Origin: Paludibacteraceae bacterium
GTDB taxonomy: Bacteria > Bacteroidota > Bacteroidia > Bacteroidales > Paludibacteraceae
Assembly (NCBI GenBank): GCA_017527495.1
Contig: JAFXPY010000004.1
Coordinates: forward strand, 7,102 to 71,101
Reading direction: 5' to 3'
Length of the DNA: 64,000 nucleotides
The notes under the pieces are model-generated. The model was given only the letters and a program-made list of their open reading frames with translations, was not told where the DNA came from and ran no database searches. Position numbers and translations under genes: made by a program. Positions 1 to 64,000 of the stretch are shown one piece after another. How positions within the stretch are numbered: position 1 is the first letter of the stretch; the number at the start of each line of letters is the position of its first letter.

Positions 1-1038
1 TTTTGTGCCTACAATTTCCAATTCAATCAGTCTGCCTGATGGTCCGCGTTTTATAGGGTTGAGAGCTGTTATTGTGCCAAAGTTGATGCCTGATTTTTTT
101 TCAATCAGTGCAGATAATTCGTTTTGTGAGTAGCGAATAGTCCAGCGGTAGAAATCGGCTGTCTCTTGGTCGTAGTTGTTGAGCACTTGTGATAGCACAG
201 CCTTGTCTGTTGTGTTGCAAAAAGCTTCGGGACTTGACATAATCCATTTGCGTGCTTCGTTCTCTTTGGTTAGGTCGGGTAAGTCTGTGGTTTTGTAATC
301 TCGCAGAGTGGTGAGATAGTCGAAATCTCTATTGTCCCATGCGTTGCTGAAGTGTTCGGTAGCTCCGCCGCAGCACTTATAAAAACGAGCGTCAGCAATA
401 TGTCCATTGTATTTGAGCACTAATCCGCGTGTCTGCTCGATGGCTTCACTGACGTGCTGAGAAACAATGCGCGTAATGCCTTGGTAACGCTGGCAGTGGT
501 CGTCGGAGCAAACGTCGAAATTCCGGTGCGCATCGCGTTCGTACCATTTGATGAGTCTGTCTCTTGTCGCTGTTGGGTAGTGTTGTGGAATAGGCTTTTC
601 AACAATAGGGTAGAGTACCCACGAACGTGAAATGATGGCGTGTGCTTTGAGAAGTTCAAGCGAACTCGTGGCTGACATTTCCGACGAGATGACGCTTTTC
701 AGGTATTCCTCAATGTCGAGTATATTGATGGCGCGAACCTGATTGTTTTCGACGATAAGTCTTAGTGCGCCTTTGAATCGTTGTGTTTCTTGGCGTTGCC
801 AGTGAAAATTGATACCTATCACTACATTATGAATCTCGAAGAAATCGTTGTCGGAAGTAGGCGTGATTAGTAGTTGGCTTTGCGTCTGTAGGTCGTCGAG
901 CTTCAGACCGACAGCACTGCAAGAGCAGGTGTGTTTGCCCGAAATCGTATTGCCATTGTATTGAAATAAACCATGCAGCTCAAAGTCGATTTGCTCAGCC
1001 AACAAAATGCCTATATGTAGTGAATAGGTGTTTTTCAT
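1..1038 (-). CDS. SpoIID/LytB-domain protein (partial; C-terminus lies beyond window start)
   Basis: Absent from the ORF track because no stop lies in the window. Manual translation from the ATG (complement of 1036-1038) gives MKNTYSLHIGILLAEQ... and stays open to position 1 (346 codons). SpoIID-type motifs: SSEM..LELLKAHAIISRSW, FDVCSDDHCQRYQG, ARFYKCCGGATE. Confidence 0.75.
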   Translation of the reverse strand, partial: MKNTYSLHIGILLAEQIDFELHGLFQYNGNTISGKHTCSCSAVGLKLDDLQTQSQLLITPTSDNDFFEIHNVVIGINFHWQRQETQRFKGALRLIVENNQVRAINILDIEEYLKSVISSEMSATSSLELLKAHAIISRSWVLYPIVEKPIPQHYPTATRDRLIKWYERDAHRNFDVCSDDHCQRYQGITRIVSQHVSEAIEQTRGLVLKYNGHIADARFYKCCGGATEHFSNAWDNRDFDYLTTLRDYKTTDLPDLTKENEARKWIMSSPEAFCNTTDKAVLSQVLNNYDQETADFYRWTIRYSQNELSALIEKKSGINFGTITALNPIKRGPSGRLIELEIVGTK

Positions 1039-1042
1039 AAAG

Positions 1043-1084
1043 TCTCACTTCTCACTTCTAATGTCTCACTTCTCACATCTCACT
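1043..1084. repeat. heptamer tract (sense strand GTGAGAA) spanning the GT2 stop codon and the SpoIID leader
   Basis: tctcact tctcact tctaatg tctcact tctcaca tctcact. The GT2 C-terminus ..RVRCEK* is encoded by GTGAGATGTGAGAAGTGA. Confidence 0.85.
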
Positions 1085-2508
1085 CTTGCCATAAGTTCCC
1101 ATGTGCGTATGCGGTCTTTGTAGAGGTTGTTAGCGTTCATGGTAATGATGTCGCAGTTGGCGTCGGAATTATCTTCCCAGCGGCGGCAGTTGTAGAGAAC
1201 ATCATATATTCGTCCGATTTGATATTCTCTGCTTATGCGTAAGGCAACGGCATAGTCTTCGCCATATTTAGTGGTGGGGAAATTGATTTGTCGGAGCAGT
1301 GGGGTGTAAAAAGCGCGTGGGGCACCGAGTCCGTTGATACGCAAAGCGTTGTTGCGTCCGTTCTCCGGTGTCCATTCTTTATGGTCAATAACTCCGGGAG
1401 GAATAGGATTGGAATTGAAATCAGTCAGTTGGTAAGTGCCAATAACCATAGCTACATTTTGTTCGTAGAAGGCATCAACTATTTTCTGTATAGTGTCGGG
1501 TCCTGAATAGACATCGTCGGAATCGAGCTGAATAGCAAAGCGTCCGCATTTAGGGTGATGGAAAGCCGCGTTCCAGTTGCCGCCAATGCCGTGCCATGTA
1601 CGGTCTTGAGCAACATAAATCAGTCGTGGGTCGTTGGCAAATGACTTGATTATTTCCACAGTGCCGTCAGTTGAATTGTCGTCAACAACAATGACATTGA
1701 ATTTATATTTAGTTTGTTGGCTTAGAGCAGAGCTTATGGCATCTTTTATTGTGCGTGCTCTGTTTTTGCAAGGAATAACGACCGATGCGTCATACTCAAA
1801 CTCGCCGTCGTTGCTGAAATCAATCTGTTTGAATTTTGGTTCTAAAAAGCCTCCGATATGTTTTAGATGGTCGGTACAGGCTTGTTCCATTTCGATTTGT
1901 ACACTACGATTTTTAGGATCAACATAGTCGAAAAGTTTCTCACCTGATTTACGGGTGTCGAGTTCAACATCGTAGTAGATAAATTCGTTGATATGTACAA
2001 AGGCTCCCAATCTCGATAGGTGCAGGCGCAGGTCGTATAATCCGGCGGCGTTGTAGTCTTTGTCCATCTGTGCAGCGGCTTGTTTGAGGGCATCTGTGCG
2101 CAGGAGCAGTACTGAACCGAAATCGAAATCGTCGCGAAGTGAACCGAATTGATAGTCGATGACGGGTGCGTTGCTGACAATGCCGTCTTTTTTGTTGAAA
2201 TGGTCAGCGTAAGCCATGACGCTGTCGCTATCGCGGAGAATGTCGCACATGCGCTGCAAAGCGTAATGAACAAATTCCGTAGTGGTGTATTTAGTTAGCA
2301 GGAGAGTATATGGAGCGGTAGCACATTCGGCAATTTGCTTCATAGTGCGTGTGCTCTTTAGTGAATCAATCTGAATAGTTGTGTAGTTTGCATTTTGGCA
2401 ATTCTGACTGAGTAAGAAAATTCGGTCAATCAGAGGTTCTTTGTTGAGATTTTCAAGCGTGAATTTGGCTTGCTCAATGTTTTCAAAAGGTACGAAACAA
2501 TCAATCAT
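1066..2508 (-). CDS. glycosyltransferase family 2 protein with ~250-aa N-terminal domain of unknown function
   Basis: ORF 1066..2592. The C-terminal half carries the GT2 signature VVIPCKNRARTIKDAISS..VIVVDDNSTDGT..QLDSDD. Start trimmed to ATG 2508 (MIDCFVPF) because a -7 box (CAAAGATA on + strand, 2537-2544) lies inside the longer ORF. Confidence 0.8.
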   Translation of the reverse strand: MIDCFVPFENIEQAKFTLENLNKEPLIDRIFLLSQNCQNANYTTIQIDSLKSTRTMKQIAECATAPYTLLLTKYTTTEFVHYALQRMCDILRDSDSVMAYADHFNKKDGIVSNAPVIDYQFGSLRDDFDFGSVLLLRTDALKQAAAQMDKDYNAAGLYDLRLHLSRLGAFVHINEFIYYDVELDTRKSGEKLFDYVDPKNRSVQIEMEQACTDHLKHIGGFLEPKFKQIDFSNDGEFEYDASVVIPCKNRARTIKDAISSALSQQTKYKFNVIVVDDNSTDGTVEIIKSFANDPRLIYVAQDRTWHGIGGNWNAAFHHPKCGRFAIQLDSDDVYSGPDTIQKIVDAFYEQNVAMVIGTYQLTDFNSNPIPPGVIDHKEWTPENGRNNALRINGLGAPRAFYTPLLRQINFPTTKYGEDYAVALRISREYQIGRIYDVLYNCRRWEDNSDANCDIITMNANNLYKDRIRTWELMARVRCEK

Positions 2509-2655
2509 AATGCAGGTATTTAGAAGATTAGATTTGCAAAGATACAATATTTTGTTAAAACATGCAAATTTTAGTGAAAGAAGTTGGAGCAAAGACCGCT
2601 ATGTTGAAAGACAAAAAACAATTATTTTGTTTGGTCAACAATTACACGAAACAAT

Positions 2656-3040
2656 TTATCTACTAATTATTCGAATTAACACGAATTTTGTTTAGTCCAC
2701 AATTAAAGACAATTATTCGCTTTCATTCGTCAAATTCGTTTTCTAAAAAAGGTTCACTAATTAATCGAATTAAACTAATTATTTGCTTTCAATTCGTCAA
2801 ATTCGTTTTCTATGTTGTCAGCAGAGAAAACAGAGAAAGCAGAAAATTCGCTTTCATTCGTCAAATTCGTTTTCTAAAGTTGTCCGCAGATAGAGCAAAT
2901 AAAGCATTATTCGTTTTCATTCGTCAAATTCATTTTCTAAAAAAGGTTCACAAATTAATCAAATTAAACTAATTATTCGCTTTCAATTCGTCAAATTCGT
3001 TTTCTAAAAAAAGGTTCACTAATTAATCGAATTAAAAACT
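2656..3040. repeat. tandem ~65-bp array: 35-bp core ATTATTCGCTTTCATTCGTCAAATTCGTTTTCTAA (5 good copies plus 1 diverged) alternating with two recurring ~30-bp spacer types
   Basis: Core copies at 2712-2747, 2778-2812, 2843-2878, 2906-2942 and 2972-3008, with a diverged copy at 2666-2695. Spacer A (AAAGGTTCACTAATTAATCGAATTAAACTA) occurs 3 times. Spacer B occurs 2 times. Each core holds three ATTCG pentamers spaced 10 and 9 nt apart. Confidence 0.9.
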
Positions 3041-3045
3041 AATTT

Positions 3046-3240
3046 AAGTACTTAATGTGTTACATTATAAGAACTTGTTTATGTCTGATTCAAAGGCAAA
3101 AAACCGCTTTAGCGGTTTCATATTAATAGAAATATTATATACCCATTCCATCTCTCCCTACCGCGTTAGCGGTTACATATTAAAATGCTATGCTTTAAAT
3201 TTGAATAATTGACAATGTGCAACCACTACGTGGTTGTTGT
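3046..3240 (+). repeat. hairpin-bearing intergenic element, copy 1 (colinear with 38557-38708 and 46855-46990)
   Basis: Shared string AAGTA.TTAATGTGT.A.ATTATA.G.ACTTG.T.ATGTC.GATT.AAAGGCAAAAAACCGCTTTAGCGGTT.CATATTAA. Hairpins at 3101-3118 (AAACCGC-TTTA-GCGGTTT), 3159-3174 (TACCGC-GTTA-GCGGTA) and 3221-3235 (AACCAC-TAC-GTGGTT). A further hairpin lies at 3281-3297. Confidence 0.85.
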
Positions 3241-3346
3241 GGTTGTTGTGTTTGTAATTTTGATTATATCTATTTATATGCAACGGCTACGCCGTTGAGT
3301 GCCGAGATTATATAAATTGTAGTAATATGCGAAACTTAAAAAACTA

Positions 3347-3379
3347 ATTATTCGCTTTCATTCGTATAATTCGTTTTCC
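3347..3379. repeat. orphan copy of the 35-bp ATTATTCGCTTTCATTCG... core, ~85 bp upstream of the kinase/murA/murB promoter box
   Basis: ATTATTCGCTTTCATTCGTATAATTCGTTTTCC matches the array core at 2712-3008. Confidence 0.85.
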
Positions 3380-3464
3380 CCACAAAAATGTACATATCAG
3401 TATTACAAATTCGTTGTATTTGCGTATTTTTTTTGATTTATTTGCATATTTAGTGTTTTTTTTG

Positions 3465-3472
3465 TACTTTTG
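3465..3472 (+). promoter_or_regulatory. candidate Bacteroidetes -7 promoter box (TAnnTTTG) for kinase-murA-murB
   Basis: TACTTTTG, 23 nt before ATG 3495. Confidence 0.55.
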
Positions 3473-3494
3473 CGTATCTAAAAACACAACTAAT

Positions 3495-4343
3495 ATGAAA
3501 CTTATAGTAGATAGTGGGTCAACCAATGCGCAATGGGTGCTGTTGGCTCGTAATGGCGACTTTACCAAAGTTCGCACCGATGGTATCAATCCTTTCTATC
3601 AGACTCGTGAGGGAATGAAAAACACCATTCAAAATCAGTTACTTCCTCAGATAGCTCATTTGCTTTGGGTTGGGCCGATAGAGAATGTGTATTTCTATGG
3701 TGCAGGATGTACGCCCGAAAAAATACCTTTTGTAGCCGAAGCACTTCAGATGTGTTTTCGCAAGGCAGAAGTGAGTGTGGAAAATGATGCAGTAGGAGCA
3801 TGTCGAGCATTGCTGGGTGACAGAGAAGGCATAGCTTGCATCCTCGGAACAGGCTCAAATTCGTGTCATTTCGATGGCGAAAAAATAGTGAAAAATGTGT
3901 CACCTCTCGGCTTTATATTAGGAGATGAAGGTAGTGGTGCTGTACTGGGAAAACTCTTAGTCGCTGATGTGCTGAAAAATCAGTTGCCAAAAGAAGTGTG
4001 CGATATGTTTCTCAATGAGTACAACACCAACAAAGCCGACATACTTGAGAATGTCTATCGTCGTCCGTTCCCCAATCGCTATTTGGCAAGTCTGTCAGAG
4101 TTTTGTGCTCGTCACATTGAGGTACCTGAGCTTCGGGCTCTTGTATATCGCAATTTTGATTCATTCGTAAAGCGTAATGTAGCTCAATATCCGCAAAATC
4201 TCCCAATAGGTTTTGTGGGTTCAATAGCATATTACTATCGCGAAATACTTGAAGAAGTGTTGAACGCTAATGGCCTACAGCTTGAAAACATACTTCAATC
4301 GCCTATTGATGGATTGACACAATATCATAAAGAAAAAGAATAA
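3495..4343 (+). CDS. BadF/BadG/BcrA/BcrD-type ATPase; GlcNAc/MurNAc-kinase-like sugar kinase
   Basis: ORF 3414..4343 trimmed to ATG 3495. MKLIVDSGSTNAQW is an ASKHA phosphate-1 motif; GTGSN and LGDEGSG follow. A -7 box lies at 3465-3472. The gene ends 4 bp upstream of murA. Confidence 0.8.
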   Translation: MKLIVDSGSTNAQWVLLARNGDFTKVRTDGINPFYQTREGMKNTIQNQLLPQIAHLLWVGPIENVYFYGAGCTPEKIPFVAEALQMCFRKAEVSVENDAVGACRALLGDREGIACILGTGSNSCHFDGEKIVKNVSPLGFILGDEGSGAVLGKLLVADVLKNQLPKEVCDMFLNEYNTNKADILENVYRRPFPNRYLASLSEFCARHIEVPELRALVYRNFDSFVKRNVAQYPQNLPIGFVGSIAYYYREILEEVLNANGLQLENILQSPIDGLTQYHKEKE

Positions 4344-4346
4344 TCT

Positions 4347-5654
4347 ATGGCATCATTTATCGTTGAGGGAGGACATAAACTTCACGGTTCAATCAAGCCG
4401 CAGGGTGCAAAAAACGAGGCATTACAAGTGTTGTGTGCCACTCTGCTCACGCGAGAAGAAGTGATAATCGACAATGTGCCTAACATCCTTGACATCAACA
4501 ACTTGATTCTCTTGCTCCAAGACATGGGTGTGCAGGTCAGTCGTTTGGCAAAAGGCAAATATCGTTTTTGTGCAGCAGATTTGAACACTGATTATCTTGA
4601 TTCCTCTGAGTTTCTCAAAAACTGCTCGCGTTTGCGTGGCTCGGTGATGATTATCGGACCACTCCTTGCCAGATTGGGACATGTCTGTTATGCCAAACCG
4701 GGAGGCGATAAGATAGGTCGCCGCCGTTTGGACACTCATTTTGTCGGATTGATGAATCTTGGAGCACAACTCAACTATGACAATGAAAAAGGTGCATATA
4801 TCTTTGATGCTCAACAGCTGACAGGTGTATATATGCAACTTGACGAAGCGTCGGTTACAGGTACTGCCAACATCCTTATGGCTGCCGTTCTTGCCAAAGG
4901 AACCACAACAATCTATAATGCTGCCTGCGAGCCTTATGTGCAACAACTCTGTCGTCTGCTCAACAACATGGGAGCCAAAATCAGCGGAGTGGGGAGTAAC
5001 CTGCTGACTATCGAAGGCGTCGAACAGCTGCATGGCGCACAACACACTATGTTGCCCGACATGATTGAAGTAGGTTCATTCATTGGTATGGCGGCAATAA
5101 CAGGCAGCGAACTGACAATAAAAAACACCTCGTATCGCAACCTCGGCATCATACCTGATGTGTTCCGCCGACTCGGCATAAAACTTGAACAAAGGGGCGA
5201 CGACATTTATATTCCGGCGCAAGAGCATTACGAGATAGAAACATTTATGGACGGAAGCATACTGACCGTCGCCGATGCGCCATGGCCCGGATTTACCCCT
5301 GACTTATTGTCGGTCATACTTGTCGTGGCAACGCAAGCAAAAGGTTCGGTACTCATACACCAAAAGATGTTCGAGAGTCGTCTTTTCTTTGTCGATAAAC
5401 TCATAGACATGGGGGCACAGATAATACTTTGCGACCCGCACCGAGCTGTCGTTATCGGTCATGACCATAAAATCAACCTCCGCAAAAACAATATGGTCTC
5501 GCCAGATATCCGTGCCGGTATAGCACTGCTCATTGCTGCCATGTCGGCAGAAGGGACAAGTCGTATAGACCATATCGACCAAATTGACCGAGGATATGAA
5601 AATATTGAGAAACGCCTCAATGCAATAGGGGCAAAAATACAAAGAGCTGAGTAA
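4347..5654 (+). CDS. murA: UDP-N-acetylglucosamine 1-carboxyvinyltransferase
   Basis: 435 aa. The N-terminus FIVEGGHKLHGSIKPQGAKNEALQVLCATLLT and the length are typical of MurA. Confidence 0.95.
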   Translation: MASFIVEGGHKLHGSIKPQGAKNEALQVLCATLLTREEVIIDNVPNILDINNLILLLQDMGVQVSRLAKGKYRFCAADLNTDYLDSSEFLKNCSRLRGSVMIIGPLLARLGHVCYAKPGGDKIGRRRLDTHFVGLMNLGAQLNYDNEKGAYIFDAQQLTGVYMQLDEASVTGTANILMAAVLAKGTTTIYNAACEPYVQQLCRLLNNMGAKISGVGSNLLTIEGVEQLHGAQHTMLPDMIEVGSFIGMAAITGSELTIKNTSYRNLGIIPDVFRRLGIKLEQRGDDIYIPAQEHYEIETFMDGSILTVADAPWPGFTPDLLSVILVVATQAKGSVLIHQKMFESRLFFVDKLIDMGAQIILCDPHRAVVIGHDHKINLRKNNMVSPDIRAGIALLIAAMSAEGTSRIDHIDQIDRGYENIEKRLNAIGAKIQRAE

Positions 5655-5658
5655 ATAT

Positions 5659-6660
5659 ATGATAATCAACGAATACGACAATTACTCATTATTGCAATGG
5701 AACACTTTCGGACTTGATGTCAAAGCCCGTAAGTTTGTTGAATACGATTGTATAGCAGCGCTAAAAGAGGTGTTGCGGAAATATAAAGGAGAACCCTTGT
5801 TGCATATAGGTCGGGGAAGTAACCTTTTGTTTCTCAATGATTTTGAAGGTGTAGTGCTTCATTCAACAATGAATCATGTCGTTGTGATGAGAGAGACTGC
5901 CAAAGATGTGTATGTGTCGGTCAGTGGTGGTATGGTGTTCGACGATTTTGTGGCAGAGTGTGTTCGTCGCGGTTGGTGGGGAGCCGAAAATCTGTCGTAT
6001 ATACCGGGTGAAGTAGGGGCAAGTGCAGTGCAGAATATCGGAGCATACGGAGTGGAAGCAAAAGATATAATCAGCAGCGTTGTAACAATGAATGTTAAGA
6101 CCCTTGAATTGCGCACATTTACCAATGCAGAATGTCAATATGGCTATCGTGATAGTGTGTTTAAAGGGCGTTTAAAAGGTAAATATATAGTGTTGAGTGT
6201 GCTTTTTCATTTGAGTAAGTTGCCTTGTCCGAAATTGGATTATGGCAATGTTCGGGCCAATCTCTCAGAAAATCCTTCACTCAGTGAGATACGCGACACG
6301 ATAATTCGTATTCGCCGTCAGAAATTGCCCGAAGTGAATGAGTTGGGCAGTGCCGGCAGTTTCTTCAAAAACCCTATTGTGAGCGAACGCAAATTCAAGT
6401 CAATTCAGAAAAAATATGGTGAAGTACCTCATTTCCTCACCGACAAAGGAGTTAAGATACCCGCAGCATGGCTGATTTCACAAGTCGGAATGAAAGGTGT
6501 GTACCATGGTGGAGCACAAGTGTATGAAAAACAACCGCTTGTCATAGTTAATGCCAATCATGCCACATCAGACGATATAGCACAATTAGCAGCGGAAATA
6601 GTAGAAAAAGTCAAGACAACATTCGGAATAAAGATTTCACCTGAAGTCAATTATATATAA
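5659..6660 (+). CDS. murB: UDP-N-acetylenolpyruvoylglucosamine reductase
   Basis: 333 aa. Contains NTFGLDVKA..GRGSNLLF (FAD-binding) and a C-terminal MurB domain. Starts 4 bp after murA. Confidence 0.93.
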   Translation: MIINEYDNYSLLQWNTFGLDVKARKFVEYDCIAALKEVLRKYKGEPLLHIGRGSNLLFLNDFEGVVLHSTMNHVVVMRETAKDVYVSVSGGMVFDDFVAECVRRGWWGAENLSYIPGEVGASAVQNIGAYGVEAKDIISSVVTMNVKTLELRTFTNAECQYGYRDSVFKGRLKGKYIVLSVLFHLSKLPCPKLDYGNVRANLSENPSLSEIRDTIIRIRRQKLPEVNELGSAGSFFKNPIVSERKFKSIQKKYGEVPHFLTDKGVKIPAAWLISQVGMKGVYHGGAQVYEKQPLVIVNANHATSDDIAQLAAEIVEKVKTTFGIKISPEVNYI

Positions 6661-6684
6661 GAGGTGAGAGGTGAGAGGTGAGAT
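6661..6684 (+). repeat. heptamer tract GAGGTGA x3 immediately after the murB stop
   Basis: TAA GAGGTGA GAGGTGA GAGGTGA G. TGA falls in all three frames. Confidence 0.85.
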
Positions 6685-6737
6685 GCAAGAAGGCTACGCC
6701 GTAATTTTAGAAGTGGGGAAGTTTAGTTATTTACTAT

Positions 6738-6768
6738 AAATGGCGTACAGAAATGTACGCCATTTTTT
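6738..6768 (+). terminator. intrinsic terminator after murB
   Basis: AAATGGCGTACA-GAAA-TGTACGCCATTT followed by TTT. Confidence 0.75.
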
Positions 6769-6775
6769 GTGATAG

Positions 6776-6807
6776 AAATCTTCAAATCTTGAAATCTTGA
6801 AATCTTC
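6776..6807. repeat. period-8 repeat AAATCTTS x4 just downstream of the DUF4301-like gene
   Basis: aaatcttc aaatcttg aaatcttg aaatcttc. This is the reverse complement of the GAAGATTT units at 17643-17750 and 46653-46679. Confidence 0.85.
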
Positions 6808-6812
6808 ACATC

Positions 6813-8318
6813 CTATTGGTGCTGTGGTCTGAGGAGGTCATTGACAGTCTTGACCGGATTGAATGTCTCGATAGGTACTTCAACAAATATCGTGTTCCAA
6901 TCGCTCATCGCGCCATTCCATAAGCCTGGCAACTCAAGTGCTTTCAAATCGCGACCATTCTTTGATTTCGATGAGATAAAACCTGTTTTCTTATCTACAT
7001 ATTTAGTTAGATCGAACTGATTGCCTTTATAGTCGCGTGTGGCGCAAACGAGGTCAACAGGATTGAAGTGTGTGGCATTGCGCATCCAAGAAGGGTCGGC
7101 AATTTGTGAACTCTCTAAAATTTGCGGACTAACCGAGCCGTCGGCATTAACGGTCAGATACGGACCGCCGCCAGGCTCACCCTCGTTCTTCACCATACCG
7201 CAAACACGCATCGGGCGGTTCAATTTTCCAATCAAATACTTGCGCAACTCATCGTGTGACATAGCTGAAGTGTCAAAATCGTTGAACAACTTAGATTTGC
7301 AGAACTGATTGATGATAGATAGTTTGGCATCAGAGATATTCTCGTTCTCTAATTCGCGAAGGTAGGCAAATGTTTGTTGTTGCAAGCTGACTAATATGCC
7401 GGCAATTAATTTCTTGTACTCCACAGTAGGTTCTTTGAGACGGTCGGGCACAACATTGTCGATATTCTTGATGAATATAACATCTGCTTTTTGGTCGTTG
7501 AGGTTAGCAATCAATGCGCCATGTCCTCCGGGACGGAACAGAAGTGAGCCGTCATCGTTGCGGAAAGGCTGATTGTCGGCTGTGCCGGCAATGGTGTCTG
7601 TCGATTTCTGTTGTTCAGAGAAATTAATCTTGAACTGAACACCATAGCGTTGTTGATAAGCTTCTAAATGCGAACGCAGATGTGTAGCAAAAAGAGTCCG
7701 GTGCTCAGGCGAGATGGTGAAGTGGAGATTCACAATATTGTCGGCACCTTTTGCATACTGAACGCCCTCAACAAGATGTTCAAGTGCCGGAGTGCGGTTC
7801 TCGTCAGGGTAGGAATGGAAAAGAAGCAGTCCCTTTGGCAACTGACCATAATTCAAACCGCGAGCAAAAAGCAGTTCTTCAACCACCAAATAGTCTTTGC
7901 CGTCGGCAATGAGTTGGTCAATAGACGCACCTTCGTTCTCAACACATTTCTTGTTTAGAACATCAAAGAAGGCAAATTTGTGGATAGAAGCAAAGAATTG
8001 TTTGATGAAATCGGTGTGCTCATGATTGTCGGCAAACTCAAACAAGTTTTTGAACATGCGACTTGCAGCACCTGAGGCAGGAACGAATTTCAGCACCTTA
8101 TGGTTGGTGTCTTGCAGATAGGTGTCCCATGTGTTGAGAAAAGCTTTTTTCTCCTCATCGGTAGGTTTGAGAATACCATTACCTATAGTTGCTGCACCGC
8201 GAATTTCCAAATCAGGGAAACCATTTTTGAGGTCGGCGAGCTGTTGCTCTACTTGCTCCACGCTGATGCCGAGGGAGGCTAATTGAGCCAAGTCTTTTTC
8301 GGTAAATTGTGTTTTCAT
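6813..8318 (-). CDS. DUF4301-like protein (UDP-sugar pyrophosphorylase-like fold, function unknown)
   Basis: ORF 6813..8351 trimmed to ATG 8318 (MKTQFTEKDLAQL) because a -7 box (8357-8364) abuts the longer start. The PGGHGAL motif and ~500 aa length match the DUF4301 family as I remember it; not searched. Confidence 0.65.
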   Translation of the reverse strand: MKTQFTEKDLAQLASLGISVEQVEQQLADLKNGFPDLEIRGAATIGNGILKPTDEEKKAFLNTWDTYLQDTNHKVLKFVPASGAASRMFKNLFEFADNHEHTDFIKQFFASIHKFAFFDVLNKKCVENEGASIDQLIADGKDYLVVEELLFARGLNYGQLPKGLLLFHSYPDENRTPALEHLVEGVQYAKGADNIVNLHFTISPEHRTLFATHLRSHLEAYQQRYGVQFKINFSEQQKSTDTIAGTADNQPFRNDDGSLLFRPGGHGALIANLNDQKADVIFIKNIDNVVPDRLKEPTVEYKKLIAGILVSLQQQTFAYLRELENENISDAKLSIINQFCKSKLFNDFDTSAMSHDELRKYLIGKLNRPMRVCGMVKNEGEPGGGPYLTVNADGSVSPQILESSQIADPSWMRNATHFNPVDLVCATRDYKGNQFDLTKYVDKKTGFISSKSKNGRDLKALELPGLWNGAMSDWNTIFVEVPIETFNPVKTVNDLLRPQHQ

Positions 8319-8492
8319 TGTGTATGTGTTTTTTTTAATTCTTTTTGTCAAGTACGCAAAATTACTTAAAATTTTCTAATTATCACACAAAATTGACACA
8401 AAAAAAATATCAAAAGCAAAAATCTACAAAAAAGTGATAAAAAATCTACTTTTTATTTTGCAGAAAATATTGTGTTATTTCTAAAAAACTAT

Positions 8493-8500
8493 TAATTTTG
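8493..8500 (+). promoter_or_regulatory. candidate -7 box for the SusC/SusD/PL1 cluster
   Basis: TAATTTTG, 73 nt before ATG 8573. Confidence 0.5.
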
Positions 8501-8572
8501 TAACCGAAGAATTAATAAATAATTCGGAAAAACACAAAAAACATTAAATTATAACTAACAAAAACACAAACC

Positions 8573-11500
8573 ATGGGAACAAAACGCTCTCGATTTGAAT
8601 ATGCTCGCTCTTTTGTGTGCATATTGTTCTTGTTGGGTTCGGTATTTGCATTGAATGCTCGTACCATTCAGGGTACGGTTGTTGATGCATTAGGAGACCC
8701 TGTTATTTCAGCAACGGTGCTTATCAAAGGCACTACTATCGGTACAGTAACTGATTTTGACGGTAATTACAGCATTGATGCTCCTGACGATGCCACCACC
8801 ATTGTATTTTCGTATGTTGGTATGCAGACACAGGAATTACCTATTTCAGGAAATGTGATTAATGTAACTCTTAAAGAAGACAGCGAAGTGCTTGAAGAGG
8901 TTGTCGTAACCGGTTATGGTACAACCAAGAAGCGCGACCTCGTAACATCTGTTGCATCTGTTAGCTCAGAGCAGTTGAAAGATATGCCTGTATCTACAGC
9001 AGCTGAGGCTATGCAAGGTAAGATGGCGGGTGTGCAGGTAACCACAACAGAAGGTTCTCCTGACGCAGATGTTAAGATTCGTGTTCGTGGCGGTACATCA
9101 CTTACCCAGTCTAACGACCCATTGTATATCGTTGATGGTTTCCCTGTTGCAAGCATTTCAGATATTGCTCCGTCCGACATCGCTTCGATGGACGTATTGA
9201 AAGACGCTGCCGCCACTGCAATCTATGGTGCTCAAGGTGCTAATGGTGTTATCATCATCACCACCAAAGACTCCGACAGCGACGATGATAAGATGACTTT
9301 CCATTTCGATTATTCAGGTTATATCGGTTGGAAACGCATGGCAAAAAGCTATGATATGATGGATGCCCGCGATTTCGTTTTATCGCAATATGAATGGGCT
9401 TATCTTGCAAAAGGTAAAGATAATTTGAAGGGTAATTTCAACCAGTATTTTGACAAACATGTAGAACGCAACGCCGATGGTACAATCAAAGGAGACGATA
9501 TTACTGGAGTTTCGACTTTGCTTGATGAATTTGCAAATGTTCCAATCAACGATTGGCAACGACGTACATTTGGTCCTACATGGGGTCAGAAACTTAAAGA
9601 TGGCGATGAAGTGGGCTATGCACAACATCAAGGTTTCAGCTCAAATCATAGTTTCAGTGTTAGCGGTGGTAATAAAAATGCTTCGTTCAATCTCTCTTAC
9701 AATCGTATTGACGAGAAAGGCATTATGTACGGAAGCGATTACTCCCGTAACAACATTGCGTTTAAATCGAAATTCAAACCTTTCAAGGATTTTACCATTG
9801 GTATGACTGCTCGTTTCAGTAATACTAATGTACTCGGTGCCGGTGCTAATACCTCGGAAGATGCAGGCTCAAAATCAGAATCACGTGTTCGTAATGCTAT
9901 CGCCTATACACCGGTTGACTTGGTTGCAAAAGACAATAGCACATTAGATGAATATGATAGCTTTGGTTCTCTTTATGACCCAATCACAACAATTGACCAC
10001 AATTACAAAGCAAAGAAAGACAACAAGTGGACTCTGAATGGTTATGCTTCATATAAGTTCTTGAAGAAATTCACAATCAAGACCGAATTAGGTTATGAAG
10101 GACGCTATCGTGACACAGATCGCTTCTATGGTCCTACTTCATACTATTCGCGCGATGGTGAAGGTTTTAATAAAGCTGGGGCCACAGGTTTGGGACATGT
10201 TATTGTACAAGATCAGCGTGATACAAAACTGCGCAACACTAATACCTTTGAGTATAAAGATAAGAAGAATAATCACAACTGGAGTTTGCTTATTGGTGAA
10301 GAACAACAATGGAAGAAAGGGTCTTCTGATTACTTCTACGGATATGGCTATGATGCCCATACTTATACGGGGGAAAATGTGTTCAATTTCTTGGGTGCTG
10401 CTAAAGCAACCGACTACAAGAATACGATAAACGATGCCGACAATATGCTTTCATTCTTTGCTCGTGCAAATTACGATTATGCAGGTCGCTACTACGTAAC
10501 AGCCACATTCCGTGCAGATGCTTCAACTCGTTTTGCTAAAGGCAATCAATGGGGCTACTTCCCATCAGTGGCTGCTGCTTGGCGTATGTCTGATGAAGAA
10601 TGGATGTCAGGAGCAAGCGATTGGCTCTCAAACTTGAAACTCCGTTTCTCGTATGGTACTGCAGGTAATAACAATGTTGCTACCGGCTATCTTTTCACCA
10701 CATATAACATCACGCCAACGGGTGCAGCATATATGGACAATGCAACATTCCCTACAAGTGTACTATATGTAGGTGGCTCAGACAAAATTGCTGCTAATAA
10801 CAAACTTAAATGGGAAACAACTGTAACTCGTGACCTTGGTATTGACTTCGGTTTCTTCAACGAAAGATTAACTGGTGTAATCGACCTTTATTGGAATACA
10901 ACAAACGACTTGATTATTCTTTATAAAACAAGTATGGGTGGCTACAATTATCAATATCGCAACATCGGTTCAACTCGTAACCGCGGTATAGAATTGACTC
11001 TCCGTGGTGTGGCACTCGACAAAAAATCTAAAGAATTGAGTTATGGTTTGACTCTTGATGCCAACATCAGTTTCAACGAAAATATTGTAACAAGTCTTGG
11101 CGGTATGGCTAATTACCCTGTAAGCACAAGTTGTTTCTCTTCAAACTATAAAAATAGTGATTACGAATTTATGCTTGAAGAAGGCCAGTCTGTAGGTCGT
11201 GTTTATGGTTATGTAAGTGACGGCTGGTACACAGCTAACGATTTTGCTTCGTATAAGCCAGATAATGTAAGTGGTGGCACATGGTATGACGCTGACGGCA
11301 AAGTTATTGCTACCGTTCTTGAACCGAATGGTGCTCGTCCGGGATCAATAAAACTTAAAGATCTTAATGGTGATGGCGTGATAAATGAAGAAGATCGTAC
11401 TGTAATTGGAAATACACTGCCTTTATTTACAGGTGGTTTCAATATTACAGGCTATGTTGGTGGCGACAAATGGGGTAAGGTCGATTTGACTGCAAACTTC

Positions 11501-12040
11501 ACTTTCAGCTATGGTAATGACATCGTAAATATGTCAGCCCTTGACTATTCTACCATTTTCGAAAAATCAAAATTGCGTAACTTAACAGCTAATGTAGCAT
11601 ACGGAAGCCGTTACTCAATGTTTATGCAGAATGGAACTTATGTTCCTGCAAATGCCCAAGTTGTGGATGGTGTAGTATCCGGTGAAAACTATGCAGCCCT
11701 TGCAGGTACACTGAATAATATGAATAGCGGAGCAAAAGTAGCTAACCCTGTTACTTCAAATATTGCTTTGACCGACCAATATGTTGAAGATGGAAGCTTC
11801 TTGCGTCTCTCTAACCTTACTATAGGTTACTCACTCTCTCCAAAATGGATTGAAAAAGCTAAAATGACCAACTTGCGCATTTTCTTCCAAGCTTCCAACT
11901 TGTTCTGCATTACCAAATATAGCGGCGCAGATCCAGAAGTTGATACTCGCTCGAAAATCAATCCTCTTGCTATAGGTGTTGACTATTCAGCTTATCCTAA
12001 AGCTCGTGGTTTCAATGTAGGTCTTAATCTTTCATTTTAA
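8573..12040 (+). CDS. SusC/RagA-family TonB-dependent outer-membrane transporter
   Basis: 1155 aa. Signal peptide, carboxypeptidase-regulatory-like start (IQGTVVDALGDPVISATVLIKGT), TonB-box/plug region, and C-terminal ...GFNVGLNLSF. Followed 13 bp later by a SusD homolog. Confidence 0.93.
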   Translation: MGTKRSRFEYARSFVCILFLLGSVFALNARTIQGTVVDALGDPVISATVLIKGTTIGTVTDFDGNYSIDAPDDATTIVFSYVGMQTQELPISGNVINVTLKEDSEVLEEVVVTGYGTTKKRDLVTSVASVSSEQLKDMPVSTAAEAMQGKMAGVQVTTTEGSPDADVKIRVRGGTSLTQSNDPLYIVDGFPVASISDIAPSDIASMDVLKDAAATAIYGAQGANGVIIITTKDSDSDDDKMTFHFDYSGYIGWKRMAKSYDMMDARDFVLSQYEWAYLAKGKDNLKGNFNQYFDKHVERNADGTIKGDDITGVSTLLDEFANVPINDWQRRTFGPTWGQKLKDGDEVGYAQHQGFSSNHSFSVSGGNKNASFNLSYNRIDEKGIMYGSDYSRNNIAFKSKFKPFKDFTIGMTARFSNTNVLGAGANTSEDAGSKSESRVRNAIAYTPVDLVAKDNSTLDEYDSFGSLYDPITTIDHNYKAKKDNKWTLNGYASYKFLKKFTIKTELGYEGRYRDTDRFYGPTSYYSRDGEGFNKAGATGLGHVIVQDQRDTKLRNTNTFEYKDKKNNHNWSLLIGEEQQWKKGSSDYFYGYGYDAHTYTGENVFNFLGAAKATDYKNTINDADNMLSFFARANYDYAGRYYVTATFRADASTRFAKGNQWGYFPSVAAAWRMSDEEWMSGASDWLSNLKLRFSYGTAGNNNVATGYLFTTYNITPTGAAYMDNATFPTSVLYVGGSDKIAANNKLKWETTVTRDLGIDFGFFNERLTGVIDLYWNTTNDLIILYKTSMGGYNYQYRNIGSTRNRGIELTLRGVALDKKSKELSYGLTLDANISFNENIVTSLGGMANYPVSTSCFSSNYKNSDYEFMLEEGQSVGRVYGYVSDGWYTANDFASYKPDNVSGGTWYDADGKVIATVLEPNGARPGSIKLKDLNGDGVINEEDRTVIGNTLPLFTGGFNITGYVGGDKWGKVDLTANFTFSYGNDIVNMSALDYSTIFEKSKLRNLTANVAYGSRYSMFMQNGTYVPANAQVVDGVVSGENYAALAGTLNNMNSGAKVANPVTSNIALTDQYVEDGSFLRLSNLTIGYSLSPKWIEKAKMTNLRIFFQASNLFCITKYSGADPEVDTRSKINPLAIGVDYSAYPKARGFNVGLNLSF

Positions 12041-12053
12041 TTAATTAACAACA

Positions 12054-14015
12054 ATGAAAACAAATAAGATATTAACAATTTTAGGTGTTGCAACTTTGGC
12101 ACTGAGTGTGTCATCTTGCAAAGACTTTTTTGAGCCAAAGTCGCCTTCATCGATTGAACCCGATTTTGTCTATACCAATCTTGAGCGTGTAGAAGGTGCA
12201 GTGGCTGGTATGTATGTGCCATTTGGCGAGAATAATAGTTATCGAAATCGTCTTGTATGTGGCTATCAAGGAATGAACACTGATGTCGAGCATAACACAA
12301 AAAACTCAGGACTTGCTGATTATGCAATCTATGCAATGACAACAAGTCAAGGCGATCTTTCTAAATCTGATGGTAAAGATCCATGGGGATATATAAATAC
12401 CATTATTGAGCGTGCCAACCTCGTTATTGAGGGAATAGAGCAATATGGTGATTTTGAAGGTTCAAATGCTGCTCTTTATAACTATTATTTAGGCGAAGCA
12501 CTCTTTATCCGTTCTTTTGCTTATTCTGAAATGGTAAAATTATGGGGTGATGTACCTCCTCGTTTTGAGTCTATGTCTAAAAATCCTGAAGGTATGAACA
12601 TAGCAAAGAACGATCGTAATATTATATATGCGCAGTTGCGTGTTGATCTTCGTCGTGCTGCAGAACTTCTCCCTTGGTCTGCTCAATGCCCTGGCAAGAT
12701 GCAAAACTACACAGGTCGCCCTTCAAAGGCAGCTGCTCTCGGACTGCTTGCAAGAATAGACCTCACCTATGCAGGGTATGGCATGCGTCCGGATTATATT
12801 CAAGTAGGTGGCGGTGTTCCGGCACGTGTTCAACTCAACACAAAGGATGAGGCACTTCGCAAAGAATTGTACGAAGAAGTTCTTTGGGCCACAGGCGAAA
12901 TCATCGCAAATGAATCGTTCAAATTCAAATCTGACTATGAGCGTATATTCCGTGATCTTTGCGAGGATGTTGAAAGCTATGCCGAATCAGAATGGATTTG
13001 GGAAATCCCATTTGCTAATGGCACTCGCGGACAATTCTTAAATTACAATTGTCCAAAGGGAACTGATGCTTTTAAGGCTCTTAAAAACAATACATCAGGT
13101 TCAACAAACTCTGTTCAAGCACTTGTTCCTTCGTTTGTTTATGATTTCGAAGCCGGCGACAAGCGCAAAGATGTTATAGTTATGCCTGCTGTTTGGACAA
13201 ATGATAATGGAAAAGGTATAACTGAGAATGAAGCAGATAGAGAAATTTATTTTCCGGGTGTTGCTGCAAAGGATAACCGTTTGTATCAAAAGAATCAAAA
13301 TATTGCATCATTCTATCTTGGCAAGTATCGTATCGAATGGATGAGCCGTGAGCGTAACGGCAATGACGATGGTATCAACTATCCGATCATTAGATACACC
13401 GACATAATGCTTATGTATTGCGAGGCTGCTCTTGGCGGTATAACAGGTACTGCTGTTGATGGTGCAAATTTGACAGCTGCACAAGGCTATTTTGATCAGG
13501 TTCGTTCTCGTGCCGGTTTGGCTCCAAAAGCTCTGAATATGGAAAATCTTATGAACGAGCGTCGTTTCGAGTTCGCCGGTGAATATGTCCGCAAGTATGA
13601 CCTCCAACGCTGGGGTAAACTGAAAGAAAAACTTGTTGAAGCACAAAAACAAGTATTTGAACTTGCTGCTCACACCGGCAACTATGCTCAAACAGGCGAT
13701 ACTCTCTATTTCAAATATCGTGAAGATAATTCATTCCTCTATCAAGGCGATGATCGTACAGTAGAACACGCTTTTGTTATAGATAGTATATGGGGACTGA
13801 ATAAAGGTGAGGTTGGCCCTCCTGCAACATTCAGTAAAGAGAATGGTTGGGTGGCTAAAAATATCTATAGTAGTGAAGAAGGTGCTCGTCTTACACCGGA
13901 TACCTACAAACTCTATAATAACGAAGAAAATATTGACAATCGCCAATTCTATCCTATATTTGGTAATAATTTAGGTAGTTCAAATGGCACCCTTTGGAAC
14001 GACTACGGATATTAA
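12054..14015 (+). CDS. SusD/RagB-family nutrient-binding outer-membrane lipoprotein
   Basis: 653 aa. Lipoprotein signal (LSVSSCKD). Position directly after SusC. Typical RagB/SusD length and motifs (ERRFEFAGE..R..DL.RWG). Confidence 0.9.
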   Translation: MKTNKILTILGVATLALSVSSCKDFFEPKSPSSIEPDFVYTNLERVEGAVAGMYVPFGENNSYRNRLVCGYQGMNTDVEHNTKNSGLADYAIYAMTTSQGDLSKSDGKDPWGYINTIIERANLVIEGIEQYGDFEGSNAALYNYYLGEALFIRSFAYSEMVKLWGDVPPRFESMSKNPEGMNIAKNDRNIIYAQLRVDLRRAAELLPWSAQCPGKMQNYTGRPSKAAALGLLARIDLTYAGYGMRPDYIQVGGGVPARVQLNTKDEALRKELYEEVLWATGEIIANESFKFKSDYERIFRDLCEDVESYAESEWIWEIPFANGTRGQFLNYNCPKGTDAFKALKNNTSGSTNSVQALVPSFVYDFEAGDKRKDVIVMPAVWTNDNGKGITENEADREIYFPGVAAKDNRLYQKNQNIASFYLGKYRIEWMSRERNGNDDGINYPIIRYTDIMLMYCEAALGGITGTAVDGANLTAAQGYFDQVRSRAGLAPKALNMENLMNERRFEFAGEYVRKYDLQRWGKLKEKLVEAQKQVFELAAHTGNYAQTGDTLYFKYREDNSFLYQGDDRTVEHAFVIDSIWGLNKGEVGPPATFSKENGWVAKNIYSSEEGARLTPDTYKLYNNEENIDNRQFYPIFGNNLGSSNGTLWNDYGY

Positions 14016-14030
14016 TTAATTCTAATCTAT

Positions 14031-14071
14031 AATTAGGAAAGCGGCACGCCGCTTTCCTAATTATTTTTTTT
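14031..14071 (+). terminator. intrinsic terminator/attenuator between susD-like and pectate lyase genes
   Basis: AATTAGGAAAGCGGC-AC-GCCGCTTTCCTAATT followed by ATTTTTTTT. Confidence 0.65.
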
Positions 14072-14080
14072 ACTTTTTAT

Positions 14081-15499
14081 ATGCGAAAATTAGTTTTACT
14101 TCTTGCCATTGTTTTAGCTTTTATTTCATGCAAAAGCAAAGAGTCAGAGCCAACAACTCCTACACAACAAGAACAAGCCCTTGCTTTCCCTGGAGCTGAA
14201 GGCGGCGGGAAATATGCAACCGGCGGCCGTGGTGGAACAGTCTATGTGGTAACATCTCTTGAAGATGACGGGCAGAAGGCCGGAACATTGCGCTATGCTC
14301 TATTGCGCAATGAAGTTCGTACGATAATTTTCAAAGTGTCAGGACGTATCGACTTGAAGTCCGAACTTCGAATTACTCGTGGCAATCTTTCTATACTCGG
14401 ACAATCAGCACCCGGTGATGGAATATGTATTTCAGGTTATCCTGTTATTGTCAATGCCAATAATGTTGTAATTCGTTTCCTGCGTTTCCGCATGGGTGAT
14501 GAAAAAAAAGTTGAAGGCGATGCATTGACAGTAATCAACTCCCAAAATGTGATTATTGACCATTGCTCATTCTCTTGGTCAACAGATGAATGTGTGTCGT
14601 GCTATGGCAATGAGAATTTCACTCTGCAATATTGCTTTATCACTGAGTCGCTCAAAAACTCAGTGCATGGCAAGGGTAGCCATGGCTATGCAGGTATATG
14701 GGGCGGAACAAATGCTTCGTTCCATCATAATCTGATTGCTCACCATGACTCGCGTAACCCGCGTTTCGACCATGACTATGTTGACGATACGCACCGTGGA
14801 CCTGTTGATTTCGTCAATAATGTTGTTTATAATTGGGGCGGTAATTCGGCATACGGCGGAGAGTCGGTTGATGCTCAACGAACAATAAATTTTGTTGCCA
14901 ACTACTACAAGCCCGGACCTGCCACTAATTCAAAAGTTAAGTCGCGTCTTGTCAATCCATGGACTTCATGTAGTAATTGTACAAGCGTCAAAGCAGGAAC
15001 AGTACTGCCTCCTCTAATCTATCTTGCCGACAACTATATGTATGGTTCAGCAGAGGTAACAGCCGACAATTGGAAAGGCTCTACAGAGACAAGTCAGTCA
15101 GTGTCAAAAGAACGCTTTACTATGTCGTATGATGTTACAACGCAAAAAGCCGAACAAGCATTTGAAACTGTGCTTAATGTGGCCGGTTGTTCGCTTGTAC
15201 GCGATGAAAACGACAAAACTATAGTCAGTGATGTGCGCAATGGCAGCTACACACATAAAGGAAGCAATGGCTCGAAAAATGGACTTATTGACACGCAATC
15301 CGATGCCGGCGGCTGGCCAGATTATAAAACTTATAATGAAATAACTGATGCCGATCGTGATGGAATGGATGATGAATGGGAAACAGCACATGGACTGAAT
15401 ACATCGTCCGGACTTGATGCATATCAATTTACAAATTCGCCACTCTATACCAACCTTGAGGTCTATCTTAATAGTTTGGTAGAACACTTGTGGAAGTAA
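14081..15499 (+). CDS. pectate lyase (PL1-like), lipoprotein
   Basis: 472 aa. Lipobox LAFISCK. AFPGAEGGGKYATGGRGG..VYVVTSL and IIDHCSFSWSTDE are typical of PL1 pectate lyases. The C-terminus has a DADRDGMDDEWE Ca-binding-like motif. Confidence 0.82.
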   Translation: MRKLVLLLAIVLAFISCKSKESEPTTPTQQEQALAFPGAEGGGKYATGGRGGTVYVVTSLEDDGQKAGTLRYALLRNEVRTIIFKVSGRIDLKSELRITRGNLSILGQSAPGDGICISGYPVIVNANNVVIRFLRFRMGDEKKVEGDALTVINSQNVIIDHCSFSWSTDECVSCYGNENFTLQYCFITESLKNSVHGKGSHGYAGIWGGTNASFHHNLIAHHDSRNPRFDHDYVDDTHRGPVDFVNNVVYNWGGNSAYGGESVDAQRTINFVANYYKPGPATNSKVKSRLVNPWTSCSNCTSVKAGTVLPPLIYLADNYMYGSAEVTADNWKGSTETSQSVSKERFTMSYDVTTQKAEQAFETVLNVAGCSLVRDENDKTIVSDVRNGSYTHKGSNGSKNGLIDTQSDAGGWPDYKTYNEITDADRDGMDDEWETAHGLNTSSGLDAYQFTNSPLYTNLEVYLNSLVEHLWK

Positions 15500-15723
15500 G
15501 AAATCGATTATGTAAACATCAAAATATTGTTTCATACATTTGAATTTTGTCGCTTGTGATAATATGTGAGGTTAATTGTATAGATGTTGTAGAAATGCAA
15601 AAAAAAATACACATTTTTTGACGATTTCTTTACCATATATTGAAAAAAAAATACTAACTTTGTGATGTTGAAAATAAAAACAACAAAAATTAAATATTGT
15701 ATAACTTAAAACATTTTTAGAGT

Positions 15724-16410
15724 ATGAAAAAACTTTTACTTTTTGGTGCAGCTCTTTTTGCTGCTTTCACAGTAAACGCTGCTTCTTTCCAAGGCTTTGA
15801 TGGTCGTGATGGAACATTAGGTCAGCAAATTTATGATGGTTTGATTCAAAACCAAGTTAACATTACAATGAACGAAACCGATGCCACTGCTCACAAGTAT
15901 GAAATTATTCTTACAACCGGTGGTGAAGAATGTTCATTTACGCTGGGAGGTATCACATTCTGGTATAAAAATTCAAACGACAACACCATTGCTTTCAAAT
16001 CTTACGGCACATACATTCAACCTAATGGTAAAGAACGTAAAGTTGTAATTCCAACAGTAGCTGGTGAAAAAGTTAGAATTTACGTTCAAGATGCACTTGA
16101 AGGTGTAGGTGTAGAAGGTGTATCAGAAGGTGCTAATGTTAATTTAGTTGCATGGGGTGAAAATAAGGACCTCTATACAGAACTTACAGCTACAGGAAGC
16201 GAAATCGTTCTTTGGTCAGACAAACGCGACGATGCACATACAGCAACAAAATTCAAATTAGGTGCTGTTTTACCAGCAGATGGTACCGGTCTTGTAAATC
16301 TTGAAGGCGAAAATGCTGTTAAAGATGGCAAATTCATGCAAAACGGCCAAATCTACATCCGCAAAAACGGTAAAGTATTCAATATCCTCGGCGCACAAGT
16401 TGCTGAATAA
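15724..16410 (+). CDS. secreted hypothetical protein (last gene of the PUL-like cluster)
   Basis: 228 aa. Clear signal peptide MKKLLLFGAALFAAFTVNA. Own -7 box at 15655-15662. Strong terminator follows. No recognisable domain. Confidence 0.7.
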   Translation: MKKLLLFGAALFAAFTVNAASFQGFDGRDGTLGQQIYDGLIQNQVNITMNETDATAHKYEIILTTGGEECSFTLGGITFWYKNSNDNTIAFKSYGTYIQPNGKERKVVIPTVAGEKVRIYVQDALEGVGVEGVSEGANVNLVAWGENKDLYTELTATGSEIVLWSDKRDDAHTATKFKLGAVLPADGTGLVNLEGENAVKDGKFMQNGQIYIRKNGKVFNILGAQVAE

Positions 16411-16432
16411 TTGAATCAACATATCAAACAGA

Positions 16433-16468
16433 AAAAAGAGTTGCTCAACCGAGCAACTCTTTTTGTTT
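16433..16468 (+). terminator. intrinsic terminator ending the PUL-like cluster
   Basis: AAAAGAGTTGCTC-AACC-GAGCAACTCTTTT followed by TG TTT. Confidence 0.8.
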
Positions 16469-16497
16469 CTAAGCCAATTGACCTTTTATTTGCTATT

Positions 16498-16873
16498 ATT
16501 AGTGTCCGACAAATAACATATATACATCTATATATTACTGAAAATAAGTAGAATATAACTATATCAAGTTTCGCTGTATTTAATTATTGGTGTCCGATAA
16601 TAAACATATATCCATTGATATATTATTGAAAAATAAGCTTAATATAACAGATATCAAAAATAGGGGCTTGTTTTTTTGAAAATATCGCGTAGCGATTTTC
16701 TTTTAATAGAATCAGATTAATTACAAATTTATATCCCGTGGGGATTTTCTTTTAATATCTTATTATCAATGATTTAAAAGAAATTCCCTATAGGAAAAAA
16801 TATTAGGTAATGTGTCAAATTTCTATTAAAAGAAATTCCCTAACGGGAAAACAAAGATTAATCGGACACTAAT
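16498..16873. repeat. candidate MITE-like unit bounded by 13-bp inverted repeats ATTAGTGTCCGAC / ATCGGACACTAAT, containing a duplicated ~88-bp left module and four short hairpins
   Basis: Left end at 16498-16510. An internal second left end, GGTGTCCGATAA, at 16589-16600. Right end at 16861-16873, which is the reverse complement with 12/13 matches. The right-hand 170 bp is colinear with 38760-38962. The left module recurs at 46779-46850. Confidence 0.6.
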
Positions 16874-16891
16874 ATTTTCAAATATCAAAGC

Positions 16892-17039
16892 GAATGTGTC
16901 GAAATGTGGTTTTATTTTTGAGATTCTACACAAATGCGATACTGAATGTGTCAAAATGTGGTTTTATTTTTGAGATTCTACACAAATACGATACTGAATG
17001 TGTCAAAATGTGGGTTATCTTTTAGATTTTGACGCTACT
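16892..17039. repeat. 52-bp tandem repeat x ~2.9 directly downstream of folE
   Basis: The unit GAATGTGTC(G/A)AAATGTGGTTTTATTTTTGAGATTCTACACAAAT(G/A)CGATACT starts at 16892, 16944 and 16996; the last copy is diverged. It contains the AATGTGTCAAA word that recurs in the other repeat regions. Confidence 0.9.
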
Positions 17040-17050
17040 GCTTTCTCAAC

Positions 17051-17635
17051 TTATTTCTTGATTAGATTAAGAAACTCGTTGCGTGTCTCTTGGCGGTTGA
17101 ATGCACCTGTGAAATCGGATGTTGTGGTGAATGAATTAAGCTTGCCTACGCCACGCATTTGCATGCACAAATGCTGTGCCTCAATAACTACTATAACGCC
17201 GAGCGGTTGGAGCGTGCGCTCTATACATTCTTTGATTTGTGTCGTCATGCGTTCTTGAACTTGTAGCCTTCGTGCATAGACATCCACTATACGCGCTATC
17301 TTGCTCAATCCTGTGATTTTTCCGTTTGGTATATATGCCACATGTGCCTTGCCAAAGAACGGCAAGAGATGGTGCTCGCATAGCGAATAGAACTCAATGT
17401 CTTTTACTATCACCATCTGGCGGTAGTCTTCTTCAAATAATGCAGAACGCAGTATGGCATCTGGGTCTTCGTTGTAACCTTTGGTGAGATATTGAAATGC
17501 CTCTCCCACTCGTGCCGGCGTGCGCAAGAGTCCTTCTCGGTCAGGATCCTCTCCTATGCTTTGCAATGTATGACGCACATCTTTGGCTATCTCATCGGTT
17601 GTCTCTTGCTGTGGGTTGAATGTCTGGAGGTTCAT
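17051..17635 (-). CDS. folE: GTP cyclohydrolase I
   Basis: 194 aa. GLLRTPARV..., [18 protein letters not shown], and [10 protein letters not shown] motifs. Confidence 0.95.
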
Positions 17636-17642
17636 GCGGCGG

Positions 17643-17750
17643 GGAGATTTGGAGATTTGAAAATTTGAAAATTCAAAAATTTGAAGATTTGGAGATTTGA
17701 AAATTCAAAAATTCAAAGATTTGAAGATTTCTGATTTGAAAATTTGAATT
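17643..17750. repeat. period-8 tandem repeat (consensus GRARATTY, >=11 units) filling the SPOR-folE intercistronic gap
   Basis: Read in 8-nt register from 17643: GGAGATTT GGAGATTT GAAAATTT GAAAATTC AAAAATTT GAAGATTT GGAGATTT GAAAATTC AAAAATTC AAAGATTT GAAGATTT ... Confidence 0.9.
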
Positions 17751-18260
17751 TTATTCTTGATTTATTTGTCCTGCTTGTTGTTCGATTTCAATATTGTCGC
17801 GCACAATATATGTGTCGTCCTGCAGGTCAGGCATCAGCTTGATGACTTGTTCGCGTAGCAGTTGTGCTTCGGCTTTAGTGCGGAAATCACCAAGTCTGAC
17901 TTTCCAGAAGGGTGGGTTATAGACTATATGTGTCTGGGTGTCTATCCCGCTTTCTCTCACTCTTGCTTGCAGTTGAAATGCCGAGGAGCGTGCTGTGCGC
18001 TGGTTGTTGCTCGAAAATATCTGTACGCGAAATCCCTCAATGGGTTTGTCGTCCACTTGCGGTGCGTTGTAGCCTGCTTTTTTTAGTGCTATGAGTTGCA
18101 CAATGCGTTGATCTTGATTGATTTTTGCATTGCCTTGCGCTTCTATTGAATCAAAAATAGCAGGTGTGGATAGGTTCAAACTATCCACTACCTGACTATA
18201 TGCTTTTAGTACGAACAGACTAAGCAGCAGTACTATTATATATGTTTTGTTATGACTCAA
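17751..18260 (-). CDS. SPOR-domain protein
   Basis: 169 aa. Signal/anchor at the N-terminus. C-terminal SPOR-like GFRVQIFSS..FWKVRLGDFRTKAEA. Confidence 0.8.
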   Translation of the reverse strand: MSHNKTYIIVLLLSLFVLKAYSQVVDSLNLSTPAIFDSIEAQGNAKINQDQRIVQLIALKKAGYNAPQVDDKPIEGFRVQIFSSNNQRTARSSAFQLQARVRESGIDTQTHIVYNPPFWKVRLGDFRTKAEAQLLREQVIKLMPDLQDDTYIVRDNIEIEQQAGQINQE

Positions 18261-18262
18261 GT

Positions 18263-19042
18263 TTAGTAGCGTACAATCTTATTGCCGTAGTTGCCTTGTT
18301 TGAAGCGATAGGTTAGTGTGAATTGTACGTCAGCAACACCATCGCCCCAGCGTTGTGTTGAGCCGACATATCTGCCATTCTCGTTGATGAAAGGATAGGC
18401 ATCCATATTCCAGCCCGGCTCGTCGATGAAGAGGAAGCGCATACTTGCTTCGAAACCGAATTGCCATGCCGGTGTGGCAAATATCTTATAGCCCAAACCT
18501 ACAGCAGCACGCGGTGAGAAACCTAATGTTGTTCCTTCATGTCCATAATAATTCTTGAAGTTGATCACTCCAACGCCGAAACCTACACCACCAAAAATAT
18601 AGAATCCATAGTCGGGCACGATATGTGCTGGGTAGTACTCAAGGAATACCTCAGGTGCTCCGTTGTAGGATTTATAGGTACGACTTCCCCATTTCGGATC
18701 TTTATAGCCTTCGCCGCGAAGGTAGTGGTTTTGGAGTTGAAAACGAACCGAGAGGTGTTTGTACACCGGCAATTCGTATGCAATGAACAAGTTGCCACAC
18801 AAACTATTGGTGGTTAGTTTTGTCGTCTGCATAAATGTCTTGCCTAAGTCTTTGGCTTGGTTTTCGCTATCGCCGAAATAGTAGCTTGGTCCGAAACCTA
18901 CCATCAGGTTTCCGGCTGTTGAACTACGATATGTTCCTCTATAGCGATGAAAAGGGGAACGAGCATCAACATTTTGTACACTTGCTAAAAATGCTAAAAT
19001 TAGCAATAAAATAAATGATTTGTTTTTCATTTTTGTTAGCAT
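18263..19042 (-). CDS. outer-membrane beta-barrel-like hypothetical protein
   Basis: 259 aa. Signal peptide (an alternative start MKNKS lies at 19030). Alternating aromatic/Gly-rich strands, ending ...FTLTYRF-like. Ends 2 bp upstream of the SPOR gene. Confidence 0.6.
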   Translation of the reverse strand: MLTKMKNKSFILLLILAFLASVQNVDARSPFHRYRGTYRSSTAGNLMVGFGPSYYFGDSENQAKDLGKTFMQTTKLTTNSLCGNLFIAYELPVYKHLSVRFQLQNHYLRGEGYKDPKWGSRTYKSYNGAPEVFLEYYPAHIVPDYGFYIFGGVGFGVGVINFKNYYGHEGTTLGFSPRAAVGLGYKIFATPAWQFGFEASMRFLFIDEPGWNMDAYPFINENGRYVGSTQRWGDGVADVQFTLTYRFKQGNYGNKIVRY

Positions 19043-19120
19043 TAATTCTTGTCGGTGCCTTGCGCATAGGTTGTCGACAAGTGAAAAATAACAGTTATTT
19101 TTTTTAGTTTTTTTCTTTGT

Positions 19121-20803
19121 TTAGTATCTGAACGAGCTACCTCCCACGAACTCACGGAGCACTGATGTCGGCGGTATTTCTTTTTCTGGAACAGGTATGA
19201 AGTATTTGAGCAGTTTCAGAAGTCGGTGGGCTTCGGTGTATTCGTCGCTGAATTTTGGCACTTCTGAAAGTATCGGCTCGGCATGTCGTTTGATTACAGC
19301 GAGTTCAAAGACCAATGCACTATTGAACATCACATCTGCGTTTTCTTGGAATGGGAATATCCATTTCTCTTCTCCTCGTCTGACGCTTGCCATGCGTGCT
19401 ATTGTTTCTTGTGCTGAATAGTTGCGGTAGCGGTAGTCGCGTATGATTCGGCGGAGCAGTCGGGTATCGGTTGTCGCTATCCAGTTGTGGTTGTCGAGGT
19501 TGATTGATGTCAGCGGGCTTACGTATATCTTGAATATCGCTTCGGGTGCAAGTCCTTCGCTCACTTTGGGGTTGAGTGCATGTATGCCTTCTATTATTAC
19601 AACATTGTCTTTCTCCAATTTCAGCGTGTTGCCAAGGTAAACTCTCTTGCCTATTTCAAAGTTAAATGTCGGTAGATTGACTTCTTTACCTTCGAGCAAG
19701 TCGTTGAGGTTTTGATGAAACAGGTTGAGGTCGAGCGCGTCAATATGTTCAAAGTCCCAATCGCCGTTTTCGTCCTTTGGTGTGTCCACACGATTGACAA
19801 AATAGTTGTCCATCGAGAGAACGGCAGGCGTCACTCCATTGACCATCAGCTGTATGCTCAAGCGTTTCGAGAATGTTGTCTTTCCTGACGATGACGGGCC
19901 CGACACTAAAATAAACTTTGGCATTCCGCTCTCACGATTGGTTATCATGTCTGCTATTTGAATCATCTTTTTTTCGTGCAGAGCTTCTGAAAGTTTAATC
20001 ATGTTGAAGGCTCTATTGTCTTTGCACATAAGGTTGAATTCTCCAACATTGTTTATGTGCATCAGTTTGTTCCAGCCTTTATTCTCGTTCAGTATTTCAA
20101 ACATCTTGTTTTGCACGAGAGGTTCTTCGTGCAATTCGGGATTGCTTCTGTTTGGTCCCATGAGCAACATACCATCGTGGTAGGGTTGCAAGTCGAACAC
20201 ATCGGCGTATCCCGAACTCGGCATCAGCACTCCGCTATAATAGTCGATATAGTCTTCTCCGTTTGGATTGACCATCCTGAAATAGCGGCAGTAACGTGTG
20301 CCCCACGCGTCAAATAGTGTGCTTTCGCCGTCGCGTCTGTCTTTGAAGAGCTCTTTGACCAATTTAGTTTGTTTTTCCTCACTGATGATTGGTCTGTCTT
20401 CCTTCACTATTTGTTCCATGCGCGCCTTGATTTTTGCTATCAACTCAGGTGTCAAAGGCTCCTCTAAATTGAGTATGTGGCAATAGTAACCGCGCGAAAT
20501 GGGGTGCTCAATTCGTAAATCGCAATTAGGCAACAATTCGTTAATTGCAGCCGCCAAAACCATATTGAGAGTTCTAATGTAAACACGCATTCCTGACGGA
20601 CAGCTCGCATCTATAAACTCAATATCTTTTGGCTTGTAAAGATAGAAATCCAATCCTTCAACTTTGTAGTTTACTCGTGCTGCAACAACTTTGTATGGAA
20701 GTTGAATGCCTTGCGATTTGTAGATTTCAAGCAGATTGCTTCCGCGCTCTACATCAATGTATGAGCGATTGTTCTTGCAGTAAATAGTTACTTTTGATGA
20801 CAT
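19121..20803 (-). CDS. uridine-kinase-family nucleoside kinase with N-terminal TGS-like domain
   Basis: 560 aa. P-loop LVSGPSSSGKTTFSKRL. Uridine kinase-like core. -7 box at 20908-20915. Confidence 0.75.
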   Translation of the reverse strand: MSSKVTIYCKNNRSYIDVERGSNLLEIYKSQGIQLPYKVVAARVNYKVEGLDFYLYKPKDIEFIDASCPSGMRVYIRTLNMVLAAAINELLPNCDLRIEHPISRGYYCHILNLEEPLTPELIAKIKARMEQIVKEDRPIISEEKQTKLVKELFKDRRDGESTLFDAWGTRYCRYFRMVNPNGEDYIDYYSGVLMPSSGYADVFDLQPYHDGMLLMGPNRSNPELHEEPLVQNKMFEILNENKGWNKLMHINNVGEFNLMCKDNRAFNMIKLSEALHEKKMIQIADMITNRESGMPKFILVSGPSSSGKTTFSKRLSIQLMVNGVTPAVLSMDNYFVNRVDTPKDENGDWDFEHIDALDLNLFHQNLNDLLEGKEVNLPTFNFEIGKRVYLGNTLKLEKDNVVIIEGIHALNPKVSEGLAPEAIFKIYVSPLTSINLDNHNWIATTDTRLLRRIIRDYRYRNYSAQETIARMASVRRGEEKWIFPFQENADVMFNSALVFELAVIKRHAEPILSEVPKFSDEYTEAHRLLKLLKYFIPVPEKEIPPTSVLREFVGGSSFRY

Positions 20804-20907
20804 ATATTTCTATCTTTTGTTGTGTTTACTCTCTGATTTTGTTTGCTTTATAAGGCTTACTTCGCTCGTTTGTCTATATGTTTCGGAAAAATATAATAAA
20901 GCAGTTG

Positions 20908-20915
20908 CAAAGTTA
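20908..20915 (-). promoter_or_regulatory. candidate -7 box for the nucleoside kinase gene
   Basis: CAAAGTTA on the + strand equals TAACTTTG on the minus strand. Confidence 0.5.
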
Positions 20916-21029
20916 ATAACTTTTTTCGACCTAAAAAAATAAAAAGACAAAAAAAAGTTAATTTCTCAAAGAAAAGACAATTTAGTAGCCTTTTTTTTCT
21001 CTTGTATTTGAAAAAATGAAAATAATTTG

Positions 21030-21037
21030 TAATTTTG
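21030..21037 (+). promoter_or_regulatory. candidate -7 box for 21063..21794 and rnr
   Basis: TAATTTTG, 26 nt before the ATG. Confidence 0.5.
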
Positions 21038-21062
21038 CAACTACTTGTTAAGTTAATTTTTT

Positions 21063-21794
21063 ATGCTTTTTTTTGAAAAATCGTTATCTCGAATTGTTTT
21101 GTTTTTTTGCGGTTTGCTTTTTTGTGTTGTTTCTGTTGCGCAAAACAAAATTGTCAAATTGAAAAGTGGAATTTCCGTCAGTGGTCAGATTCAAGTTCAA
21201 AACGATGATATTATTGTTATCCGCACTGCGCAAGGCAGGGTGTTTCAGTATCCTCGCAGTGAGGTCTTAGAAGTTCAAGAAGAGTCTGTTGTTGAACAAA
21301 AGGACTCCATCCGTTCGAAGCGTGTCGGATTGAGAATACAGGTTAATTCCGGATTGGCGTTGCCTCCTTCATCTGCCACTTATGGCATTGGTGCCGGTTT
21401 GCAGGTCGGTGCTGTCGATTTATTCAATCGACATATCTATCTTGGTGGTGGATTGGGCATCGATATGGTCAGCTTTGATGGTAATAAGTTTTTCCTTCCT
21501 CTGACTGTCACTCTTTCTGTTCCTTTGATGCAGACCGAGCATGCACCTTTTGTTCAGTTGGATGGTGGTTATGCTTTTGCTGTGAGAAACTCGCTCAGAG
21601 GTGGTGCGCATTTTGCTTTCCATTTAGGCTATCAGTACAGATTTGAAAATCAAAAAAGTATTCTTCTCTCTCTTTTTGCCAAAATACAGCAAGCCACATG
21701 GCAATATACCGAAACTATTGAAAACAACAACTATACTTACCCCATGCGCTGTGTTATTCCCCAAGCAGGGTTGATGCTGGCTGTGGTATTATAA
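21063..21794 (+). CDS. hypothetical membrane/outer-membrane protein
   Basis: 243 aa. N-terminal hydrophobic signal. Gly/aromatic-rich C-terminal half. -7 box at 21030-21037. Confidence 0.55.
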   Translation: MLFFEKSLSRIVLFFCGLLFCVVSVAQNKIVKLKSGISVSGQIQVQNDDIIVIRTAQGRVFQYPRSEVLEVQEESVVEQKDSIRSKRVGLRIQVNSGLALPPSSATYGIGAGLQVGAVDLFNRHIYLGGGLGIDMVSFDGNKFFLPLTVTLSVPLMQTEHAPFVQLDGGYAFAVRNSLRGGAHFAFHLGYQYRFENQKSILLSLFAKIQQATWQYTETIENNNYTYPMRCVIPQAGLMLAVVL

Positions 21795-21803
21795 AAAAAA
21801 CGA

Positions 21804-23942
21804 ATGTATATTATGAAATCGCTTTCTCAACTTATTCTCAGTATTCAGCGAGTATTCAATCAAAATCCGAATAAACCGCTCAATTATCGTCAGGTGTCGT
21901 CTGCCGTTGGAGCCAAGACATCAGACGAACGCTATGCTGTTCAGCATGCTTTGCAGCAACTTGCCGATCAGGATGTCCTCTCTGTTCAGCAAGCCGGAAG
22001 GTATAAACTCAATCAGCGTTCAGGTTTGGTTGAGGGAGTTATAGAACGACGTGGGGTGAAGACATATCTCGTTCCTTCCGACAAAGGCGAAGAAGTGTTT
22101 ATCCCTGAGCGCAAGACCAATCATGCTATGGATGGTGATTATGTGAGTGTCTATCTCTATGCTCGCAAAAAGCGTCAGATGCTCGAAGGTGAAGTGGTTG
22201 AGGTGATTAAACGCAAACGCGACACTTTTGTCGGCGTGATAGAGAAAAATCGTGATGCGGCTTTTTGCATTGTTGACAACAAAATAATGACTTCCGACAT
22301 ATTTATTCCACGCTCGAAACTCAACGATGCCCAAGATGGAGAAAAGGTCGTTGTCCGTTTGCTTGAATGGAAACCTAATATGCGCAATCCTGAAGGCGAG
22401 GTTCTCGAAGTGTTGGGCAAAGAAGGTTCCAATGAGGCTGAGATGCATGCCATCCTTGCGGAGTATGACTTGCCTTATTCCTATCCGAAAGAGATAGAGG
22501 CAGAGGCAGAAAAAATAGATGCCGGAATAACGCCTAAGGAAGTGGCACGACGCCGCGATATGCGAAAAGCAACCACTTTCACTATCGACCCCGCTGATGC
22601 CAAAGACTTTGACGATGCATTGTCGTTTGAAGTGCTTGAAAACGGTAATTATCAAGTTGGTGTTCATATCGCCGATGTAACGCATTATGTGCTCCCAAAT
22701 ACACCATTGAATGAAGAGGCATATAAGCGCGGCACTTCAATCTATTTGGTTGACCGCACTGTGCCTATGTTGCCCGAACACTTGTCTAACGGTATTTGTT
22801 CGCTGCGCCCCGACGAGGATAAACTGACTTTCAGCGTCGTCTTTGAGATAGACAAAGATGCCAAAGTGCTCAACTATGAGATTTGCAAAACCGTAACGCG
22901 TTCCGACCGGCGTCTCGCTTACGAACAAGCACAAGAAATAATCGATCAACAAAAAAATGAAACGCCTGTTGAGCAAGCAATATTGAAACTGAATGAGTTG
23001 GCAAAACTATTGCAACAAAAGCGTTTTGAAGCGGGGGCAATATCTTTCGATCGTGAGGAGGTGCGCTTCAATCTCGACGAACAAGGTAAGCCTGTCTCAA
23101 TCTATTTCCGAACAGCGCAAGAGTCGAACAACCTTATTGAGGAATTTATGCTTCTTGCCAATCGCACTGTGGCAAAACATGTCGGTTCGGCAGGCAAGAG
23201 AGCAAAGACTTTTGTCTATCGTGTGCATGATGTGCCTGATGTCGATAAAATGAAAAACTTGTCGCAGTTTGTAAAGCGCTTTGGCTATCACCTGCGCACA
23301 ACAGGCAAAGAAGCACCGCAGTCGCTCAATAGCTTGTTGAGTTCGGTAAAGGGGCGCGTGGAGCAAAATCTGATAGAAACACTTGCTGTACGATCGATGG
23401 CTAAGGCTGTCTATTCAACCGACAATATCGGGCATTATGGTCTTGCTTTCCAATATTACACTCATTTCACTTCTCCTATTCGTCGCTATCCTGACATGAT
23501 GGTGCATAGGTTGTTGGAAATGTATCTGCCTGTATATCAAAATCACAACGAAAAAAGCAAAGACTCTGTCGATGCTGATATATATGAAAACTATTGCGAG
23601 CATTGCTCTAATCGCGAGCAGCTTGCAGCCACTGCCGAGCGTGCCTCTGTGAAATACAAACAAGTCGAATATATGTCTGAGCGACTTGGTGAAGTCTATG
23701 AAGGAACGATATCAGGAGTTACAGAGTGGGGTTTGTATGTTGAGATAACTGAAAATCATTGTGAAGGAATGATTCCAATGAGAGAACTCAACCAAGACGA
23801 TTATTTTATTCTTGACGAACATGAGTACTGCCTGATTGGTTATCGGACAAAAAAACGCTATACACTCGGCGACAAAGTGAAGATAAAAGTTGAGCGTACC
23901 GACTTGCGTAAGAAACAATTAGATTTCTCTCTCGTCAGATAA
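21804..23942 (+). CDS. rnr: ribonuclease R
   Basis: 712 aa. RNB catalytic region (DPADAKDFDDALS...), cold-shock-like N-terminal domains, and a C-terminal S1 domain. Confidence 0.93.
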   Translation: MYIMKSLSQLILSIQRVFNQNPNKPLNYRQVSSAVGAKTSDERYAVQHALQQLADQDVLSVQQAGRYKLNQRSGLVEGVIERRGVKTYLVPSDKGEEVFIPERKTNHAMDGDYVSVYLYARKKRQMLEGEVVEVIKRKRDTFVGVIEKNRDAAFCIVDNKIMTSDIFIPRSKLNDAQDGEKVVVRLLEWKPNMRNPEGEVLEVLGKEGSNEAEMHAILAEYDLPYSYPKEIEAEAEKIDAGITPKEVARRRDMRKATTFTIDPADAKDFDDALSFEVLENGNYQVGVHIADVTHYVLPNTPLNEEAYKRGTSIYLVDRTVPMLPEHLSNGICSLRPDEDKLTFSVVFEIDKDAKVLNYEICKTVTRSDRRLAYEQAQEIIDQQKNETPVEQAILKLNELAKLLQQKRFEAGAISFDREEVRFNLDEQGKPVSIYFRTAQESNNLIEEFMLLANRTVAKHVGSAGKRAKTFVYRVHDVPDVDKMKNLSQFVKRFGYHLRTTGKEAPQSLNSLLSSVKGRVEQNLIETLAVRSMAKAVYSTDNIGHYGLAFQYYTHFTSPIRRYPDMMVHRLLEMYLPVYQNHNEKSKDSVDADIYENYCEHCSNREQLAATAERASVKYKQVEYMSERLGEVYEGTISGVTEWGLYVEITENHCEGMIPMRELNQDDYFILDEHEYCLIGYRTKKRYTLGDKVKIKVERTDLRKKQLDFSLVR

Positions 23943-23958
23943 AGACAGCCTTTCCCCC

Positions 23959-24070
23959 AAAAAAAGATTGGAATCAGCCGCGAAAAAAAAGAATGAAATC
24001 AACCGTGGTAAAAAAGAATGGAATCAGCCGCGGAAAAAAAAGAATGGAATCAGCCAATATTGGCTGATTC
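23959..24070. repeat. ~25-bp tandem repeat x4 (A-run + GAATGGAATCAGCCGCGG); only the last unit is completed into a 24-nt perfect palindrome
   Basis: Units at 23959-23982, 23983-24009, 24010-24033 and 24034-24070. The palindrome GAATCAGCCAAT|ATTGGCTGATTC lies at 24047-24070. Confidence 0.9.
24034..24070 (-). terminator. intrinsic terminator of murI (24-nt palindrome + T-run on minus strand)
   Basis: Minus strand: GAATCAGCCAATATTGGCTGATTC CATTC TTTTTTTT. It starts right after the murI stop. Confidence 0.75.
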
Positions 24071-24919
24071 TCATTGTATTATGTGAGCTTGTCTGGCGTT
24101 TATCTGCTCGTTCAAAAACAGATGTGCATTGGCATTGAATTTCTCGGTGTTCTCAGTCGTGTAGTAGAGGCATTGGCTTTTTGCGTCTTCGCTGATTTTT
24201 GCATCTAACACTTGTTGAGCAAGCTCTTTGTGGCGGTGCAGATAGTCGTCGAGCGAATGAGCCACGATATTTCCTTGTGCCACGATGTTCATGTCGTGTT
24301 GCCAAATCTGTCTTGCAAAGAATTCAATCTTGTCTTTAATCAGTGGGTAGTGTGTGCAACCTAAAATGATGGTGTCTATTTGCGGGTCCTGACAATAAAG
24401 CTCATGCAGGTATTTTTCAATAAAGAAGTCGGCTCCTTGTGTGTTGTGCTCGCTGTTTTCAATCAGAGGAACCCAGAGCGGACATGCTTGTTGTGCCACG
24501 ACTATATCAGAAAAGAGCTTGCTGATTTCGGCGATGTATGACTGGCTCTGTACAGTTCCTTCTGTTGCCACAATGCCGATGTGCCGTGTCTGAGTGAGAC
24601 TGTCGATTATCTCCACCGTAGGACGAATCACTCCAAGTACGCGGCGGTCAGGGTCAATAAGCGGAAGGTCGTGCTGCTGAATGGTTCGTAATGCCTTTGC
24701 AGAAGCTGTGTTGCAAGCCAAAATAACCAGATGACAACCTTTGTCGAAAAGAAATTTGACACATTGCAGAGTGTAGTCATAGACAACATCAAACGAACGA
24801 CTGCCATACGGAGCACGGGCATTATCGCCAAGATAGATATAATCGTATTGCGGAAGTTGAGCTCTAATGCTTTGTAGAATAGTCAGTCCCCCATAGCCTG
24901 AATCGAAAACGCCAATCAT
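24071..24919 (-). CDS. murI: glutamate racemase
   Basis: 282 aa. MIGVFDSGYGGLTIL, ACNTAS and GCTHYP motifs. Confidence 0.93.
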   Translation of the reverse strand: MIGVFDSGYGGLTILQSIRAQLPQYDYIYLGDNARAPYGSRSFDVVYDYTLQCVKFLFDKGCHLVILACNTASAKALRTIQQHDLPLIDPDRRVLGVIRPTVEIIDSLTQTRHIGIVATEGTVQSQSYIAEISKLFSDIVVAQQACPLWVPLIENSEHNTQGADFFIEKYLHELYCQDPQIDTIILGCTHYPLIKDKIEFFARQIWQHDMNIVAQGNIVAHSLDDYLHRHKELAQQVLDAKISEDAKSQCLYYTTENTEKFNANAHLFLNEQINARQAHIIQ

Positions 24920-25021
24920 ATAACAAAATGTATTGAATAAAAAACTATCGCAAAGTTAAAATAAAATTATTATATGTGAAAATTTTTAAGAAAATTATTT
25001 GCAAAATTACGAGAAAGTGTG

Positions 25022-25029
25022 TAACTTTG
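25022..25029 (+). promoter_or_regulatory. candidate -7 box for dnaN
   Basis: TAACTTTG, 78 nt before ATG 25107. Confidence 0.5.
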
Positions 25030-25106
25030 CAAACTAATTAGGTAGTAGCGATTGTTTTATACCAACTGATTAGCAGTGTTAATTGAATAAAAAAAACTAC
25101 AAAGAT

Positions 25107-26231
25107 ATGAAATTTAGTGTATCAAGTACTAAATTGTTAGTACAACTTCAAACCATCAGCCGTGTTTTGGCATCAAAAAACACTCTTGCCATCTTGAGTG
25201 ATTTCTATTTTGAATTGAATGACAATCAGCTGACAATCAAAGCATCAGACTCTGAAACGACAATGTTCACAAGTATTGAAGTCTTCGATGTTGAAGGACA
25301 AGGTAAATTCTGCGTTGGAGCCAGACTGCTCACCGACACTCTCAAGGAATTTGCAGAACAACCATTGCTGTTCACAATCGACGACGAGAACCTTAGTGTT
25401 ATAATCAATTCAGAATATGGAGAATATAAATTTATAGGTGAGAATGCCAATGAATATCCGATTCTCAATCCACTTGAAGAAGACAGCCATACATTCGAAA
25501 TTATGTCGGAAGCACTTCTGCATGGTATCAACAAAACATTTTTCTGCACGGCAGATGACGACATCCGTCCGGTAATGAATGGTATAGATTTCGACTTGAA
25601 AGAAGATTCAATCACCTTTGTTGCAACTGATGCTCATAAATTGGTGCGTTTGGTCAATACCTCAGTGAAATCTGAAGTGCCATGCTCGTTTATCTTGCCC
25701 AAAAAACCTGCCAATCTTTTGCGCAATATCTTGCCAAAAGAAGATGAGCAGGTGCAAGTTACATTCGACAGCAAGAACATCATTTTCAAGAGCACCAATT
25801 ACACACTTATATGCCGTCGCGTTGAGGGTCGTTATCCAAACTATAACGCAGTCATACCTCAAAACAACAGCCATATAATTTTTGCAGATCGTCTTTCTTT
25901 GCTCAATGCCTTGAAACGCGTACACGTGTTCTCAAATCAAGGAAGCAACCTGATCAAACTTGAGATACGCGAAAACATGATTATCGCATCGTCAAAAGAC
26001 ATCAACTTCTCAACATCAGCCGAAGAGCGTATCCCGTGCCAATACGACGGCGAGCCTCTCATCATAGGTTTCAAGTCATTGTTCTTGATTGACATCTTGG
26101 CAAATATAGAATCAAATGACGTGAAACTTGAGATTGAAGATCCTTCAAGAGCCGGACTTATCCTCCCTGCTGAGAATAATGATTCAGAAGACCTTTTGAT
26201 GTTACTCATGCCAATGTTGATTAATGAATAA
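25107..26231 (+). CDS. dnaN: DNA polymerase III beta sliding clamp
   Basis: ORF 25083..26231 starts on TTG; trimmed to ATG 25107 (MKFSVSSTKLL). Typical DnaN N-terminus, length (374 aa) and C-terminus ...LLMPM. Confidence 0.92.
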   Translation: MKFSVSSTKLLVQLQTISRVLASKNTLAILSDFYFELNDNQLTIKASDSETTMFTSIEVFDVEGQGKFCVGARLLTDTLKEFAEQPLLFTIDDENLSVIINSEYGEYKFIGENANEYPILNPLEEDSHTFEIMSEALLHGINKTFFCTADDDIRPVMNGIDFDLKEDSITFVATDAHKLVRLVNTSVKSEVPCSFILPKKPANLLRNILPKEDEQVQVTFDSKNIIFKSTNYTLICRRVEGRYPNYNAVIPQNNSHIIFADRLSLLNALKRVHVFSNQGSNLIKLEIRENMIIASSKDINFSTSAEERIPCQYDGEPLIIGFKSLFLIDILANIESNDVKLEIEDPSRAGLILPAENNDSEDLLMLLMPMLINE

Positions 26232-26257
26232 AACTGCCAACAACGGTTAACTCCATA

Positions 26258-26306
26258 GTTAGACTGCCGAAGCGTAAGACAACGCTTTGGGTGGTCTAAC
26301 TTTTTT
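26258..26306 (+). terminator. intrinsic terminator after dnaN
   Basis: Outer stem GTTAGAC/GTCTAAC encloses an inner stem AAGCGT/ACGCTT, followed by TTTTTT. Confidence 0.65.
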
Positions 26307-26319
26307 ATTTGTCAATATC

Positions 26320-27153
26320 ATGAACCTACAACTCACCCGACCAATAATTTTTTTCGACCTTGAAACAACAGGACTCAATATCATTACCGACCACATTGTT
26401 GAGTTTGCCTATATCAAAGTCTATCCTGATGGTAAGGAAGAATCAAATGTGATCAGGATAAACCCCGAAATGCCTATCCCTCCGCAATCAACCGCAGTGC
26501 ATCATATTACAGATGCTGATGTTGCCTCATGCCCGGTATTCAAACAAGTAGCTCCGCAGATTATTGAGATTTTCGAGAATTGCGATGTGGCGGGCTATAA
26601 CAGCAACCATTTTGACGTCCCTATGCTTGTTGAACAACTTAGTCAAGCCGGTTTCGATTTCGAGCCTCACAAAAGAAAATATATTGATGTGCAAACCATT
26701 TTCCACAAACTCGAGCAGCGCAATCTCTCTGCTGCATATCGCTTCTATTGCAATCGAGAACTAACCGATGCGCACTCTGCCAATGCCGATACACAAGCAA
26801 CATACGAAGTACTCAAAGCGCAACTCGAACGCTATCCGCAACTGCAAAATAATGTCGATTACTTATCTGATTTTTCATCGCAAAACAATAAAGTCGATCT
26901 TGCAGGGAAAATAATACGCGACGAGCAAGGACAAGAGAGATTCGCTTTTGGCAAACATAAAGACAAACTCGTTGAAGAAGTGTTTGAGCAAGAACCATCC
27001 TACTATGCTTGGATGATGAACGGACAATTTGCCGCCGACACAAAAAATGTCATTACGGAAATTTACAATCGCGTCAGAGAAAAACGCAGACAGCCTAAAC
27101 CGCCAACACAGGCTTCGCTGAACTCATTGTTTGATAAATTTAATAACAGATAA
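26320..27153 (+). CDS. DnaQ-like 3'-5' exonuclease domain protein
   Basis: ORF trimmed to ATG 26320 (MNLQLTRPIIFFDLETTG, the ExoI motif). Later NSNHFDVPML (ExoII) and HSANADT (ExoIII). Confidence 0.82.
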   Translation: MNLQLTRPIIFFDLETTGLNIITDHIVEFAYIKVYPDGKEESNVIRINPEMPIPPQSTAVHHITDADVASCPVFKQVAPQIIEIFENCDVAGYNSNHFDVPMLVEQLSQAGFDFEPHKRKYIDVQTIFHKLEQRNLSAAYRFYCNRELTDAHSANADTQATYEVLKAQLERYPQLQNNVDYLSDFSSQNNKVDLAGKIIRDEQGQERFAFGKHKDKLVEEVFEQEPSYYAWMMNGQFAADTKNVITEIYNRVREKRRQPKPPTQASLNSLFDKFNNR

Positions 27154-27157
27154 TAAA

Positions 27158-29137
27158 ATGAGAAACTTAACTCAAGCAGAAATCACCCAACTGCAAAACC
27201 AATACTGCTCGGCAGACTCATGGGATAATATCACTGTTGCCGACGATTTCAACCCTCTTTATGTCAAAGAGAGCCATTTCTCAGGTAAGATAGAGATAGG
27301 TAGCCTCAATGCGGAATACTCTCTTCCCGGAGGTTTCAAGATACACAGCGGTATTTACAAAGCAACGATTCACAACTGCAAGTTTGGCAATGATGTGCAT
27401 GTGTATAATGTACAGAACTACATGGCCAATTATGTGATAGGCAACAACACTTGCATCGAAAACATCAATTCGCTTGTTGTTGATGGAACAACACGATTCG
27501 GTAATGGAGTACGAGTGCCGGTCATGAATGAAGGCGGCGGACGAGAAATACCTATTTTCGACCACCTCTCGGCTCATCTTGCCTATATGCTCACTCTCTA
27601 TCGCCACCGCCCTGAGATGATTGAACGGCTCACGCAAATGATCGACCAATACGCCAAAGAGCAAGAATCAACAGTAGGATTTGTAGGTGATAATGTCAGA
27701 ATAATAAATTGTGGCAGTATCAAAAATGTGCGCATTGGTGACTATGCCAATATAGGAGGAGCCTCAGTGCTCAAAAATGGTTCAATCAATTCAAATCAAT
27801 ATGCTCCGGTCAAGATAGGTTCGGGTGTGAAATGCAATGATTTCATCATCTCATCAGGTGTTGAGATAACAGACTCGACGCTTGTAAGCACTTGTTTCAT
27901 CGGTCAGGGATGTATAATGGGCAAGCACTATTCTGCTCTTGAGTCATTGTTTTTCTCCAATTGTCAGGGTATGCACGGCGAGGCAACAGCAATCTTTGCA
28001 GGACCATACACCGTGTCGCACCACAAATCAACACTTCTGATTGCGGGTATGTTCTCTTTCCTGAACGCAGGATCGGGAAGCAACCAGTCGAACCACATGT
28101 ATAAACTCGGACCTATTCACCAAGGTATAGCAGAACGTGGCTCAAAGACAACTTCTGATTCATATATCCTCTGGCCTGCAAAAATCGGCACCTTCACACT
28201 CGTGATGGGACGTCATACCAAACACCCCGACACATCAAACCTGCCTTTCTCATACCTCATTGAGAACGCAACAGAGAGTTATCTCGTACCTGCCGTCAAT
28301 CTGCGCTCCGTCGGAACAATTCGTGACGCACAGAAATGGCCGAAACGCGACAATCGAAAAGACCCTAATAAACTCGACCAAATCAACTATAACCTGCTCT
28401 CGCCTTATACCATTCAAAAAATGTGGAAAGGACGCGAGATACTTGAACAAATACGTCAGATTGCAGGCGAGACAACAGAAGTATATTCCTATCAAAATTG
28501 CAAAATCCGTAATTCATCACTGCGTAACGGATTGAAATTCTATACAATAGGTATTCAGAAATTCCTCGGTAACTCGCTTATCTCTCGATTGAGTAAAACA
28601 CAATGGACCAATCTCGACGAATTGCGTCAAGCCTTGAAACCTGATTCAGAGGTTGGGGTAGGTGAGTGGGTTGATTGCTCAGGACTCATTGCCCCGAAAA
28701 GCGAAATAAATCGCCTGCAAGACGAAATAGAAAACGGAACAATAACATCTCTTGAGCTGATTCAGGAGCGTTTTGTTGAGATGCACAAAAACTACTATTC
28801 CTACGAATGGGCTTGGGCACTTGAAAAACTACTCCTTGTCTGGAATAAAGAGCTTAAGGATGTTACTCTTGATGATATTTGTAGGACTATAGAAGAATGG
28901 AAAACAGCTGTTGTCGGACTTGACAAGATGGTTTATGAAGACGCCAAAAAAGAGTTCAACCTCAATGCTCACACAGGATTCGGCGTCGATGGCGACGACC
29001 AAGAAAACACTCTTGACTTCGAAAATGTACGCGGAAAATTTGAGAGTAACTCCTTTGTTCTTGCTGTCTTGCAACACATCAAGAACAAGACAGAGCTTGG
29101 TGATGGCATGCTTGCGCGTCTCGCTGCAATAAAATAA
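27158..29137 (+). CDS. DUF4954-like protein (beta-helix-like repeats; function unknown)
   Basis: ORF 27131..29137 trimmed to ATG 27158 (MRNLTQAEITQLQNQ). Family assignment is from memory of conserved Bacteroidetes ~660-aa proteins; not searched. Confidence 0.55.
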   Translation: MRNLTQAEITQLQNQYCSADSWDNITVADDFNPLYVKESHFSGKIEIGSLNAEYSLPGGFKIHSGIYKATIHNCKFGNDVHVYNVQNYMANYVIGNNTCIENINSLVVDGTTRFGNGVRVPVMNEGGGREIPIFDHLSAHLAYMLTLYRHRPEMIERLTQMIDQYAKEQESTVGFVGDNVRIINCGSIKNVRIGDYANIGGASVLKNGSINSNQYAPVKIGSGVKCNDFIISSGVEITDSTLVSTCFIGQGCIMGKHYSALESLFFSNCQGMHGEATAIFAGPYTVSHHKSTLLIAGMFSFLNAGSGSNQSNHMYKLGPIHQGIAERGSKTTSDSYILWPAKIGTFTLVMGRHTKHPDTSNLPFSYLIENATESYLVPAVNLRSVGTIRDAQKWPKRDNRKDPNKLDQINYNLLSPYTIQKMWKGREILEQIRQIAGETTEVYSYQNCKIRNSSLRNGLKFYTIGIQKFLGNSLISRLSKTQWTNLDELRQALKPDSEVGVGEWVDCSGLIAPKSEINRLQDEIENGTITSLELIQERFVEMHKNYYSYEWAWALEKLLLVWNKELKDVTLDDICRTIEEWKTAVVGLDKMVYEDAKKEFNLNAHTGFGVDGDDQENTLDFENVRGKFESNSFVLAVLQHIKNKTELGDGMLARLAAIK

Positions 29138-29153
29138 CCATCAGCTATCAGTC

Positions 29154-29173
29154 ATCAGCCATATATGGCTGAT
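29154..29173. other. 20-nt perfect palindrome ATCAGCCATA|TATGGCTGAT between convergent genes; same family as 24047-24070
   Basis: Direct reading. Shares ATCAGCCA...TGGCTGAT with the murI terminator palindrome. No flanking T-run. Confidence 0.7.
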
Positions 29174-29179
29174 ACTAAA

Positions 29180-30685
29180 CTACTTCTCAAAGACATCTGC
29201 TCCCTTTTCTGCTGCTTCAAGATTTGCAGCATGCAGAATAGAATGGAAAATATAGTCAGTGCGATAATGCCGAAATGCGTTTGACTTCAAAGCGTCAACC
29301 TTTTCGGCATTTTCTTGTGCATAGCGGTCGGAATACCATATCATGGCAGCCGGGTATTTGGTCTCTTCTGCACCGCCGGCATGAAGCCAATGATTGTCCT
29401 CACCCAACGACTCACCATGATCGGATTGATAGACAATCAGAGCGTTGCGGTCGGAAAACAGGCTAATCAAACTATCTAAGAAAAAATCTAAATAGAGTGC
29501 AGTATTGTCGTAGGAATTAACAACCTGCTCTGCTGTGTTGGAAGTAACAACACGATTGCTTGTTATGGGTTGGAATTTCTGAAACTCTTGTGGTACATGA
29601 TTGTTGTAGTACCAATGCGAACCTATGGTGTGAATGATATACAAATTCTTTGAGTGTCTTTCTTCTTGCATTTGAGCAACAATAGGCAACAATTGACCGT
29701 CGGTCCATTCGCTGAACACAAACACTGTCTTGCCTGAGTTGGCAAACACCATCGTGTCACATTCTCCAATGAATGGAGCAAAAGCTTCACCTAAGTCCTG
29801 ATTTGAAAGCCATGCAGTGCGAAAACCTTCTTGTTTGAATATACTAATAAATGATGTTTCTTCGTATGTTGATGCATGGTTGGTGCTATCTGCACGAGTG
29901 AGAATATGAGGTACGCTGGCTGCGGTGTGAGTGTGCTCCGAATAGATGTGTGGCAATGAAATCAGGTTGTTGCGTTTTTCAAGACGCGGTGTTGTTGGGC
30001 GTTCATAACCATTTATGCTTAAATGGTCTGCTCGCATTGATTCTCCTATCACAAGCACAATATCCAATGTGTCAGGAACAGATGCCGTATTGTATTGCGG
30101 CATGGTGCGTTCTGCTTGCATCAAGTTACGCAAGTGGATATAGTCGGCAGTGCTCACAACAACATTGAACGGATAACGCTGGTTGGCGCTACGGTGTAGT
30201 CGGTCGTTACCCCAATAAAGAGCAGCAAACAAGGCTATTGCTGTAATGGCATGAAGAGGGGCTTTGCTAAAAGGAAAATCCATGCGCCAACGCCAAAAAC
30301 AAAAAGCGATAGCGATGATTAGATTTAGGAAAACCCATAAAAAAAGTTGAGGAGAGAGAACGCCCATGGCTTCCTCTGCGTTAGTTTGCAGTGTGGCTTC
30401 AACAATCATAGGAGTGATTGTAACGCGGTAAGCCACGCGATAGAATGACACAGCTGAGCCGATAAGGGCATAGAGAGGAAGGACCACAGCGCAGACTTTC
30501 CGCCAAAGCAACATCAAATAGACAAGCAATAATTGAAAGATGCCTAATGCACCAATATATGCTGCAATACTGAAAAAACTTCCGGCGCTATCAATCGGAT
30601 TATCAATAAAGTCGGGAACAATGAAGCATGCTGTAGCCCATAGCGTACAGCATGCAACAAGTAATATGTATTTTCTACTGCTCAC
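29180..30685 (-). CDS. phosphoethanolamine transferase (EptA/sulfatase superfamily)
   Basis: 501 aa. N-terminal multi-TM region followed by a sulfatase-like domain with VLVIGESMRADHLSINGYERPTTPRL and SDHGESLGE. Confidence 0.85.
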   Translation of the reverse strand: MSSRKYILLVACCTLWATACFIVPDFIDNPIDSAGSFFSIAAYIGALGIFQLLLVYLMLLWRKVCAVVLPLYALIGSAVSFYRVAYRVTITPMIVEATLQTNAEEAMGVLSPQLFLWVFLNLIIAIAFCFWRWRMDFPFSKAPLHAITAIALFAALYWGNDRLHRSANQRYPFNVVVSTADYIHLRNLMQAERTMPQYNTASVPDTLDIVLVIGESMRADHLSINGYERPTTPRLEKRNNLISLPHIYSEHTHTAASVPHILTRADSTNHASTYEETSFISIFKQEGFRTAWLSNQDLGEAFAPFIGECDTMVFANSGKTVFVFSEWTDGQLLPIVAQMQEERHSKNLYIIHTIGSHWYYNNHVPQEFQKFQPITSNRVVTSNTAEQVVNSYDNTALYLDFFLDSLISLFSDRNALIVYQSDHGESLGEDNHWLHAGGAEETKYPAAMIWYSDRYAQENAEKVDALKSNAFRHYRTDYIFHSILHAANLEAAEKGADVFEK

Positions 30686-30715
30686 TTTGTTCAGCGCAGG
30701 AAATTCATTGTTGTC

Positions 30716-30810
30716 GGAAAATCGGGAAATCGAAATGTCGTTAAATCGTTAAATCGAAATGTCGAAATATCAAGATCTCTCACATCTCACTTCTCACTTC
30801 TAATCTCTCT
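30716..30810. repeat. period-8 repeat (sense strand GAYWTTTC/GATTTAAC, 7 units, 30716-30771) followed by period-7 TCTCACT-type repeat (30776-30810) in the PG0541-EptA gap
   Basis: Direct reading: ggaaaatc gggaaatc gaaatgtc gttaaatc gttaaatc gaaatgtc gaaatatc, then tctctca catctca cttctca cttctaa tctctct. Confidence 0.85.
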
Positions 30811-31104
30811 TTACACTACTTGTTCTATATTCCACACAAAAGCTTTCACACCCACAACAGGGTTGCGTAAGTCGAGTTTTTGTACGGCTTCAAGTAGTTC
30901 TGGAACTTTTTCGTCTTCAACAACGCACATCATGGCAGAGTTCATCTCCGGCCAAGCGTGTGTGCCGCGACGAGGCTCACCACCATTAGTTCCACGACCT
31001 TGTACTTGTTCAAAAAATGTGAAGCCGCGCACTCCAAGTGTATCAAGCATGTACTCAACACGCTCTGTATTGGCTTGATTATAAACTATAAATACTGATT
31101 TCAT
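30811..31104 (-). CDS. PG0541-family transporter-associated small protein (P-II-like fold)
   Basis: 97 aa, directly downstream of the RND permease. The sequence MKSVFIVYNQA...GFTFFEQVQGRG matches the small protein commonly trailing Bacteroidetes RND pumps (from memory). Confidence 0.6.
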   Translation of the reverse strand: MKSVFIVYNQANTERVEYMLDTLGVRGFTFFEQVQGRGTNGGEPRRGTHAWPEMNSAMMCVVEDEKVPELLEAVQKLDLRNPVVGVKAFVWNIEQVV

Positions 31105-31130
31105 AAAATTGTTTTTTTTAATAGCTTTCT

Positions 31131-31161
31131 ATAGAGGTCTATAGATTCTATAGACCTCTAT
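31131..31161 (-). other. perfect 14-bp-stem hairpin in the RND-PG0541 intercistronic gap
   Basis: ATAGAGGTCTATAG-ATT-CTATAGACCTCTAT. No T-run follows on the sense (minus) strand. Confidence 0.8.
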
Positions 31162-31167
31162 TCAACT

Positions 31168-34100
31168 CTATTTCTTCACCTTGATATTCATAAATATGAA
31201 TTTCTTGCGTAGGTCTTCAAGTTTGTTGCGGTCGCCATGGCGTGACATAATACCATACAATACCGGCACAACATAAAGTGTAAGGAATGTACTAACTGTC
31301 AAACCACCAATAACTACTATACCAAGCGGTTGCCACATCTCCGCTCCTTCACCATTTGATACAGCCATCGGCACCATACCGAGAATAGTTGTGAAGGCAG
31401 TCATCAACACAGGACGAATACGGCTCTGTCCCGACATGGCTATGGCGGTGTTGAGCTCGTAACCACGCTCACGCATCAAGTTGATATAGTCAACAAGCAC
31501 AATACCATTCTTCACCACGATACCAACCAAGAGCACAAGACCTAAAGCACCAATCATGTCGAGAGTTGTGTGTGTCAGCCAAAGAGCAATAATCACACCT
31601 GAGAGAGCGAAAGGCACACTAAACATAATGATTGCCGGCATACGGAGCGACTCAAACTGACTTGCCATAACGATATATACAAGCAAGATAATGAGTGCAC
31701 CAAGCAAAATCATATCGCCGAACATATCTTGTTGATCCTCATAGTTACCACCGATATGTGTTGAATAGCCAACAGGTATGTCAAGCTGCGGAACAACTTG
31801 TTCCTCCACTTGTTGAGCCAATTCACCCAGTGAGGTGTTGTAAGGTGTTACCTTAACCGTAACAATACGCTGGCGTGACTTACGCTCGATGGTAGGAGGA
31901 GCCCAATATTCACCTACTTCTGCTATTTCGGAGAGTTTAACCATCTTACCCGTTGCCGTCGGTATAGACAAGTCCATAATGTCGGAAATAGAGTTGCGGT
32001 CTTCTTCTTCAAGGCGCACAAGAATGTCGTATTCAGAACCATCGTCTTTTAGATAACCGCACGACATACCTGTTACACGGTTGCGTAGGTAGGTTGATAT
32101 TGTGGCTGATGACAGACCAAGTCGAGATGCTTTCTCTTTGTTTACAGTGATTTTTATGTCAGGTCGGTCGTCTTCACGCGAGATATTTACGTCGCGTGCT
32201 CCATCGAGTTGTGAGCATAATACGCGTGCTTGTTCGGCGAGTTGTGAGGTCTTGTCGAAGTCGTAACCGTAAATCTCTAAATCAACAGTGTTGTTTCCTC
32301 CTCCGGGACCTCCACCTGAAACATTACATTGATATTCAATAATTTCAGGATATGTAGCCATCTCTTGACGCAGTTTTTCTGCTATCTCCCATATCGTCTC
32401 GTCACGATACCATTTTTTAGGTACGCGGATTGTCATTGAAATCTTGTTGTTCATCGTAGAGGAGAACATAGCAGCAATTGTTGCGTCGTCGTTCGAACCT
32501 GCTGATGTATTGATCAGTTCAATATATGGAACGAGTTCAACAAAACGCGTTTCGAGACGGCGCGCTGTCTTGAGCGTTTCCTCAATACGAGTACCGCGTT
32601 GCAATTTAACTGTTACTGACAAACGGCCGTTGTCTTGTTGCTGCATGAAGTCTGTTCCGATTTTGCCATTGATGACAGGCAAAAGTGAGAGAACAAACAA
32701 ACCAAGCAGTATGGTAAGTGTCAGGGCTTTATGGTTCAAACACCAGCTTAGAGAACGAGCATAGAGAGCATCAACTTTATCGAGGAATTTAACCACAGTC
32801 TTGTCGTACCATGTCTTTTCTTTTGCTTCGTCGTCAATAAGGTCGCCATTCTCGTCAACATGTACTTTACGTGCCTTGAGCAGTTTTGAGCAGAGCATAG
32901 GAGTTAGAGTAATGGCCACAACAGTTGAGGTGCAGCAAACAACAGTAACAATCCAACCCAATTCGTGGAACATAATACCTGCCATACCATTCAGCATGGT
33001 CAGAGGTACGAACACTGCCACAAGAACCAAGGTCGTGGCTATGACGCTGACCCAAACCTCGTTGGTGGCATAAATAGCGGCCTCACGAGGGTTCTCTCCG
33101 CGCTCAACATGTCGGGTAATATTCTCCAACACCACAATGGCATCATCAACCACCATACCAATAGCTATGGTGAGCGAACAGAGTGAGATAATGTTGAGGG
33201 ACGAACCTGCTATACCTAAGTAGATAAATGCCACGATAAGGGCAATAGGTATGGTGATACCGATAATTATTGTTGCGCGCCATTTGCCAAGGAAGAACAA
33301 AACGACAAGCACAACGAACAATAGGGCGTAGAGAATACTCTCTTCAAGTGAGTTGATTGAGTTTTGAATGTTTTCTGATGAGTCGTAGATTTTCTCAATC
33401 TTCACGTCGGATGGCAATTGCTTTCGTATCTTTGCCAATTCTTTGCGCACATCGCGGCACACCTGTACGGTGTTTGCTCCGGTTTGCTTGGCAACAATCA
33501 AACGAACCGCTTCACGACCATTTGTCTTTTCGTCGAGCGAGAGGTCTTTGATTGTGTCTTTAATCTCAGCAATATCACGAACAAAAACTTGCTGGCCTTG
33601 TGGCGTCATAGTTATCATCAAATCACCTATCTCCGATGATTCAATATATTCTGAGCGCACTTGCATCTGATATTGCTCTTGAGGCATCTTCACTGTACCC
33701 GACGAGAGGTTCAAGTTGTTAGCTGCAACAACATTACCTACTTGTTCAAGAGTAAGACCGTATGCGTCAAGTTTCTGCTGGTCGATGTTGACATATACAT
33801 AGCGGTCGGGAGCACCGGAAAGCGACAAGTTACCTATACCGTCAATTTGGTTCAGTTGCGGGATAACCTCGTCATTCAAAATTTTGTCCAATCCTGCGTA
33901 TGTCTCATCTGCTGTAATTGAATATTGACAGATAGGCATCGACGAGGTGGAGAGCTTGAAAATCATCGGTGTCCCGCAGTTGTCGGGCAGATTATTCTTT
34001 GTCATATCAACAAACGAACGCACGTCATTGACAGCCTCGTCCATATTGCTTCCCCATTCCAACTCAAGCACAACCATTGAGAGGTTGTCTTTTGATTGTG

Positions 34101-34344
34101 AAGTGATATGTTTGAGGTGGTCAACAGAGGTGAGCGCATTCTCCATCACTTTGGTGACGTTGGTCTCCATCTCAGAGGCTGAAGCTCCGGGGTAGGTGGT
34201 CATCACGGTGATGTAAGGAGGATCCATCTCAGGGAATTGATCGATAGGCAGTCGCAAAAAACTGAACACACCGATCACTATGATGGCAACGAAAATAAGG
34301 GCTGTCGTTACCGGTTTTTCTATCGCGGTTTTATATATTGCCAT
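31168..34344 (-). CDS. RND efflux permease (AcrB/HAE1 family)
   Basis: 1058 aa. Typical N-terminus IEKPVTTALIFVAIIVIGVFSF..LPIDQFPE, with 12-TM architecture motifs. Confidence 0.95.
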   Translation of the reverse strand: MAIYKTAIEKPVTTALIFVAIIVIGVFSFLRLPIDQFPEMDPPYITVMTTYPGASASEMETNVTKVMENALTSVDHLKHITSQSKDNLSMVVLELEWGSNMDEAVNDVRSFVDMTKNNLPDNCGTPMIFKLSTSSMPICQYSITADETYAGLDKILNDEVIPQLNQIDGIGNLSLSGAPDRYVYVNIDQQKLDAYGLTLEQVGNVVAANNLNLSSGTVKMPQEQYQMQVRSEYIESSEIGDLMITMTPQGQQVFVRDIAEIKDTIKDLSLDEKTNGREAVRLIVAKQTGANTVQVCRDVRKELAKIRKQLPSDVKIEKIYDSSENIQNSINSLEESILYALLFVVLVVLFFLGKWRATIIIGITIPIALIVAFIYLGIAGSSLNIISLCSLTIAIGMVVDDAIVVLENITRHVERGENPREAAIYATNEVWVSVIATTLVLVAVFVPLTMLNGMAGIMFHELGWIVTVVCCTSTVVAITLTPMLCSKLLKARKVHVDENGDLIDDEAKEKTWYDKTVVKFLDKVDALYARSLSWCLNHKALTLTILLGLFVLSLLPVINGKIGTDFMQQQDNGRLSVTVKLQRGTRIEETLKTARRLETRFVELVPYIELINTSAGSNDDATIAAMFSSTMNNKISMTIRVPKKWYRDETIWEIAEKLRQEMATYPEIIEYQCNVSGGGPGGGNNTVDLEIYGYDFDKTSQLAEQARVLCSQLDGARDVNISREDDRPDIKITVNKEKASRLGLSSATISTYLRNRVTGMSCGYLKDDGSEYDILVRLEEEDRNSISDIMDLSIPTATGKMVKLSEIAEVGEYWAPPTIERKSRQRIVTVKVTPYNTSLGELAQQVEEQVVPQLDIPVGYSTHIGGNYEDQQDMFGDMILLGALIILLVYIVMASQFESLRMPAIIMFSVPFALSGVIIALWLTHTTLDMIGALGLVLLVGIVVKNGIVLVDYINLMRERGYELNTAIAMSGQSRIRPVLMTAFTTILGMVPMAVSNGEGAEMWQPLGIVVIGGLTVSTFLTLYVVPVLYGIMSRHGDRNKLEDLRKKFIFMNIKVKK

Positions 34345-34395
34345 AATTCCAATATATTAAATGATGAAAAGCAGGAAATCTCGTAAATTCCCGTA

Positions 34396-35430
34396 TTATT
34401 GTTGTGTTGTCTTAACTACTTCAATAGCCACACCGTCAACCAATTTGTGCTGACCGGTGGTAACCATCTCCACGCCTTCTTTGATTTCTGGTGCAATGAT
34501 TTCTATGTCTTGGTCGAAACGCTGTCCGAGAGTTACGGCAACGCGTTTGGCGCGACCATTCTCATTGATAAACACATAGCGGTCGTTGGCTCCGACAAGT
34601 TTCTCTACTGCTTGATATGGAACAACAATGGCATGGTCGCGACCGATAGCAAGAGTGGTGGTAACATACATACCGGGGCGAAGCAATTCAGCTGAGTTTG
34701 GAATAACTATCTTTGCCTCGAAGGTGTGAGTCTGAGCGTTGATGGTAGGATAGACAACTTCTATTGTTGCAGGGAATGTCTTGTTAGGATAAATCTCAGA
34801 AGAAACAGTCAGTGCCATTCCTGCTTTGATTTGCGGGAAATACGTTTCAGGAATAGAAACAAGAGCCTTGAGCTTGTTGATTTGTGTGAGAACCAGAATT
34901 GGTTGCCCGCCGTAAAGCTCGCCATCTTCATAATTCTTTGCAGATATAACGCCGGAGAAAGGAGCCTTAACGTATGTGTTCTTTTGCAAGAAATCTAAGT
35001 TCTCGGCTGTCTGGTCGTATTGGAGCTTAACCTGATCATATTGTTGTTGGCTGACACTTCCGCTCTCGCGCAAGGCACGCATACGCGAATATTCAATCTC
35101 TAAATTGCCGTATGTCAGTTTGCTTGTGTTGAATTGTGTCTGGTCCATACGCACAAGCATATCGCCTTCTTTCTTGCGGTCACCAACCTCGCAATAGATA
35201 TGTTCAATACGCCCCGTAATTGAAGGTGCAACATTTTGGGTCAAATAACCTTGCAGGTTGGTTGAAACGGAAATTACACGCTCAATCTCGCGTGCTTTGA
35301 GCTTTGTTGTGCTCACTTTTTCAACACGTTCTTGTGCTTGCTCTTGTTCGCTACCTGTAGATGTGGTCTCTTTGCCACCACATGCTGCAAGCATCAAGAC
35401 AGATAAAAATAAAATCGATTTGTATTTCAT
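34396..35430 (-). CDS. RND periplasmic adaptor (membrane fusion protein)
   Basis: 344 aa. Lipobox LMLAACGG. Coiled-coil/lipoyl/beta-barrel pattern. Positioned between the TolC and RND genes. Confidence 0.9.
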   Translation of the reverse strand: MKYKSILFLSVLMLAACGGKETTSTGSEQEQAQERVEKVSTTKLKAREIERVISVSTNLQGYLTQNVAPSITGRIEHIYCEVGDRKKEGDMLVRMDQTQFNTSKLTYGNLEIEYSRMRALRESGSVSQQQYDQVKLQYDQTAENLDFLQKNTYVKAPFSGVISAKNYEDGELYGGQPILVLTQINKLKALVSIPETYFPQIKAGMALTVSSEIYPNKTFPATIEVVYPTINAQTHTFEAKIVIPNSAELLRPGMYVTTTLAIGRDHAIVVPYQAVEKLVGANDRYVFINENGRAKRVAVTLGQRFDQDIEIIAPEIKEGVEMVTTGQHKLVDGVAIEVVKTTQQ

Positions 35431-35458
35431 ATATTTTATGTTTTTTTAATTCTAATAT

Positions 35459-35527
35459 CTTACTTCTCACTTCTCACTTCTATTATCTCACTTATATTTT
35501 CTCACTTCTCACTTCTATTATCTCACC
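35459..35527. repeat. duplicated ~35-bp unit made of heptamers (sense strand GTGAGAA) in the TolC-MFP gap
   Basis: CTTCTCACTTCTCACTTCTATTATCTCAC occurs twice, at about 35463-35491 and 35498-35526. Confidence 0.88.
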
Positions 35528-36831
35528 TACTCATTCATAAATTTCATGAACTCAACTTGTGCATTCACCAGTGAGAGAACGGCTTGCACGTAGGTGTTTT
35601 GAGCTGCAATCAAGTCGTTGCTGGCATTGGTGAGTTCAAGCGACGAAGCAACGCCATATTGATATTTGTTGGACATGCTGTTGAATACTCGTTTGGTTAC
35701 CTCTATATTCTTTACTTCATTGATATATGTCTCGTATGAATTAGCGAGGTTGAAACGGAGTTGTTTGTCTTGAACTCCAAGAGCGTCTTGTGTATAGTCA
35801 AGTGTGTTGAGTGCGCGCTCGTAGGCAAGCTTCTTTTCTGTTATTGATGCTCCCGATTTGAAGCTTGTGAAAAGCGGTAAAGACAATGTTAACCCTACTG
35901 TATTAGGCGCTTGCATATTCATTGTACTCTCGTTGGAAAAATATTTACGAGCAGAATACTGATAGTAAGCACTCAGTGTCGGAGAGTATTCCATTGTGGA
36001 TAGAATCAGTTGTCGTTTTGCCAATTCTGTATTTTTCAACTGCAAGCGATAACTGAAATTGCGGTTGATGTCGAAATCTTTGCTCAGCATGGTTAGTGCA
36101 GCCTCAGCACTCAATAGCTCTTCGAGCGTCTGTGTGAGGTGAAGCTCAGTGTCGGAATCAATGTCAAGCATCAGGCGCAGTGCATTGTAGGCCACTTGTA
36201 CAGAACGTTTGTTGGCATTAAGCGAGTTTTTAATTGCTGAAACACGAACCAAAATTTGGTCGGCAGCTGTTTGTTCCGACACACCAACTTCAACAGAACG
36301 TTGCGTCATGTCTGCAAGTGCTTGGAGGTTAGACAAACTGCTATCTAACAAAGCAACGATACTTTCGGTCACAAGCACAGCCAAATAACTTTGCATCACA
36401 TTGATACGCAAGTTGTGTTGTGTTTGCTCAAAATTGATGTCTTGCATGTCTTTTGCCGTTTGTTGGAGCAAGACAGCCAAAACAGTCTGACCATTTATGG
36501 TAACTGCTGTTTGAAGCCCGAAATTCCCGTATGGAGGCATAGCAATGTTGGTTTTCATCGGGCCCATACCAAGTTCCATAGTGTAACCACACATGTTCAT
36601 GTATTGGAAATTGGTTGTAACCTGAGGCAACATTGTAGCAATACTTTGCCATTCTTTGAGTTTGGCCTCGCGTATCTGCAACGACGAGTTGCGCAAATCA
36701 ACATTATGCGCAATAGCGTAGTCTTGTGCTTCCTGAAGACTCAAAGACAGACTTTTAGGAGCCTCTTGAGCCGTAAGCCATAGTGTCGCAAAAACACACG
36801 CTAATGTTAGTAGAATCTTTTTTTGTTTCAT
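35527..36831 (-). CDS. TolC-family outer-membrane efflux protein
   Basis: 434 aa. Signal peptide and two OEP repeats. Located upstream of the MFP/RND genes. Confidence 0.88.
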   Translation of the reverse strand: MKQKKILLTLACVFATLWLTAQEAPKSLSLSLQEAQDYAIAHNVDLRNSSLQIREAKLKEWQSIATMLPQVTTNFQYMNMCGYTMELGMGPMKTNIAMPPYGNFGLQTAVTINGQTVLAVLLQQTAKDMQDINFEQTQHNLRINVMQSYLAVLVTESIVALLDSSLSNLQALADMTQRSVEVGVSEQTAADQILVRVSAIKNSLNANKRSVQVAYNALRLMLDIDSDTELHLTQTLEELLSAEAALTMLSKDFDINRNFSYRLQLKNTELAKRQLILSTMEYSPTLSAYYQYSARKYFSNESTMNMQAPNTVGLTLSLPLFTSFKSGASITEKKLAYERALNTLDYTQDALGVQDKQLRFNLANSYETYINEVKNIEVTKRVFNSMSNKYQYGVASSLELTNASNDLIAAQNTYVQAVLSLVNAQVEFMKFMNE

Positions 36832-36851
36832 ATATGTAATTTTAATTTTAG

Positions 36852-36984
36852 ACCGCTTTGCTGTAAGAAGTCATACCGCTTTGCTGTAAGAAGTCATACC
36901 GCTTCGCTGTAAGAGTTTAGAGATCTCTCACATCTTGCTTCTCACTTCTCACTTTTCACTTTTCATCCTGCTTCTCACTTCTTC
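36852..36984. repeat. 23-bp tandem repeat x2.8 (ACCGCTTTGCTGTAAGAAGTCAT, 36852-36915) plus heptamer tract (36921-36984) spanning the TetR stop codon
   Basis: Direct reading. The TetR C-terminus ..EVRSRMKSEK* is encoded by GAAGTGAGAAGCAGGATGAAAAGTGAAAAGTGA. Confidence 0.88.
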
Positions 36985-37560
36985 TAACCCTTTTTCTGTC
37001 ATTATTGAACGAATTAAGCTGTTAGTTATAAATTTGAGTAATCTTTCTTTTGTGATATATTGAGGGTTAAAGGCCTCATATACCCAGCTCTGATTTACCA
37101 ATGTCACATACGACGCACAAGCCTCTATATCTAAATCATCCCGATAAATCCCTTCTGCAATACCTTTTTTGAGGTGGTTGCTGATATGCTCGCGTACTAT
37201 ATCATTGATTTGGGCATCGTGCTTGTTCTTTATGTCAGGATAGTACTTTCGCAAATCGTAGATAAATGGAGGCTGATTCTGTATGTCTTTCAACTCATTC
37301 ATTGAATCTACAAATATGCGCACACATTCAAGAGCCGACTTGCCGGATAACTTTTCCGTCATGTAGGCAGAAATACAATTGTCAATCAACTCAAGCACGG
37401 CAACAATAAGATCTTCTTTCTGCCTGAAATAGAGGTAGAAAGTCTTTTTCGACATATTAAGCATTCGGCATAAATCGTCAATCGATACACTCCGTATGCC
37501 GTATTGTTTGAATTGTTGAGCCGCCAACTTGACAATTTGAGTTCTTGTTGTGTCTGCCAT
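36949..37560 (-). CDS. TetR/AcrR-family transcriptional regulator
   Basis: ORF 36949..37623 trimmed to ATG 37560 (MADTTRTQIVKLAAQQFKQYGIRSVSIDDLCRMLNMSKKTFYLYF, a TetR HTH). Confidence 0.85.
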   Translation of the reverse strand: MADTTRTQIVKLAAQQFKQYGIRSVSIDDLCRMLNMSKKTFYLYFRQKEDLIVAVLELIDNCISAYMTEKLSGKSALECVRIFVDSMNELKDIQNQPPFIYDLRKYYPDIKNKHDAQINDIVREHISNHLKKGIAEGIYRDDLDIEACASYVTLVNQSWVYEAFNPQYITKERLLKFITNSLIRSIMTEKGLEEVRSRMKSEK

Positions 37561-37630
37561 AATTTTCATTAACAAATCGGCAATTATTTTAACAAAAAAT
37601 GTGCCAAATATGTTAAACAACATAAATAAT

Positions 37631-37658
37631 GGAAACTTTTAACACAATTTAAGTTTCC
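37631..37658. promoter_or_regulatory. inverted repeat GGAAACTT-N12-AAGTTTCC upstream of the TetR gene (candidate operator)
   Basis: 8-bp perfect arms, 71-98 bp upstream of ATG 37560. Followed by four AAGACAAT direct repeats within 37663-37718. Confidence 0.3.
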
Positions 37659-37970
37659 AATTAGAAGACAAAAGAAGACAATTTGCTTTCAAGACAATAT
37701 CAAACAATAGAAGACAATATTGGACTAATAGATAAAATTGGCATTCAAAATGTCCTCAACCGCCGTTTTTATAATTGCGGCAATGATATTGCCGCAGCAG
37801 TTCTTTTCGCCCCAAATCATCTATTGCTGTTATTACACTTTCCCATTTGTTAAATTACTGTGCAGCCGTTCAGTATTAATAAAAGTTAAGTATCGCAAGT
37901 AGTTTATACTTAATAAACAACACCTGTTGTAGGACCTTTCATTATTTATCCATTAATTTCACGATTATTG

Positions 37971-38080
37971 TTATCTACTAATTCCACAAATTCAACGAAT
38001 TAAACAGAGATTTTATCTACTAATTCAACGAATTAAACGGAAATTTTATCTACTAATTCCACAAATTCAACGAATTAATA
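37971..38080. repeat. ~35-bp direct repeat x3 (TTATCTACTAATTCCACAAATTCAACGAATTAAAC), related to spacer A and copy 0 of the 2656-3040 array
   Basis: Copies at 37971-38005, 38013-38038 (lacking 9 nt) and 38046-38080. The TTATCTACTAATT word also occurs at 2656-2668 and about 38299. Confidence 0.85.
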
Positions 38081-38556
38081 CTTTATGATTGATGATAATT
38101 GATGACAAAAAACAGCACCATTCCATTTGTTGGAAAATAATACCAAAACTTGAGGTACTGCCGCCGCAAAAAATAACTATCAAACACGAAGATAATTCGA
38201 AGATAATAAGAAGATACTCTACAGGTAAAAAATCCCCCCCAAAAAACGTAAAACGACAACTAACTTTGTGCAAAATTATTGACAAATAAGGCAATTATAT
38301 ATCTACTAATTACTCAATTTATTCAAGTTTCGCACATGGTAAATACAACAGATATATGATTATGGCAGTTATTTAATGCCTATCGCGTAGCGATTCTCTT
38401 TTAATAGAATAACTAAACTTTCCCACTTCTAAAATTACGGCGTTAGCCGTTGTATAGTAATAGATATAATTGCTAAACACCTTAATTTCAACCACGTAGT
38501 GGTTGCACGTTGATCAATATTCAAGTCAATCGCATAATAAATAAATCAATTTTCGC

Positions 38557-38708
38557 AAGTATTTAATGTGTCAAATTATAGGAACTTGATTATGTCAGAT
38601 TCTAATCCCATTGTTTATTTTAGTTTCAAAGGTAAAAAAAAGCTTTAGTGGTTTTTTATTAATAGAAAATTTATATTTATTCCATCTCTCCCAACCGCTT
38701 TAGCGGTT
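38557..38708 (+). repeat. hairpin-bearing intergenic element, copy 2 (colinear with 3046-3175; 22-nt insertion)
   Basis: AAGTATTTAATGTGTCAAATTATAGGAACTTGATTATGTCAGATTC...AAAGGTAAAAAAAAGCTTTAGTGGTTTTTTATTAATAGAAA...TTCCATCTCTCCCAACCGCTTTAGCGGTTG. Confidence 0.8.
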
Positions 38709-38759
38709 GAAAAGCGATTGATAACTCTATATCTCTTACTCCTAATAATGTGGGAAACT

Positions 38760-38962
38760 TTAATAGAATAATCAGGTTAATTACAAATTTATATTCCATA
38801 GGGATTTTCTTTTAATATCTTAATATCAATGGCTTAAAAGAAATTCCCTACGGGAAATTTTTAAAAAAATGAAAAGTGAAAGATTAAAAATGAAAGGTTC
38901 CTTTCAATTTTCAACTTAAAAGATTTTCCCTACGGGAAAACAAAGATTAACCGGACACTAAT
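38760..38962 (+). repeat. copy of the right half of the 16498-16873 unit (colinear with 16703-16873, central ~30-55 bp replaced)
   Basis: 38760-38857 aligns with 16703-16797 at roughly 85-90% identity by eye. 38915-38962 aligns with 16826-16873 and includes the terminal CGGACACTAAT. Confidence 0.85.
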
Positions 38963-38986
38963 AAAAATAAACCCCAAATCGTAAAT

Positions 38987-39016
38987 AAAAAAAGTACCCA
39001 CAACGGGTACTTTTTT
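38987..39016 (-). terminator. bidirectional-looking intrinsic terminator after the SPFH gene
   Basis: AAAAAAGTACCC-ACAAC-GGGTACTTTTTT. The stem is flanked by an A-run and a T-run. Confidence 0.8.
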
Positions 39017-39035
39017 ATTTAATATGTAAAATGTG

Positions 39036-40016
39036 TTACTTCTTGTCGAACATATCTTTGAAAGAACCGACAGAGCCCAACATGGCAGATGCTTCGTATG
39101 GCATATAAACTGTCTTGCTGTCTTGTCCTGATGCCATTTCTTTGAGTGTGTTGATGTATTTTTCTGCAAGCATATAGTTGGCTGGCGACATGCCTGAGCC
39201 TTTTATTGCTGCTGCAATCATTTGTATTGCTTGTGCTTCAGCTTCTGCTTTGATACGTTTTGAGTCTGCCTCACCTTCGGCTTCAAGAATCTTGGTTTGT
39301 TTGTCGGCTTCTGCTTTGTTGATTATAGCTGCTTTCTTACCTTCTGATTCGAGAATGAGAGCTTCCTTGTCACCTGTTGCTTTGAGCACTTGTGCACGGC
39401 GTTCGCGCTCGGCTTGCATCTGGCGTTCCATTGCATCGCGTACGCTGTCAGGAGGGGTGATGTCTTGCAACTCAACACGTGTAACCTTTACTCCCCATTT
39501 GTTGGTAGCATCGTCAAGGACGGCGCGAAGCTTGGAGTTTATCGTGTCGCGTGATGTAAGTGTCTCGTCGAGTTCCAACTCACCGATGACATTACGCAGA
39601 GTGGTCTGAGTCAGTTTCTCAATAGCGTTCGGGAGGTTGTCAATTTCATAAACAGCCTTGACAGGATCAACGATTTGGAAGTAGAGCAGGGCGTTTATGG
39701 TGGTCGTTACATTATCTTTGGTAATAACGCTTTGTTTCGGGAAATCATAGACTTGTTCGCGCAGGTCAATACGGTCGGTTGTCTTGATTGTAACGCGCAT
39801 GCGTCCGTTGAGGTCGTTGGATGCATAACGAGTTGTGATTTTGCGAGCACTATCGATGATAGGCCAGATGATGTTGATACCTGATTCAAGTGTGCGATTG
39901 TACTTTCCAAGTCGCTCAACAACTTTTGTCTCGGCTTGTGGAATAATCTTAAAGCCTTGGATTACGAAGATAGCTACAAGTAGTGCTATTACTCCTAAAA
40001 TTACATAAGATCCCAT
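39036..40016 (-). CDS. SPFH/band-7 (stomatin-like) protein
   Basis: 326 aa. N-terminal TM, an SPFH core (..RIDLREQVYDFPKQSVITKDNV..), and an Ala/Glu-rich coiled-coil tail. Confidence 0.92.
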   Translation of the reverse strand: MGSYVILGVIALLVAIFVIQGFKIIPQAETKVVERLGKYNRTLESGINIIWPIIDSARKITTRYASNDLNGRMRVTIKTTDRIDLREQVYDFPKQSVITKDNVTTTINALLYFQIVDPVKAVYEIDNLPNAIEKLTQTTLRNVIGELELDETLTSRDTINSKLRAVLDDATNKWGVKVTRVELQDITPPDSVRDAMERQMQAERERRAQVLKATGDKEALILESEGKKAAIINKAEADKQTKILEAEGEADSKRIKAEAEAQAIQMIAAAIKGSGMSPANYMLAEKYINTLKEMASGQDSKTVYMPYEASAMLGSVGSFKDMFDKK

Positions 40017-40040
40017 AATTAGAATAAATTTAGGTGTTAA

Positions 40041-40478
40041 TTATTTTTTTACTGTTAGAATGATGCTGTCTCGGCTTATGATTTCTACCGTCTCACCGAT
40101 TTCTATCGTCTGTCCGTCAGCTGAAACAGCTTTCCAATCGTCGCCGTCAATAGCCACACGACCTGTGTTGGCTGCGTTGTCAATACGCTCCGACACGCGT
40201 GCTTTTCTGCCTATGATGGCATCGGCATTTGTCTTGACCTCATTACCTTTGAAAAACATTTTGATAACTAATGGCCTGACGAATACAAAAGCGAGTGCTG
40301 TTACGACAGCAAAGACTATCAGTTGCCAAAGCATACTGAGTCCGCATGCTGCGCATATTGCTGAACCAATGGCTCCAAAGGAGAAGCACATTACGGCAAA
40401 GCCTGATGTGAAAATTTCGAGAATGACAAAGAATAGAGCCACAAGAGCCCATATATGCCATAATTCTAATCCAAACAT
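40041..40478 (-). CDS. NfeD-family membrane protein
   Basis: 145 aa. Three N-terminal TM segments plus a C-terminal OB-fold-like segment (GRKARV...GRVAIDGDDWKAVS). Ends 24 bp upstream of the SPFH gene, the classic nfeD-SPFH pairing. Confidence 0.85.
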   Translation of the reverse strand: MFGLELWHIWALVALFFVILEIFTSGFAVMCFSFGAIGSAICAACGLSMLWQLIVFAVVTALAFVFVRPLVIKMFFKGNEVKTNADAIIGRKARVSERIDNAANTGRVAIDGDDWKAVSADGQTIEIGETVEIISRDSIILTVKK

Positions 40479-40499
40479 AGTAGCATAGTGTTTAATTGT

Positions 40500-41939
40500 T
40501 TATCTTCTCGTGCTTGTACCTGCACTTCGTGTGTTGGTTTGTGTGTTTGCTGAACGCGAACCTGCAGAAGTTGTGTTTGTGCGAGTGTTAGTATTTGTTG
40601 AGCTACTTCTTGTGTTTGAGCTATTACTTGAACTGCGTGTGTTTGTAGAACTGTTTCTTGTGCTTGAACTATTGCCTGTCGAGCGTGTCGTGTTGGTTGA
40701 TGTGCGCGTGTTGGTTGAAGTCGGGGTGGTATTGGTTCGTGTTGTGGTGGTTGTGGTGCGGTTGTTGTTTGTTGTGGTTGAGCGTTCGGTAGTGTTACTT
40801 TTTGTTGTGCGCTCGCCTGTCGAACGATTGGTTGTTGTGGTAGTTGTTGTTTTGCGCGTGTTGGTTGAGGTCGGGGTCGAAGTGGTTGTTTCTGTTATTG
40901 TTTTGGTTCGCGTGGGTGATGCTGTAGTTCGTGTGTTGGTCGTTGTGGTTGTGTTGTTTTGTGTGGCGCGTGTGTTACTTGTTGTTCGTGTTGTTGTTCC
41001 GCTCGTCCGTGTCGTGGTTGTTGACGATTCGTTGGCTGCACTTCGTGTTGAGGTTACTGTTCCGCGGTTGGAACTTGTTGTGGCACTTCGTGTGTTGCTT
41101 ATGTTGCGTGTTCCTGAAAGTTGACTTGCATTGGCTGCTCGTGTTCCGTTTTGAGCTGTAGAGGCACGCGAAGAGAATGATTGGTTAGGATGTGCCCTGC
41201 CATAGTCGTTGCGTTGATAGGTCTCGTAGTAAGTTGTGTAGTTGGTGTAATGGTAGGATGTGGCATAACTGAAATTGGAGCAGTAGTAGTGGTTGGTGAT
41301 GTAGATGTCGATATGTGTTGAGTAGTCGTTATATGGTTTTGGCTTCCAATATTGGTGGTGAGCAGGGTAGTGTTGCCAGTAGTAGGGCGACGACCATGGT
41401 GTATAATAGGTGTTCCAATAGTTATACACTGTTGGACGATGAACGAAAGTTGGCTCAATGATGTATTGAGTACCATAGATAAACGGGTGTCCGATGATTT
41501 GAGCGTAGTAGTTGCTTTCAACAACTATTGTTGCCACATCTTGATAGGCATTCAAAGCGTACACGTCTTGAATAATGATGACGTGTGTTCCGCCGGTGAT
41601 TTGCTCGACAACGCGCAGGTAATCGACATATCCGTCGCGATTGAGGTCGAGGTTACTGATTTGGCGGGTGTAGTCGTTGAGGAACCATTCAAATTCTTCC
41701 ATTGTGCGAGCTTCGGCAAAGGCTACTGCCACGGCTTGCAGGTCGAGGTCGTAACTCAGGTCGTTTGTTGAAGTAACATAAACGGTTTGAGTGTTGCGTG
41801 GTTGATTGACAACAACAGTTTGTGTTGTTGTAGGTTGCGAAACAACAACAGTCTTTGTCTTGGTTTGAACCGGAGTTGTTACCACGCAGGCTGTCATGAT
41901 AGCGACCATAGCAGCACAAATAATGTATTTCAGTTTCAT
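40500..41939 (-). CDS. secreted lipoprotein-like protein: Ca-loop domain + Y/W/H/P-rich segment + ~225-aa Thr/Ser/Arg/Asn low-complexity tail
   Basis: 479 aa. Lipobox-like MVAIMTAC. NLDLNRDGYVDYLRV loop. SPYYWQHYP segment. From about residue 255 to the end the protein is almost only T/S/R/N. Paralog of 42040..43464. Own -7 box at 41967-41974. Confidence 0.75.
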   Translation of the reverse strand: MKLKYIICAAMVAIMTACVVTTPVQTKTKTVVVSQPTTTQTVVVNQPRNTQTVYVTSTNDLSYDLDLQAVAVAFAEARTMEEFEWFLNDYTRQISNLDLNRDGYVDYLRVVEQITGGTHVIIIQDVYALNAYQDVATIVVESNYYAQIIGHPFIYGTQYIIEPTFVHRPTVYNYWNTYYTPWSSPYYWQHYPAHHQYWKPKPYNDYSTHIDIYITNHYYCSNFSYATSYHYTNYTTYYETYQRNDYGRAHPNQSFSSRASTAQNGTRAANASQLSGTRNISNTRSATTSSNRGTVTSTRSAANESSTTTTRTSGTTTRTTSNTRATQNNTTTTTNTRTTASPTRTKTITETTTSTPTSTNTRKTTTTTTTNRSTGERTTKSNTTERSTTTNNNRTTTTTTRTNTTPTSTNTRTSTNTTRSTGNSSSTRNSSTNTRSSSNSSNTRSSSTNTNTRTNTTSAGSRSANTQTNTRSAGTSTRR

Positions 41940-41966
41940 ATTTTTGAGTTGTTAAGTTTTGATATG

Positions 41967-41974
41967 CAAAAATA
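41967..41974 (-). promoter_or_regulatory. candidate -7 box for 40500..41939 (and NfeD-SPFH)
   Basis: CAAAAATA on the + strand equals TATTTTTG on the minus strand, 28 nt before ATG 41939. Confidence 0.5.
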
Positions 41975-42039
41975 ACATTTTTTTTGTATTTTGCAAAGAA
42001 TTAAAGCATTTATTTGTGTTAGACTGAGTTTTTTGGTTC

Positions 42040-43464
42040 TTATCTTCTTGAGCTTCCGCCTCCTGAGCGTGAGCCTCCGCCACCGGAACTTCCTCCTCTT
42101 GAGCCTCCTCCGTAAGATCCTCCACCGCTGCGTGTTCCTCCTCCGTAAGAACCGCTACTTCTGGTGCTTGAGCCCCCGTATGAGCCACTACTGCGTGTTG
42201 AAGAGCTTCCGCTATATGAACCGCTACTGCGTGTGCTTGTGCTTGACGAGCGAGTTGACGAACTTGAAGAACTCCGTGTCGTTGTCGGGCTGCTTGCTCT
42301 CGTTGTGGTGCTCGAACTTGAACTGCGTGTTGCTGAGCTTCGTCCTGATGTCCCACTGCTTCGTGTCGTTGTTGCGGTTGTGCTTCGTGTTGTTGCACTG
42401 CTTCGTGTTGCATTTCCGTTAGATGTGCTTCTTGTCGTTGTGGCGCTTGTACGATTACCGCTTTGTCTTGTTGTGGTAGTGCTTGTAGCCGAACTGCGTG
42501 TGTTGCCATTTTGTGCTCGTGCTGTTGTGCTGCGTGTCGTCGATGCTGTTGAGCGTGAGGCTGCATTTCCTGCACGTGTGCCGGTGGTGCGTGTGGTGTT
42601 GCTCAGGCGTGTGTTGGTTCTGACATTGCTACTATTGAATGTGCGCGAGTTGCCTTGTCTTGCTGCACTATGACCTGAGCGTGTTGCTGCATTGGCTGCA
42701 CGAGTGTTGGTGGCAACTCTATTGCTTTCGAGATTTCTTGCGTTGCGCACTCCTGTGTTGCGACTTTGGAAACTTCTTTCCGGATGACGTGTGGCATAGT
42801 CGCGGCGGCTACTTCCGTTGTGCATGCTCCTGAAACCATGGTGTAACTCCTTTGGATGACGATAGGAGCAATATGGACGATGGTGATGCCATGTGTAGAT
42901 ATGGTGCCAATAAACATCATACGCCCAGCAGCTGTAAGGATGCCACCAAACTGGGTAATATCCCCAGTAGTATGGTGAGTACCATGCGTACCATGTCGGA
43001 CCCCAGAACCAATCGTAAATGACAGGTTGTACAACATATACAGGTTCAATTATGTAGTTGGTTCCATAGATGTACTCATCGCCAACAATCTGAACTGTAG
43101 TTTGTTGTGTGGCTTCATCTTTTTCTACATATATGCTTGCAACATCTTGGAATATGTCTTGAGCGAGAACAGCTTGTATAACAATAAGGTGTTTCTTGCC
43201 TTCAGCTGTTTCAATCACTCTCAGATAATCAACCTGACCATCGCCATTGAGGTCGAGATTGTTGATGTGAGCACTATCATTATTGATTGTTCGCTCAAAT
43301 TCCTCGAGGTTCTTTGCTTCGCCGAAGATGTTGGCAACTGCTTTCAAGTCAAGTTGTTCGGCGATTTCGTTTTGTGTGGCAGTAACCGTGATAGTCTCAT
43401 CCGCCCATGTGTTGAGGGTTAGTGCCAAAAGCAGGGCAATCAGGGTAGTTACTTGCGTTTTCAT
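42040..43464 (-). CDS. secreted protein, paralog of 40500..41939, with tail ending in SYGG/RGG-like repeats
   Basis: 474 aa. Signal peptide ...LTLNTWA/DE. NLDLNGDGQVDYLRV loop. SPYYWGYYPVWWHPY segment. The tail from about residue 230 is T/S/R/N/G-rich and ends GGSRGGSSGGGGSRSGGGSSRR. Confidence 0.75.
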   Translation of the reverse strand: MKTQVTTLIALLLALTLNTWADETITVTATQNEIAEQLDLKAVANIFGEAKNLEEFERTINNDSAHINNLDLNGDGQVDYLRVIETAEGKKHLIVIQAVLAQDIFQDVASIYVEKDEATQQTTVQIVGDEYIYGTNYIIEPVYVVQPVIYDWFWGPTWYAWYSPYYWGYYPVWWHPYSCWAYDVYWHHIYTWHHHRPYCSYRHPKELHHGFRSMHNGSSRRDYATRHPERSFQSRNTGVRNARNLESNRVATNTRAANAATRSGHSAARQGNSRTFNSSNVRTNTRLSNTTRTTGTRAGNAASRSTASTTRSTTARAQNGNTRSSATSTTTTRQSGNRTSATTTRSTSNGNATRSSATTRSTTATTTRSSGTSGRSSATRSSSSSTTTRASSPTTTRSSSSSSTRSSSTSTRSSGSYSGSSSTRSSGSYGGSSTRSSGSYGGGTRSGGGSYGGGSRGGSSGGGGSRSGGGSSRR

Positions 43465-43559
43465 AAAGCATAAAATGTTTGAGTGTTATACAATTTTTAG
43501 GCATAAGCCTTTTCTTGTTAATTTTACTTTCAAATATCGTGCCAAACATTGTTTTATAT

Positions 43560-43567
43560 CAAATTTA
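43560..43567 (-). promoter_or_regulatory. candidate -7 box for 42040..43464
   Basis: CAAATTTA on the + strand equals TAAATTTG on the minus strand, 96 nt before ATG 43464. Confidence 0.4.
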
Positions 43568-43620
43568 TGCAAAAAAGCAAAAAATACTTGCAAAAGGTTG
43601 GCTTTTTGGAAAAAATGTTG

Positions 43621-43628
43621 TAACTTTG
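43621..43628 (+). promoter_or_regulatory. candidate -7 box for the M6 protease gene
   Basis: TAACTTTG, 40 nt before ATG 43668. Confidence 0.55.
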
Positions 43629-43667
43629 CGCGTTTTATATGCTTTTTAGAAACAAATTATTTAAAAT

Positions 43668-46652
43668 ATGAAAAAATTTTTACTTTTTTCCCTGCTATTC
43701 TTTATTTCATGTAGTGTTTTTGCCAATATAGCAACTCCTTTCCCTATTGAAGTAGAGCAACCGGATGGAACAACGCTGACGATTCGCTTGCATGGTAACG
43801 AACATTTTTCTTACAAGACTACTCTTGACAATCATTTTGTTGCACGTAATGACAAAGGAGAGTATGTCTATACAAAGTACAATACCGATGGCTCGCAAAA
43901 TCTTACGTCTGTTGTTGCCCACAATGCAGATTTTCGTGGGACAGCAGAGCAAAATTTTGTGGCTACTCTTTCTACTGAGTTGCCCTTCGACCAAATCGCT
44001 GTAACGCAGCGCCGTGCACCGCAACAGAAGCAGTTGTCACGTGGTTTCCCATTGTTAGGCTCTCCACGCAGTTTGGTTATACTGGTCAATTATAGTGATG
44101 TTAAGTTTATCACTGAGAATGCGCGTCAGGAGTTTGACGATTTGTGCAATCTCTCGGGATATTCAAAAAATAATAACCGTGGTTCGTGTCGTGATTTCTT
44201 TATAGCACAATCTGACAGCCTTTTCCAGCCTGATTTTGATGTAGTAGGTCCTTACGACCTGCCTCGTGAGCGTGCTTATTATGGTGCAGATGATGGCGAC
44301 AATCACTCTACTAATTCCGACCAAATGATTATTGGTGCCTGCGATTTGGCAGATGCTGCCGGCGTGGACTTTTCAAAATACGACTACGATGGTGATGGCG
44401 TAATCGACAATGTATTTGTGTTCTTTGCCGGACACGATCAGGCGCAGTCCGATATAACTGATGCAATATGGTCGCATAGATCAAACATCAGCCAGAATGT
44501 AGAGTTTGATGGCAAAAAATTGAGTGGTTATGCATGCTCGTCAGAGTTGCGCGGTGGCTCGGGAAGTACAGGAATGGCAACTATAGGAACTTTCTGTCAC
44601 GAATTTGGACATGTGCTCGGTTTGCCGGACTATTACGACACATCTTATAAATCAGGCGAGACAATCGGAACATGGGACATTATGTGCAATGGCTCATACA
44701 ATGGTCCTGAAAGATATTCTGGTGCCACACCTCCGTCTTATTGCTCACATTCACGCTGGTGGTTAGGCTGGAGAAAAGTTGAGCAACTGACTATGCCGGG
44801 TAGCTATAGCCTTTTGCCTGTTGCATTAGAAGGAACTACAAGTTATATGATAGCTCAAAACCGACACTCGCTCGACCCAACTGCAAAAGCAGAATATTTC
44901 TTGCTTGAAAACAGACAAAGAGTGGGTTGGGACAACACGACAACAAGTGTTCCAGGAACGGGCCTATTGGTATGGCATGTGATTTATGACGACGGAATAT
45001 GGCTCGCAAACCGACCGAACACATCTCCTAATTTGTTGTTCTATGTTGAGTCGGCAACAGGCAATAAACGAACAGCAGGTAGTGCCAATGATACCTACGG
45101 AGCACAAAAAAATGTTTTCATTCCTATGTTGGTTGATGGAACAAATATCAATCAACCTATCTACAATATCGCTCAGACAGGTGTCAATATGACCTTTACA
45201 TACAAAGAAGAAGAATTCAATGTAGTGCCACAACAGCTCAATACTTTTGTAACAGATATATGGTACGAAAACAAAAAAATCAATTCTTCAAAAACTGATT
45301 ATGCTATACAAAGCATTACTCTGAAAGCTGATTCACTCAGTCTTGAGGATTCTGTAATTACCATTACATCTAACAAAGAGCAATTTAGATTCTCTGCTGA
45401 TTCGTCTATAAATAGCGTATCAAGATCATATTCAATCAAACTCACAGAGGCAAAACTAAATCATAAGTTCTATGTTGTGTTTGCTCCAACAAAACCATAT
45501 TGTGAAGATAAAGCAATTGACGCAGTCCTGACTTTCCGTCATGGCTCAAATATGCAGGTATTGGCTGTTACAGGCTATGCCCCGCAGAAATCTTTAATGT
45601 CTGTTCCTGCGGCACTCAATCCTACTTATGTAACCCCTTATTCGGCTGAATTGAATTGGAAAAGTGTCAATGATGCAACAGATTATTATCTCACACTATA
45701 TCAGATGAGCGACAATGCTTCATCGCAAACGCAGAGTTTCGAGGATTTTGCTGATGCCTCAAAGGTGGCAATTGCAGGATGGAAGAGTAACTTCAATCGT
45801 ACAACTCGTACCTATAAACAAGACGGCAACTATAGCTTGTATTTCAATAATTCAGGTGAATATGTCGAAACCGAAACATATCCGGCCAATGTAAATCAAA
45901 TATCATTCTGGGTTGCACCTTACAATGTATCACCGAGCGATGCCGTCATTGGCAAACTCAAATTAGAAGGTTACAACGGCAAGAAATGGGTAAGTGTGGT
46001 GAATGAAATAACCATCCTCGCAAAAACAGAAAAAGGATTTTTGACTTTCGATGTTGATGAGAGTCTCGGTTTGTCGCAGTTCCGCTTGACGGCAACAACA
46101 GTTAACGGAAAAGGATTTGTCATAGATGCCTTTACAGCCAATATGGCAAAACAAATAACATACGTATTCCCTAACAAAAATGTGAGAGTTGAATCAACTA
46201 CCCTCAAGAGTGGTCAAATTGAGACTTATCATGTTGGCAATCTCAATCCTAATGCCAAATATTATTTCTATGTTGCAGCATCAGATGAAGCTCGTGCCTA
46301 TTGCAGAACCCACCTGACAGATGCTTCGGCAACAATAGAATTTTCTACATTAGAAGGCAATACCGGCGATCGCGATTTGACCTATGGAGTTATGGAAGTT
46401 GAGGTCGAAGAAGGCGGCATGTACTATAACAAACAGCAACGAATGATTTATGTTCCTGTTGCTGACGGCACATCAACATTGTATTTCTACGATGCCTTCG
46501 GTCATCTTGTTGCTTCTGTTCCTGTGCCTGCTCAGCAAAATGCCGTTCCATTCCCTGCAGGCAATTTTGAAGAAGGTCATTGGTATGTAATCAAATATTC
46601 GCCTAACGACAAAATGAAACGCAAAGACCGCAGAATAAAGATTCTGTATTAA
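43668..46652 (+). CDS. M6-family (immune-inhibitor-A-like) zinc metalloprotease with probable T9SS C-terminal sorting domain
   Basis: 994 aa. Signal peptide. HEFGHVLGLPDYYD zinc motif. Ig/FN3-like middle region. The last ~80 aa (..LYFYDAFGHLVASV..GHWYVIKY..RRIKILY) resemble a T9SS CTD. Confidence 0.82.
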   Translation: MKKFLLFSLLFFISCSVFANIATPFPIEVEQPDGTTLTIRLHGNEHFSYKTTLDNHFVARNDKGEYVYTKYNTDGSQNLTSVVAHNADFRGTAEQNFVATLSTELPFDQIAVTQRRAPQQKQLSRGFPLLGSPRSLVILVNYSDVKFITENARQEFDDLCNLSGYSKNNNRGSCRDFFIAQSDSLFQPDFDVVGPYDLPRERAYYGADDGDNHSTNSDQMIIGACDLADAAGVDFSKYDYDGDGVIDNVFVFFAGHDQAQSDITDAIWSHRSNISQNVEFDGKKLSGYACSSELRGGSGSTGMATIGTFCHEFGHVLGLPDYYDTSYKSGETIGTWDIMCNGSYNGPERYSGATPPSYCSHSRWWLGWRKVEQLTMPGSYSLLPVALEGTTSYMIAQNRHSLDPTAKAEYFLLENRQRVGWDNTTTSVPGTGLLVWHVIYDDGIWLANRPNTSPNLLFYVESATGNKRTAGSANDTYGAQKNVFIPMLVDGTNINQPIYNIAQTGVNMTFTYKEEEFNVVPQQLNTFVTDIWYENKKINSSKTDYAIQSITLKADSLSLEDSVITITSNKEQFRFSADSSINSVSRSYSIKLTEAKLNHKFYVVFAPTKPYCEDKAIDAVLTFRHGSNMQVLAVTGYAPQKSLMSVPAALNPTYVTPYSAELNWKSVNDATDYYLTLYQMSDNASSQTQSFEDFADASKVAIAGWKSNFNRTTRTYKQDGNYSLYFNNSGEYVETETYPANVNQISFWVAPYNVSPSDAVIGKLKLEGYNGKKWVSVVNEITILAKTEKGFLTFDVDESLGLSQFRLTATTVNGKGFVIDAFTANMAKQITYVFPNKNVRVESTTLKSGQIETYHVGNLNPNAKYYFYVAASDEARAYCRTHLTDASATIEFSTLEGNTGDRDLTYGVMEVEVEEGGMYYNKQQRMIYVPVADGTSTLYFYDAFGHLVASVPVPAQQNAVPFPAGNFEEGHWYVIKYSPNDKMKRKDRRIKILY

Positions 46653-46679
46653 ATTTGAAGATTTGAGAATTTGAAGATT
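46653..46679 (+). repeat. period-8 repeat ATTTGARR x3 immediately after the M6 protease stop
   Basis: taa atttgaag atttgaga atttgaag att. Confidence 0.8.
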
Positions 46680-46702
46680 AATCTCTTGCGTAAAATTATC
46701 AT

Positions 46703-46740
46703 TGTAGGGGCGTACCAGAGTGTACGCCCCTACATTTTAT
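46703..46740 (+). terminator. intrinsic terminator after the M6 protease gene
   Basis: TGTAGGGGCGTAC-CAGAGT-GTACGCCCCTACA followed by TTTTAT. Confidence 0.75.
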
Positions 46741-46778
46741 CCCCACACAAATGTCTAAATGGTAAATAGCAAAATATT

Positions 46779-46990
46779 GGTGTCCGATAAAAAAAACATA
46801 TATGCATTGATATGTTATTGAAAATAAGCATAATATAACAAATCCAAGTTTCGCAAGTAGTTAATGTGTCAAATTATAGGGACTTGTTAATGTCTGATTT
46901 AAAGGCAAAAAACCGCTTTAACGGTTGCATATTAAAATTATTTACTATGCTATTAACTCGAATGTCGAGCAATGTGCAACTACTATATAT
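46779..46990 (+). repeat. left module of the 16498 unit (46779-46850) fused to hairpin-bearing element copy 3 (46855-46990)
   Basis: GGTGTCCGATAAAAAAAACATATATGCATTGATATGTTATTGAAAATAAGCATAATATAACA, then AAGTAGTTAATGTGTCAAATTATAGGGACTTGTTAATGTCTGATTTAAAGGCAAAAAACCGCTTTAACGGTTGCATATTAAAAT. Confidence 0.85.
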
Positions 46991-47208
46991 CTGAAATTAA
47001 GAGGGTTGGCATAATTATATATATTGATATTAAACGGCTATGCAGTATTTTTTGGGGAGTGGGAAAATTTAGTCACAAAATTAACAATGATTTGGTTGGA
47101 AAAAAATGCCAGATTTTTTTTGTATTATAGGACAATTTACCAAAGAAACACGAAGATAGTTCGAAGATACTCAAAAGGTAAGAAATCACAAAATATCGCA
47201 TTATAGCT

Positions 47209-47239
47209 CAAAAAAAGCAGTGACATTAGCCACTGCTTT
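47209..47239 (-). terminator. intrinsic terminator of eno
   Basis: Minus strand: AAAGCAGTG-GCTAATGT-CACTGCTTT followed by TTTTT. Confidence 0.8.
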
Positions 47240-47259
47240 TACTCTATATGTTCTACAAA

Positions 47260-48579
<1,320 letters not shown>

Positions 48580-48625
48580 TTATAAATTGTTATTTGTTTT
48601 CTGTCTCTCTATATTGTTGGTTTTG

Positions 48626-48633
48626 CAAAGTTA
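48626..48633 (-). promoter_or_regulatory. candidate -7 box for eno
   Basis: CAAAGTTA on the + strand, 59 nt before ATG 48567. Confidence 0.55.
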
Positions 48634-48750
48634 ATGTTTTTTTTCATATCATGCAAATCAATTTTTGAATTGTTAAGTGCACATTGCAAATTTTTAAACA
48701 CAAAATAGCAAAAAAAATTGAAATAGTTTTGTCGGAATAAAAAAAAGTGT

Positions 48751-48758
48751 TAACTTTG
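48751..48758 (+). promoter_or_regulatory. candidate -7 box for tRNA-Ser
   Basis: TAACTTTG, 49 nt before the tRNA 5' end. Confidence 0.5.
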
Positions 48759-48806
48759 CAACCGCAAATTTGGGGCAACCCTTGTTTGCCGTAATTTTTC
48801 AGCTAC

Positions 48807-48893
48807 GGAAGGATGGGTGAGTGGCTGAAACCAACAGTTTGCTAAACTGTCGTACGGGTAACCGTACCGGGGGTTCGAATCCCCCTCCTTCCG
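48807..48893 (+). tRNA. tRNA-Ser (anticodon GCU)
   Basis: Manual fold. Acceptor GGAAGGA/TCCTTCC with discriminator G. Anticodon stem ACAGT/ACTGT with loop TTGCTAA (GCT). Long variable arm GTACGG-GTAA-CCGTAC. T-arm GGGGG-TTCGAAT-CCCCC. No encoded CCA. -7 box at 48751-48758. Confidence 0.93.
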
Positions 48894-48894
48894 C

Positions 48895-48929
48895 AAAAAG
48901 AGAGCTTCCTGCAAGGAGCTCTCTTTTTT
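48895..48929. terminator. bidirectional terminator shared by tRNA-Ser (+) and the PfkB kinase gene (-)
   Basis: AAAAAGAGAGCTTCCT-GCA-AGGAGCTCTCTTTTTT. Confidence 0.85.
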
Positions 48930-48934
48930 GTCGA

Positions 48935-49828
48935 TTAGCGTTGTTTCAGTTGCTCAACTAATTCATCGCTTATGTTGTTGCCTATCTGTTGGCATACATC
49001 TTGACTCCAACGTTGCGCCATGTCTATGCGTACATCTTGGCTCGTTATGTCGTGCAGAAGGGCGTAAATAAATCCTGCGTTGAAGTTGTCGCCGGCACCT
49101 ACGGTGCTTACTGTCGTTATCTTTCTAACCGGGTAATGTCGGCAGCCTTTTGTAGTGTAGAAAAGTATTCCGTTTGCGCCATCTGTTAGAATGAGATTAG
49201 GACAGAATGGTCTTACTCGCTCATAAATGGCATCTGTGTCTTGCAAATTGTAAAGATAGGCAAAGTCTTCCATTGAGCCGCGTACAAGTGTGGCAAGACG
49301 CATGTTTTCTTCAATATTACTCATCACTTGCGGGATGTCGGGGATATGTGTCTTGCGAAAATTGATGTCGTAGTAGAGCCATGCACCGGCGTTGTGAGCT
49401 GAAAGCAACATTTCCCTAACTTTTGGACGAATAGTAGGGTTGATAGCAAAAAAAGAACCGAACAGCACTATATCTGTAGGCCGGAAATCAGGCGTCTTGT
49501 TATCTAATGTAACTGAAGCATGGTCTTTGTAGAAAACATATTGTGCGTCATTGTTTTCGTTCAGAAAAGCAAGAGAGAGATGCGACTTGATACCTTTGTG
49601 GTGACAGACATATTCTGTTGATACTCCGTTTTTAATCAGGTAGTTGCATATCATGTCGCCTATATGGTCGTCGCCAATCTCTGTCACCATAATGCATTGC
49701 GCACCGGCTTTCCCGAGCGAGATAATACTATTAAAAGTCGAGCCTCCGGGAATGGCTGTCTGAGGTTCGTCGTTCTTGAAAATAATATCAAGCACTGTCT
49801 CTCCAATGCCTATAACTCGCCTATTCAT
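48935..49828 (-). CDS. PfkB-family carbohydrate kinase (fructokinase-like)
   Basis: 297 aa. N-terminal VIGIGETVLDIIF..GGSTFNS and C-terminal GAGDNFNAG motifs. Confidence 0.85.
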   Translation of the reverse strand: MNRRVIGIGETVLDIIFKNDEPQTAIPGGSTFNSIISLGKAGAQCIMVTEIGDDHIGDMICNYLIKNGVSTEYVCHHKGIKSHLSLAFLNENNDAQYVFYKDHASVTLDNKTPDFRPTDIVLFGSFFAINPTIRPKVREMLLSAHNAGAWLYYDINFRKTHIPDIPQVMSNIEENMRLATLVRGSMEDFAYLYNLQDTDAIYERVRPFCPNLILTDGANGILFYTTKGCRHYPVRKITTVSTVGAGDNFNAGFIYALLHDITSQDVRIDMAQRWSQDVCQQIGNNISDELVEQLKQR

Positions 49829-49882
49829 TTTTATATTTTCATCGTTTGTTAGCTGTTTTGTTGCTCTTCAGTGCAAAATATG

Positions 49883-50305
49883 TCACTGATAGATATAGTC
49901 CATCAGCTCATTATAGTTAGAAGAGAAAGTGAAGCAGTTGCGCAGTTTAGGATAATTTTCTTTGTCAAGGCAATAATTATAAGCATATTTCAAAAAAGCC
50001 AATCTATTGTCGTCGAAAGAAAAAGTATTAGCCATTACCGCCATATCGTCAGTGCAAAAATAACCGATAGTAACGCATAATTTGGCTATTTCAAGTCTCT
50101 TGTCGTCAAACGATTGCGCTTTAAGAGTCTGTATCACCATTTGCATTTGTTCAGCTGACGCACATTCAATATAATATTGTTCAACCGGTGGGCGGTGGTG
50201 ATAGCCGTGATTGCTGTGTCCCCCGTGGTGCCTGTTGTGAGGTCCTTGAGCCATAGCTCCAGTTGCAAGCATAGCAGCTGCAAGAATAAAAAAAAGTTTT
50301 CTCAT
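49883..50305 (-). CDS. DUF4476-like secreted protein
   Basis: 140 aa. Signal peptide and a His-rich linker. The C-terminal F.DDKRLEIAK...FSFDDNRLAFLKYAY pattern resembles DUF4476 (from memory). Confidence 0.55.
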   Translation of the reverse strand: MRKLFFILAAAMLATGAMAQGPHNRHHGGHSNHGYHHRPPVEQYYIECASAEQMQMVIQTLKAQSFDDKRLEIAKLCVTIGYFCTDDMAVMANTFSFDDNRLAFLKYAYNYCLDKENYPKLRNCFTFSSNYNELMDYIYQ

Positions 50306-50307
50306 AA

Positions 50308-50859
50308 TTATAATTGTTTTTGAGTGTTGATATATTCCACTTTGTTTCCAACGCTGTTGAGGAAGTGTTGGAAGGCGTCTTGAGAGATTACCACTGTTCC
50401 GCGGCAGTCATTAGGGTGGAAACTCAGTGATGCGGCATCTTTCAGACGACTGTCGAGAAAGAGAATCACATGGTGGTCGGTGTCGTTGATAAGTCCGAAA
50501 GGGCTTACGCTACCGGGTTCAAGACCGAGATAGCGCATCATGCGTTCAGGTGAAGCGAAAGATAATTTCCCCGGAGCGCGGTGTCCTTGTGAGACAAGAA
50601 TATCTTTGAGCCAATGTTCAATGTCATGAATGGCGAGGTCGTCGTCGCAAGGGAAACAGATGAGATAGTGTTGATCGCCTTTATGGTTGCGCATAAAGAT
50701 GTTTTTGCAATGCACCGAGCCATCGTCTTTCCACCACCGCTTAGCTTCTTCAATAGTCTTACCTTCGGGGTGATTGTAGGTTGTGAAAGGGATGTTGTGC
50801 TCTGTCAGGTAGCGCAACACATGTTCTTGTCTGTCAGATATAATTTCGTAGTTCATCAT
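50308..50859 (-). CDS. YbaK/ProX-like aminoacyl-tRNA editing domain protein
   Basis: 183 aa. ..VHCKNIFMRNHKGDQHYLI.. and LGLEPGSVSPFGLIND motifs are typical of prolyl-tRNA-synthetase-associated editing domains. Confidence 0.72.
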   Translation of the reverse strand: MMNYEIISDRQEHVLRYLTEHNIPFTTYNHPEGKTIEEAKRWWKDDGSVHCKNIFMRNHKGDQHYLICFPCDDDLAIHDIEHWLKDILVSQGHRAPGKLSFASPERMMRYLGLEPGSVSPFGLINDTDHHVILFLDSRLKDAASLSFHPNDCRGTVVISQDAFQHFLNSVGNKVEYINTQKQL

Positions 50860-50995
50860 AATAGTAATACAAAATTAATTTTATGGTTTTGCATTATTTT
50901 ATCAATCTTAAATTCAAATTAATAATGCAACAATGCTAATTTTTTGCAAAGTTACATTTTTTTTGCAAAAGTGTGAATATACTTTATTTGAATTA

Positions 50996-52054
50996 CTAAA
51001 AGTTTTCTTTACTTCTCTCACTTTTGCAAATCTCCTCCGCCATTGTATTCAGCGCAATACAGTCAGCACGGCTGATATGTTTCTTTTCAGCATCATGCTC
51101 CCATGGACTAAGAATCAACACTCGTCCTTCTGCTACAGCATCAAACAGACTATCCTGAGGCTTATAATATTCCAGAAAACCATTGTTGGCGAGATAGCTA
51201 AACGGGAGTTTCTCTTTTAAAAGCACAGCCATCACTTCTTTTTCTTTTTGCGAGATAAAAGGCGAAACCATAACCGTACCATGCCGTGCTGCTATTACAC
51301 AGCTGTTCATATAGTCACGCAAAGGCAGTATCTCGCCGTGTCCTGCTGCCTCTAACATCGTTCGGCGCACATGTACGGGGCGGTATTTCTCTTCTTGCAG
51401 CAATGCTATATTGACCACACCGCTATATTCGCGTCCTGCTATTTTGATGTTATGCTGAACGCGAAAGAGACCGGGCATAAGACGTTTGGTGGCTAACCGC
51501 TGTGGATTCATTTCGACGTACCGAATCATAGCCTGCAGCTGCCCTCGTCGCGACATGGGGCGAATAAAAGGCATCTCAGAAAATATCGGTTCACAAGGCT
51601 TATTTTGGCAAACTGAATCCTCTCCACTTAGGCAACGTTGGTTGTACCGAATAGTATTCGGGCTAATTGACGTTGTACATTTTGATATTTGGTTGATTGA
51701 TGCTGAGTATTCTCGCCCTGCTTTCTTTGCCCCTTGCCATAATCCGCGCACCAACATTTTGATGCTTACATCCATGGTCTGAGTCACATAAAGGATAACA
51801 TGCACATGGTCGGGCATCATTCTCAGTTTTATTATTCTTACTTCCTTATGCCGTTTCGGAATCTCATTCACACAGGCTTTTACACGAAGTCCCAACTCGC
51901 TAAGTTCCACTCTCGCTTGTTCCGGATCGTTATCAGGAATGACGAGTTCTCCGAGTAGCGGTTCTCGGCTTGACACCACGAGCGTCACATGGTAAATGCC
52001 GATGCCTTTCCATGCCGTACCAGGCTCCTGCCAATGCCATTGTTCGTCTGCCAT
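50996..52054 (-). CDS. IS200/IS605-type Y1 HUH transposase-like protein (RAYT-like) with ~170-aa C-terminal extension
   Basis: 352 aa. HUH motif in MMPDHVHVILYV (residues ~83-85). Catalytic-Tyr helix motif IRYVEMNPQR (Tyr ~179). No second transposase ORF (tnpB) adjacent. -7 box at 52177-52184. Confidence 0.7.
   Translation of the reverse strand: MADEQWHWQEPGTAWKGIGIYHVTLVVSSREPLLGELVIPDNDPEQARVELSELGLRVKACVNEIPKRHKEVRIIKLRMMPDHVHVILYVTQTMDVSIKMLVRGLWQGAKKAGREYSASINQISKCTTSISPNTIRYNQRCLSGEDSVCQNKPCEPIFSEMPFIRPMSRRGQLQAMIRYVEMNPQRLATKRLMPGLFRVQHNIKIAGREYSGVVNIALLQEEKYRPVHVRRTMLEAAGHGEILPLRDYMNSCVIAARHGTVMVSPFISQKEKEVMAVLLKEKLPFSYLANNGFLEYYKPQDSLFDAVAEGRVLILSPWEHDAEKKHISRADCIALNTMAEEICKSERSKENF
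51636..51678. repeat. 43-bp repeat, copy inside the HUH/Y1 gene (codons ~127-140), with 7+7 palindrome CCGAATA-G-TATTCGG
   Basis: CGTTGGTTGTACCGAATAGTATTCGGGCTAATTGACGTTGTAC matches 52112-52154 at 37 of the first 40 positions. Confidence 0.9.
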
Positions 52055-52111
52055 GTTTTGTGTTCTAATGCTTATTTAAGTTTGTTTTTTATCTTAATGC
52101 TAACTTATCAG

Positions 52112-52154
52112 CGTTCGTTGTCCCGAATAGTATTCGAGCTAATTGACGTTGCCG
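52112..52154. repeat. 43-bp repeat, copy in the leader of the HUH/Y1 gene (between the -7 box and the ATG)
   Basis: CGTTCGTTGTCCCGAATAGTATTCGAGCTAATTGACGTTGCCG. Confidence 0.9.
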
Positions 52155-52176
52155 TTATTCCGAATTATCTTTTTTG

Positions 52177-52184
52177 CAAAGTTA
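52177..52184 (-). promoter_or_regulatory. candidate -7 box for the HUH/Y1 gene
   Basis: CAAAGTTA on the + strand, 123 nt before ATG 52054. The 43-bp repeat lies in the predicted leader. Confidence 0.5.
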
Positions 52185-52228
52185 CTCTTTCTTTTGTATT
52201 TATGCAAATTTTAGTTTCCTTAGTTATC

Positions 52229-55200
52229 TCATTCTCTTATCACAATCGTTTCGCTTGGTGCAGTGGTGCGGAACTCATGAGCGTAGCAGCATTGTGCGGT
52301 GGCAAGTCCTAACTGATAGGTTCCGGGGCGAGTAAGGAAATACTCGGTTTCGATTGCATGAGTGCCTTCGCTCAGACCTAAGTAGGAATAAATGGTTTCG
52401 GTGTCGTGCGGTGCTATATGAACGAAACTGTCGTTCCTTGTCAGTTGGTTAACAGGCTCCATACATGCGGCACGGACATCACGAATCTCGACCATGTCGA
52501 AGTTGCGTTTGCACTCCAACTCAAGTCGAATACGTATGCGGTCGCCTACATGCAGGTTTTCCGTATCGGTGAGTATTTCTCTTCGGAGTATCATATCGCC
52601 GCCTTGCGCCGTAACGTCTTGCAGCGGTTGTATGAACTGAGCGCTCACAACACCCCATGACAGACCTTGAGTGAGTTTGTTGAAAACAACCTGTTTGGTG
52701 TTGTTCTCCAAATCGACATGTGCTGATTTTTCTCGCCCTTGAAACTCTATAGACAGACATGCGTTATCTGCATAAATCTGAACAGCATTGAACATGTTCT
52801 CTGCCGCAAGATGCTCTTTATTTGTGAAAAGCAGTGCATGAACGGCATTCACACTATCAAGCGGTGTCTCCCATTGTTGAGTTCGCTTTTCCTGCAAGAG
52901 CCATATCTGCATCTCGCCAAGTGTTTGGCTGTCGTCAGGGCGAAGTGTGTGCAACACTTCCATGACTAAGACATGTGTAGGAATCTTATAACTCATCCAT
53001 GAATACGAAGCGCGCGGCGTGTCAAACCAGCGTCCTTTTTGTGGCTCAAATGTGGTATATTGATAGAGACTTTCTGCATAGATAGCAGCACGACGATGTT
53101 CACCATTATATTCCAAAATAAGTGCTGTCATGGCTTTCTCGCGAATAGTCTGAATGTGAATGTCTTTCTTGAGCAGTTGCACCAAATAATCGTACGCTTC
53201 CTTCGTTTCACCGGTTAGTTCTCGCTTCTGCAAAGCACAGTTATAGAGATGTTGCAGGCAGGTATAACTCGGGAAATATGTCGTCTTTCCTTCTTTCTCA
53301 TGTTTCTTGAGTTCCTTTACTTCTTTGCACATTTGTATGTCTAAATATGCATTTGCACTGCTCATGATTTTTTCTAATGCACTGCTATCTTGTGTGATAT
53401 GAACAAGTCTTGACAGATGCATCATCACTTCTGCGGTTATGAATGAAGATGAGTGCATGTGGATATACCATGCAAAGCTACCATCTTGCTTTTGCAACCG
53501 CTTTAGTTTGCTTATCAGGTCAAATGTTTTATATGTCTCACCAATATCAGTCATCGCAAGCAGGCGTTGGATATGCTTGGTAAGGCAGCTGCAATATAGT
53601 GCTATGACGATAGATATAACATTCTCGGGATTAGGTTCTACTATCTGCGGTAGTGCCTTGTAGGCGAGCCAGAAAGGATTGGCTGTATAGTCAGCTGAAA
53701 GCCTTCGATGTGTTGACGACTGAGGCACAAGGTCTTGAACGGGAAACGCATATTTGCCAACTTCCGTCTGCGAAAAAGTATGGGTAGCAACTACTTCTTC
53801 TGTGTTCGACAAAACAGGTATTTGATGTCGTTCGCCATCCGAGAAGTCCTCACCTATAACTACTATTGTGCAAATCAATGAACTATATTCTGACGATACT
53901 GCATAATTGAATGCCACATTTTCAGTCTGGTTAGCAGATATTTTAACCTGTTGTTCAGCGCAAAAAACGACCTGCTCTGATTCTGCATCTTGAAGACTGA
54001 TTTGCACTATGCCTGCAAGATCTTTTCCTGAGAGGTTTGTAACTTTTGCGGAGAGCACGACTGCATCACCAGCTCGCATAAATCGCGGAAGATTAGGTTG
54101 AAGCATCATCGGCTTCTGTGCTATTACTTCGTCAGTGATGAAAGCATGGTGCATCTCTCGGGTGTGAGCAAAGCCCTTGAAACACCAAGTGGTAAGGGTG
54201 TCAGGCAGGTCAAACTCTATACTTATATCTCCGTTTTCGTCAGTTCTCAGTTGAGGCATAAAGAAAGCTGTTTCAGCGAAATTGGTGCGGAGTTGTACCT
54301 TTTTGTTTGTTTGATCATTTTCCTCGTCATCATCAGGACATCCACTTGGAGAAGCCGCACTACAACATGCCTTCTCTAAATTATCTGGAACAAATTCATA
54401 TTTAGGACATGAGAGGTAATACTCGTAATATTGGATATTATTGTCATGAATATCATAGGTATTCCATTTCGTGTCGGGTATATGCCACGAAATGTCAGGA
54501 ATTACATGTTTCCAAGAGTGCGGTATCAGTTGCTCGAGCGATTTATCATAGAGTGTGGCAATGAGGTTGGTGGCAATTGGCATGTCGTTTTCTGTTATTC
54601 TGAGTCGCCATGTCTCGTGCGTTCCTGGTTTAAGTCGATTACGGAAAGTCTCCCAATGCATTTGCAGGTCAAGTTTTTCTTCGGGTGGAAGAATAGAAAA
54701 CTCGGCATGATGGAATTCTGCATTTTTAACCCAAGCAAAGCAAGCACGAATACCATATTTATACTCGTCTTTGAATTGCAGTTGTAGGTTGAGCATACCG
54801 TCTGAAGCAACAACATGTCCACGCTCAATCACCTCACGGTCGGATAAAATGCAATATAGGATATAGGTGTCAGAACTGCTTGTGCCGATTTGCAGATATA
54901 TGGGTTCGTCTTTTGTAAATCGCTTTGCGGAACAATAGTACCAATCGTCTGTCTTAATCGCAGGCTTAAGACTTTGTTTGTCAACCACCAAAACAGAGCG
55001 CTCCAACTTTTCTTCCTTGTAACTGATCTGAATAGTATGTTGGCCTATGCCTAACTGCGGAAGCAGAAGGTCGGTATTAGGAGAAACAAGAAGCGGCTTA
55101 TTATCGTCTATTTGTACTTGCACTTGAGCTTGGATTTCCTCACCCCCGACATTGGTCAGCACGATTCGATATTTTGATTGCTCGTGCAGTTCTTTTTTCT

Positions 55201-57325
55201 CAGGCACATTGCAAGAGAGAAAATATTCCCTATTACTCAGCGGAAGCACTATCTCGGCACTATGTGTCTCACCTGTATTGTCTGCCACATCAGCAATAAC
55301 AACAAAATCGTAGTAACCATACTCATCTTTTTCGTAAGGTAATTCCAACTTAACTTGCATTGAGAACGATCCGTCTGAGGCGGTTAGACAAGTACCATTG
55401 TCAATATATTCTCCTTCTCGTTCATATTGGCTGCCTTCGTAGTCCCAATATCGGCTATAGAACCACCACCAGTGGGCGCGACGGCGAACGACCTTATACT
55501 TGACCATAGCACCGCTTATAGGTACTCCGGCATAAGATTGTGCTTGTCCCGAGAGTTGAATTGTATCTTCTGCCTTATAAGATTGATGATACGGATTCAG
55601 AGTAACCTCAAAAGTAGGGTGTTTATACTCTTCTACACGAGCCGAGTAGTTGGCGGTATTGCCAGCATTTATATTAAGTTCGCCTGTTGGAATATCATCA
55701 GGGATAGAAAAATCGACATGCGCTACTCCGAAGTCATCGGTTGTGAGTGCTTTTTTGAGCAGTGTCTTGTGTTTAGCGTCGGTGATGATTAGTGGAAGCA
55801 TTTTAGCCACTGTATTCAGCTTATTGTCGTCTGTTTTGAAATAGGTCAAGACGGCGATGTGAACACATTGTCCGGGGCGATAGATAGAGCGGTCGGTCAG
55901 AATCTTAACGAGATTCTCTTCTCTGTTCTTATTCCAACTGACCCAAGAATATAAATTGTCACATAAAGCCGACTTGTCAGTTGGAGTATAAGCAACTATA
56001 TCATCGTAATGATTATATCTAAATAGAGCTTCCGCATCTTTATTACAGAGATTCTCGGTATAAGTTTTATTGTTTTTGCGATGACTATACCTTTCCACTT
56101 TCCGGATAACTGCACCTTCAACCGGAAATCCGCTCTTAGCATTAAGAACGGCAAAACGTGTCTTTTTCTCTGATTCCTCATTGGCAACAAGCATGAGATT
56201 GCTTACTTGCTGGCGAATGAATTTTCTGACCTTATTGTTTATTCTCAGCTCTATAATATATGTCCCTATCGGAAGACTATCTAAGTTGAACTCGCGAGTT
56301 TCAAAAAGATATGGTGCGATGTCGTGATTCTCAGCCTCAAGTTGCAAAATAGGTTTTTTGTTGCCAATAATCTTTTCTACTTTATCTTCATCATCCATAT
56401 CAACAGCGTCCCAAGCGGTTAGAGCTGTTTCATATACAATAAGGCTGAGTTCTTGAGCATTACGACATTTTAGACATATATGCTTGGGTTGACTCTCGTA
56501 CCAAACTTGTTTAATATCATTGATATTTTCTATAGAAATGGAGCACAATTCTTTTAGATAGTCTTTCAGTTGGTCGGCATGACACCAATCGCCCCATCTT
56601 TTAATAGCATCCGTCAAAAAACGATATTGTGACTGAGCTATTTTGTTTTCTTCGTCTATGGATTCGGCAGCACTATCACTCCATTTTTTATACCTATAGT
56701 ATTGGATGGCCGCTTCACCTGCCACCGGCAAATCTCCATAGTCGTGCATAACATTCTCTAATGCTGCAAGGTCAGGGTTTCTATAGTTTTCTAAAGCTAT
56801 CATGGTGAGCAAATAAGCTTGTGCAGCACGATTATTGGTTTGAGAATAGTGGTCGTAAAGCAATTGATATTGTTGCATTTCAAGTCCGATGACAGCATAG
56901 AGTTCATTGTTGAAAAGTTCTGTCATTTCCGATTCTTTTATAACCCACGAATACTTAGTTAAATCGGTTGACCATATCTCGCTATCCACATTGAATAGTT
57001 TTTTCCAATCTATCTCCTCATTGTCTATATAAAGCGTTTTCTTTGTATGGAAAAGAATAAGCGAAAACACTGCTACCATTGGAATATTATTATCATTGAT
57101 AGCAGAATTCATTCCGTCAACAATAGATTGCAGCACCATTTTAGACATGTCTCTCAAGACATAGTATCCTTGCTTATTAGCAAAAAGAATGAGTTTGCCA
57201 AGCGCTTTCAAGTTATGCTCCTCTAAATAATGGTTGCATAAGTCGTTGTATAATTTTGCACTATCTTGTGGCAAGTCGTTTTTCCATGCTTTGTGCAGTT
57301 GGAAAAGTTGAATGAGTGTGTTCAT
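52229..57325 (-). CDS. alpha-2-macroglobulin/MG2-domain family giant protein, no signal peptide and no thioester motif seen
   Basis: 1698 aa. MG2-type ILTDRSIYRPGQCVHIAVL and EEYKHPTFEV. A2M-type NFAETAFFMPQLRTDENGDISIEFDLPDTLTTWCFKGFAHT. The N-terminal ~400 aa is helical with no hydrophobic signal. No C-x-E-Q was found. Confidence 0.78.
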   Translation of the reverse strand: MNTLIQLFQLHKAWKNDLPQDSAKLYNDLCNHYLEEHNLKALGKLILFANKQGYYVLRDMSKMVLQSIVDGMNSAINDNNIPMVAVFSLILFHTKKTLYIDNEEIDWKKLFNVDSEIWSTDLTKYSWVIKESEMTELFNNELYAVIGLEMQQYQLLYDHYSQTNNRAAQAYLLTMIALENYRNPDLAALENVMHDYGDLPVAGEAAIQYYRYKKWSDSAAESIDEENKIAQSQYRFLTDAIKRWGDWCHADQLKDYLKELCSISIENINDIKQVWYESQPKHICLKCRNAQELSLIVYETALTAWDAVDMDDEDKVEKIIGNKKPILQLEAENHDIAPYLFETREFNLDSLPIGTYIIELRINNKVRKFIRQQVSNLMLVANEESEKKTRFAVLNAKSGFPVEGAVIRKVERYSHRKNNKTYTENLCNKDAEALFRYNHYDDIVAYTPTDKSALCDNLYSWVSWNKNREENLVKILTDRSIYRPGQCVHIAVLTYFKTDDNKLNTVAKMLPLIITDAKHKTLLKKALTTDDFGVAHVDFSIPDDIPTGELNINAGNTANYSARVEEYKHPTFEVTLNPYHQSYKAEDTIQLSGQAQSYAGVPISGAMVKYKVVRRRAHWWWFYSRYWDYEGSQYEREGEYIDNGTCLTASDGSFSMQVKLELPYEKDEYGYYDFVVIADVADNTGETHSAEIVLPLSNREYFLSCNVPEKKELHEQSKYRIVLTNVGGEEIQAQVQVQIDDNKPLLVSPNTDLLLPQLGIGQHTIQISYKEEKLERSVLVVDKQSLKPAIKTDDWYYCSAKRFTKDEPIYLQIGTSSSDTYILYCILSDREVIERGHVVASDGMLNLQLQFKDEYKYGIRACFAWVKNAEFHHAEFSILPPEEKLDLQMHWETFRNRLKPGTHETWRLRITENDMPIATNLIATLYDKSLEQLIPHSWKHVIPDISWHIPDTKWNTYDIHDNNIQYYEYYLSCPKYEFVPDNLEKACCSAASPSGCPDDDEENDQTNKKVQLRTNFAETAFFMPQLRTDENGDISIEFDLPDTLTTWCFKGFAHTREMHHAFITDEVIAQKPMMLQPNLPRFMRAGDAVVLSAKVTNLSGKDLAGIVQISLQDAESEQVVFCAEQQVKISANQTENVAFNYAVSSEYSSLICTIVVIGEDFSDGERHQIPVLSNTEEVVATHTFSQTEVGKYAFPVQDLVPQSSTHRRLSADYTANPFWLAYKALPQIVEPNPENVISIVIALYCSCLTKHIQRLLAMTDIGETYKTFDLISKLKRLQKQDGSFAWYIHMHSSSFITAEVMMHLSRLVHITQDSSALEKIMSSANAYLDIQMCKEVKELKKHEKEGKTTYFPSYTCLQHLYNCALQKRELTGETKEAYDYLVQLLKKDIHIQTIREKAMTALILEYNGEHRRAAIYAESLYQYTTFEPQKGRWFDTPRASYSWMSYKIPTHVLVMEVLHTLRPDDSQTLGEMQIWLLQEKRTQQWETPLDSVNAVHALLFTNKEHLAAENMFNAVQIYADNACLSIEFQGREKSAHVDLENNTKQVVFNKLTQGLSWGVVSAQFIQPLQDVTAQGGDMILRREILTDTENLHVGDRIRIRLELECKRNFDMVEIRDVRAACMEPVNQLTRNDSFVHIAPHDTETIYSYLGLSEGTHAIETEYFLTRPGTYQLGLATAQCCYAHEFRTTAPSETIVIRE

Positions 57326-57396
57326 AATGGTAAGAGAATTAAATTTGTTTTCCTTTTAGTACATCAATGCAGTCTGGTGGCTATTCTGCAATCTTC

Positions 57397-57909
57397 CTAA
57401 TACTCGCTTATGTATATCAAATCCTCGGGATAGTTTTTGTCAAGGGCGTTATCAAATAATGATTTATTCTTTGACAAGAACGCAGTCCATACTTCTTCTA
57501 ATTTCTGTGCCTGTGCGTCGGTGAGTACTAAGCCTGAATGACCGCGTGCCCACTCAAAGTCAGGAATGGCTTGCTCTAATTCGCTGCAAATCAATATCGG
57601 CAACGCATCGGGATTCAACAGCACATCGGGCAGAAAATCTACATAATACGTCTCGCGACCTTTGCCTGACCAATCTTCTTCTTTGTATGGCTCTGAGGTT
57701 ATTGTATCGGAAGAAACGATACCGGTCTGACCATACATTCCGACTTTTACCATGAAGAAACGGTCGCCCTTGTGTATCTCACGCCAGTCCCATACCAACC
57801 AGTTGTAGTCGAAATTATCTTCTTCGCGAAGACGATACATGTCCTCTAAATAATGCATCATCGAATAAGACGAAAATGCAGGGTTCCATTTCAGTATTAC
57901 AGTTTTCAT
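57397..57909 (-). CDS. hypothetical cytoplasmic protein, possibly PUA/EVE-like beta-barrel
   Basis: 170 aa. The pattern VILKWNP....W.VW.W..IHKGDRFFMVKVG..GQTGIVSSDTITSEPY resembles PUA-like (EVE/ASCH) folds; weak, by eye only. -7 box at 57935-57942. Lies 71 bp upstream of the A2M-like gene. Confidence 0.5.
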   Translation of the reverse strand: MKTVILKWNPAFSSYSMMHYLEDMYRLREEDNFDYNWLVWDWREIHKGDRFFMVKVGMYGQTGIVSSDTITSEPYKEEDWSGKGRETYYVDFLPDVLLNPDALPILICSELEQAIPDFEWARGHSGLVLTDAQAQKLEEVWTAFLSKNKSLFDNALDKNYPEDLIYISEY

Positions 57910-57934
57910 GATTATAAAATTTTATTCGTTTTTG

Positions 57935-57942
57935 CAAAATTA
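57935..57942 (-). promoter_or_regulatory. candidate -7 box for 57397..57909 and the A2M-like gene
   Basis: CAAAATTA on the + strand, 26 nt before ATG 57909. No box was seen in the 71-bp gap before the A2M-like gene. Confidence 0.5.
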
Positions 57943-57972
57943 TTGGTTCAAACTGCCAAAAGTGGTCAGTAA

Positions 57973-58140
57973 TACTTTTTTGTTATAGCAGAGTTCCGGT
58001 ATCACCTTTGAATAGTTCTTCAAGTGGCATCGCATTGCCTCCAACTACCAAAGTGTGTTGAGGATGATAGTGCTGTAGAAATGTTCCTAAACCGGTGTTG
58101 TCTTGTCTGAAAAAAATCTGCGATTCTTGCTGAAAAAATC
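57973..58140 (-). pseudogene. possible remnant of the C-terminus of a DUF4143-type AAA ATPase gene
   Basis: A stop-to-stop open frame of 55 sense codons plus its TAA (57973-57975), with no plausible start, reads ..QDNTGLGTFLQHYHPQHTLVVGGNAMPLEELFKGDTGTLL*. This resembles the extreme C-terminus of Bacteroidetes ATP-binding (DUF4143) proteins (from memory). Confidence 0.3.
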
Positions 58141-58220
58141 TGCGATTTATTTAGTGTAGTGATTGATTGTTAGAGTTTTGTGCGGTGTTTTATTTCTTAT
58201 TATGACGGCCGATAGAATTT

Positions 58221-58316
58221 CCTTCCACTTTTCACTTTTCACCTTTCAATAGCTCCTTTCACTTTTCACCTTTCAATAACTCCTTTCACTTTTCACATTG
58301 TATTCACCTTTCAAAA
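58221..58316. repeat. ~26-bp tandem repeat x3 (sense strand ATTGAAAGGTGAAAAGTGAAAGGAGYT) overlapping the ALDH stop codon
   Basis: Direct reading. The ALDH C-terminus ..LKLFER* (TTGAAACTTTTTGAAAGGTGA) runs into the first unit. Confidence 0.85.
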
Positions 58317-59728
58317 AGTTTGAGCATTCGCATTTTTTTCTTACCTGCTTCGCCGCTATATGGGTGTTCGCGCAGTGGTAGGTTGAATATCGTACTGCCT
58401 TTCAATACTGTTTGAGGATGGGTGAATTCTCGAAAACCCCATTCACCGTGATAGGCACCCATGCCCGAATGACCTGTGCCGTTGAAGGGTACTCCTTTCA
58501 CCATGATGTGAATACATACCTCGTTGATACATCCACCACCGAATTGTTGTGTTTGCATCACTCTGTTAGCCCAGCGCATGTCTTTGGTGAAAACATACAT
58601 GGCAAGAGGGTGCTCACGCTCAGCAATGACATCCATTAGATTGTCTATTTCACTATCTTTGAAAGGCACAATAGGCAACAATGGGCAGAATAATTCATGT
58701 TGTACGATAGGTTCGTTGATATCAACGGGGTAGATTATTGTTGGGGCATATTTGCGAGTCTCTTTTGTGCCTCGACCGCCGAAAACAATCCGCTCACGAT
58801 AGAGTTCTGCCTCTTTGGCGCATTTGTCGTATGCCTGATCGGTAATCATTTTTGGATATTCATCGTTGTTTTCCGCATGTTCGCCAATCTGTCTGATAAA
58901 TTCGCTTTTGAGATTTTCAATGAAGGTGTCTGCAACTTCCTCAGCGACGGCTATCTGGTTGATATTGATACATATCTGTCCGGCATTGGTAAGTTTGAAA
59001 AAGGCTATTTTGCGTGCTGCGTCACGCAGGTCGGCATCTTTACGCACAATACACCAATTGCCAGTTTCTCCACCTAATTCCAATGTTACAGGTGTCAGGT
59101 TTTTTGCAGCCTCGGCAAGTACATGCTTGCCAACAGCCGGTGAGCCGGTGTAGAAAATTTTGTCGAAGCGTTGCGCGAGGCACATATCAGCCACGTCGTG
59201 ACCTCCATCAATCAATGTGATGTATTCCGGTGGAAATACTTCGGCAAAGAAATGCTTTAATGCGGCAGTACATGCTGTCGTTTTCGAGCTCGACTTGATT
59301 ACCACCGTGTTGCCGCCTGACATTGCTGCAGCCACAACGCCGATAGTCAGCAAGATAGGAAAATTAAACGGGCTGATAACAAGCGACACACCATAGGGCA
59401 TTTTATAAACTTTTGTTATGAGACTCGGGAAACACATCAGTCCGCTCCAGTGGTGTTCTGGTCTTGACCAACGGCGCAGACCGCTCAATATCTCGTTTAT
59501 CTCCACAATGATAGGGCCTACATCGCAGAGATAAGCCTCTACTTCGCTACGTCCTAAGTCCTCAGCCAAAGCAGCGGTAAAGTCCTCGGCATGTGCAATA
59601 ACGGCTGCTTTGAGTTTCTTCAGTTGCTCAATACGCCATTTGACGGGTAGAGTAGTGCCCGTGCGGAAAAAACGGCGTTGTGCGGCAACAATATCTCGAA
59701 TATCTTGTTCTGAATAAGTTTGTTTCAT
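58304..59728 (-). CDS. NAD(P)+-dependent aldehyde dehydrogenase (class-3-like)
   Basis: 474 aa. LELGGE.. and catalytic-Cys region NAGQICIN. Typical ALDH length. Confidence 0.9.
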   Translation of the reverse strand: MKQTYSEQDIRDIVAAQRRFFRTGTTLPVKWRIEQLKKLKAAVIAHAEDFTAALAEDLGRSEVEAYLCDVGPIIVEINEILSGLRRWSRPEHHWSGLMCFPSLITKVYKMPYGVSLVISPFNFPILLTIGVVAAAMSGGNTVVIKSSSKTTACTAALKHFFAEVFPPEYITLIDGGHDVADMCLAQRFDKIFYTGSPAVGKHVLAEAAKNLTPVTLELGGETGNWCIVRKDADLRDAARKIAFFKLTNAGQICININQIAVAEEVADTFIENLKSEFIRQIGEHAENNDEYPKMITDQAYDKCAKEAELYRERIVFGGRGTKETRKYAPTIIYPVDINEPIVQHELFCPLLPIVPFKDSEIDNLMDVIAEREHPLAMYVFTKDMRWANRVMQTQQFGGGCINEVCIHIMVKGVPFNGTGHSGMGAYHGEWGFREFTHPQTVLKGSTIFNLPLREHPYSGEAGKKKMRMLKLFER

Positions 59729-59752
59729 TTGTTATGAGTGTTATTATGTGAT

Positions 59753-60112
59753 TTAATGTATTTCAGGGTGTTGAATTGTAACCTCTACATCGGGTGTTGC
59801 AACATAGAACATATTGAGTATAACAGGTTTTTTGCCTCTGTTCTCACCTCGATGAATAGTGCCAACGACTTCCACAAGGGTCTCTCCTTCATGAAAAGTT
59901 CGCTCGGTGCCATCTTCGCACACGATGGTCAGGTCGCCTTGTTCGACAATTCCAAAATTAATTACTGTGTGATGGTGCCAACCGGTTTTCTCTCCAGCAG
60001 GGAATACCATGCGGCATGCTCTTATCTCTGATTTTTCTATTGGGTAATGGGGCAGTAATGCTCCGTCCCAGCTATGCGATGTGCATAGCAATTCAGTTGT
60101 TTTGATGTTCAT
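59753..60112 (-). CDS. cupin-domain protein
   Basis: 119 aa. The GWHHH...G..G....H cupin motifs are present. Lies 24 bp upstream of the ALDH gene. Confidence 0.72.
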   Translation of the reverse strand: MNIKTTELLCTSHSWDGALLPHYPIEKSEIRACRMVFPAGEKTGWHHHTVINFGIVEQGDLTIVCEDGTERTFHEGETLVEVVGTIHRGENRGKKPVILNMFYVATPDVEVTIQHPEIH

Positions 60113-60199
60113 ATTACTCTATAATAATTGATAATCGCAAAGATACTACTTTTTTTAAATATTTTTGGCATATTTTTTGCATTTGTTAAATTAAATTTA

Positions 60200-60207
60200 T
60201 AATTTTG
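60200..60207 (+). promoter_or_regulatory. candidate -7 box for the GH28 gene
   Basis: TAATTTTG, 26 nt before ATG 60233. Confidence 0.55.
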
Positions 60208-60232
60208 CGTTGCAAAACTAAATATAACGACA

Positions 60233-61714
60233 ATGAAAAAATTTTATTTTCCGATTCTAATGTTAGTGTTTTGTGCTGTGGTTAATGCGCAAAGCAAGTA
60301 TGATGTTTATTACACCGACTTGCCATTTGAAATAGAGCACGTCAAGCCGGTAAAGTTTCCAACAGCAACAGTTAAGTTGCCTGATTTTGGTGCTGTGGGC
60401 GATGGTGAGACACTTTGTACCGATGCTTTCAAAGCCGCTATCGACAGCTTGAATCGTATAGGAGGTGGTCATCTAATCGTGCCCAAAGGCACATGGAAAA
60501 CAGGTCCTATTGTATTGAAAAGCAATATTGACCTTCACCTGAATCGCGGTGCTGTTATACTTTTCAGTGAGGATAAGACTCTCTATGTAATTCCTGACAA
60601 GAGCGGAAAACCCAAAGACCGTGCAGATGCTTGTATCAAAGCGTCAAAATGCGAGAATGTAGGTATCACGGGTTACGGAACTATCGATGGACAGGGATTT
60701 TTCTGGCGTCCTATAAAGCATAAAAAAGTGATGAAAGACCCTAATGGTGCGCAGATATGGAATGATGCTCTCGCACTTGGCGGCGTGGTGAAAGATGATA
60801 TATGGTATCCGTTTAACCTCAACAACGGAATTAAAAACATCGGTTCTAACGCAGAAGAACAAGGCAATATGCGTTACCACTTAATCAATATAACCGATTC
60901 AAAAAATGTTATAGTTCAAGGCGTTACTCTCAAGAATAGCCCTAAATTCCACCTTGTACCAACTCGTATCCAAAACTTGATTATAGATGGCGTCACTGTT
61001 GATTGTCCGTGGTGGGCACAGAATGGCGATGCTATGGACATTGGTAATACGCAAGTTTGCTTGGTTGTTAATTGCAAAATCAATTGTGGTGACGACGGAA
61101 TATGTATGAAGGGTGGTGTTGGCGACCGTGGTCGCGATGCCGGACCTAATCGTGATTTCTTGATTCAGAACGACACCGTCTATCGTGCGCATGGAGGATT
61201 CGTTATCGGTTCGGAATTTAGTGGCGGTATGCAGCGTATGATTGTTCGTAATTGTTTGTTCGATGGCACCGATATAGGTTTGCGCTTCAAATCAGCCCCG
61301 GGTCGTGGCGGTTGGTGTGAAGACATTATTTGCAAAGACATCATCATGAAAAATATCCGCGAGAACGCAATCTTTTTCGAGGCAGGTTATGCCGATAAGG
61401 CCGTTGGACGCAGCGCAACAGCAGGCGACAATAAAGAGAGTTATTTCCCAGATTGGGCCAACTTTACTTTCCAAAACATTACATGTGTTATGTCAGTAGG
61501 TGCGGTGCAAATCACAGGTATGAAAGGTTTTCCGGTTCATGATTTGAAATTTGATAATGTCAAGTTCATCGGAATCAAGAAAAATGGCTTGAACCTGAAA
61601 TATGCCGAGCGTCTTACCTTCACTAATTGTTCAATTAGTGGCAGCGCAAGCGATGATATTCACAGGTCGTGCAAAGATATTATATGGGACGGCAAAAACA
61701 AAATGGAGGAATAA
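60233..61714 (+). CDS. glycoside hydrolase family 28 (polygalacturonase-like)
   Basis: 493 aa. Signal peptide. Pectin-lyase-fold repeats with NGDAMDI, GDDGICMK and RAHGGFVIGSE motifs typical of GH28. Confidence 0.85.
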   Translation: MKKFYFPILMLVFCAVVNAQSKYDVYYTDLPFEIEHVKPVKFPTATVKLPDFGAVGDGETLCTDAFKAAIDSLNRIGGGHLIVPKGTWKTGPIVLKSNIDLHLNRGAVILFSEDKTLYVIPDKSGKPKDRADACIKASKCENVGITGYGTIDGQGFFWRPIKHKKVMKDPNGAQIWNDALALGGVVKDDIWYPFNLNNGIKNIGSNAEEQGNMRYHLINITDSKNVIVQGVTLKNSPKFHLVPTRIQNLIIDGVTVDCPWWAQNGDAMDIGNTQVCLVVNCKINCGDDGICMKGGVGDRGRDAGPNRDFLIQNDTVYRAHGGFVIGSEFSGGMQRMIVRNCLFDGTDIGLRFKSAPGRGGWCEDIICKDIIMKNIRENAIFFEAGYADKAVGRSATAGDNKESYFPDWANFTFQNITCVMSVGAVQITGMKGFPVHDLKFDNVKFIGIKKNGLNLKYAERLTFTNCSISGSASDDIHRSCKDIIWDGKNKMEE

Positions 61715-61730
61715 GAAAAATATATTTGCT

Positions 61731-61765
61731 AAAGTGGCGACAATGTTTGGTCGCCACTTTTTTTA
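61731..61765 (+). terminator. intrinsic terminator after the GH28 gene
   Basis: AAAGTGGCGAC-AATGTTTG-GTCGCCACTTT followed by TTTTT. Confidence 0.85.
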
Positions 61766-61817
61766 TGCAAAAATAATACATATTAACAATCAATTTGGTA
61801 TTGTGAAAAAAAAGTTG

Positions 61818-61825
61818 TAACTTTG
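61818..61825 (+). promoter_or_regulatory. candidate -7 box for waaA-hisS
   Basis: TAACTTTG, 28 nt before ATG 61853. Confidence 0.55.
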
Positions 61826-61852
61826 CGTGTTATATTGGGAAATTGTGATGAT

Positions 61853-63052
61853 ATGTTAATATATTTTTTGTTAGTTCGTATTGCGGCATTGTTCAACGAG
61901 AAGGCACGCAAATTGTCAGAGGGCGAAAGTCGGGCTCTTGACTATTTGCGCAAGCATATAGACAAAACTCAGCAATATGTCTGGTTTCATGTAGCTTCGG
62001 TAGGTGAGTTTGAACAAGCTCGTCCTATAATGGATCGTCTTCGCAAAGAGCAACCTGACAAAAAAATCTTGCTCACCTTTTTCTCTCCATCGGGTTACGA
62101 ACTCAAAAGAGGGTATAAAGGTGCCGATATTATCACCTATCTGCCATTTGCGACAAAGAGTAACGCAAAAGAATTTCTTGATATAGTCAATCCTATACAG
62201 GCCATATTTGCAAAATACGAGTTTTGGCCTGCATACCTCAAGGAACTTCACAAACGCAACATACCAACATTCGTTTTCGCTTCTATTTTCCGCCGTAGTC
62301 AGTTGTTTTTCAAGTGGTATGGCAAGTCGTATCTGAATTTGCTCAATTATTTTACAAAGATTCTTGTGCAGGACGAGAATTCAAAATCATTGCTTGCCGA
62401 GTTCGGTGTAAACAATGTTGTTGTCGCCGGCGATACGCGTTTCGATAGAGTAATTGAAATAGCAGGTCAACCAAAATTCAATACCATAATCGAGGAATTT
62501 AAAAATGTAGATGACAAACCGATGCTTATTGCCGGAAGTACATGGTGGCCAGACGAAGAACTGCTAATCAGATATTTCAATAAACACCCTGATTTCAAAC
62601 TGCTTATTGTCCCGCATGAGATAGATAAAGACCATATTGATTTGCTCAGAGATGTGCTTGGAGGCAAAGCCTTGTTCTATACCGAGGCAACAAATGAAAA
62701 TATTGTGAACTATCGTTGTTTAGTGCTTAACACTCTCGGAATGCTCTCAACGGCATATCGTTATGGTAATGTGGCGTATGTTGGTGGCGGTTTCGGTGCC
62801 GGCATACACAATACTCTCGAAGCTGCGGTGTATGGCATTCCGGTCGTCTTCGGTCCGAAATACAAAAAATTTCGTGAGGCAAGAGGCCTGATTGAATGTG
62901 GAGGAGCTTTTTCAATCAAAAACAAGCAAGAACTCAATAATATCTTAGACCAACTACTTGCCGACGGCGAGGCTGAAGGCGAAAAAGCCGGACAATATGT
63001 CGAGCAACAAAGAGGTGCTGTCGAAGTAGTTTATAAAGAACTTTTTTCATAA
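61853..63052 (+). CDS. waaA: 3-deoxy-D-manno-octulosonic acid (Kdo) transferase
   Basis: ORF 61823..63052 begins on a TTG that lies inside the -7 box (61818-61825); trimmed to ATG 61853. WFHVASVGEFEQARPI.. and a C-terminal GG.....HN.LEA motif are typical of WaaA/KdtA. Confidence 0.82.
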   Translation: MLIYFLLVRIAALFNEKARKLSEGESRALDYLRKHIDKTQQYVWFHVASVGEFEQARPIMDRLRKEQPDKKILLTFFSPSGYELKRGYKGADIITYLPFATKSNAKEFLDIVNPIQAIFAKYEFWPAYLKELHKRNIPTFVFASIFRRSQLFFKWYGKSYLNLLNYFTKILVQDENSKSLLAEFGVNNVVVAGDTRFDRVIEIAGQPKFNTIIEEFKNVDDKPMLIAGSTWWPDEELLIRYFNKHPDFKLLIVPHEIDKDHIDLLRDVLGGKALFYTEATNENIVNYRCLVLNTLGMLSTAYRYGNVAYVGGGFGAGIHNTLEAAVYGIPVVFGPKYKKFREARGLIECGGAFSIKNKQELNNILDQLLADGEAEGEKAGQYVEQQRGAVEVVYKELFS

Positions 63053-63064
63053 AAAAACAATAGA

Positions 63065-64000
63065 ATGAAACCATCAATTCCAAAGGGTACGCGCGATTTT
63101 TTGCCACTCGAAATGGCAAGACGAAATTATATATTCAATACGATTAAAGACGTTTTTTCCCGCTATGGCTTTTCTCAGATAGAAACGCCGGCAATGGAAA
63201 ATCTTACCACACTGATGGGTAAGTATGGCGAAGAGGGCGACAAACTGCTTTTCAAAATACTCAATTCAGGTGATTGGGCAGGAGGGCTTACAGACGAAGA
63301 AATGCTTGCAAAGAATAGTGTGAAACTGACAAATCGTGTTTCTGAAAAAGGTCTGCGTTATGACCTGACTGTGCCTTTTGCGCGTTTTGTCGTTCAGCAT
63401 CGCGACCAGATTCAATTCCCTTTCCGCCGTTTTCAGATACAGCCCGTGTGGCGTGCCGACCGTCCGCAAAAAGGTCGCTATCGTGAGTTCTACCAGTGCG
63501 ATGTCGATATTATAGGTACCGACTCATTGCTTTGCGAACTCGAATTAATACAAATCGTACAAGATGTGTACGCTGCATTGGGTATCAATGTGTGTCTCAA
63601 ACTTAACAATCGCAAGATACTTGCCGGAATAGCGGAGATTATTGACGAACCGGACCGACTGATTGACATAACGGTTGCTATAGACAAACTCGACAAAATA
63701 GGACTTGAAAATGTAGAGAAAGAACTGCTCGAAAAAGGACTGACACAAGACAAAATTGACGCTCTCAAACCAGTTCTCTTGCTTGAGGGTAGCAACGAAC
63801 AAAAATTAAACTCGTTGCGCACCATTCTTGCCGAATCGGAAATCGGATTGAAAGGTGTTGAAGAGGTTGCTGCAATTCTCAATTATTGCAGACAAACGGC
63901 TGTAGAACTAAATATCGAACTCGACCTCACGCTTGCGCGAGGATTGAATTATTACACTGGTGCTATCTTTGAAGTTAAAGCTCTTGATGTAGAGATAGGT
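63065..64000 (+). CDS. hisS: histidine--tRNA ligase (partial; C-terminus beyond window end)
   Basis: Absent from the ORF track because there is no stop in the window. ATG 63065 gives [47 protein letters not shown]... and then [27 protein letters not shown] (class II motif 2). Open to 64000 (312 codons). Confidence 0.88.

Follow-up and report, generated by a model that had tools for sequence, protein, structure and literature searches.

The window analysed here, a stretch of 64,000 nucleotides from a Paludibacteraceae bacterium, contains two adjacent genes, A474 and B479, whose products combine an export signal, a folded domain and a very long basic tail, and which lie directly upstream of nfeD and a gene for an SPFH protein. 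The locus raises the question of what kind of proteins these are, and whether their position next to nfeD-SPFH is informative about what they do. The features discussed are collected in Table 1.

A gene pair and its family

A474 and B479 are 39% identical over 282 amino acids (E 2e-50), in agreement with an earlier reading of the sequence, here called the preliminary description, in which the two adjacent same-strand genes were taken to be paralogs. The gaps that it gave between A474, B479, nfeD and SPFH (100, 21 and 24 bp) came to the same values on re-measuring, and both reading frames stay open in contigs from the same species. A474 is 60-69% identical to homologs from Paludibacteraceae genomes; B479 has orthologs in metagenome contigs (L093-L097) with 65-70% identity over residues 1-260, and is 45-50% identical to lipoprotein-type relatives from other Bacteroidales. 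Because B479 is nearer to these lipoprotein-type relatives than to A474, the soluble and lipoprotein types are old, and the two proteins are ancient paralogs in a single family of exported envelope proteins that spans Bacteroidota and has so far gone undescribed.

Three homolog searches returned 642, 281 and 616 matches. At 50% identity the family falls into 1282 clusters. Confirmed family stretches in contigs taken from one genome per species number at least 351, nearly all of them labelled Bacteroidota; rumen and gut metagenome-assembled genomes supply many of the homologs, and marine Flavobacteriia and Cytophagia carry the family equally. Pfam and NCBIfam searches with A474, B479 and diverse homologs gave sub-threshold matches only (Dockerin, FG-GAP, EF-hand, Met_gamma_lyase), in line with the earlier impression that the architecture fits no named family. 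No described equivalent came to light in literature searches, and every source name seen was "hypothetical", except for a few UniRef labels of "DUF3300" that lack support.

Those labels (P0373, P0444 and P0511, each called "DUF3300 domain-containing protein") would make the family a divergent DUF3300 branch of the E. coli YacH type, and the layout of YacH is indeed similar: an exported, uncharacterised protein with a folded N-terminal domain, a Tyr/Pro-rich stretch (PDVVYIPNYNPTVVYGNWANTAYPPVY) and a long, basic, low-complexity Arg/Gln-rich tail with an Arg end (RRLER). YacH has been reported to be CpxR-regulated and tied to protamine sensitivity (PMC9600279). Its tail is Gln/Arg/Glu-rich with long repeats, whereas that of the family is Ser/Thr/Arg-rich. 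Searched with PF11737 (gathering score 25 bits), for which YacH as positive control scored 263.8 bits (1.5e-78), A474, B479 and 18 homologs, including the three named in UniRef, gave no match at E<=1 or E<=10, and hhalign of a 108-sequence profile against YacH returned a probability of 1.0% over 16 columns. The DUF3300 identity was dropped on these grounds, and a divergent branch of that group is considered very unlikely.

Table 1. Features of the A474/B479 locus, in coordinates of the window
Feature	Coordinates	Strand	Basis or remark
Promoter motif, Bacteroidetes-type, TTTG-N23-TAAATTTG	43560..43594	(-)	upstream of A474
Gene A474, 474 aa	42040..43464	(-)	ORF; soluble (signal peptidase I type) family member
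A474 signal peptide, aa 1-21, ...LNTWA/DE	43402..43464	(-)	read from sequence
A474 acidic alpha/beta head, aa 22-145, net charge -16	43030..43401	(-)	composition, AlphaFold2
A474 DxNxDGxxD calcium-loop-like motif, D71-D79	43228..43254	(-)	conservation, 108 sequences
A474 aromatic sub-domain, aa 146-235	42760..43029	(-)	38/90 residues Y/W/F/H
A474 Ser/Thr/Gly/Arg tail, aa 236-474, net +33, ends SSRR	42043..42759	(-)	composition
Promoter motif, Bacteroidetes-type, TTTG-N19-TATTTTTG	41967..41997	(-)	100-bp gap, upstream of B479
Gene B479, 479 aa	40500..41939	(-)	ORF; lipoprotein-type family member
B479 lipoprotein signal and lipobox, aa 1-18, ...IMTAC	41886..41939	(-)	read from sequence; Cys conserved
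B479 Thr/Val/Gln-rich tether, lipid anchor to head, aa 19-57	41769..41885	(-)	composition
B479 acidic head, aa 58-165, net -12	41445..41768	(-)	composition, model; includes DxNxDGxxD loop
B479 DxNxDGxxD loop, D98-D106	41622-41648	(-)	inside acidic head
B479 aromatic sub-domain, aa 166-255	41175..41444	(-)	35/90 residues Y/W/F/H
B479 Thr/Ser/Asn/Arg tail, aa 256-479, net +26, ends STRR	40503..41174	(-)	composition
nfeD	40041..40478	(-)	Pfam NfeD 1.8e-15; neighbour only
SPFH/Band 7 gene	39036..40016	(-)	Pfam Band_7 1.6e-40; neighbour only
Symmetric GC-stem hairpin with A and T runs, terminator-like	38988-39016	(.)	20 nt past SPFH stop
M6 protease	43668..46652	divergent from A474/B479	neighbour

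The folded domain and its calcium-loop-like motif

Independent AlphaFold2 models of A474 (pLDDT 89, pTM 0.86) and B479 (pLDDT 83.5, pTM 0.81) show secondary-structure elements in the same order. In the A474 model the head is made of two helices and then a run of five beta-strands, with pLDDT above 90. The aromatic sub-domain is predicted to be folded as well, with pLDDT of about 87-96 in A474 and block means of 79-95, mostly above 89, in B479, and the length of the aromatic stretch is fixed at 83-99 residues across the family. The segment of about 80 residues rich in Tyr, Trp, His and Pro that had been described earlier is thus present, but it is not the separate element that it was taken for; in the models it folds with the head and packs against it, and the two are predicted to be one compact domain of about 215 residues. 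Sequence and profile searches of the PDB gave no match. Foldseek comparisons of the A474 model to PDB and BFVD, and of the B479 model to PDB, gave best E-values of 0.87, 0.30 and 0.35, at TM-scores under 0.3, so that the head fold, as modelled, appears to have no counterpart in PDB or BFVD. What is novel here, in the narrow sense, is an undescribed protein family and, within the scope of PDB and BFVD, its fold; the mechanism considered below is a proposal.

The head contains the single calcium-loop-like DxNxDG motif that was noted at the outset, which in A474 reads D71-L-N73-G-D75-G76-Q-V-D79. D71, N73, D75 and D79 are invariant across 108 sequences, as are Y80 and R82, and G76 is nearly so (at least 90%); the B479 residues D98, N100 and D102 likewise do not vary across 95 sequences, and G103 hardly varies. 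At the level of the sequence motif the loop belongs to the DxDxDG class (D-x-[DN]-x-D-G with conserved ligands). It resembles the loops of EF-hand, dockerin and FG-GAP/integrin proteins in the pattern D-x-N-x-D-G-x-x-D, with its acidic/amide ligand positions invariant, and sub-threshold Pfam matches to all three fall on it (Dockerin_1, E 0.093; FG-GAP, E 0.14; EF-hand_1, E 0.4). The family loop is single, however, where EF-hands and dockerins have paired loops, and in the A474 model it runs into a beta-strand rather than a helix.

In a canonical EF-hand two helices flank a loop of 12 residues, which has Asp or Asn in positions 1, 3 and 5, Gly in position 6 and Glu or Asp in position 12. Positions 1, 3, 5, 6 and 9 of the A474 loop fit, but position 12 is R82 and the Pfam EF-hand match is below threshold, and assignment as a canonical EF-hand was rejected. 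A type I dockerin was likewise rejected, there being one loop instead of a duplicate and a score of 13.4 bits against a PF00404 threshold of 22.9 bits. Binding of Ca2+ by the head is probable from the conserved motif and is assigned at motif level only, because an invariant Arg replaces the bidentate Glu of the canonical EF-hand.

Export signals and polycationic tails

Export signals of two kinds had been recognized in the pair, and both are present on reading the sequence. That of A474 (MKTQVTTLIALLLALTLNTWA/DE) is of the signal-peptidase-I type, and an N-terminal hydrophobic segment is kept in the family consensus. B479 has a lipobox, read by eye as MTAC at residues 15-18, which makes it a putative substrate of signal peptidase II; the lipobox Cys is kept among its relatives (LASC, LSAC, LTGC, AAGC). 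Surface lipoproteins of Bacteroidota carry an acidic export signal within about five residues after this Cys. Such a signal is absent from B479 and its relatives checked, in which the Cys is followed by VVTTP, VVSTP, IVTTP, APTRI, GLTRI or FPASI, with no D or E. Because of this lack of acidic residues we infer that B479, the lipid-anchored form, is oriented towards the periplasm; A474 would be the soluble periplasmic form. Residues 19-51 of B479, in the tether, have pLDDT below 50. Neither Pfam nor NCBIfam models for a type IX secretion C-terminal sorting domain matched, and the C-terminus is a low-complexity tail.

Placed instead at the surface or outside the cell, the proteins could be adhesins whose tails bind extracellular DNA, mucin, host glycans or, in rumen and gut, plant cell-wall pectin. 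The strongly cationic tails and the many homologs in rumen and gut metagenome-assembled genomes would fit such a role. It is nevertheless judged unlikely, given the lack of a Pfam or NCBIfam match to a type IX sorting domain, the lipobox Cys with no acidic export signal behind it, the equal presence of the family in marine Flavobacteriia and Cytophagia, and genomic neighbours that are housekeeping genes.

The tails are indeed very long, basic and rich in Thr, Ser and Arg, as the preliminary description had it: 239 residues in A474 (S 28%, T 21%, G 14%, R 14%, with 1 acidic residue) and 224 in B479 (T 39%, S 19%, N 13%, R 12%), with one basic residue per 7 to 7.6 residues on average. They are among the longest in the family, and their composition indicates that they are disordered. 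The split in charge between head and tail is a family trait, the head being net negative in all 251 proteins (median -13) and the tail net positive in 250 of them (median +20). Among 176 family tails, 99% are net positive and 56% end in RR, with a median hydrophobic fraction of 8.7%. A few members, P0100 and P0119 among them, have near-neutral or Lys/Gln/Pro-rich tails, which indicates that tail chemistry is loose.

Such sequences could in principle be artefactual, stop-free low-complexity extensions, or could mask true genes on the opposite strand. Public metagenome gene callers do place antisense genes (204 and 169-170 aa) or another frame over the A474 and B479 regions, and the 474- and 479-residue products are absent from a collection of 15 billion proteins. 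The antisense frames, however, consist of Val/Leu/Glu runs, an automatic mirror of the sense codons, while the sense tail is continuous with a conserved and confidently folded domain, and across hundreds of homologs, whose codons differ, the tail stays rich in Ser/Thr/Arg and net positive and mostly ends in RR. A comparison of tail lengths between strains, proposed earlier as a check, points the same way: all A474 tail indels among conspecific contigs are in frame, giving proteins of 474, 482 and 487 residues with an unchanged stop position. A 12-residue unit of the A474 tail (GGSSTRSSGSYG) differs in copy number among these contigs; Tandem Repeats Finder detected no array in the tail DNA, the repetition being at the protein or codon-class level. 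From these features of the sequence the tails of A474 and B479 are taken to be translated, and an artefact is extremely unlikely. Gene callers have annotated such tails on the wrong strand, and proteins of this kind are consequently under-counted in protein databases.

Genomic neighbourhood and a proposed role in the envelope

In this species A474 and B479 immediately precede, on the same strand, a standard nfeD-SPFH pair, and the four genes were initially proposed to form one functional operon linking membrane-microdomain scaffolding to polycationic exported proteins. The B479-nfeD-SPFH gaps are short and on one strand, no Bacteroidetes promoter motif occurs from the start of B479 to the end of SPFH, and the only terminator-like hairpin follows SPFH, where a terminator had been noted; the arrangement is identical in eight conspecific contigs (L081-L088) as far as these reach. 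Given the tight spacing, B479, nfeD and SPFH could be co-transcribed within this species. Since A474 and B479 each have their own Bacteroidetes-type promoter motif (the window has 15 matches to it, where chance would give 3.3), the four genes are not obviously one transcript. Rfam found one tRNA only over the whole window.

The linkage does not extend to other organisms. NfeD-SPFH is a self-contained, widespread gene pair, and A474 and B479 have no domain in common with either protein. A tblastn search (1e-5) found no NfeD or SPFH homolog near family genes in 80 loci from genomes (+-10 kb) or 29 from metagenomes, nor did phmmer (E<=0.01) among the 4,940 ORFs of these 109 loci from other organisms, whose flanks reach up to 10 kb. 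Both are missing, too, from three contexts of lipoprotein-type relatives annotated with Pfam, and a small gene downstream of two such relatives (L089, L091), considered as a hidden NfeD, proved to encode a collagen-repeat lipoprotein. Two sister lineages (L093, L094), with head regions 72-78% identical, keep the tandem pair without nfeD-SPFH and in flanks that share nothing with the window. The preliminary description had itself regarded an absence of conserved linkage among homologs as counting against its four-gene unit, and at 0 of 109 loci and 0 of 3 annotated contexts that unit is abandoned; a functional operon with nfeD-SPFH is quite improbable. The M6 metalloprotease is a divergent neighbour as described, but not a conserved one, being found in one of the 109 loci and there 7 kb away. 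Both adjacencies probably reflect a rearrangement specific to this species rather than a functional module.

In other lineages housekeeping genes surround the family gene: 41 loci have cdd, lptF/G and ribBA, and 5 have a heme cluster, in whose group the family proteins are 67-80% identical. Each of these contexts is limited to one related group and was set aside as inherited synteny; no conserved operon partner that would indicate a process was found in the loci examined.

The explanation that we favour, with modest confidence, is that A474 and B479 belong to a family of exported head-plus-polycation proteins acting through envelope electrostatics, next to nfeD-SPFH in this species only. The head would serve as a specific module, probably Ca2+-dependent, and the tail as a long flexible polycation with a multivalent electrostatic hold on anionic envelope surfaces, candidate partners being the phosphates of phospholipid or lipid A and the carboxylates of peptidoglycan. 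The lipoprotein B479 would be a fixed membrane anchor with which soluble A474 may pair. Ca2+ binding, periplasmic orientation, electrostatic polyanion binding and paralog pairing are each steps that we infer. A further arrangement would be a periplasmic polyampholyte found throughout the phylum, in which Ca2+-loaded acidic heads and polycationic tails, RGG- or FUS-like in some members, join head-to-tail between molecules, nucleated at a membrane by the lipoprotein, into a gel or condensate, tunable by Ca2+, that would organise the envelope or couple it mechanically. To our knowledge Bacteroidota have no Lpp-type tethers, and such a gel or condensate, if it exists, would stand in for them; we regard this as quite improbable.

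A similar design is seen in TonB, TolA, LpoA/LpoB and RcsF, in which a folded module is joined to a low-complexity periplasmic region, long and flexible, as A474 and B479 combine a folded module with a disordered one; B479 has in addition a lipid anchor and disordered tether. In those proteins the flexible regions connect two functional ends and are Pro/Lys/Glu- or Ala-rich, whereas the disordered part of the present family is a polycation that lies free at the C-terminus, and none of those proteins shows similarity to the head. The end of the A474 tail (SSGSYGGSSTRSSGSYGGGTRSGGGSYGGGSRGG), with Ser, Tyr, Gly and regularly spaced Arg, resembles in composition only the RGG/FUS-like and silaffin-like regions of eukaryotes, which are phase-separating or mineral-templating; there is no homology, the setting is a bacterial periplasm, and the Tyr/Gly component is absent from most family tails.

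If confirmed, these proteins would constitute a widespread Bacteroidota envelope family, so far unnamed and unstudied, with a conserved design rule of acidic head and basic disordered tail and a head that has no solved-structure counterpart. They would offer a tractable entry to the building and cohesion of the envelope in Bacteroidota, which include major gut, rumen and oral bacteria, and to periplasmic disordered polycations. The family gene is also present in cultured marine Flavobacteriia and Cytophagia.

The A474-B479 gene pair and its tails

The two adjacent genes on the same strand for A474 (474 aa, soluble type) and B479 (479 aa, lipoprotein type) were confirmed to be paralogs: over 282 aa their products are 39% identical (E 2e-50). 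The distinct export signals noted in the preliminary description are also present: A474 begins with a signal-peptidase-I type signal (…LNTWA/DE), and B479 has a lipobox (…MTAC) and then a Thr/Val/Gln-rich tether of 39 aa. The gaps separating A474, B479, nfeD and SPFH are 100, 21 and 24 bp, as first described, and 20 nt beyond the SPFH stop, where a terminator had been placed, is a symmetric hairpin with flanking runs of A and T. The M6 metalloprotease is indeed the divergent neighbor, and an enolase gene (MBR3564994) is also near the pair. The accessions of NfeD, SPFH, the M6 protease and enolase place the window in a Paludibacteraceae metagenome-assembled genome.

Features of the window discussed in the text
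Feature	Position	Strand	Remarks
tetR and RND efflux set	31168-37623	-	
AT-rich stretch	37624-39035		between tetR and SPFH, ~1.4 kb
SPFH gene	40016..39036	-	downstream of nfeD; MBR3564989
nfeD	40478..40041	-	downstream of B479; MBR3564990
B479	41939..40500	-	ORF, 479 aa
Antisense ORF call	40510-41124	+	204 aa; metagenome gene calls (L081-L088)
Promoter motif	41997-41967	-	upstream of B479, inside the 100-bp gap; motif match
A474	43464..42040	-	ORF, 474 aa
Antisense ORF call	42164-42673	+	169-170 aa; metagenome gene calls (L081-L088)
Alternative-frame ORF call	42603-43049	-	144 aa; metagenome gene calls (L081-L088)
D-S-A in A474 head	43270-43278		residues 63-65
Promoter motif	43594-43560	-	upstream of A474; motif match
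M6 metalloprotease	43668..46652	divergent from A474	MBR3564993
ORF	52229-57325	-	1698 aa

Both proteins end, as had been claimed, in very long basic tails rich in Ser, Thr and Arg. That of A474 has 239 aa (S 28%, T 21%, G 14%, R 14%; net +33) and that of B479 has 224 aa (T 39%, S 19%, N 13%, R 12%; net +26), with a basic residue about every 7 positions in each. Over both tails, public gene callers placed antisense genes or one in a different frame, and the true 474- and 479-aa products are absent from a collection of 15 billion proteins. Among eight conspecific metagenome contigs (L081-L088) NfeD is identical, and both the A474 and B479 ORFs are open wherever covered. The comparison of tail lengths between strains suggested in the preliminary description gave A474 alleles of 474, 482 and 487 aa. 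A 12-aa unit (GGSSTRSSGSYG) and indels of 1 and 3 aa account for the differences, and every one of them preserves the reading frame and the stop. Judged from the sequences, the tails of A474 and B479 are translated, and the antisense and other-frame calls over them are an annotation artefact; protein databases thus probably under-count long-tailed members of the family.

Fold of the head and its calcium-like loop

The heads are acidic (net charge -16 in A474, -12 in B479), and the 90-aa aromatic stretches contain 38 and 35 Y/W/F/H residues, respectively. AlphaFold2 models of A474 residues 21-260 (108-sequence alignment; pLDDT 89, pTM 0.86) and B479 residues 19-260 (95-sequence alignment; pLDDT 83.5, pTM 0.81) have in common, in this order, two helices, the loop, a run of five beta-strands and a helix-rich aromatic part, with the B479 tether (residues 19-51) predicted to be disordered. 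Because both models fold the Tyr/Trp/His/Pro stretch, it is predicted to be part of the fold rather than a linker, in line with its constant length across members (83-99 aa, median 88). Thus the stretch first reported is present, although as a separate segment it did not hold up. No match to the heads was found in the PDB by sequence and profile search, nor by Foldseek at E<=0.001 with the A474 model against PDB and BFVD or the B479 model against PDB (TM-scores <0.3).

The single DxNxDGxVD calcium-loop-like motif proposed earlier does occur as one copy, in which D71, N73, D75 and D79 (A474 numbering) are invariant, G76 is nearly so, and Y80 and R82 are invariant as well. At the motif level the loop belongs to the general DxDxDG calcium-loop class. 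It does not match the canonical EF-hand, since position 12 is Arg and a beta-strand follows, nor dockerin, since there is only one copy. In the head, D-S-A at A474 residues 63-65 fits D-[ST]-[AILVMT], the O-glycosylation motif of Bacteroidota; only 37 of 251 members have this motif in their folded part, and just 2 of 251 in the tail.

A Bacteroidota family with opposite head and tail charges

Consistent with the initial failure to recognize a named family, profile searches of Pfam and NCBIfam gave nothing above threshold for A474, B479 or 18 homologs. Searches with the heads returned 642, 281 and 616 proteins, exhaustive phmmer gave 1282 clusters (50% identity) at E<=1e-3, 956 of them at E<=1e-10, and a pattern scan in which a single genome stood for each GTDB species found at least 351 confirmed stretches. 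Sources include Bacteroidales, Marinilabiliales, Flavobacteriales, Cytophagales and related groups, with cultured carriers in, for example, Flammeovirga, Tamlana, Robertkochia and Paludibacter; labels from outside Bacteroidota are few and belong to metagenome bins. The source names looked at read "hypothetical protein" apart from a few UniRef "DUF3300" labels. Among the 251 members whose tails reach 50 aa or more, every head carries a net negative charge (median -13), and 250 tails are net positive (median +20). This is an undescribed, phylum-wide exported family with a fold unrecognised in PDB/BFVD and a conserved charge dipole, and the novelty is at the family level.

Pooled, the tails are made up of S 24%, T 15%, R 12.7%, N 7.9% and G 7.0%, and hydrophobic residues account for a median 8.7%. 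Of 176 tails, 56% terminate in RR, and in 80% two or more of the last four residues are R/K. The median tail measures 127-138 aa, the value varying with the sample, and both window tails exceed the 90th percentile (174 aa). Tail chemistry shifts with lineage, being Lys/Gln/Pro-rich in some Flavobacteriia and Cytophagia, with positive charge retained. A lipobox-like N-terminus occurs in ~30% of sampled full-length members. B479 is 45-50% identical to lipoprotein-type members of other Bacteroidales, with the lipobox conserved, versus 39% to A474, which is itself 60-69% identical to the soluble type of other Paludibacteraceae; by these sequence comparisons the two types are old. An independent second pair of paralogs, on the same strand and one gene apart, occurs in the flavobacterium Urechidicola vernalis (L076, 9962-11065 and 12032-13066). 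In two Bacteroidales (L089, 7177-7665; L091, 7140-7631), a homologous 162-163-aa lipoprotein with a short N-terminal collagen-like Gly-Pro repeat and no Pfam domain follows the lipoprotein-type gene.

Export of A474 and B479 is supported by their conserved signals, and B479 would face the periplasm because no acidic residues follow the lipobox Cys. The proteins may act as a two-part device in which the acidic head is a specific module, probably Ca2+-dependent, and the long flexible polycation tail would bind multivalently to anionic envelope surfaces, candidates being phospholipid or lipid A phosphates, or peptidoglycan. Lipid-anchored and soluble versions may pair. Head-to-tail self-association between family molecules is conceivable because head and tail charges are conserved as opposite, but is considered very unlikely. 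Only one analog, E. coli YacH (DUF3300), resembles the family in layout, and all that is reported of it is regulation by Cpx and a phenotype involving protamine (PMC9600279).

Genomic context and transcription

A four-gene unit with nfeD-SPFH, as originally proposed, was not upheld. NfeD/SPFH homologs were found near family genes in none of 80 genome loci (up to 10 kb each side) and 29 metagenome loci, searched by tblastn at 1e-5 and by phmmer at E<=0.01 on 4,940 six-frame ORFs, nor in three Pfam-annotated contexts of lipoprotein-type relatives; an M6 protease was near a family gene in one case among these 109 loci, 7 kb away. Two sister lineages (L093, L094) keep the tandem pair, in which the two genes lie 52 and 36 bp apart and the heads are 72-78% identical to those of the window, but their flanks have nothing in common with the 64-kb window. 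In L093 the gene upstream is presumably an M3-type peptidase, as named from its sequence, and the downstream genes are unrelated. Since the other loci are without NfeD/SPFH and L093 and L094 keep only the pair, the conserved unit is the pair at most and the nfeD-SPFH adjacency is species-specific; a functional link to NfeD-SPFH is not supported.

Elsewhere, the soluble type closes a cdd, lptF/G, ribBA string in 41 Paludibacteraceae loci. In five related loci (L064, L066, L069, L071, L077) the family gene lies between hemL and hemE in a heme biosynthesis cluster (ALAD, aminotransferase, family gene, URO-D, HemN, oxidase), probably as inherited synteny because the five proteins are 67-80% identical, and in further loci it is beside cvpA and rnhB. 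Every such context is restricted to one related group.

The Bacteroidetes promoter motif TTTG-N17-23-TAnnTTTG has 15 matches in the window versus 3.3 expected, including one upstream of each paralog, and the window scan found none between B479 and the SPFH end. B479, nfeD and SPFH may well form one transcript in this species; such co-transcription, if real, is a local effect of rearrangement and no sign of shared function.

The AT-rich stretch beyond SPFH (GC 0.28-0.33) has no ORF >75 aa and no Rfam match in the window. Downstream of it are tetR and a three-gene set of outer-membrane factor, periplasmic adaptor and RND pump, with Pfam labels taken from conspecific contigs. The stretch differs in length among conspecifics: tetR begins ~546 bp nearer in L082 than in L081. 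L082, L083 and L088 each have a 119-aa ORF called within it.

Follow-up and report, generated by a model that had tools for sequence, protein, structure and literature searches.

A RAYT-like HUH/Y1 gene of a Paludibacteraceae genome with a predicted DprA-like C-terminal domain and its own pair of hairpins

REP-associated tyrosine transposases (RAYTs) are the textbook case of domesticated transposases that co-evolve with their repeats. The HUH motif and a single Tyr on a helix of the type Y-[IV]-x-x-N-P are common to the class 2 enzymes (TnpA_REP class 2, with the E. coli RAYT-REP system, PDB 4er8) and to the gene described here. The TnpA transposases of the IS200/IS605 family (IS608, ISDra2, and IS200; PDB 2vju, 2xm3, and 2f4f) recognize subterminal hairpins on one strand of single-stranded DNA (ssDNA); they belong to mobile, multi-copy elements with hairpins at the ends around the element, are ~150 aa long, and carry a Y-x-x-x-Q motif, and none of these latter features holds for the gene described here. 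REPs placed in frame inside RAYT genes have already been published for subclass 2.4 (RAYT group 4), which is found in Bacteroidetes and in which REPs, including the "double-foot" kind, lie between HuH and Y as an insertion in a peripheral variable region, with the insertion site tabulated as beta3-alphaC for subclass 2.4 and as alphaC-beta4 for subclass 2.6 (Quentin et al., 2018; PMC6006769). The proteins of subclass 2.4 have a median length of 194 aa, no C-terminal domain, and the motifs NH[IFV]H and YIxNNP (PMC6006769). ShosA and DprA are known to bind ssDNA (PMC11961720), and a fusion of an HUH nuclease with a DprA domain was not found in the literature.

In this work, the window is the whole stretch of 64,000 nucleotides that was analyzed (positions 7,102 to 71,101 of contig JAFXPY010000004.1, Paludibacteraceae assembly GCA_017527495.1), and all coordinates refer to it. 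The gene is an open reading frame with an ATG start at 50996–52054 on the minus strand (stop codon 50996–50998), which encodes a 352-aa protein with an HUH/Y1 domain, a linker, and a predicted DprA-like domain. The N-terminal HUH/Y1 domain (TnpA_Y1, RAYT-like), assigned with Foldseek, takes up residues 1 to ~195 (51470–52054, minus strand) and is interrupted by the linker. Its HUH motif is MMPDHVHVILYV, with the codons of D82-H83-V84-H85 at 51800–51811 (minus strand), and the predicted catalytic Tyr179 is encoded at 51518–51520 (minus strand) within MIRYVEMNPQR. M80, P81, H83, H85, Q172, Y179, N183, P184, and R186 are invariant in the alignment of 103 family members, and both hallmark motifs named in the preliminary description were borne out. 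The motif YVEMNP is of the class 2 type Y-[IV]-x-x-N-P (family consensus Y-V/I-x-D-N-P), and in the AlphaFold2 model (pLDDT 89.2) the single Tyr sits on the helix that follows beta4 (residues 172–192). A Bacteroidetes-type promoter box, TAACTTTGCAAAA, lies ahead of the gene at 52172–52184 (minus strand), where a promoter had already been proposed, and contains TAnnTTTG, which we take to be the Bacteroidetes -7 element. The box matches the window five times where 0.34 matches are expected, every match precedes a gene, and three other genes of the window have it too; a scan for sigma-70 promoters and terminators gave nothing relevant. On its plus strand the window has a weak positive GC skew, and the antisense strand of the gene would be the lagging-strand template if this signal were used, but it is too weak for that.

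The sequence profiles come close to their thresholds or stay below them. The window protein scores 21.8 bits with Pfam Y1_Tnp (PF01797; cut-off 23), the six-frame search of its own genome gives 22.9 bits (23.7 when neighboring in-frame matches are added), and 86 of the 103 family members match PF01797 at E ≤ 0.1; with NCBIfam NF047646 (REP_Tyr_transpos) the score is 19.5 bits, below the cut-off of 80. The PDB gave nothing useful in a single-sequence search with the window protein and weak TnpA matches only (E 1.4e-3) in a profile search, so a comparison of folds was needed. By Foldseek, the best structural matches of the catalytic domain in the PDB are the TnpA proteins of ISDra2, IS608, and IS200, with RAYT 4er8 matched as well (E from 2.6e-5 to 4.5e-4 for the four; rmsd to 4er8 2.6 Å over 171 columns), and the IS200-like fold has a Foldseek probability of 1.00 in this model and in a second, independent one of a paralog (pLDDT 93.7). 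The fold, the class 2 Tyr motif, and the absence of near-identical copies in the genome and of tnpB in the window support a RAYT-like HUH/Y1 protein that is not an insertion sequence, as first proposed. The family is large, with 3159 matches and 1554 clusters at 50% identity; single-protein scans for related loci returned five loci in genome contigs and two in metagenome contigs. Motifs like those of subclass 2.4 (MPNH[FIL]H and YIxNNP) are found in short Bacteroidales proteins related to the N-terminal domain, from which the N-terminal domains of the two-domain family branch off separately (support 100/100).

The C-terminal part of the protein, which doubles its length relative to a RAYT, is a predicted DprA/SLOG-like Rossmann domain of ~155 aa (residues ~196–352; 50999–51469, minus strand; Foldseek on the predicted structure). 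The C-terminal extension noted in the preliminary description is thus present, is conserved in the family, and is explained by this domain. Foldseek matched it to ShosA (8zva, E 4.7e-6) and to DprA (4ljk, 3uqz, and 5mll, E 1e-3 to 1e-2), and the independent model of the paralog gave the same ShosA and DprA matches; 3maj was matched in the two models as well. These models support a DprA-like Rossmann fold. Neither Pfam nor NCBIfam gave a match for the C-terminal domain, and none of the 103 family members matches Pfam DNA_processg_A (PF02481). The alignment by hhalign of the family profile with the DprA of the same genome has a sensible, motif-consistent register, in which VS-x-x-IS-x-GEK is paired with SGLAYGID and NGF..YYKP with HGLDRIYP, although its probability is just 1.6%; we count it as weak support for a relationship with DprA. 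In contrast to DprA/Smf, the C-terminal domain lacks the SAM and winged-helix domains and is fused to an HUH nuclease, and a separate bona fide dprA gene is located on contig C37 of the same genome.

The two parts of the HUH domain are separated by a variable, disordered linker between helix alphaC and strand beta4 (residues ~121–160; 51575–51694, minus strand; placed by pLDDT, with block means of 50–54 for residues 121–150), whose length varies among orthologues. The spacing from H83 to Y179 is 96 residues, against 56 in the C13 paralog, which has no linker. The unusually long spacing noted in the preliminary description is therefore real and is due to the ~40-aa linker, which bears a hairpin in frame. 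This in-gene element is a 43-nt double-stem hairpin at 51633–51675 (minus strand; direct repeat D1) that encodes TTSISPNTIRYNQRC (residues 127–141), with the inner stem CCGAAT/ATTCGG, a 3-nt loop, and the outer stem CAACGT/ACGTTG. The repeat search found a second copy, 91% identical and in the same orientation, in the leader at 52109–52151 (minus strand), 55–97 nt upstream of the ATG and at about +18 to +60 of the predicted transcript. The CCGAATA-n-TATTCGG palindrome described earlier beside the gene is a real feature and is part of this 43-nt direct repeat, of which the 2.47-Mb genome holds only these two copies, both at the gene. An in-frame REP between HuH and Y is common to the window gene and subclass 2.4, whereas the motifs of the window family (DHVH and YVEMNP or YIHDNP), the insertion between alphaC and beta4, and the length of 352 aa differ from that subclass. 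As in RAYT systems, each type is represented by a single gene copy, tnpB is lacking, and a presumed cognate hairpin is located at the gene. On the other hand, this hairpin has two copies where RAYT REPs have tens to hundreds, and the second hairpin lies inside the gene and not downstream of it. An assignment to the CGTC-tagged REPs (PMC3733652) was not adopted: instead of standing at the foot, the CGTC is 7 nt away from the inner stem, and the stems and loops differ.

The gene had been described as standing alone, which is true within the window and in respect of near-identical copies, but the genome contains four further full-length paralogs (33–39% identity) in unrelated contexts and a truncated N-terminal copy of 144 aa. 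The latter, on C20, has 62% identity over 119 aa, is the best other copy in the genome, and ends just after the hairpin; the gene count is thus not that of a multi-copy IS. Three of the paralogs (C21, C51, and C43) have hairpins that differ from one paralog to the next and occur both in the linker and in the leader, and the linker-less C13 paralog is flanked on both sides by identical 36-nt hairpin elements. The C43-type hairpin occurs at eight places in the genome and the C13-type at seven. Linker hairpins are also found in family members from other genomes, members of a given subfamily have the same hairpin across genomes, and the hairpin type of the window gene occupies one or two places per genome and is not a dispersed repeat. 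The orthologues lie partly in differing neighborhoods. As separate observations, the element and its 5' arm are tandemly duplicated in some orthologues (for the 5' arm, this is seen in leader and linker alike), and a related metagenome-assembled genome (MAG) has a remnant of the gene whose start coincides exactly with the 3' arm of the hairpin; the end of the C20 fragment, the start of this remnant, and the tandem amplification of the 5' arm are compatible with breakage and joining of DNA at the hairpin.

We hypothesize, and consider it probable, that a RAYT-like ssDNA nicking and joining enzyme, a DprA-like domain, and a hairpin pair of their own together form a minimal, non-proliferating REPtron. 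The recognition element of the enzyme would be the REP-like "double-foot" hairpin of ~43 nt, with one copy in frame in the disordered surface loop between alphaC and beta4 and the second in the 5' leader. By homology, the HUH domain would bind and cleave the hairpin when it is exposed in single-stranded DNA at replication forks, in repair, or in transcription, in the way that IS608 TnpA and the E. coli RAYT act on their own hairpins. The DprA-like domain may hold the flanking ssDNA, dimerize, or recruit RecA. Moreover, the leader copy lies just 3' of the promoter and could be a cis site through which the protein feeds back on its own expression.

The same genome is rich in REP/BIME-like mosaics, and a link between them and the gene had been suggested. 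The requisite census confirmed that the hairpin cores are genuinely repeated across the genome, with 61 exact copies of ATCGCGTAGCGAT, 23 of TTCCCTACGGGAA, and 5 of AAACCGCTTTAGCGGTTT (16 at ≤1 mismatch). The window gene or one of its paralogs could be a RAYT that mobilizes these mosaics, given that the genome has no Y1/HUH genes beyond these five and that the mosaics form a large superfamily, whose TCTAT foot and hairpin give 260 matches against 65 in the reversed-genome control. Furthermore, the double-stem architecture with a 3-nt loop is common to the mosaic elements and the private hairpins, TCTAT is found in the feet of the C21 and C51 hairpins as in the mosaic feet, the C13-type hairpin recurs at five further sites inside mosaics, and r2 and r3 modules lie 0.3–0.5 kb downstream of the C13 gene. 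However, the hairpin of the window gene differs from those of the mosaics in stem, loop, and foot, and has its two copies only; no mosaic adjoins the window gene, and at a density of one mosaic per 9.5 kb, chance would lead one to expect about one case in which any of the five genes has a mosaic within 600 nt, as observed. The r2, foot, and header patterns were all specific to this genome when their co-occurrence with the protein family was followed. The r2 module has 67 copies here and none in 40 relatives, so the case of repeats abundant in relatives that have no homolog was not seen; these 40 relatives lack the repeats and the paralog set alike, which would agree with mobilization by one of the genes. 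Four genomes with orthologues of 58–83% identity, each with 3–11 family matches, have 0–1 copies of the mosaic foot against 117 here and also lack the header module, which is soft evidence and no hard refutation because these comparison genomes are MAGs, whose assemblies may under-represent repeats. The link of the window gene to the mosaics is not supported, and we regard a mosaic-mobilizing role of any of the five genes as unlikely.

It is also rather improbable that neither copy has a function, with the in-gene hairpin left over neutrally from an ancient REP insertion into a permissive loop and the leader copy arisen by chance as a local duplication. Many genes, tnpA_REP among them, are known to have taken up REPs in permissive loops (PMC6006769, PMC3733652). 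The linker is disordered and dispensable, as the C13 paralog without it shows, and the tandem duplications in some orthologues resemble slippage-prone DNA. Nevertheless, the hairpin is kept in the coding sequence of every orthologue examined (58–94% protein identity), and hairpins are retained at the same place across deeply diverged subfamilies and genomes while the linker around them diverges. Compensatory changes such as CTCGAAT/ATTCGAG and CTTGAAT/ATTCAAG are found in the orthologues, and over both stems 7 of 13 pairs have changed on both sides and 91% of cells are paired, a result that none of 500 shuffles reached. At third codon positions, identity reaches 0.79 within the hairpin codons, compared with 0.59–0.60 in the folded domains, catalytic core included, and 0.45 in the adjacent linker. 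Judged from these sequence comparisons, the hairpin appears to be under structural selection. The leader copy is present at the orthologue loci L011, L012/L013, L020, and L021 and absent at L019, L022, L024, and L025, which shows that it is dispensable; conservation between the gene and its orthologues extends to the leader, the promoter, and a downstream promoter.

REPs are known to stabilize upstream mRNA, and both copies lie within the predicted transcript, downstream of the box at 52172–52184. An action of the hairpins as RNA that does not involve the HUH activity, whether on mRNA stability, on the control of translation, or through antisense pairing, is very unlikely. Folded as ssDNA, the in-gene element has predicted energies of -8.4 kcal/mol for the sense strand and -9.5 kcal/mol for the antisense strand (z about -3); G-T pairs let the antisense strand equal or exceed the sense strand in stability. 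For the leader copy in the window, the predicted folding does not surpass that of shuffled sequence (z -0.4), and shuffles of the 121-nt leader RNA are as stable as the RNA itself (z -0.45). No Rfam family was found in 50800–52400, and neither hairpin copy is followed by a terminator-like T run. In addition, the second copy of the C13 paralog lies after the stop codon, and hairpin identity follows the protein subfamily, as expected of a partnership between protein and DNA.

A more far-reaching reading, which we consider highly improbable, takes the two hairpins of the same orientation as working cleavage sites between which the enzyme would excise or re-join the 476-nt segment with the HUH core. 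The outcome could be an ssDNA mini-circle or a switch at the level of DNA, with RecA, perhaps recruited by the DprA-like domain, acting to resolve or re-integrate it. That the gene is an ordinary IS200/IS605-type insertion sequence, as its TnpA fold, HUH motif, and Tyr, the partly different neighborhoods of the orthologues, and the MAG remnant that begins exactly at the 3' arm might suggest, can hardly be maintained, since the search of its own genome gave divergent paralogs only and no second copy above 62% identity, tnpB is missing from the window as first noted, the hairpins lie in the leader and the coding sequence with none downstream and none flanking the whole gene, YVEMNP is not the class 1 motif Y-x-x-x-Q (Y-[IV]-E-N-Q), the protein has 352 aa against ~150 aa, and the leader and promoters are conserved with orthologues as in a resident gene.

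The Bacteroidales family is almost wholly annotated as "hypothetical", and its genes should not be named IS transposases. As a minimal REPtron, the locus would be a system of one enzyme and one or two sites, whose cognate hairpins stay at the gene itself in very few copies, apparently under measurable structural selection. Such a system lends itself to dissection far more readily than a genome that carries REPs by the hundred, and it allows experiments on binding, cleavage, and autoregulation. Moreover, the DprA-like fusion points to a coupling of hairpin cleavage with ssDNA handling or recombination.

In this work, the window gene was found to be an ATG-started open reading frame of 352 aa on the minus strand (50996-52054), and the two motifs named in the preliminary description, MMPDHVHVILYV (HUH) and MIRYVEMNPQR (Tyr helix), are both present in it. 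By sequence models alone the assignment of the protein is borderline, because its scores lie below the cut-offs: Pfam Y1_Tnp covers only residues 54-97 with 21.8 bits (gathering score 23), and NCBIfam REP_Tyr_transpos and transpos_IS200 give 19.5 and 17.4 bits (cut-offs 80 and 55, respectively). The 3159 homologues at E <= 1e-3 (90% clusters) are nearly all unnamed or 'hypothetical' and come from Paludibacteraceae and Bacteroidales MAGs; at 50% clustering the family has 1554 representatives. Across 103 diverse family members that were aligned, residues M80, P81, H83, H85, Q172, Y179, N183, P184, R186, F197, S268, E271, G292, R329, and N336 are invariant. The AlphaFold2 model made from this alignment (pLDDT 89.2, pTM 0.82) is poorly defined only at residues about 121-160, the linker between the HUH motif and Tyr179. 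In Foldseek searches against the PDB, the first half matched TnpA of ISDra2, IS608, and IS200, and also 4er8, the REP-associated tyrosine transposase (RAYT) of E. coli in complex with a REP hairpin (171 columns, rmsd 2.6 A). For the second half, the matches were ShosA (8zva, E 4.7e-6) and DprA (4ljk, 3uqz, 5mll), which are ssDNA-binding Rossmann-fold proteins (PMC11961720). Both match sets, TnpA/RAYT and ShosA/DprA, recurred with a second model (pLDDT 93.7) of the linker-less paralog type P0391 (33% identical). No Pfam family matched the C-terminal half of any of the 103 members, and hhalign against the genome's own DprA (contig C37) gave a low probability of 1.6%, despite which the register sets VS-x-x-IS-x-GEK opposite SGLAYGID and NGF..YYKP opposite HGLDRIYP. 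The first part of the protein is well supported as an HUH/Y1 domain, and the second part, on the evidence of predicted folds, would be a DprA-like domain.

The hairpin of the window gene occurs as a 43-nt direct repeat (91% identical), and these two copies are the only ones in the whole genome. One copy lies inside the CDS (51633-51675, minus strand), where it encodes TTSISPNTIRYNQRC in the disordered linker, and the other lies in the leader (52109-52151), 18-60 nt downstream of a promoter box that is common to neighbouring genes. As ssDNA, the in-gene copy takes a double-stem fold with an outer stem CAACGT/ACGTTG, an inner stem CCGAAT/ATTCGG, an 8x8 internal loop between them, and a 3-nt terminal loop; the folding energies of its sense and antisense strands are -8.4 and -9.5 kcal/mol (z about -3). 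The stability of the leader copy is not above that of shuffled sequence. The in-gene element was found at every compared orthologue locus (L011, L012/13, L019, L020, L021, L022, L024, L025; 58-94% protein identity) and is doubled in some; the leader copy occurs at five of these loci and is missing at four. Across 17 aligned elements, pairing holds in 91% of cells, and 7 of 13 pairs carry changes on both sides; none of 500 shuffles reached these values, and in a slid register pairing falls to 26-45%. When eight orthologues are aligned by codon, third-position identity is 0.79 across the 15 hairpin codons; the value is 0.59-0.60 for the two folded domains and 0.45 for the linker stretch immediately downstream. 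Given the compensatory pairing and the raised third-position identity, the nucleic-acid structure itself appears to be under selection.

The preliminary description had proposed a copy count on the ground that RAYTs are typically single-copy. In the genome (2.47 Mb, 59 contigs, 98% complete) there is no near-identical multi-copy insertion sequence, yet four other full-length members (on contigs C21, C51, C43, and C13) and one fragment are present, and a genome-wide Pfam Y1_Tnp search returned these loci and the window gene only. The full-length paralogs are 33-39% identical to the window protein and stand in unrelated contexts (RuvC; EcoRI-type methylase with GmrSD; ABC ATPase with SDR; recA), a pattern of divergent resident paralogs rather than of an insertion sequence. 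The RAYT-like reading itself stands. The fragment (G000:C20:75016-75450 = L002:1486-1920) has 144 aa, covers the N-terminal part only (62% identity over residues 4-122), and is probably a truncated pseudogene or split form; it ends about 12 codons past its own linker hairpin CCCGCATGACATGTGGG (one G-T pair). The C51 paralog (L004, G000:C51:39691-43665) is flanked by an EcoRI-type adenine methyltransferase and a GmrSD-type restriction endonuclease, and 3' of its stop codon lies a long A-rich tandem array whose units contain AATAATAACGAGAA.

Three of the paralogs carry hairpins in both linker and leader, which differ from one another: GGCAGAT-GAC-ATCTGCC (C21), CCGCAGAT-TAA-ATCTGCGG (C51), and ATCAGCCAATATTGGCTGAT (C43). 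The C13 paralog, which has no linker, is bracketed by identical 36-nt hairpin elements, one upstream and one closely following the stop codon, and most of the paralog elements fold with the same double-stem architecture. In other Bacteroidales genomes, family members have perfect stems of 7-9 bp between HUH and Tyr (per-gene shuffle p 0.006-0.07); such stems are lacking in members where this spacing is short (56-60 residues). The C43-type and C51-type hairpins are unchanged in orthologues from other MAGs, and therefore hairpin identity follows the protein subfamily, as in RAYT-REP co-evolution. Window 24049-24068 (C50:31150-31169) is a perfect 20-nt palindrome with the same sequence as the hairpin inside the C43 paralog gene. 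With 8 sites genome-wide, it is a dispersed hairpin of low copy number and may be the REP of that paralog.

A link between the window gene and the REP/BIME-like mosaics of this genome had also been suggested. The hairpin cores listed for a census are truly repeated, and the mosaic superfamily (TCTAT(TAA) foot, 5-9-bp G+C stems, TAC/TAAC loops) gives about 260 matches against 65 in the reversed-genome control. It is specific to this genome; example sites are window 16684-16706 and 38382-38404 (C50:23785-23807 and 45483-45505), and the stems covary between subfamilies (ATCGC-TAC-GCGAT, CAACGGC-TAAC-GCCGTTG, TTCCC-TAC-GGGAA). Together with its foot, the r2 module has 67 copies in this genome and 0 in 40 relatives, from which the two-domain family is also missing, one distant member excepted. 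Four MAGs with window-gene orthologues hold 3-11 family matches each, but the mosaic foot occurs 0-1 times in them against 117 here, and the header module is at background level. No mosaic adjoins the window gene. On these results the proposed link is unsupported for this gene. Among the family members, only the one on C13 lies near mosaics, and five further sites of its hairpin type fall within mosaic regions; at a mosaic density of one element per 9.5 kb, such proximity is not significant.

At the locus of a 94% identical orthologue in a close relative (L012:1588-3383), the order is 170-aa gene, HUH gene, McrB-like gene. Its 170-aa gene has a 95% identical counterpart at window 57397-57909. 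In the window region compared (52229-57909), a 1698-aa A2M-like gene separates this counterpart from the HUH gene, and a tRNA_edit (YbaK-like) gene follows; this makes the locus a variable island. In most orthologue loci, a McrBC-like pair comes directly downstream, and WYL and HIRAN-like genes are neighbours.

We hypothesize, by analogy with IS608 TnpA and the E. coli RAYT, that the folded element would be recognised and nicked in ssDNA, that the putative DprA-like domain would help by holding ssDNA, by dimerising, or by recruiting RecA, and that the leader copy may give feedback on expression. DNA breakage and joining at the hairpin is hinted at, anecdotally, by the C20 fragment and two further cases. 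In a related MAG (G425), a remnant of a gene of the window type (L023:1489-1761, about residues 137-196 only) has the 3' arm of the element as its exact start, and a REP-like hairpin ACTCCGTAGGAGT and a module headed by GGTGTCCGAT are joined to it. In three orthologues (L020, L011, L021), the 5' arm is tandemly amplified at both leader and linker (L020:1291-1401 and 1858-1955), as about 5 copies of 19-nt units CAAAAAACAACGGCAACAT in the leader and 3.3 copies of 30-nt in-frame units encoding PTSISPTSEC repeats in the linker.

In the classification of TnpA_Y1 proteins by Quentin et al. 2018 (PMC6006769), subclass 2.4 (Cyanobacteria, Bacteroidetes) has in-frame REPs, 'double-foot' REPs included, inside the tnpA_REP gene at a peripheral variable region between HuH and Y; a REP within the gene is therefore already known. 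Subclass 2.6 (Bacteroidetes) has an alphaC-beta4 insertion and atypical flanking hairpins, and the C-terminal additions described are DnaA_C/HTH domains (subclass 2.1) and a Chromatiales/Alteromonadales-specific tail (subclass 2.3). A DprA-like fusion is absent from these descriptions, and a full-text literature search found none. Many of 161/401 order-level genomes contain short Bacteroidales proteins whose match to the family profile is confined to its N-terminal half and which carry 2.4-like motifs (MPNH[FIL]H and YIxNNP), and the catalytic-domain tree splits the two-domain proteins from them with support 100/100. The window feature is a RAYT plus a predicted DprA-like domain, with a private in-gene hairpin; in its two-domain architecture and its private hairpin pair of low copy number, it looks like a variant not described before.
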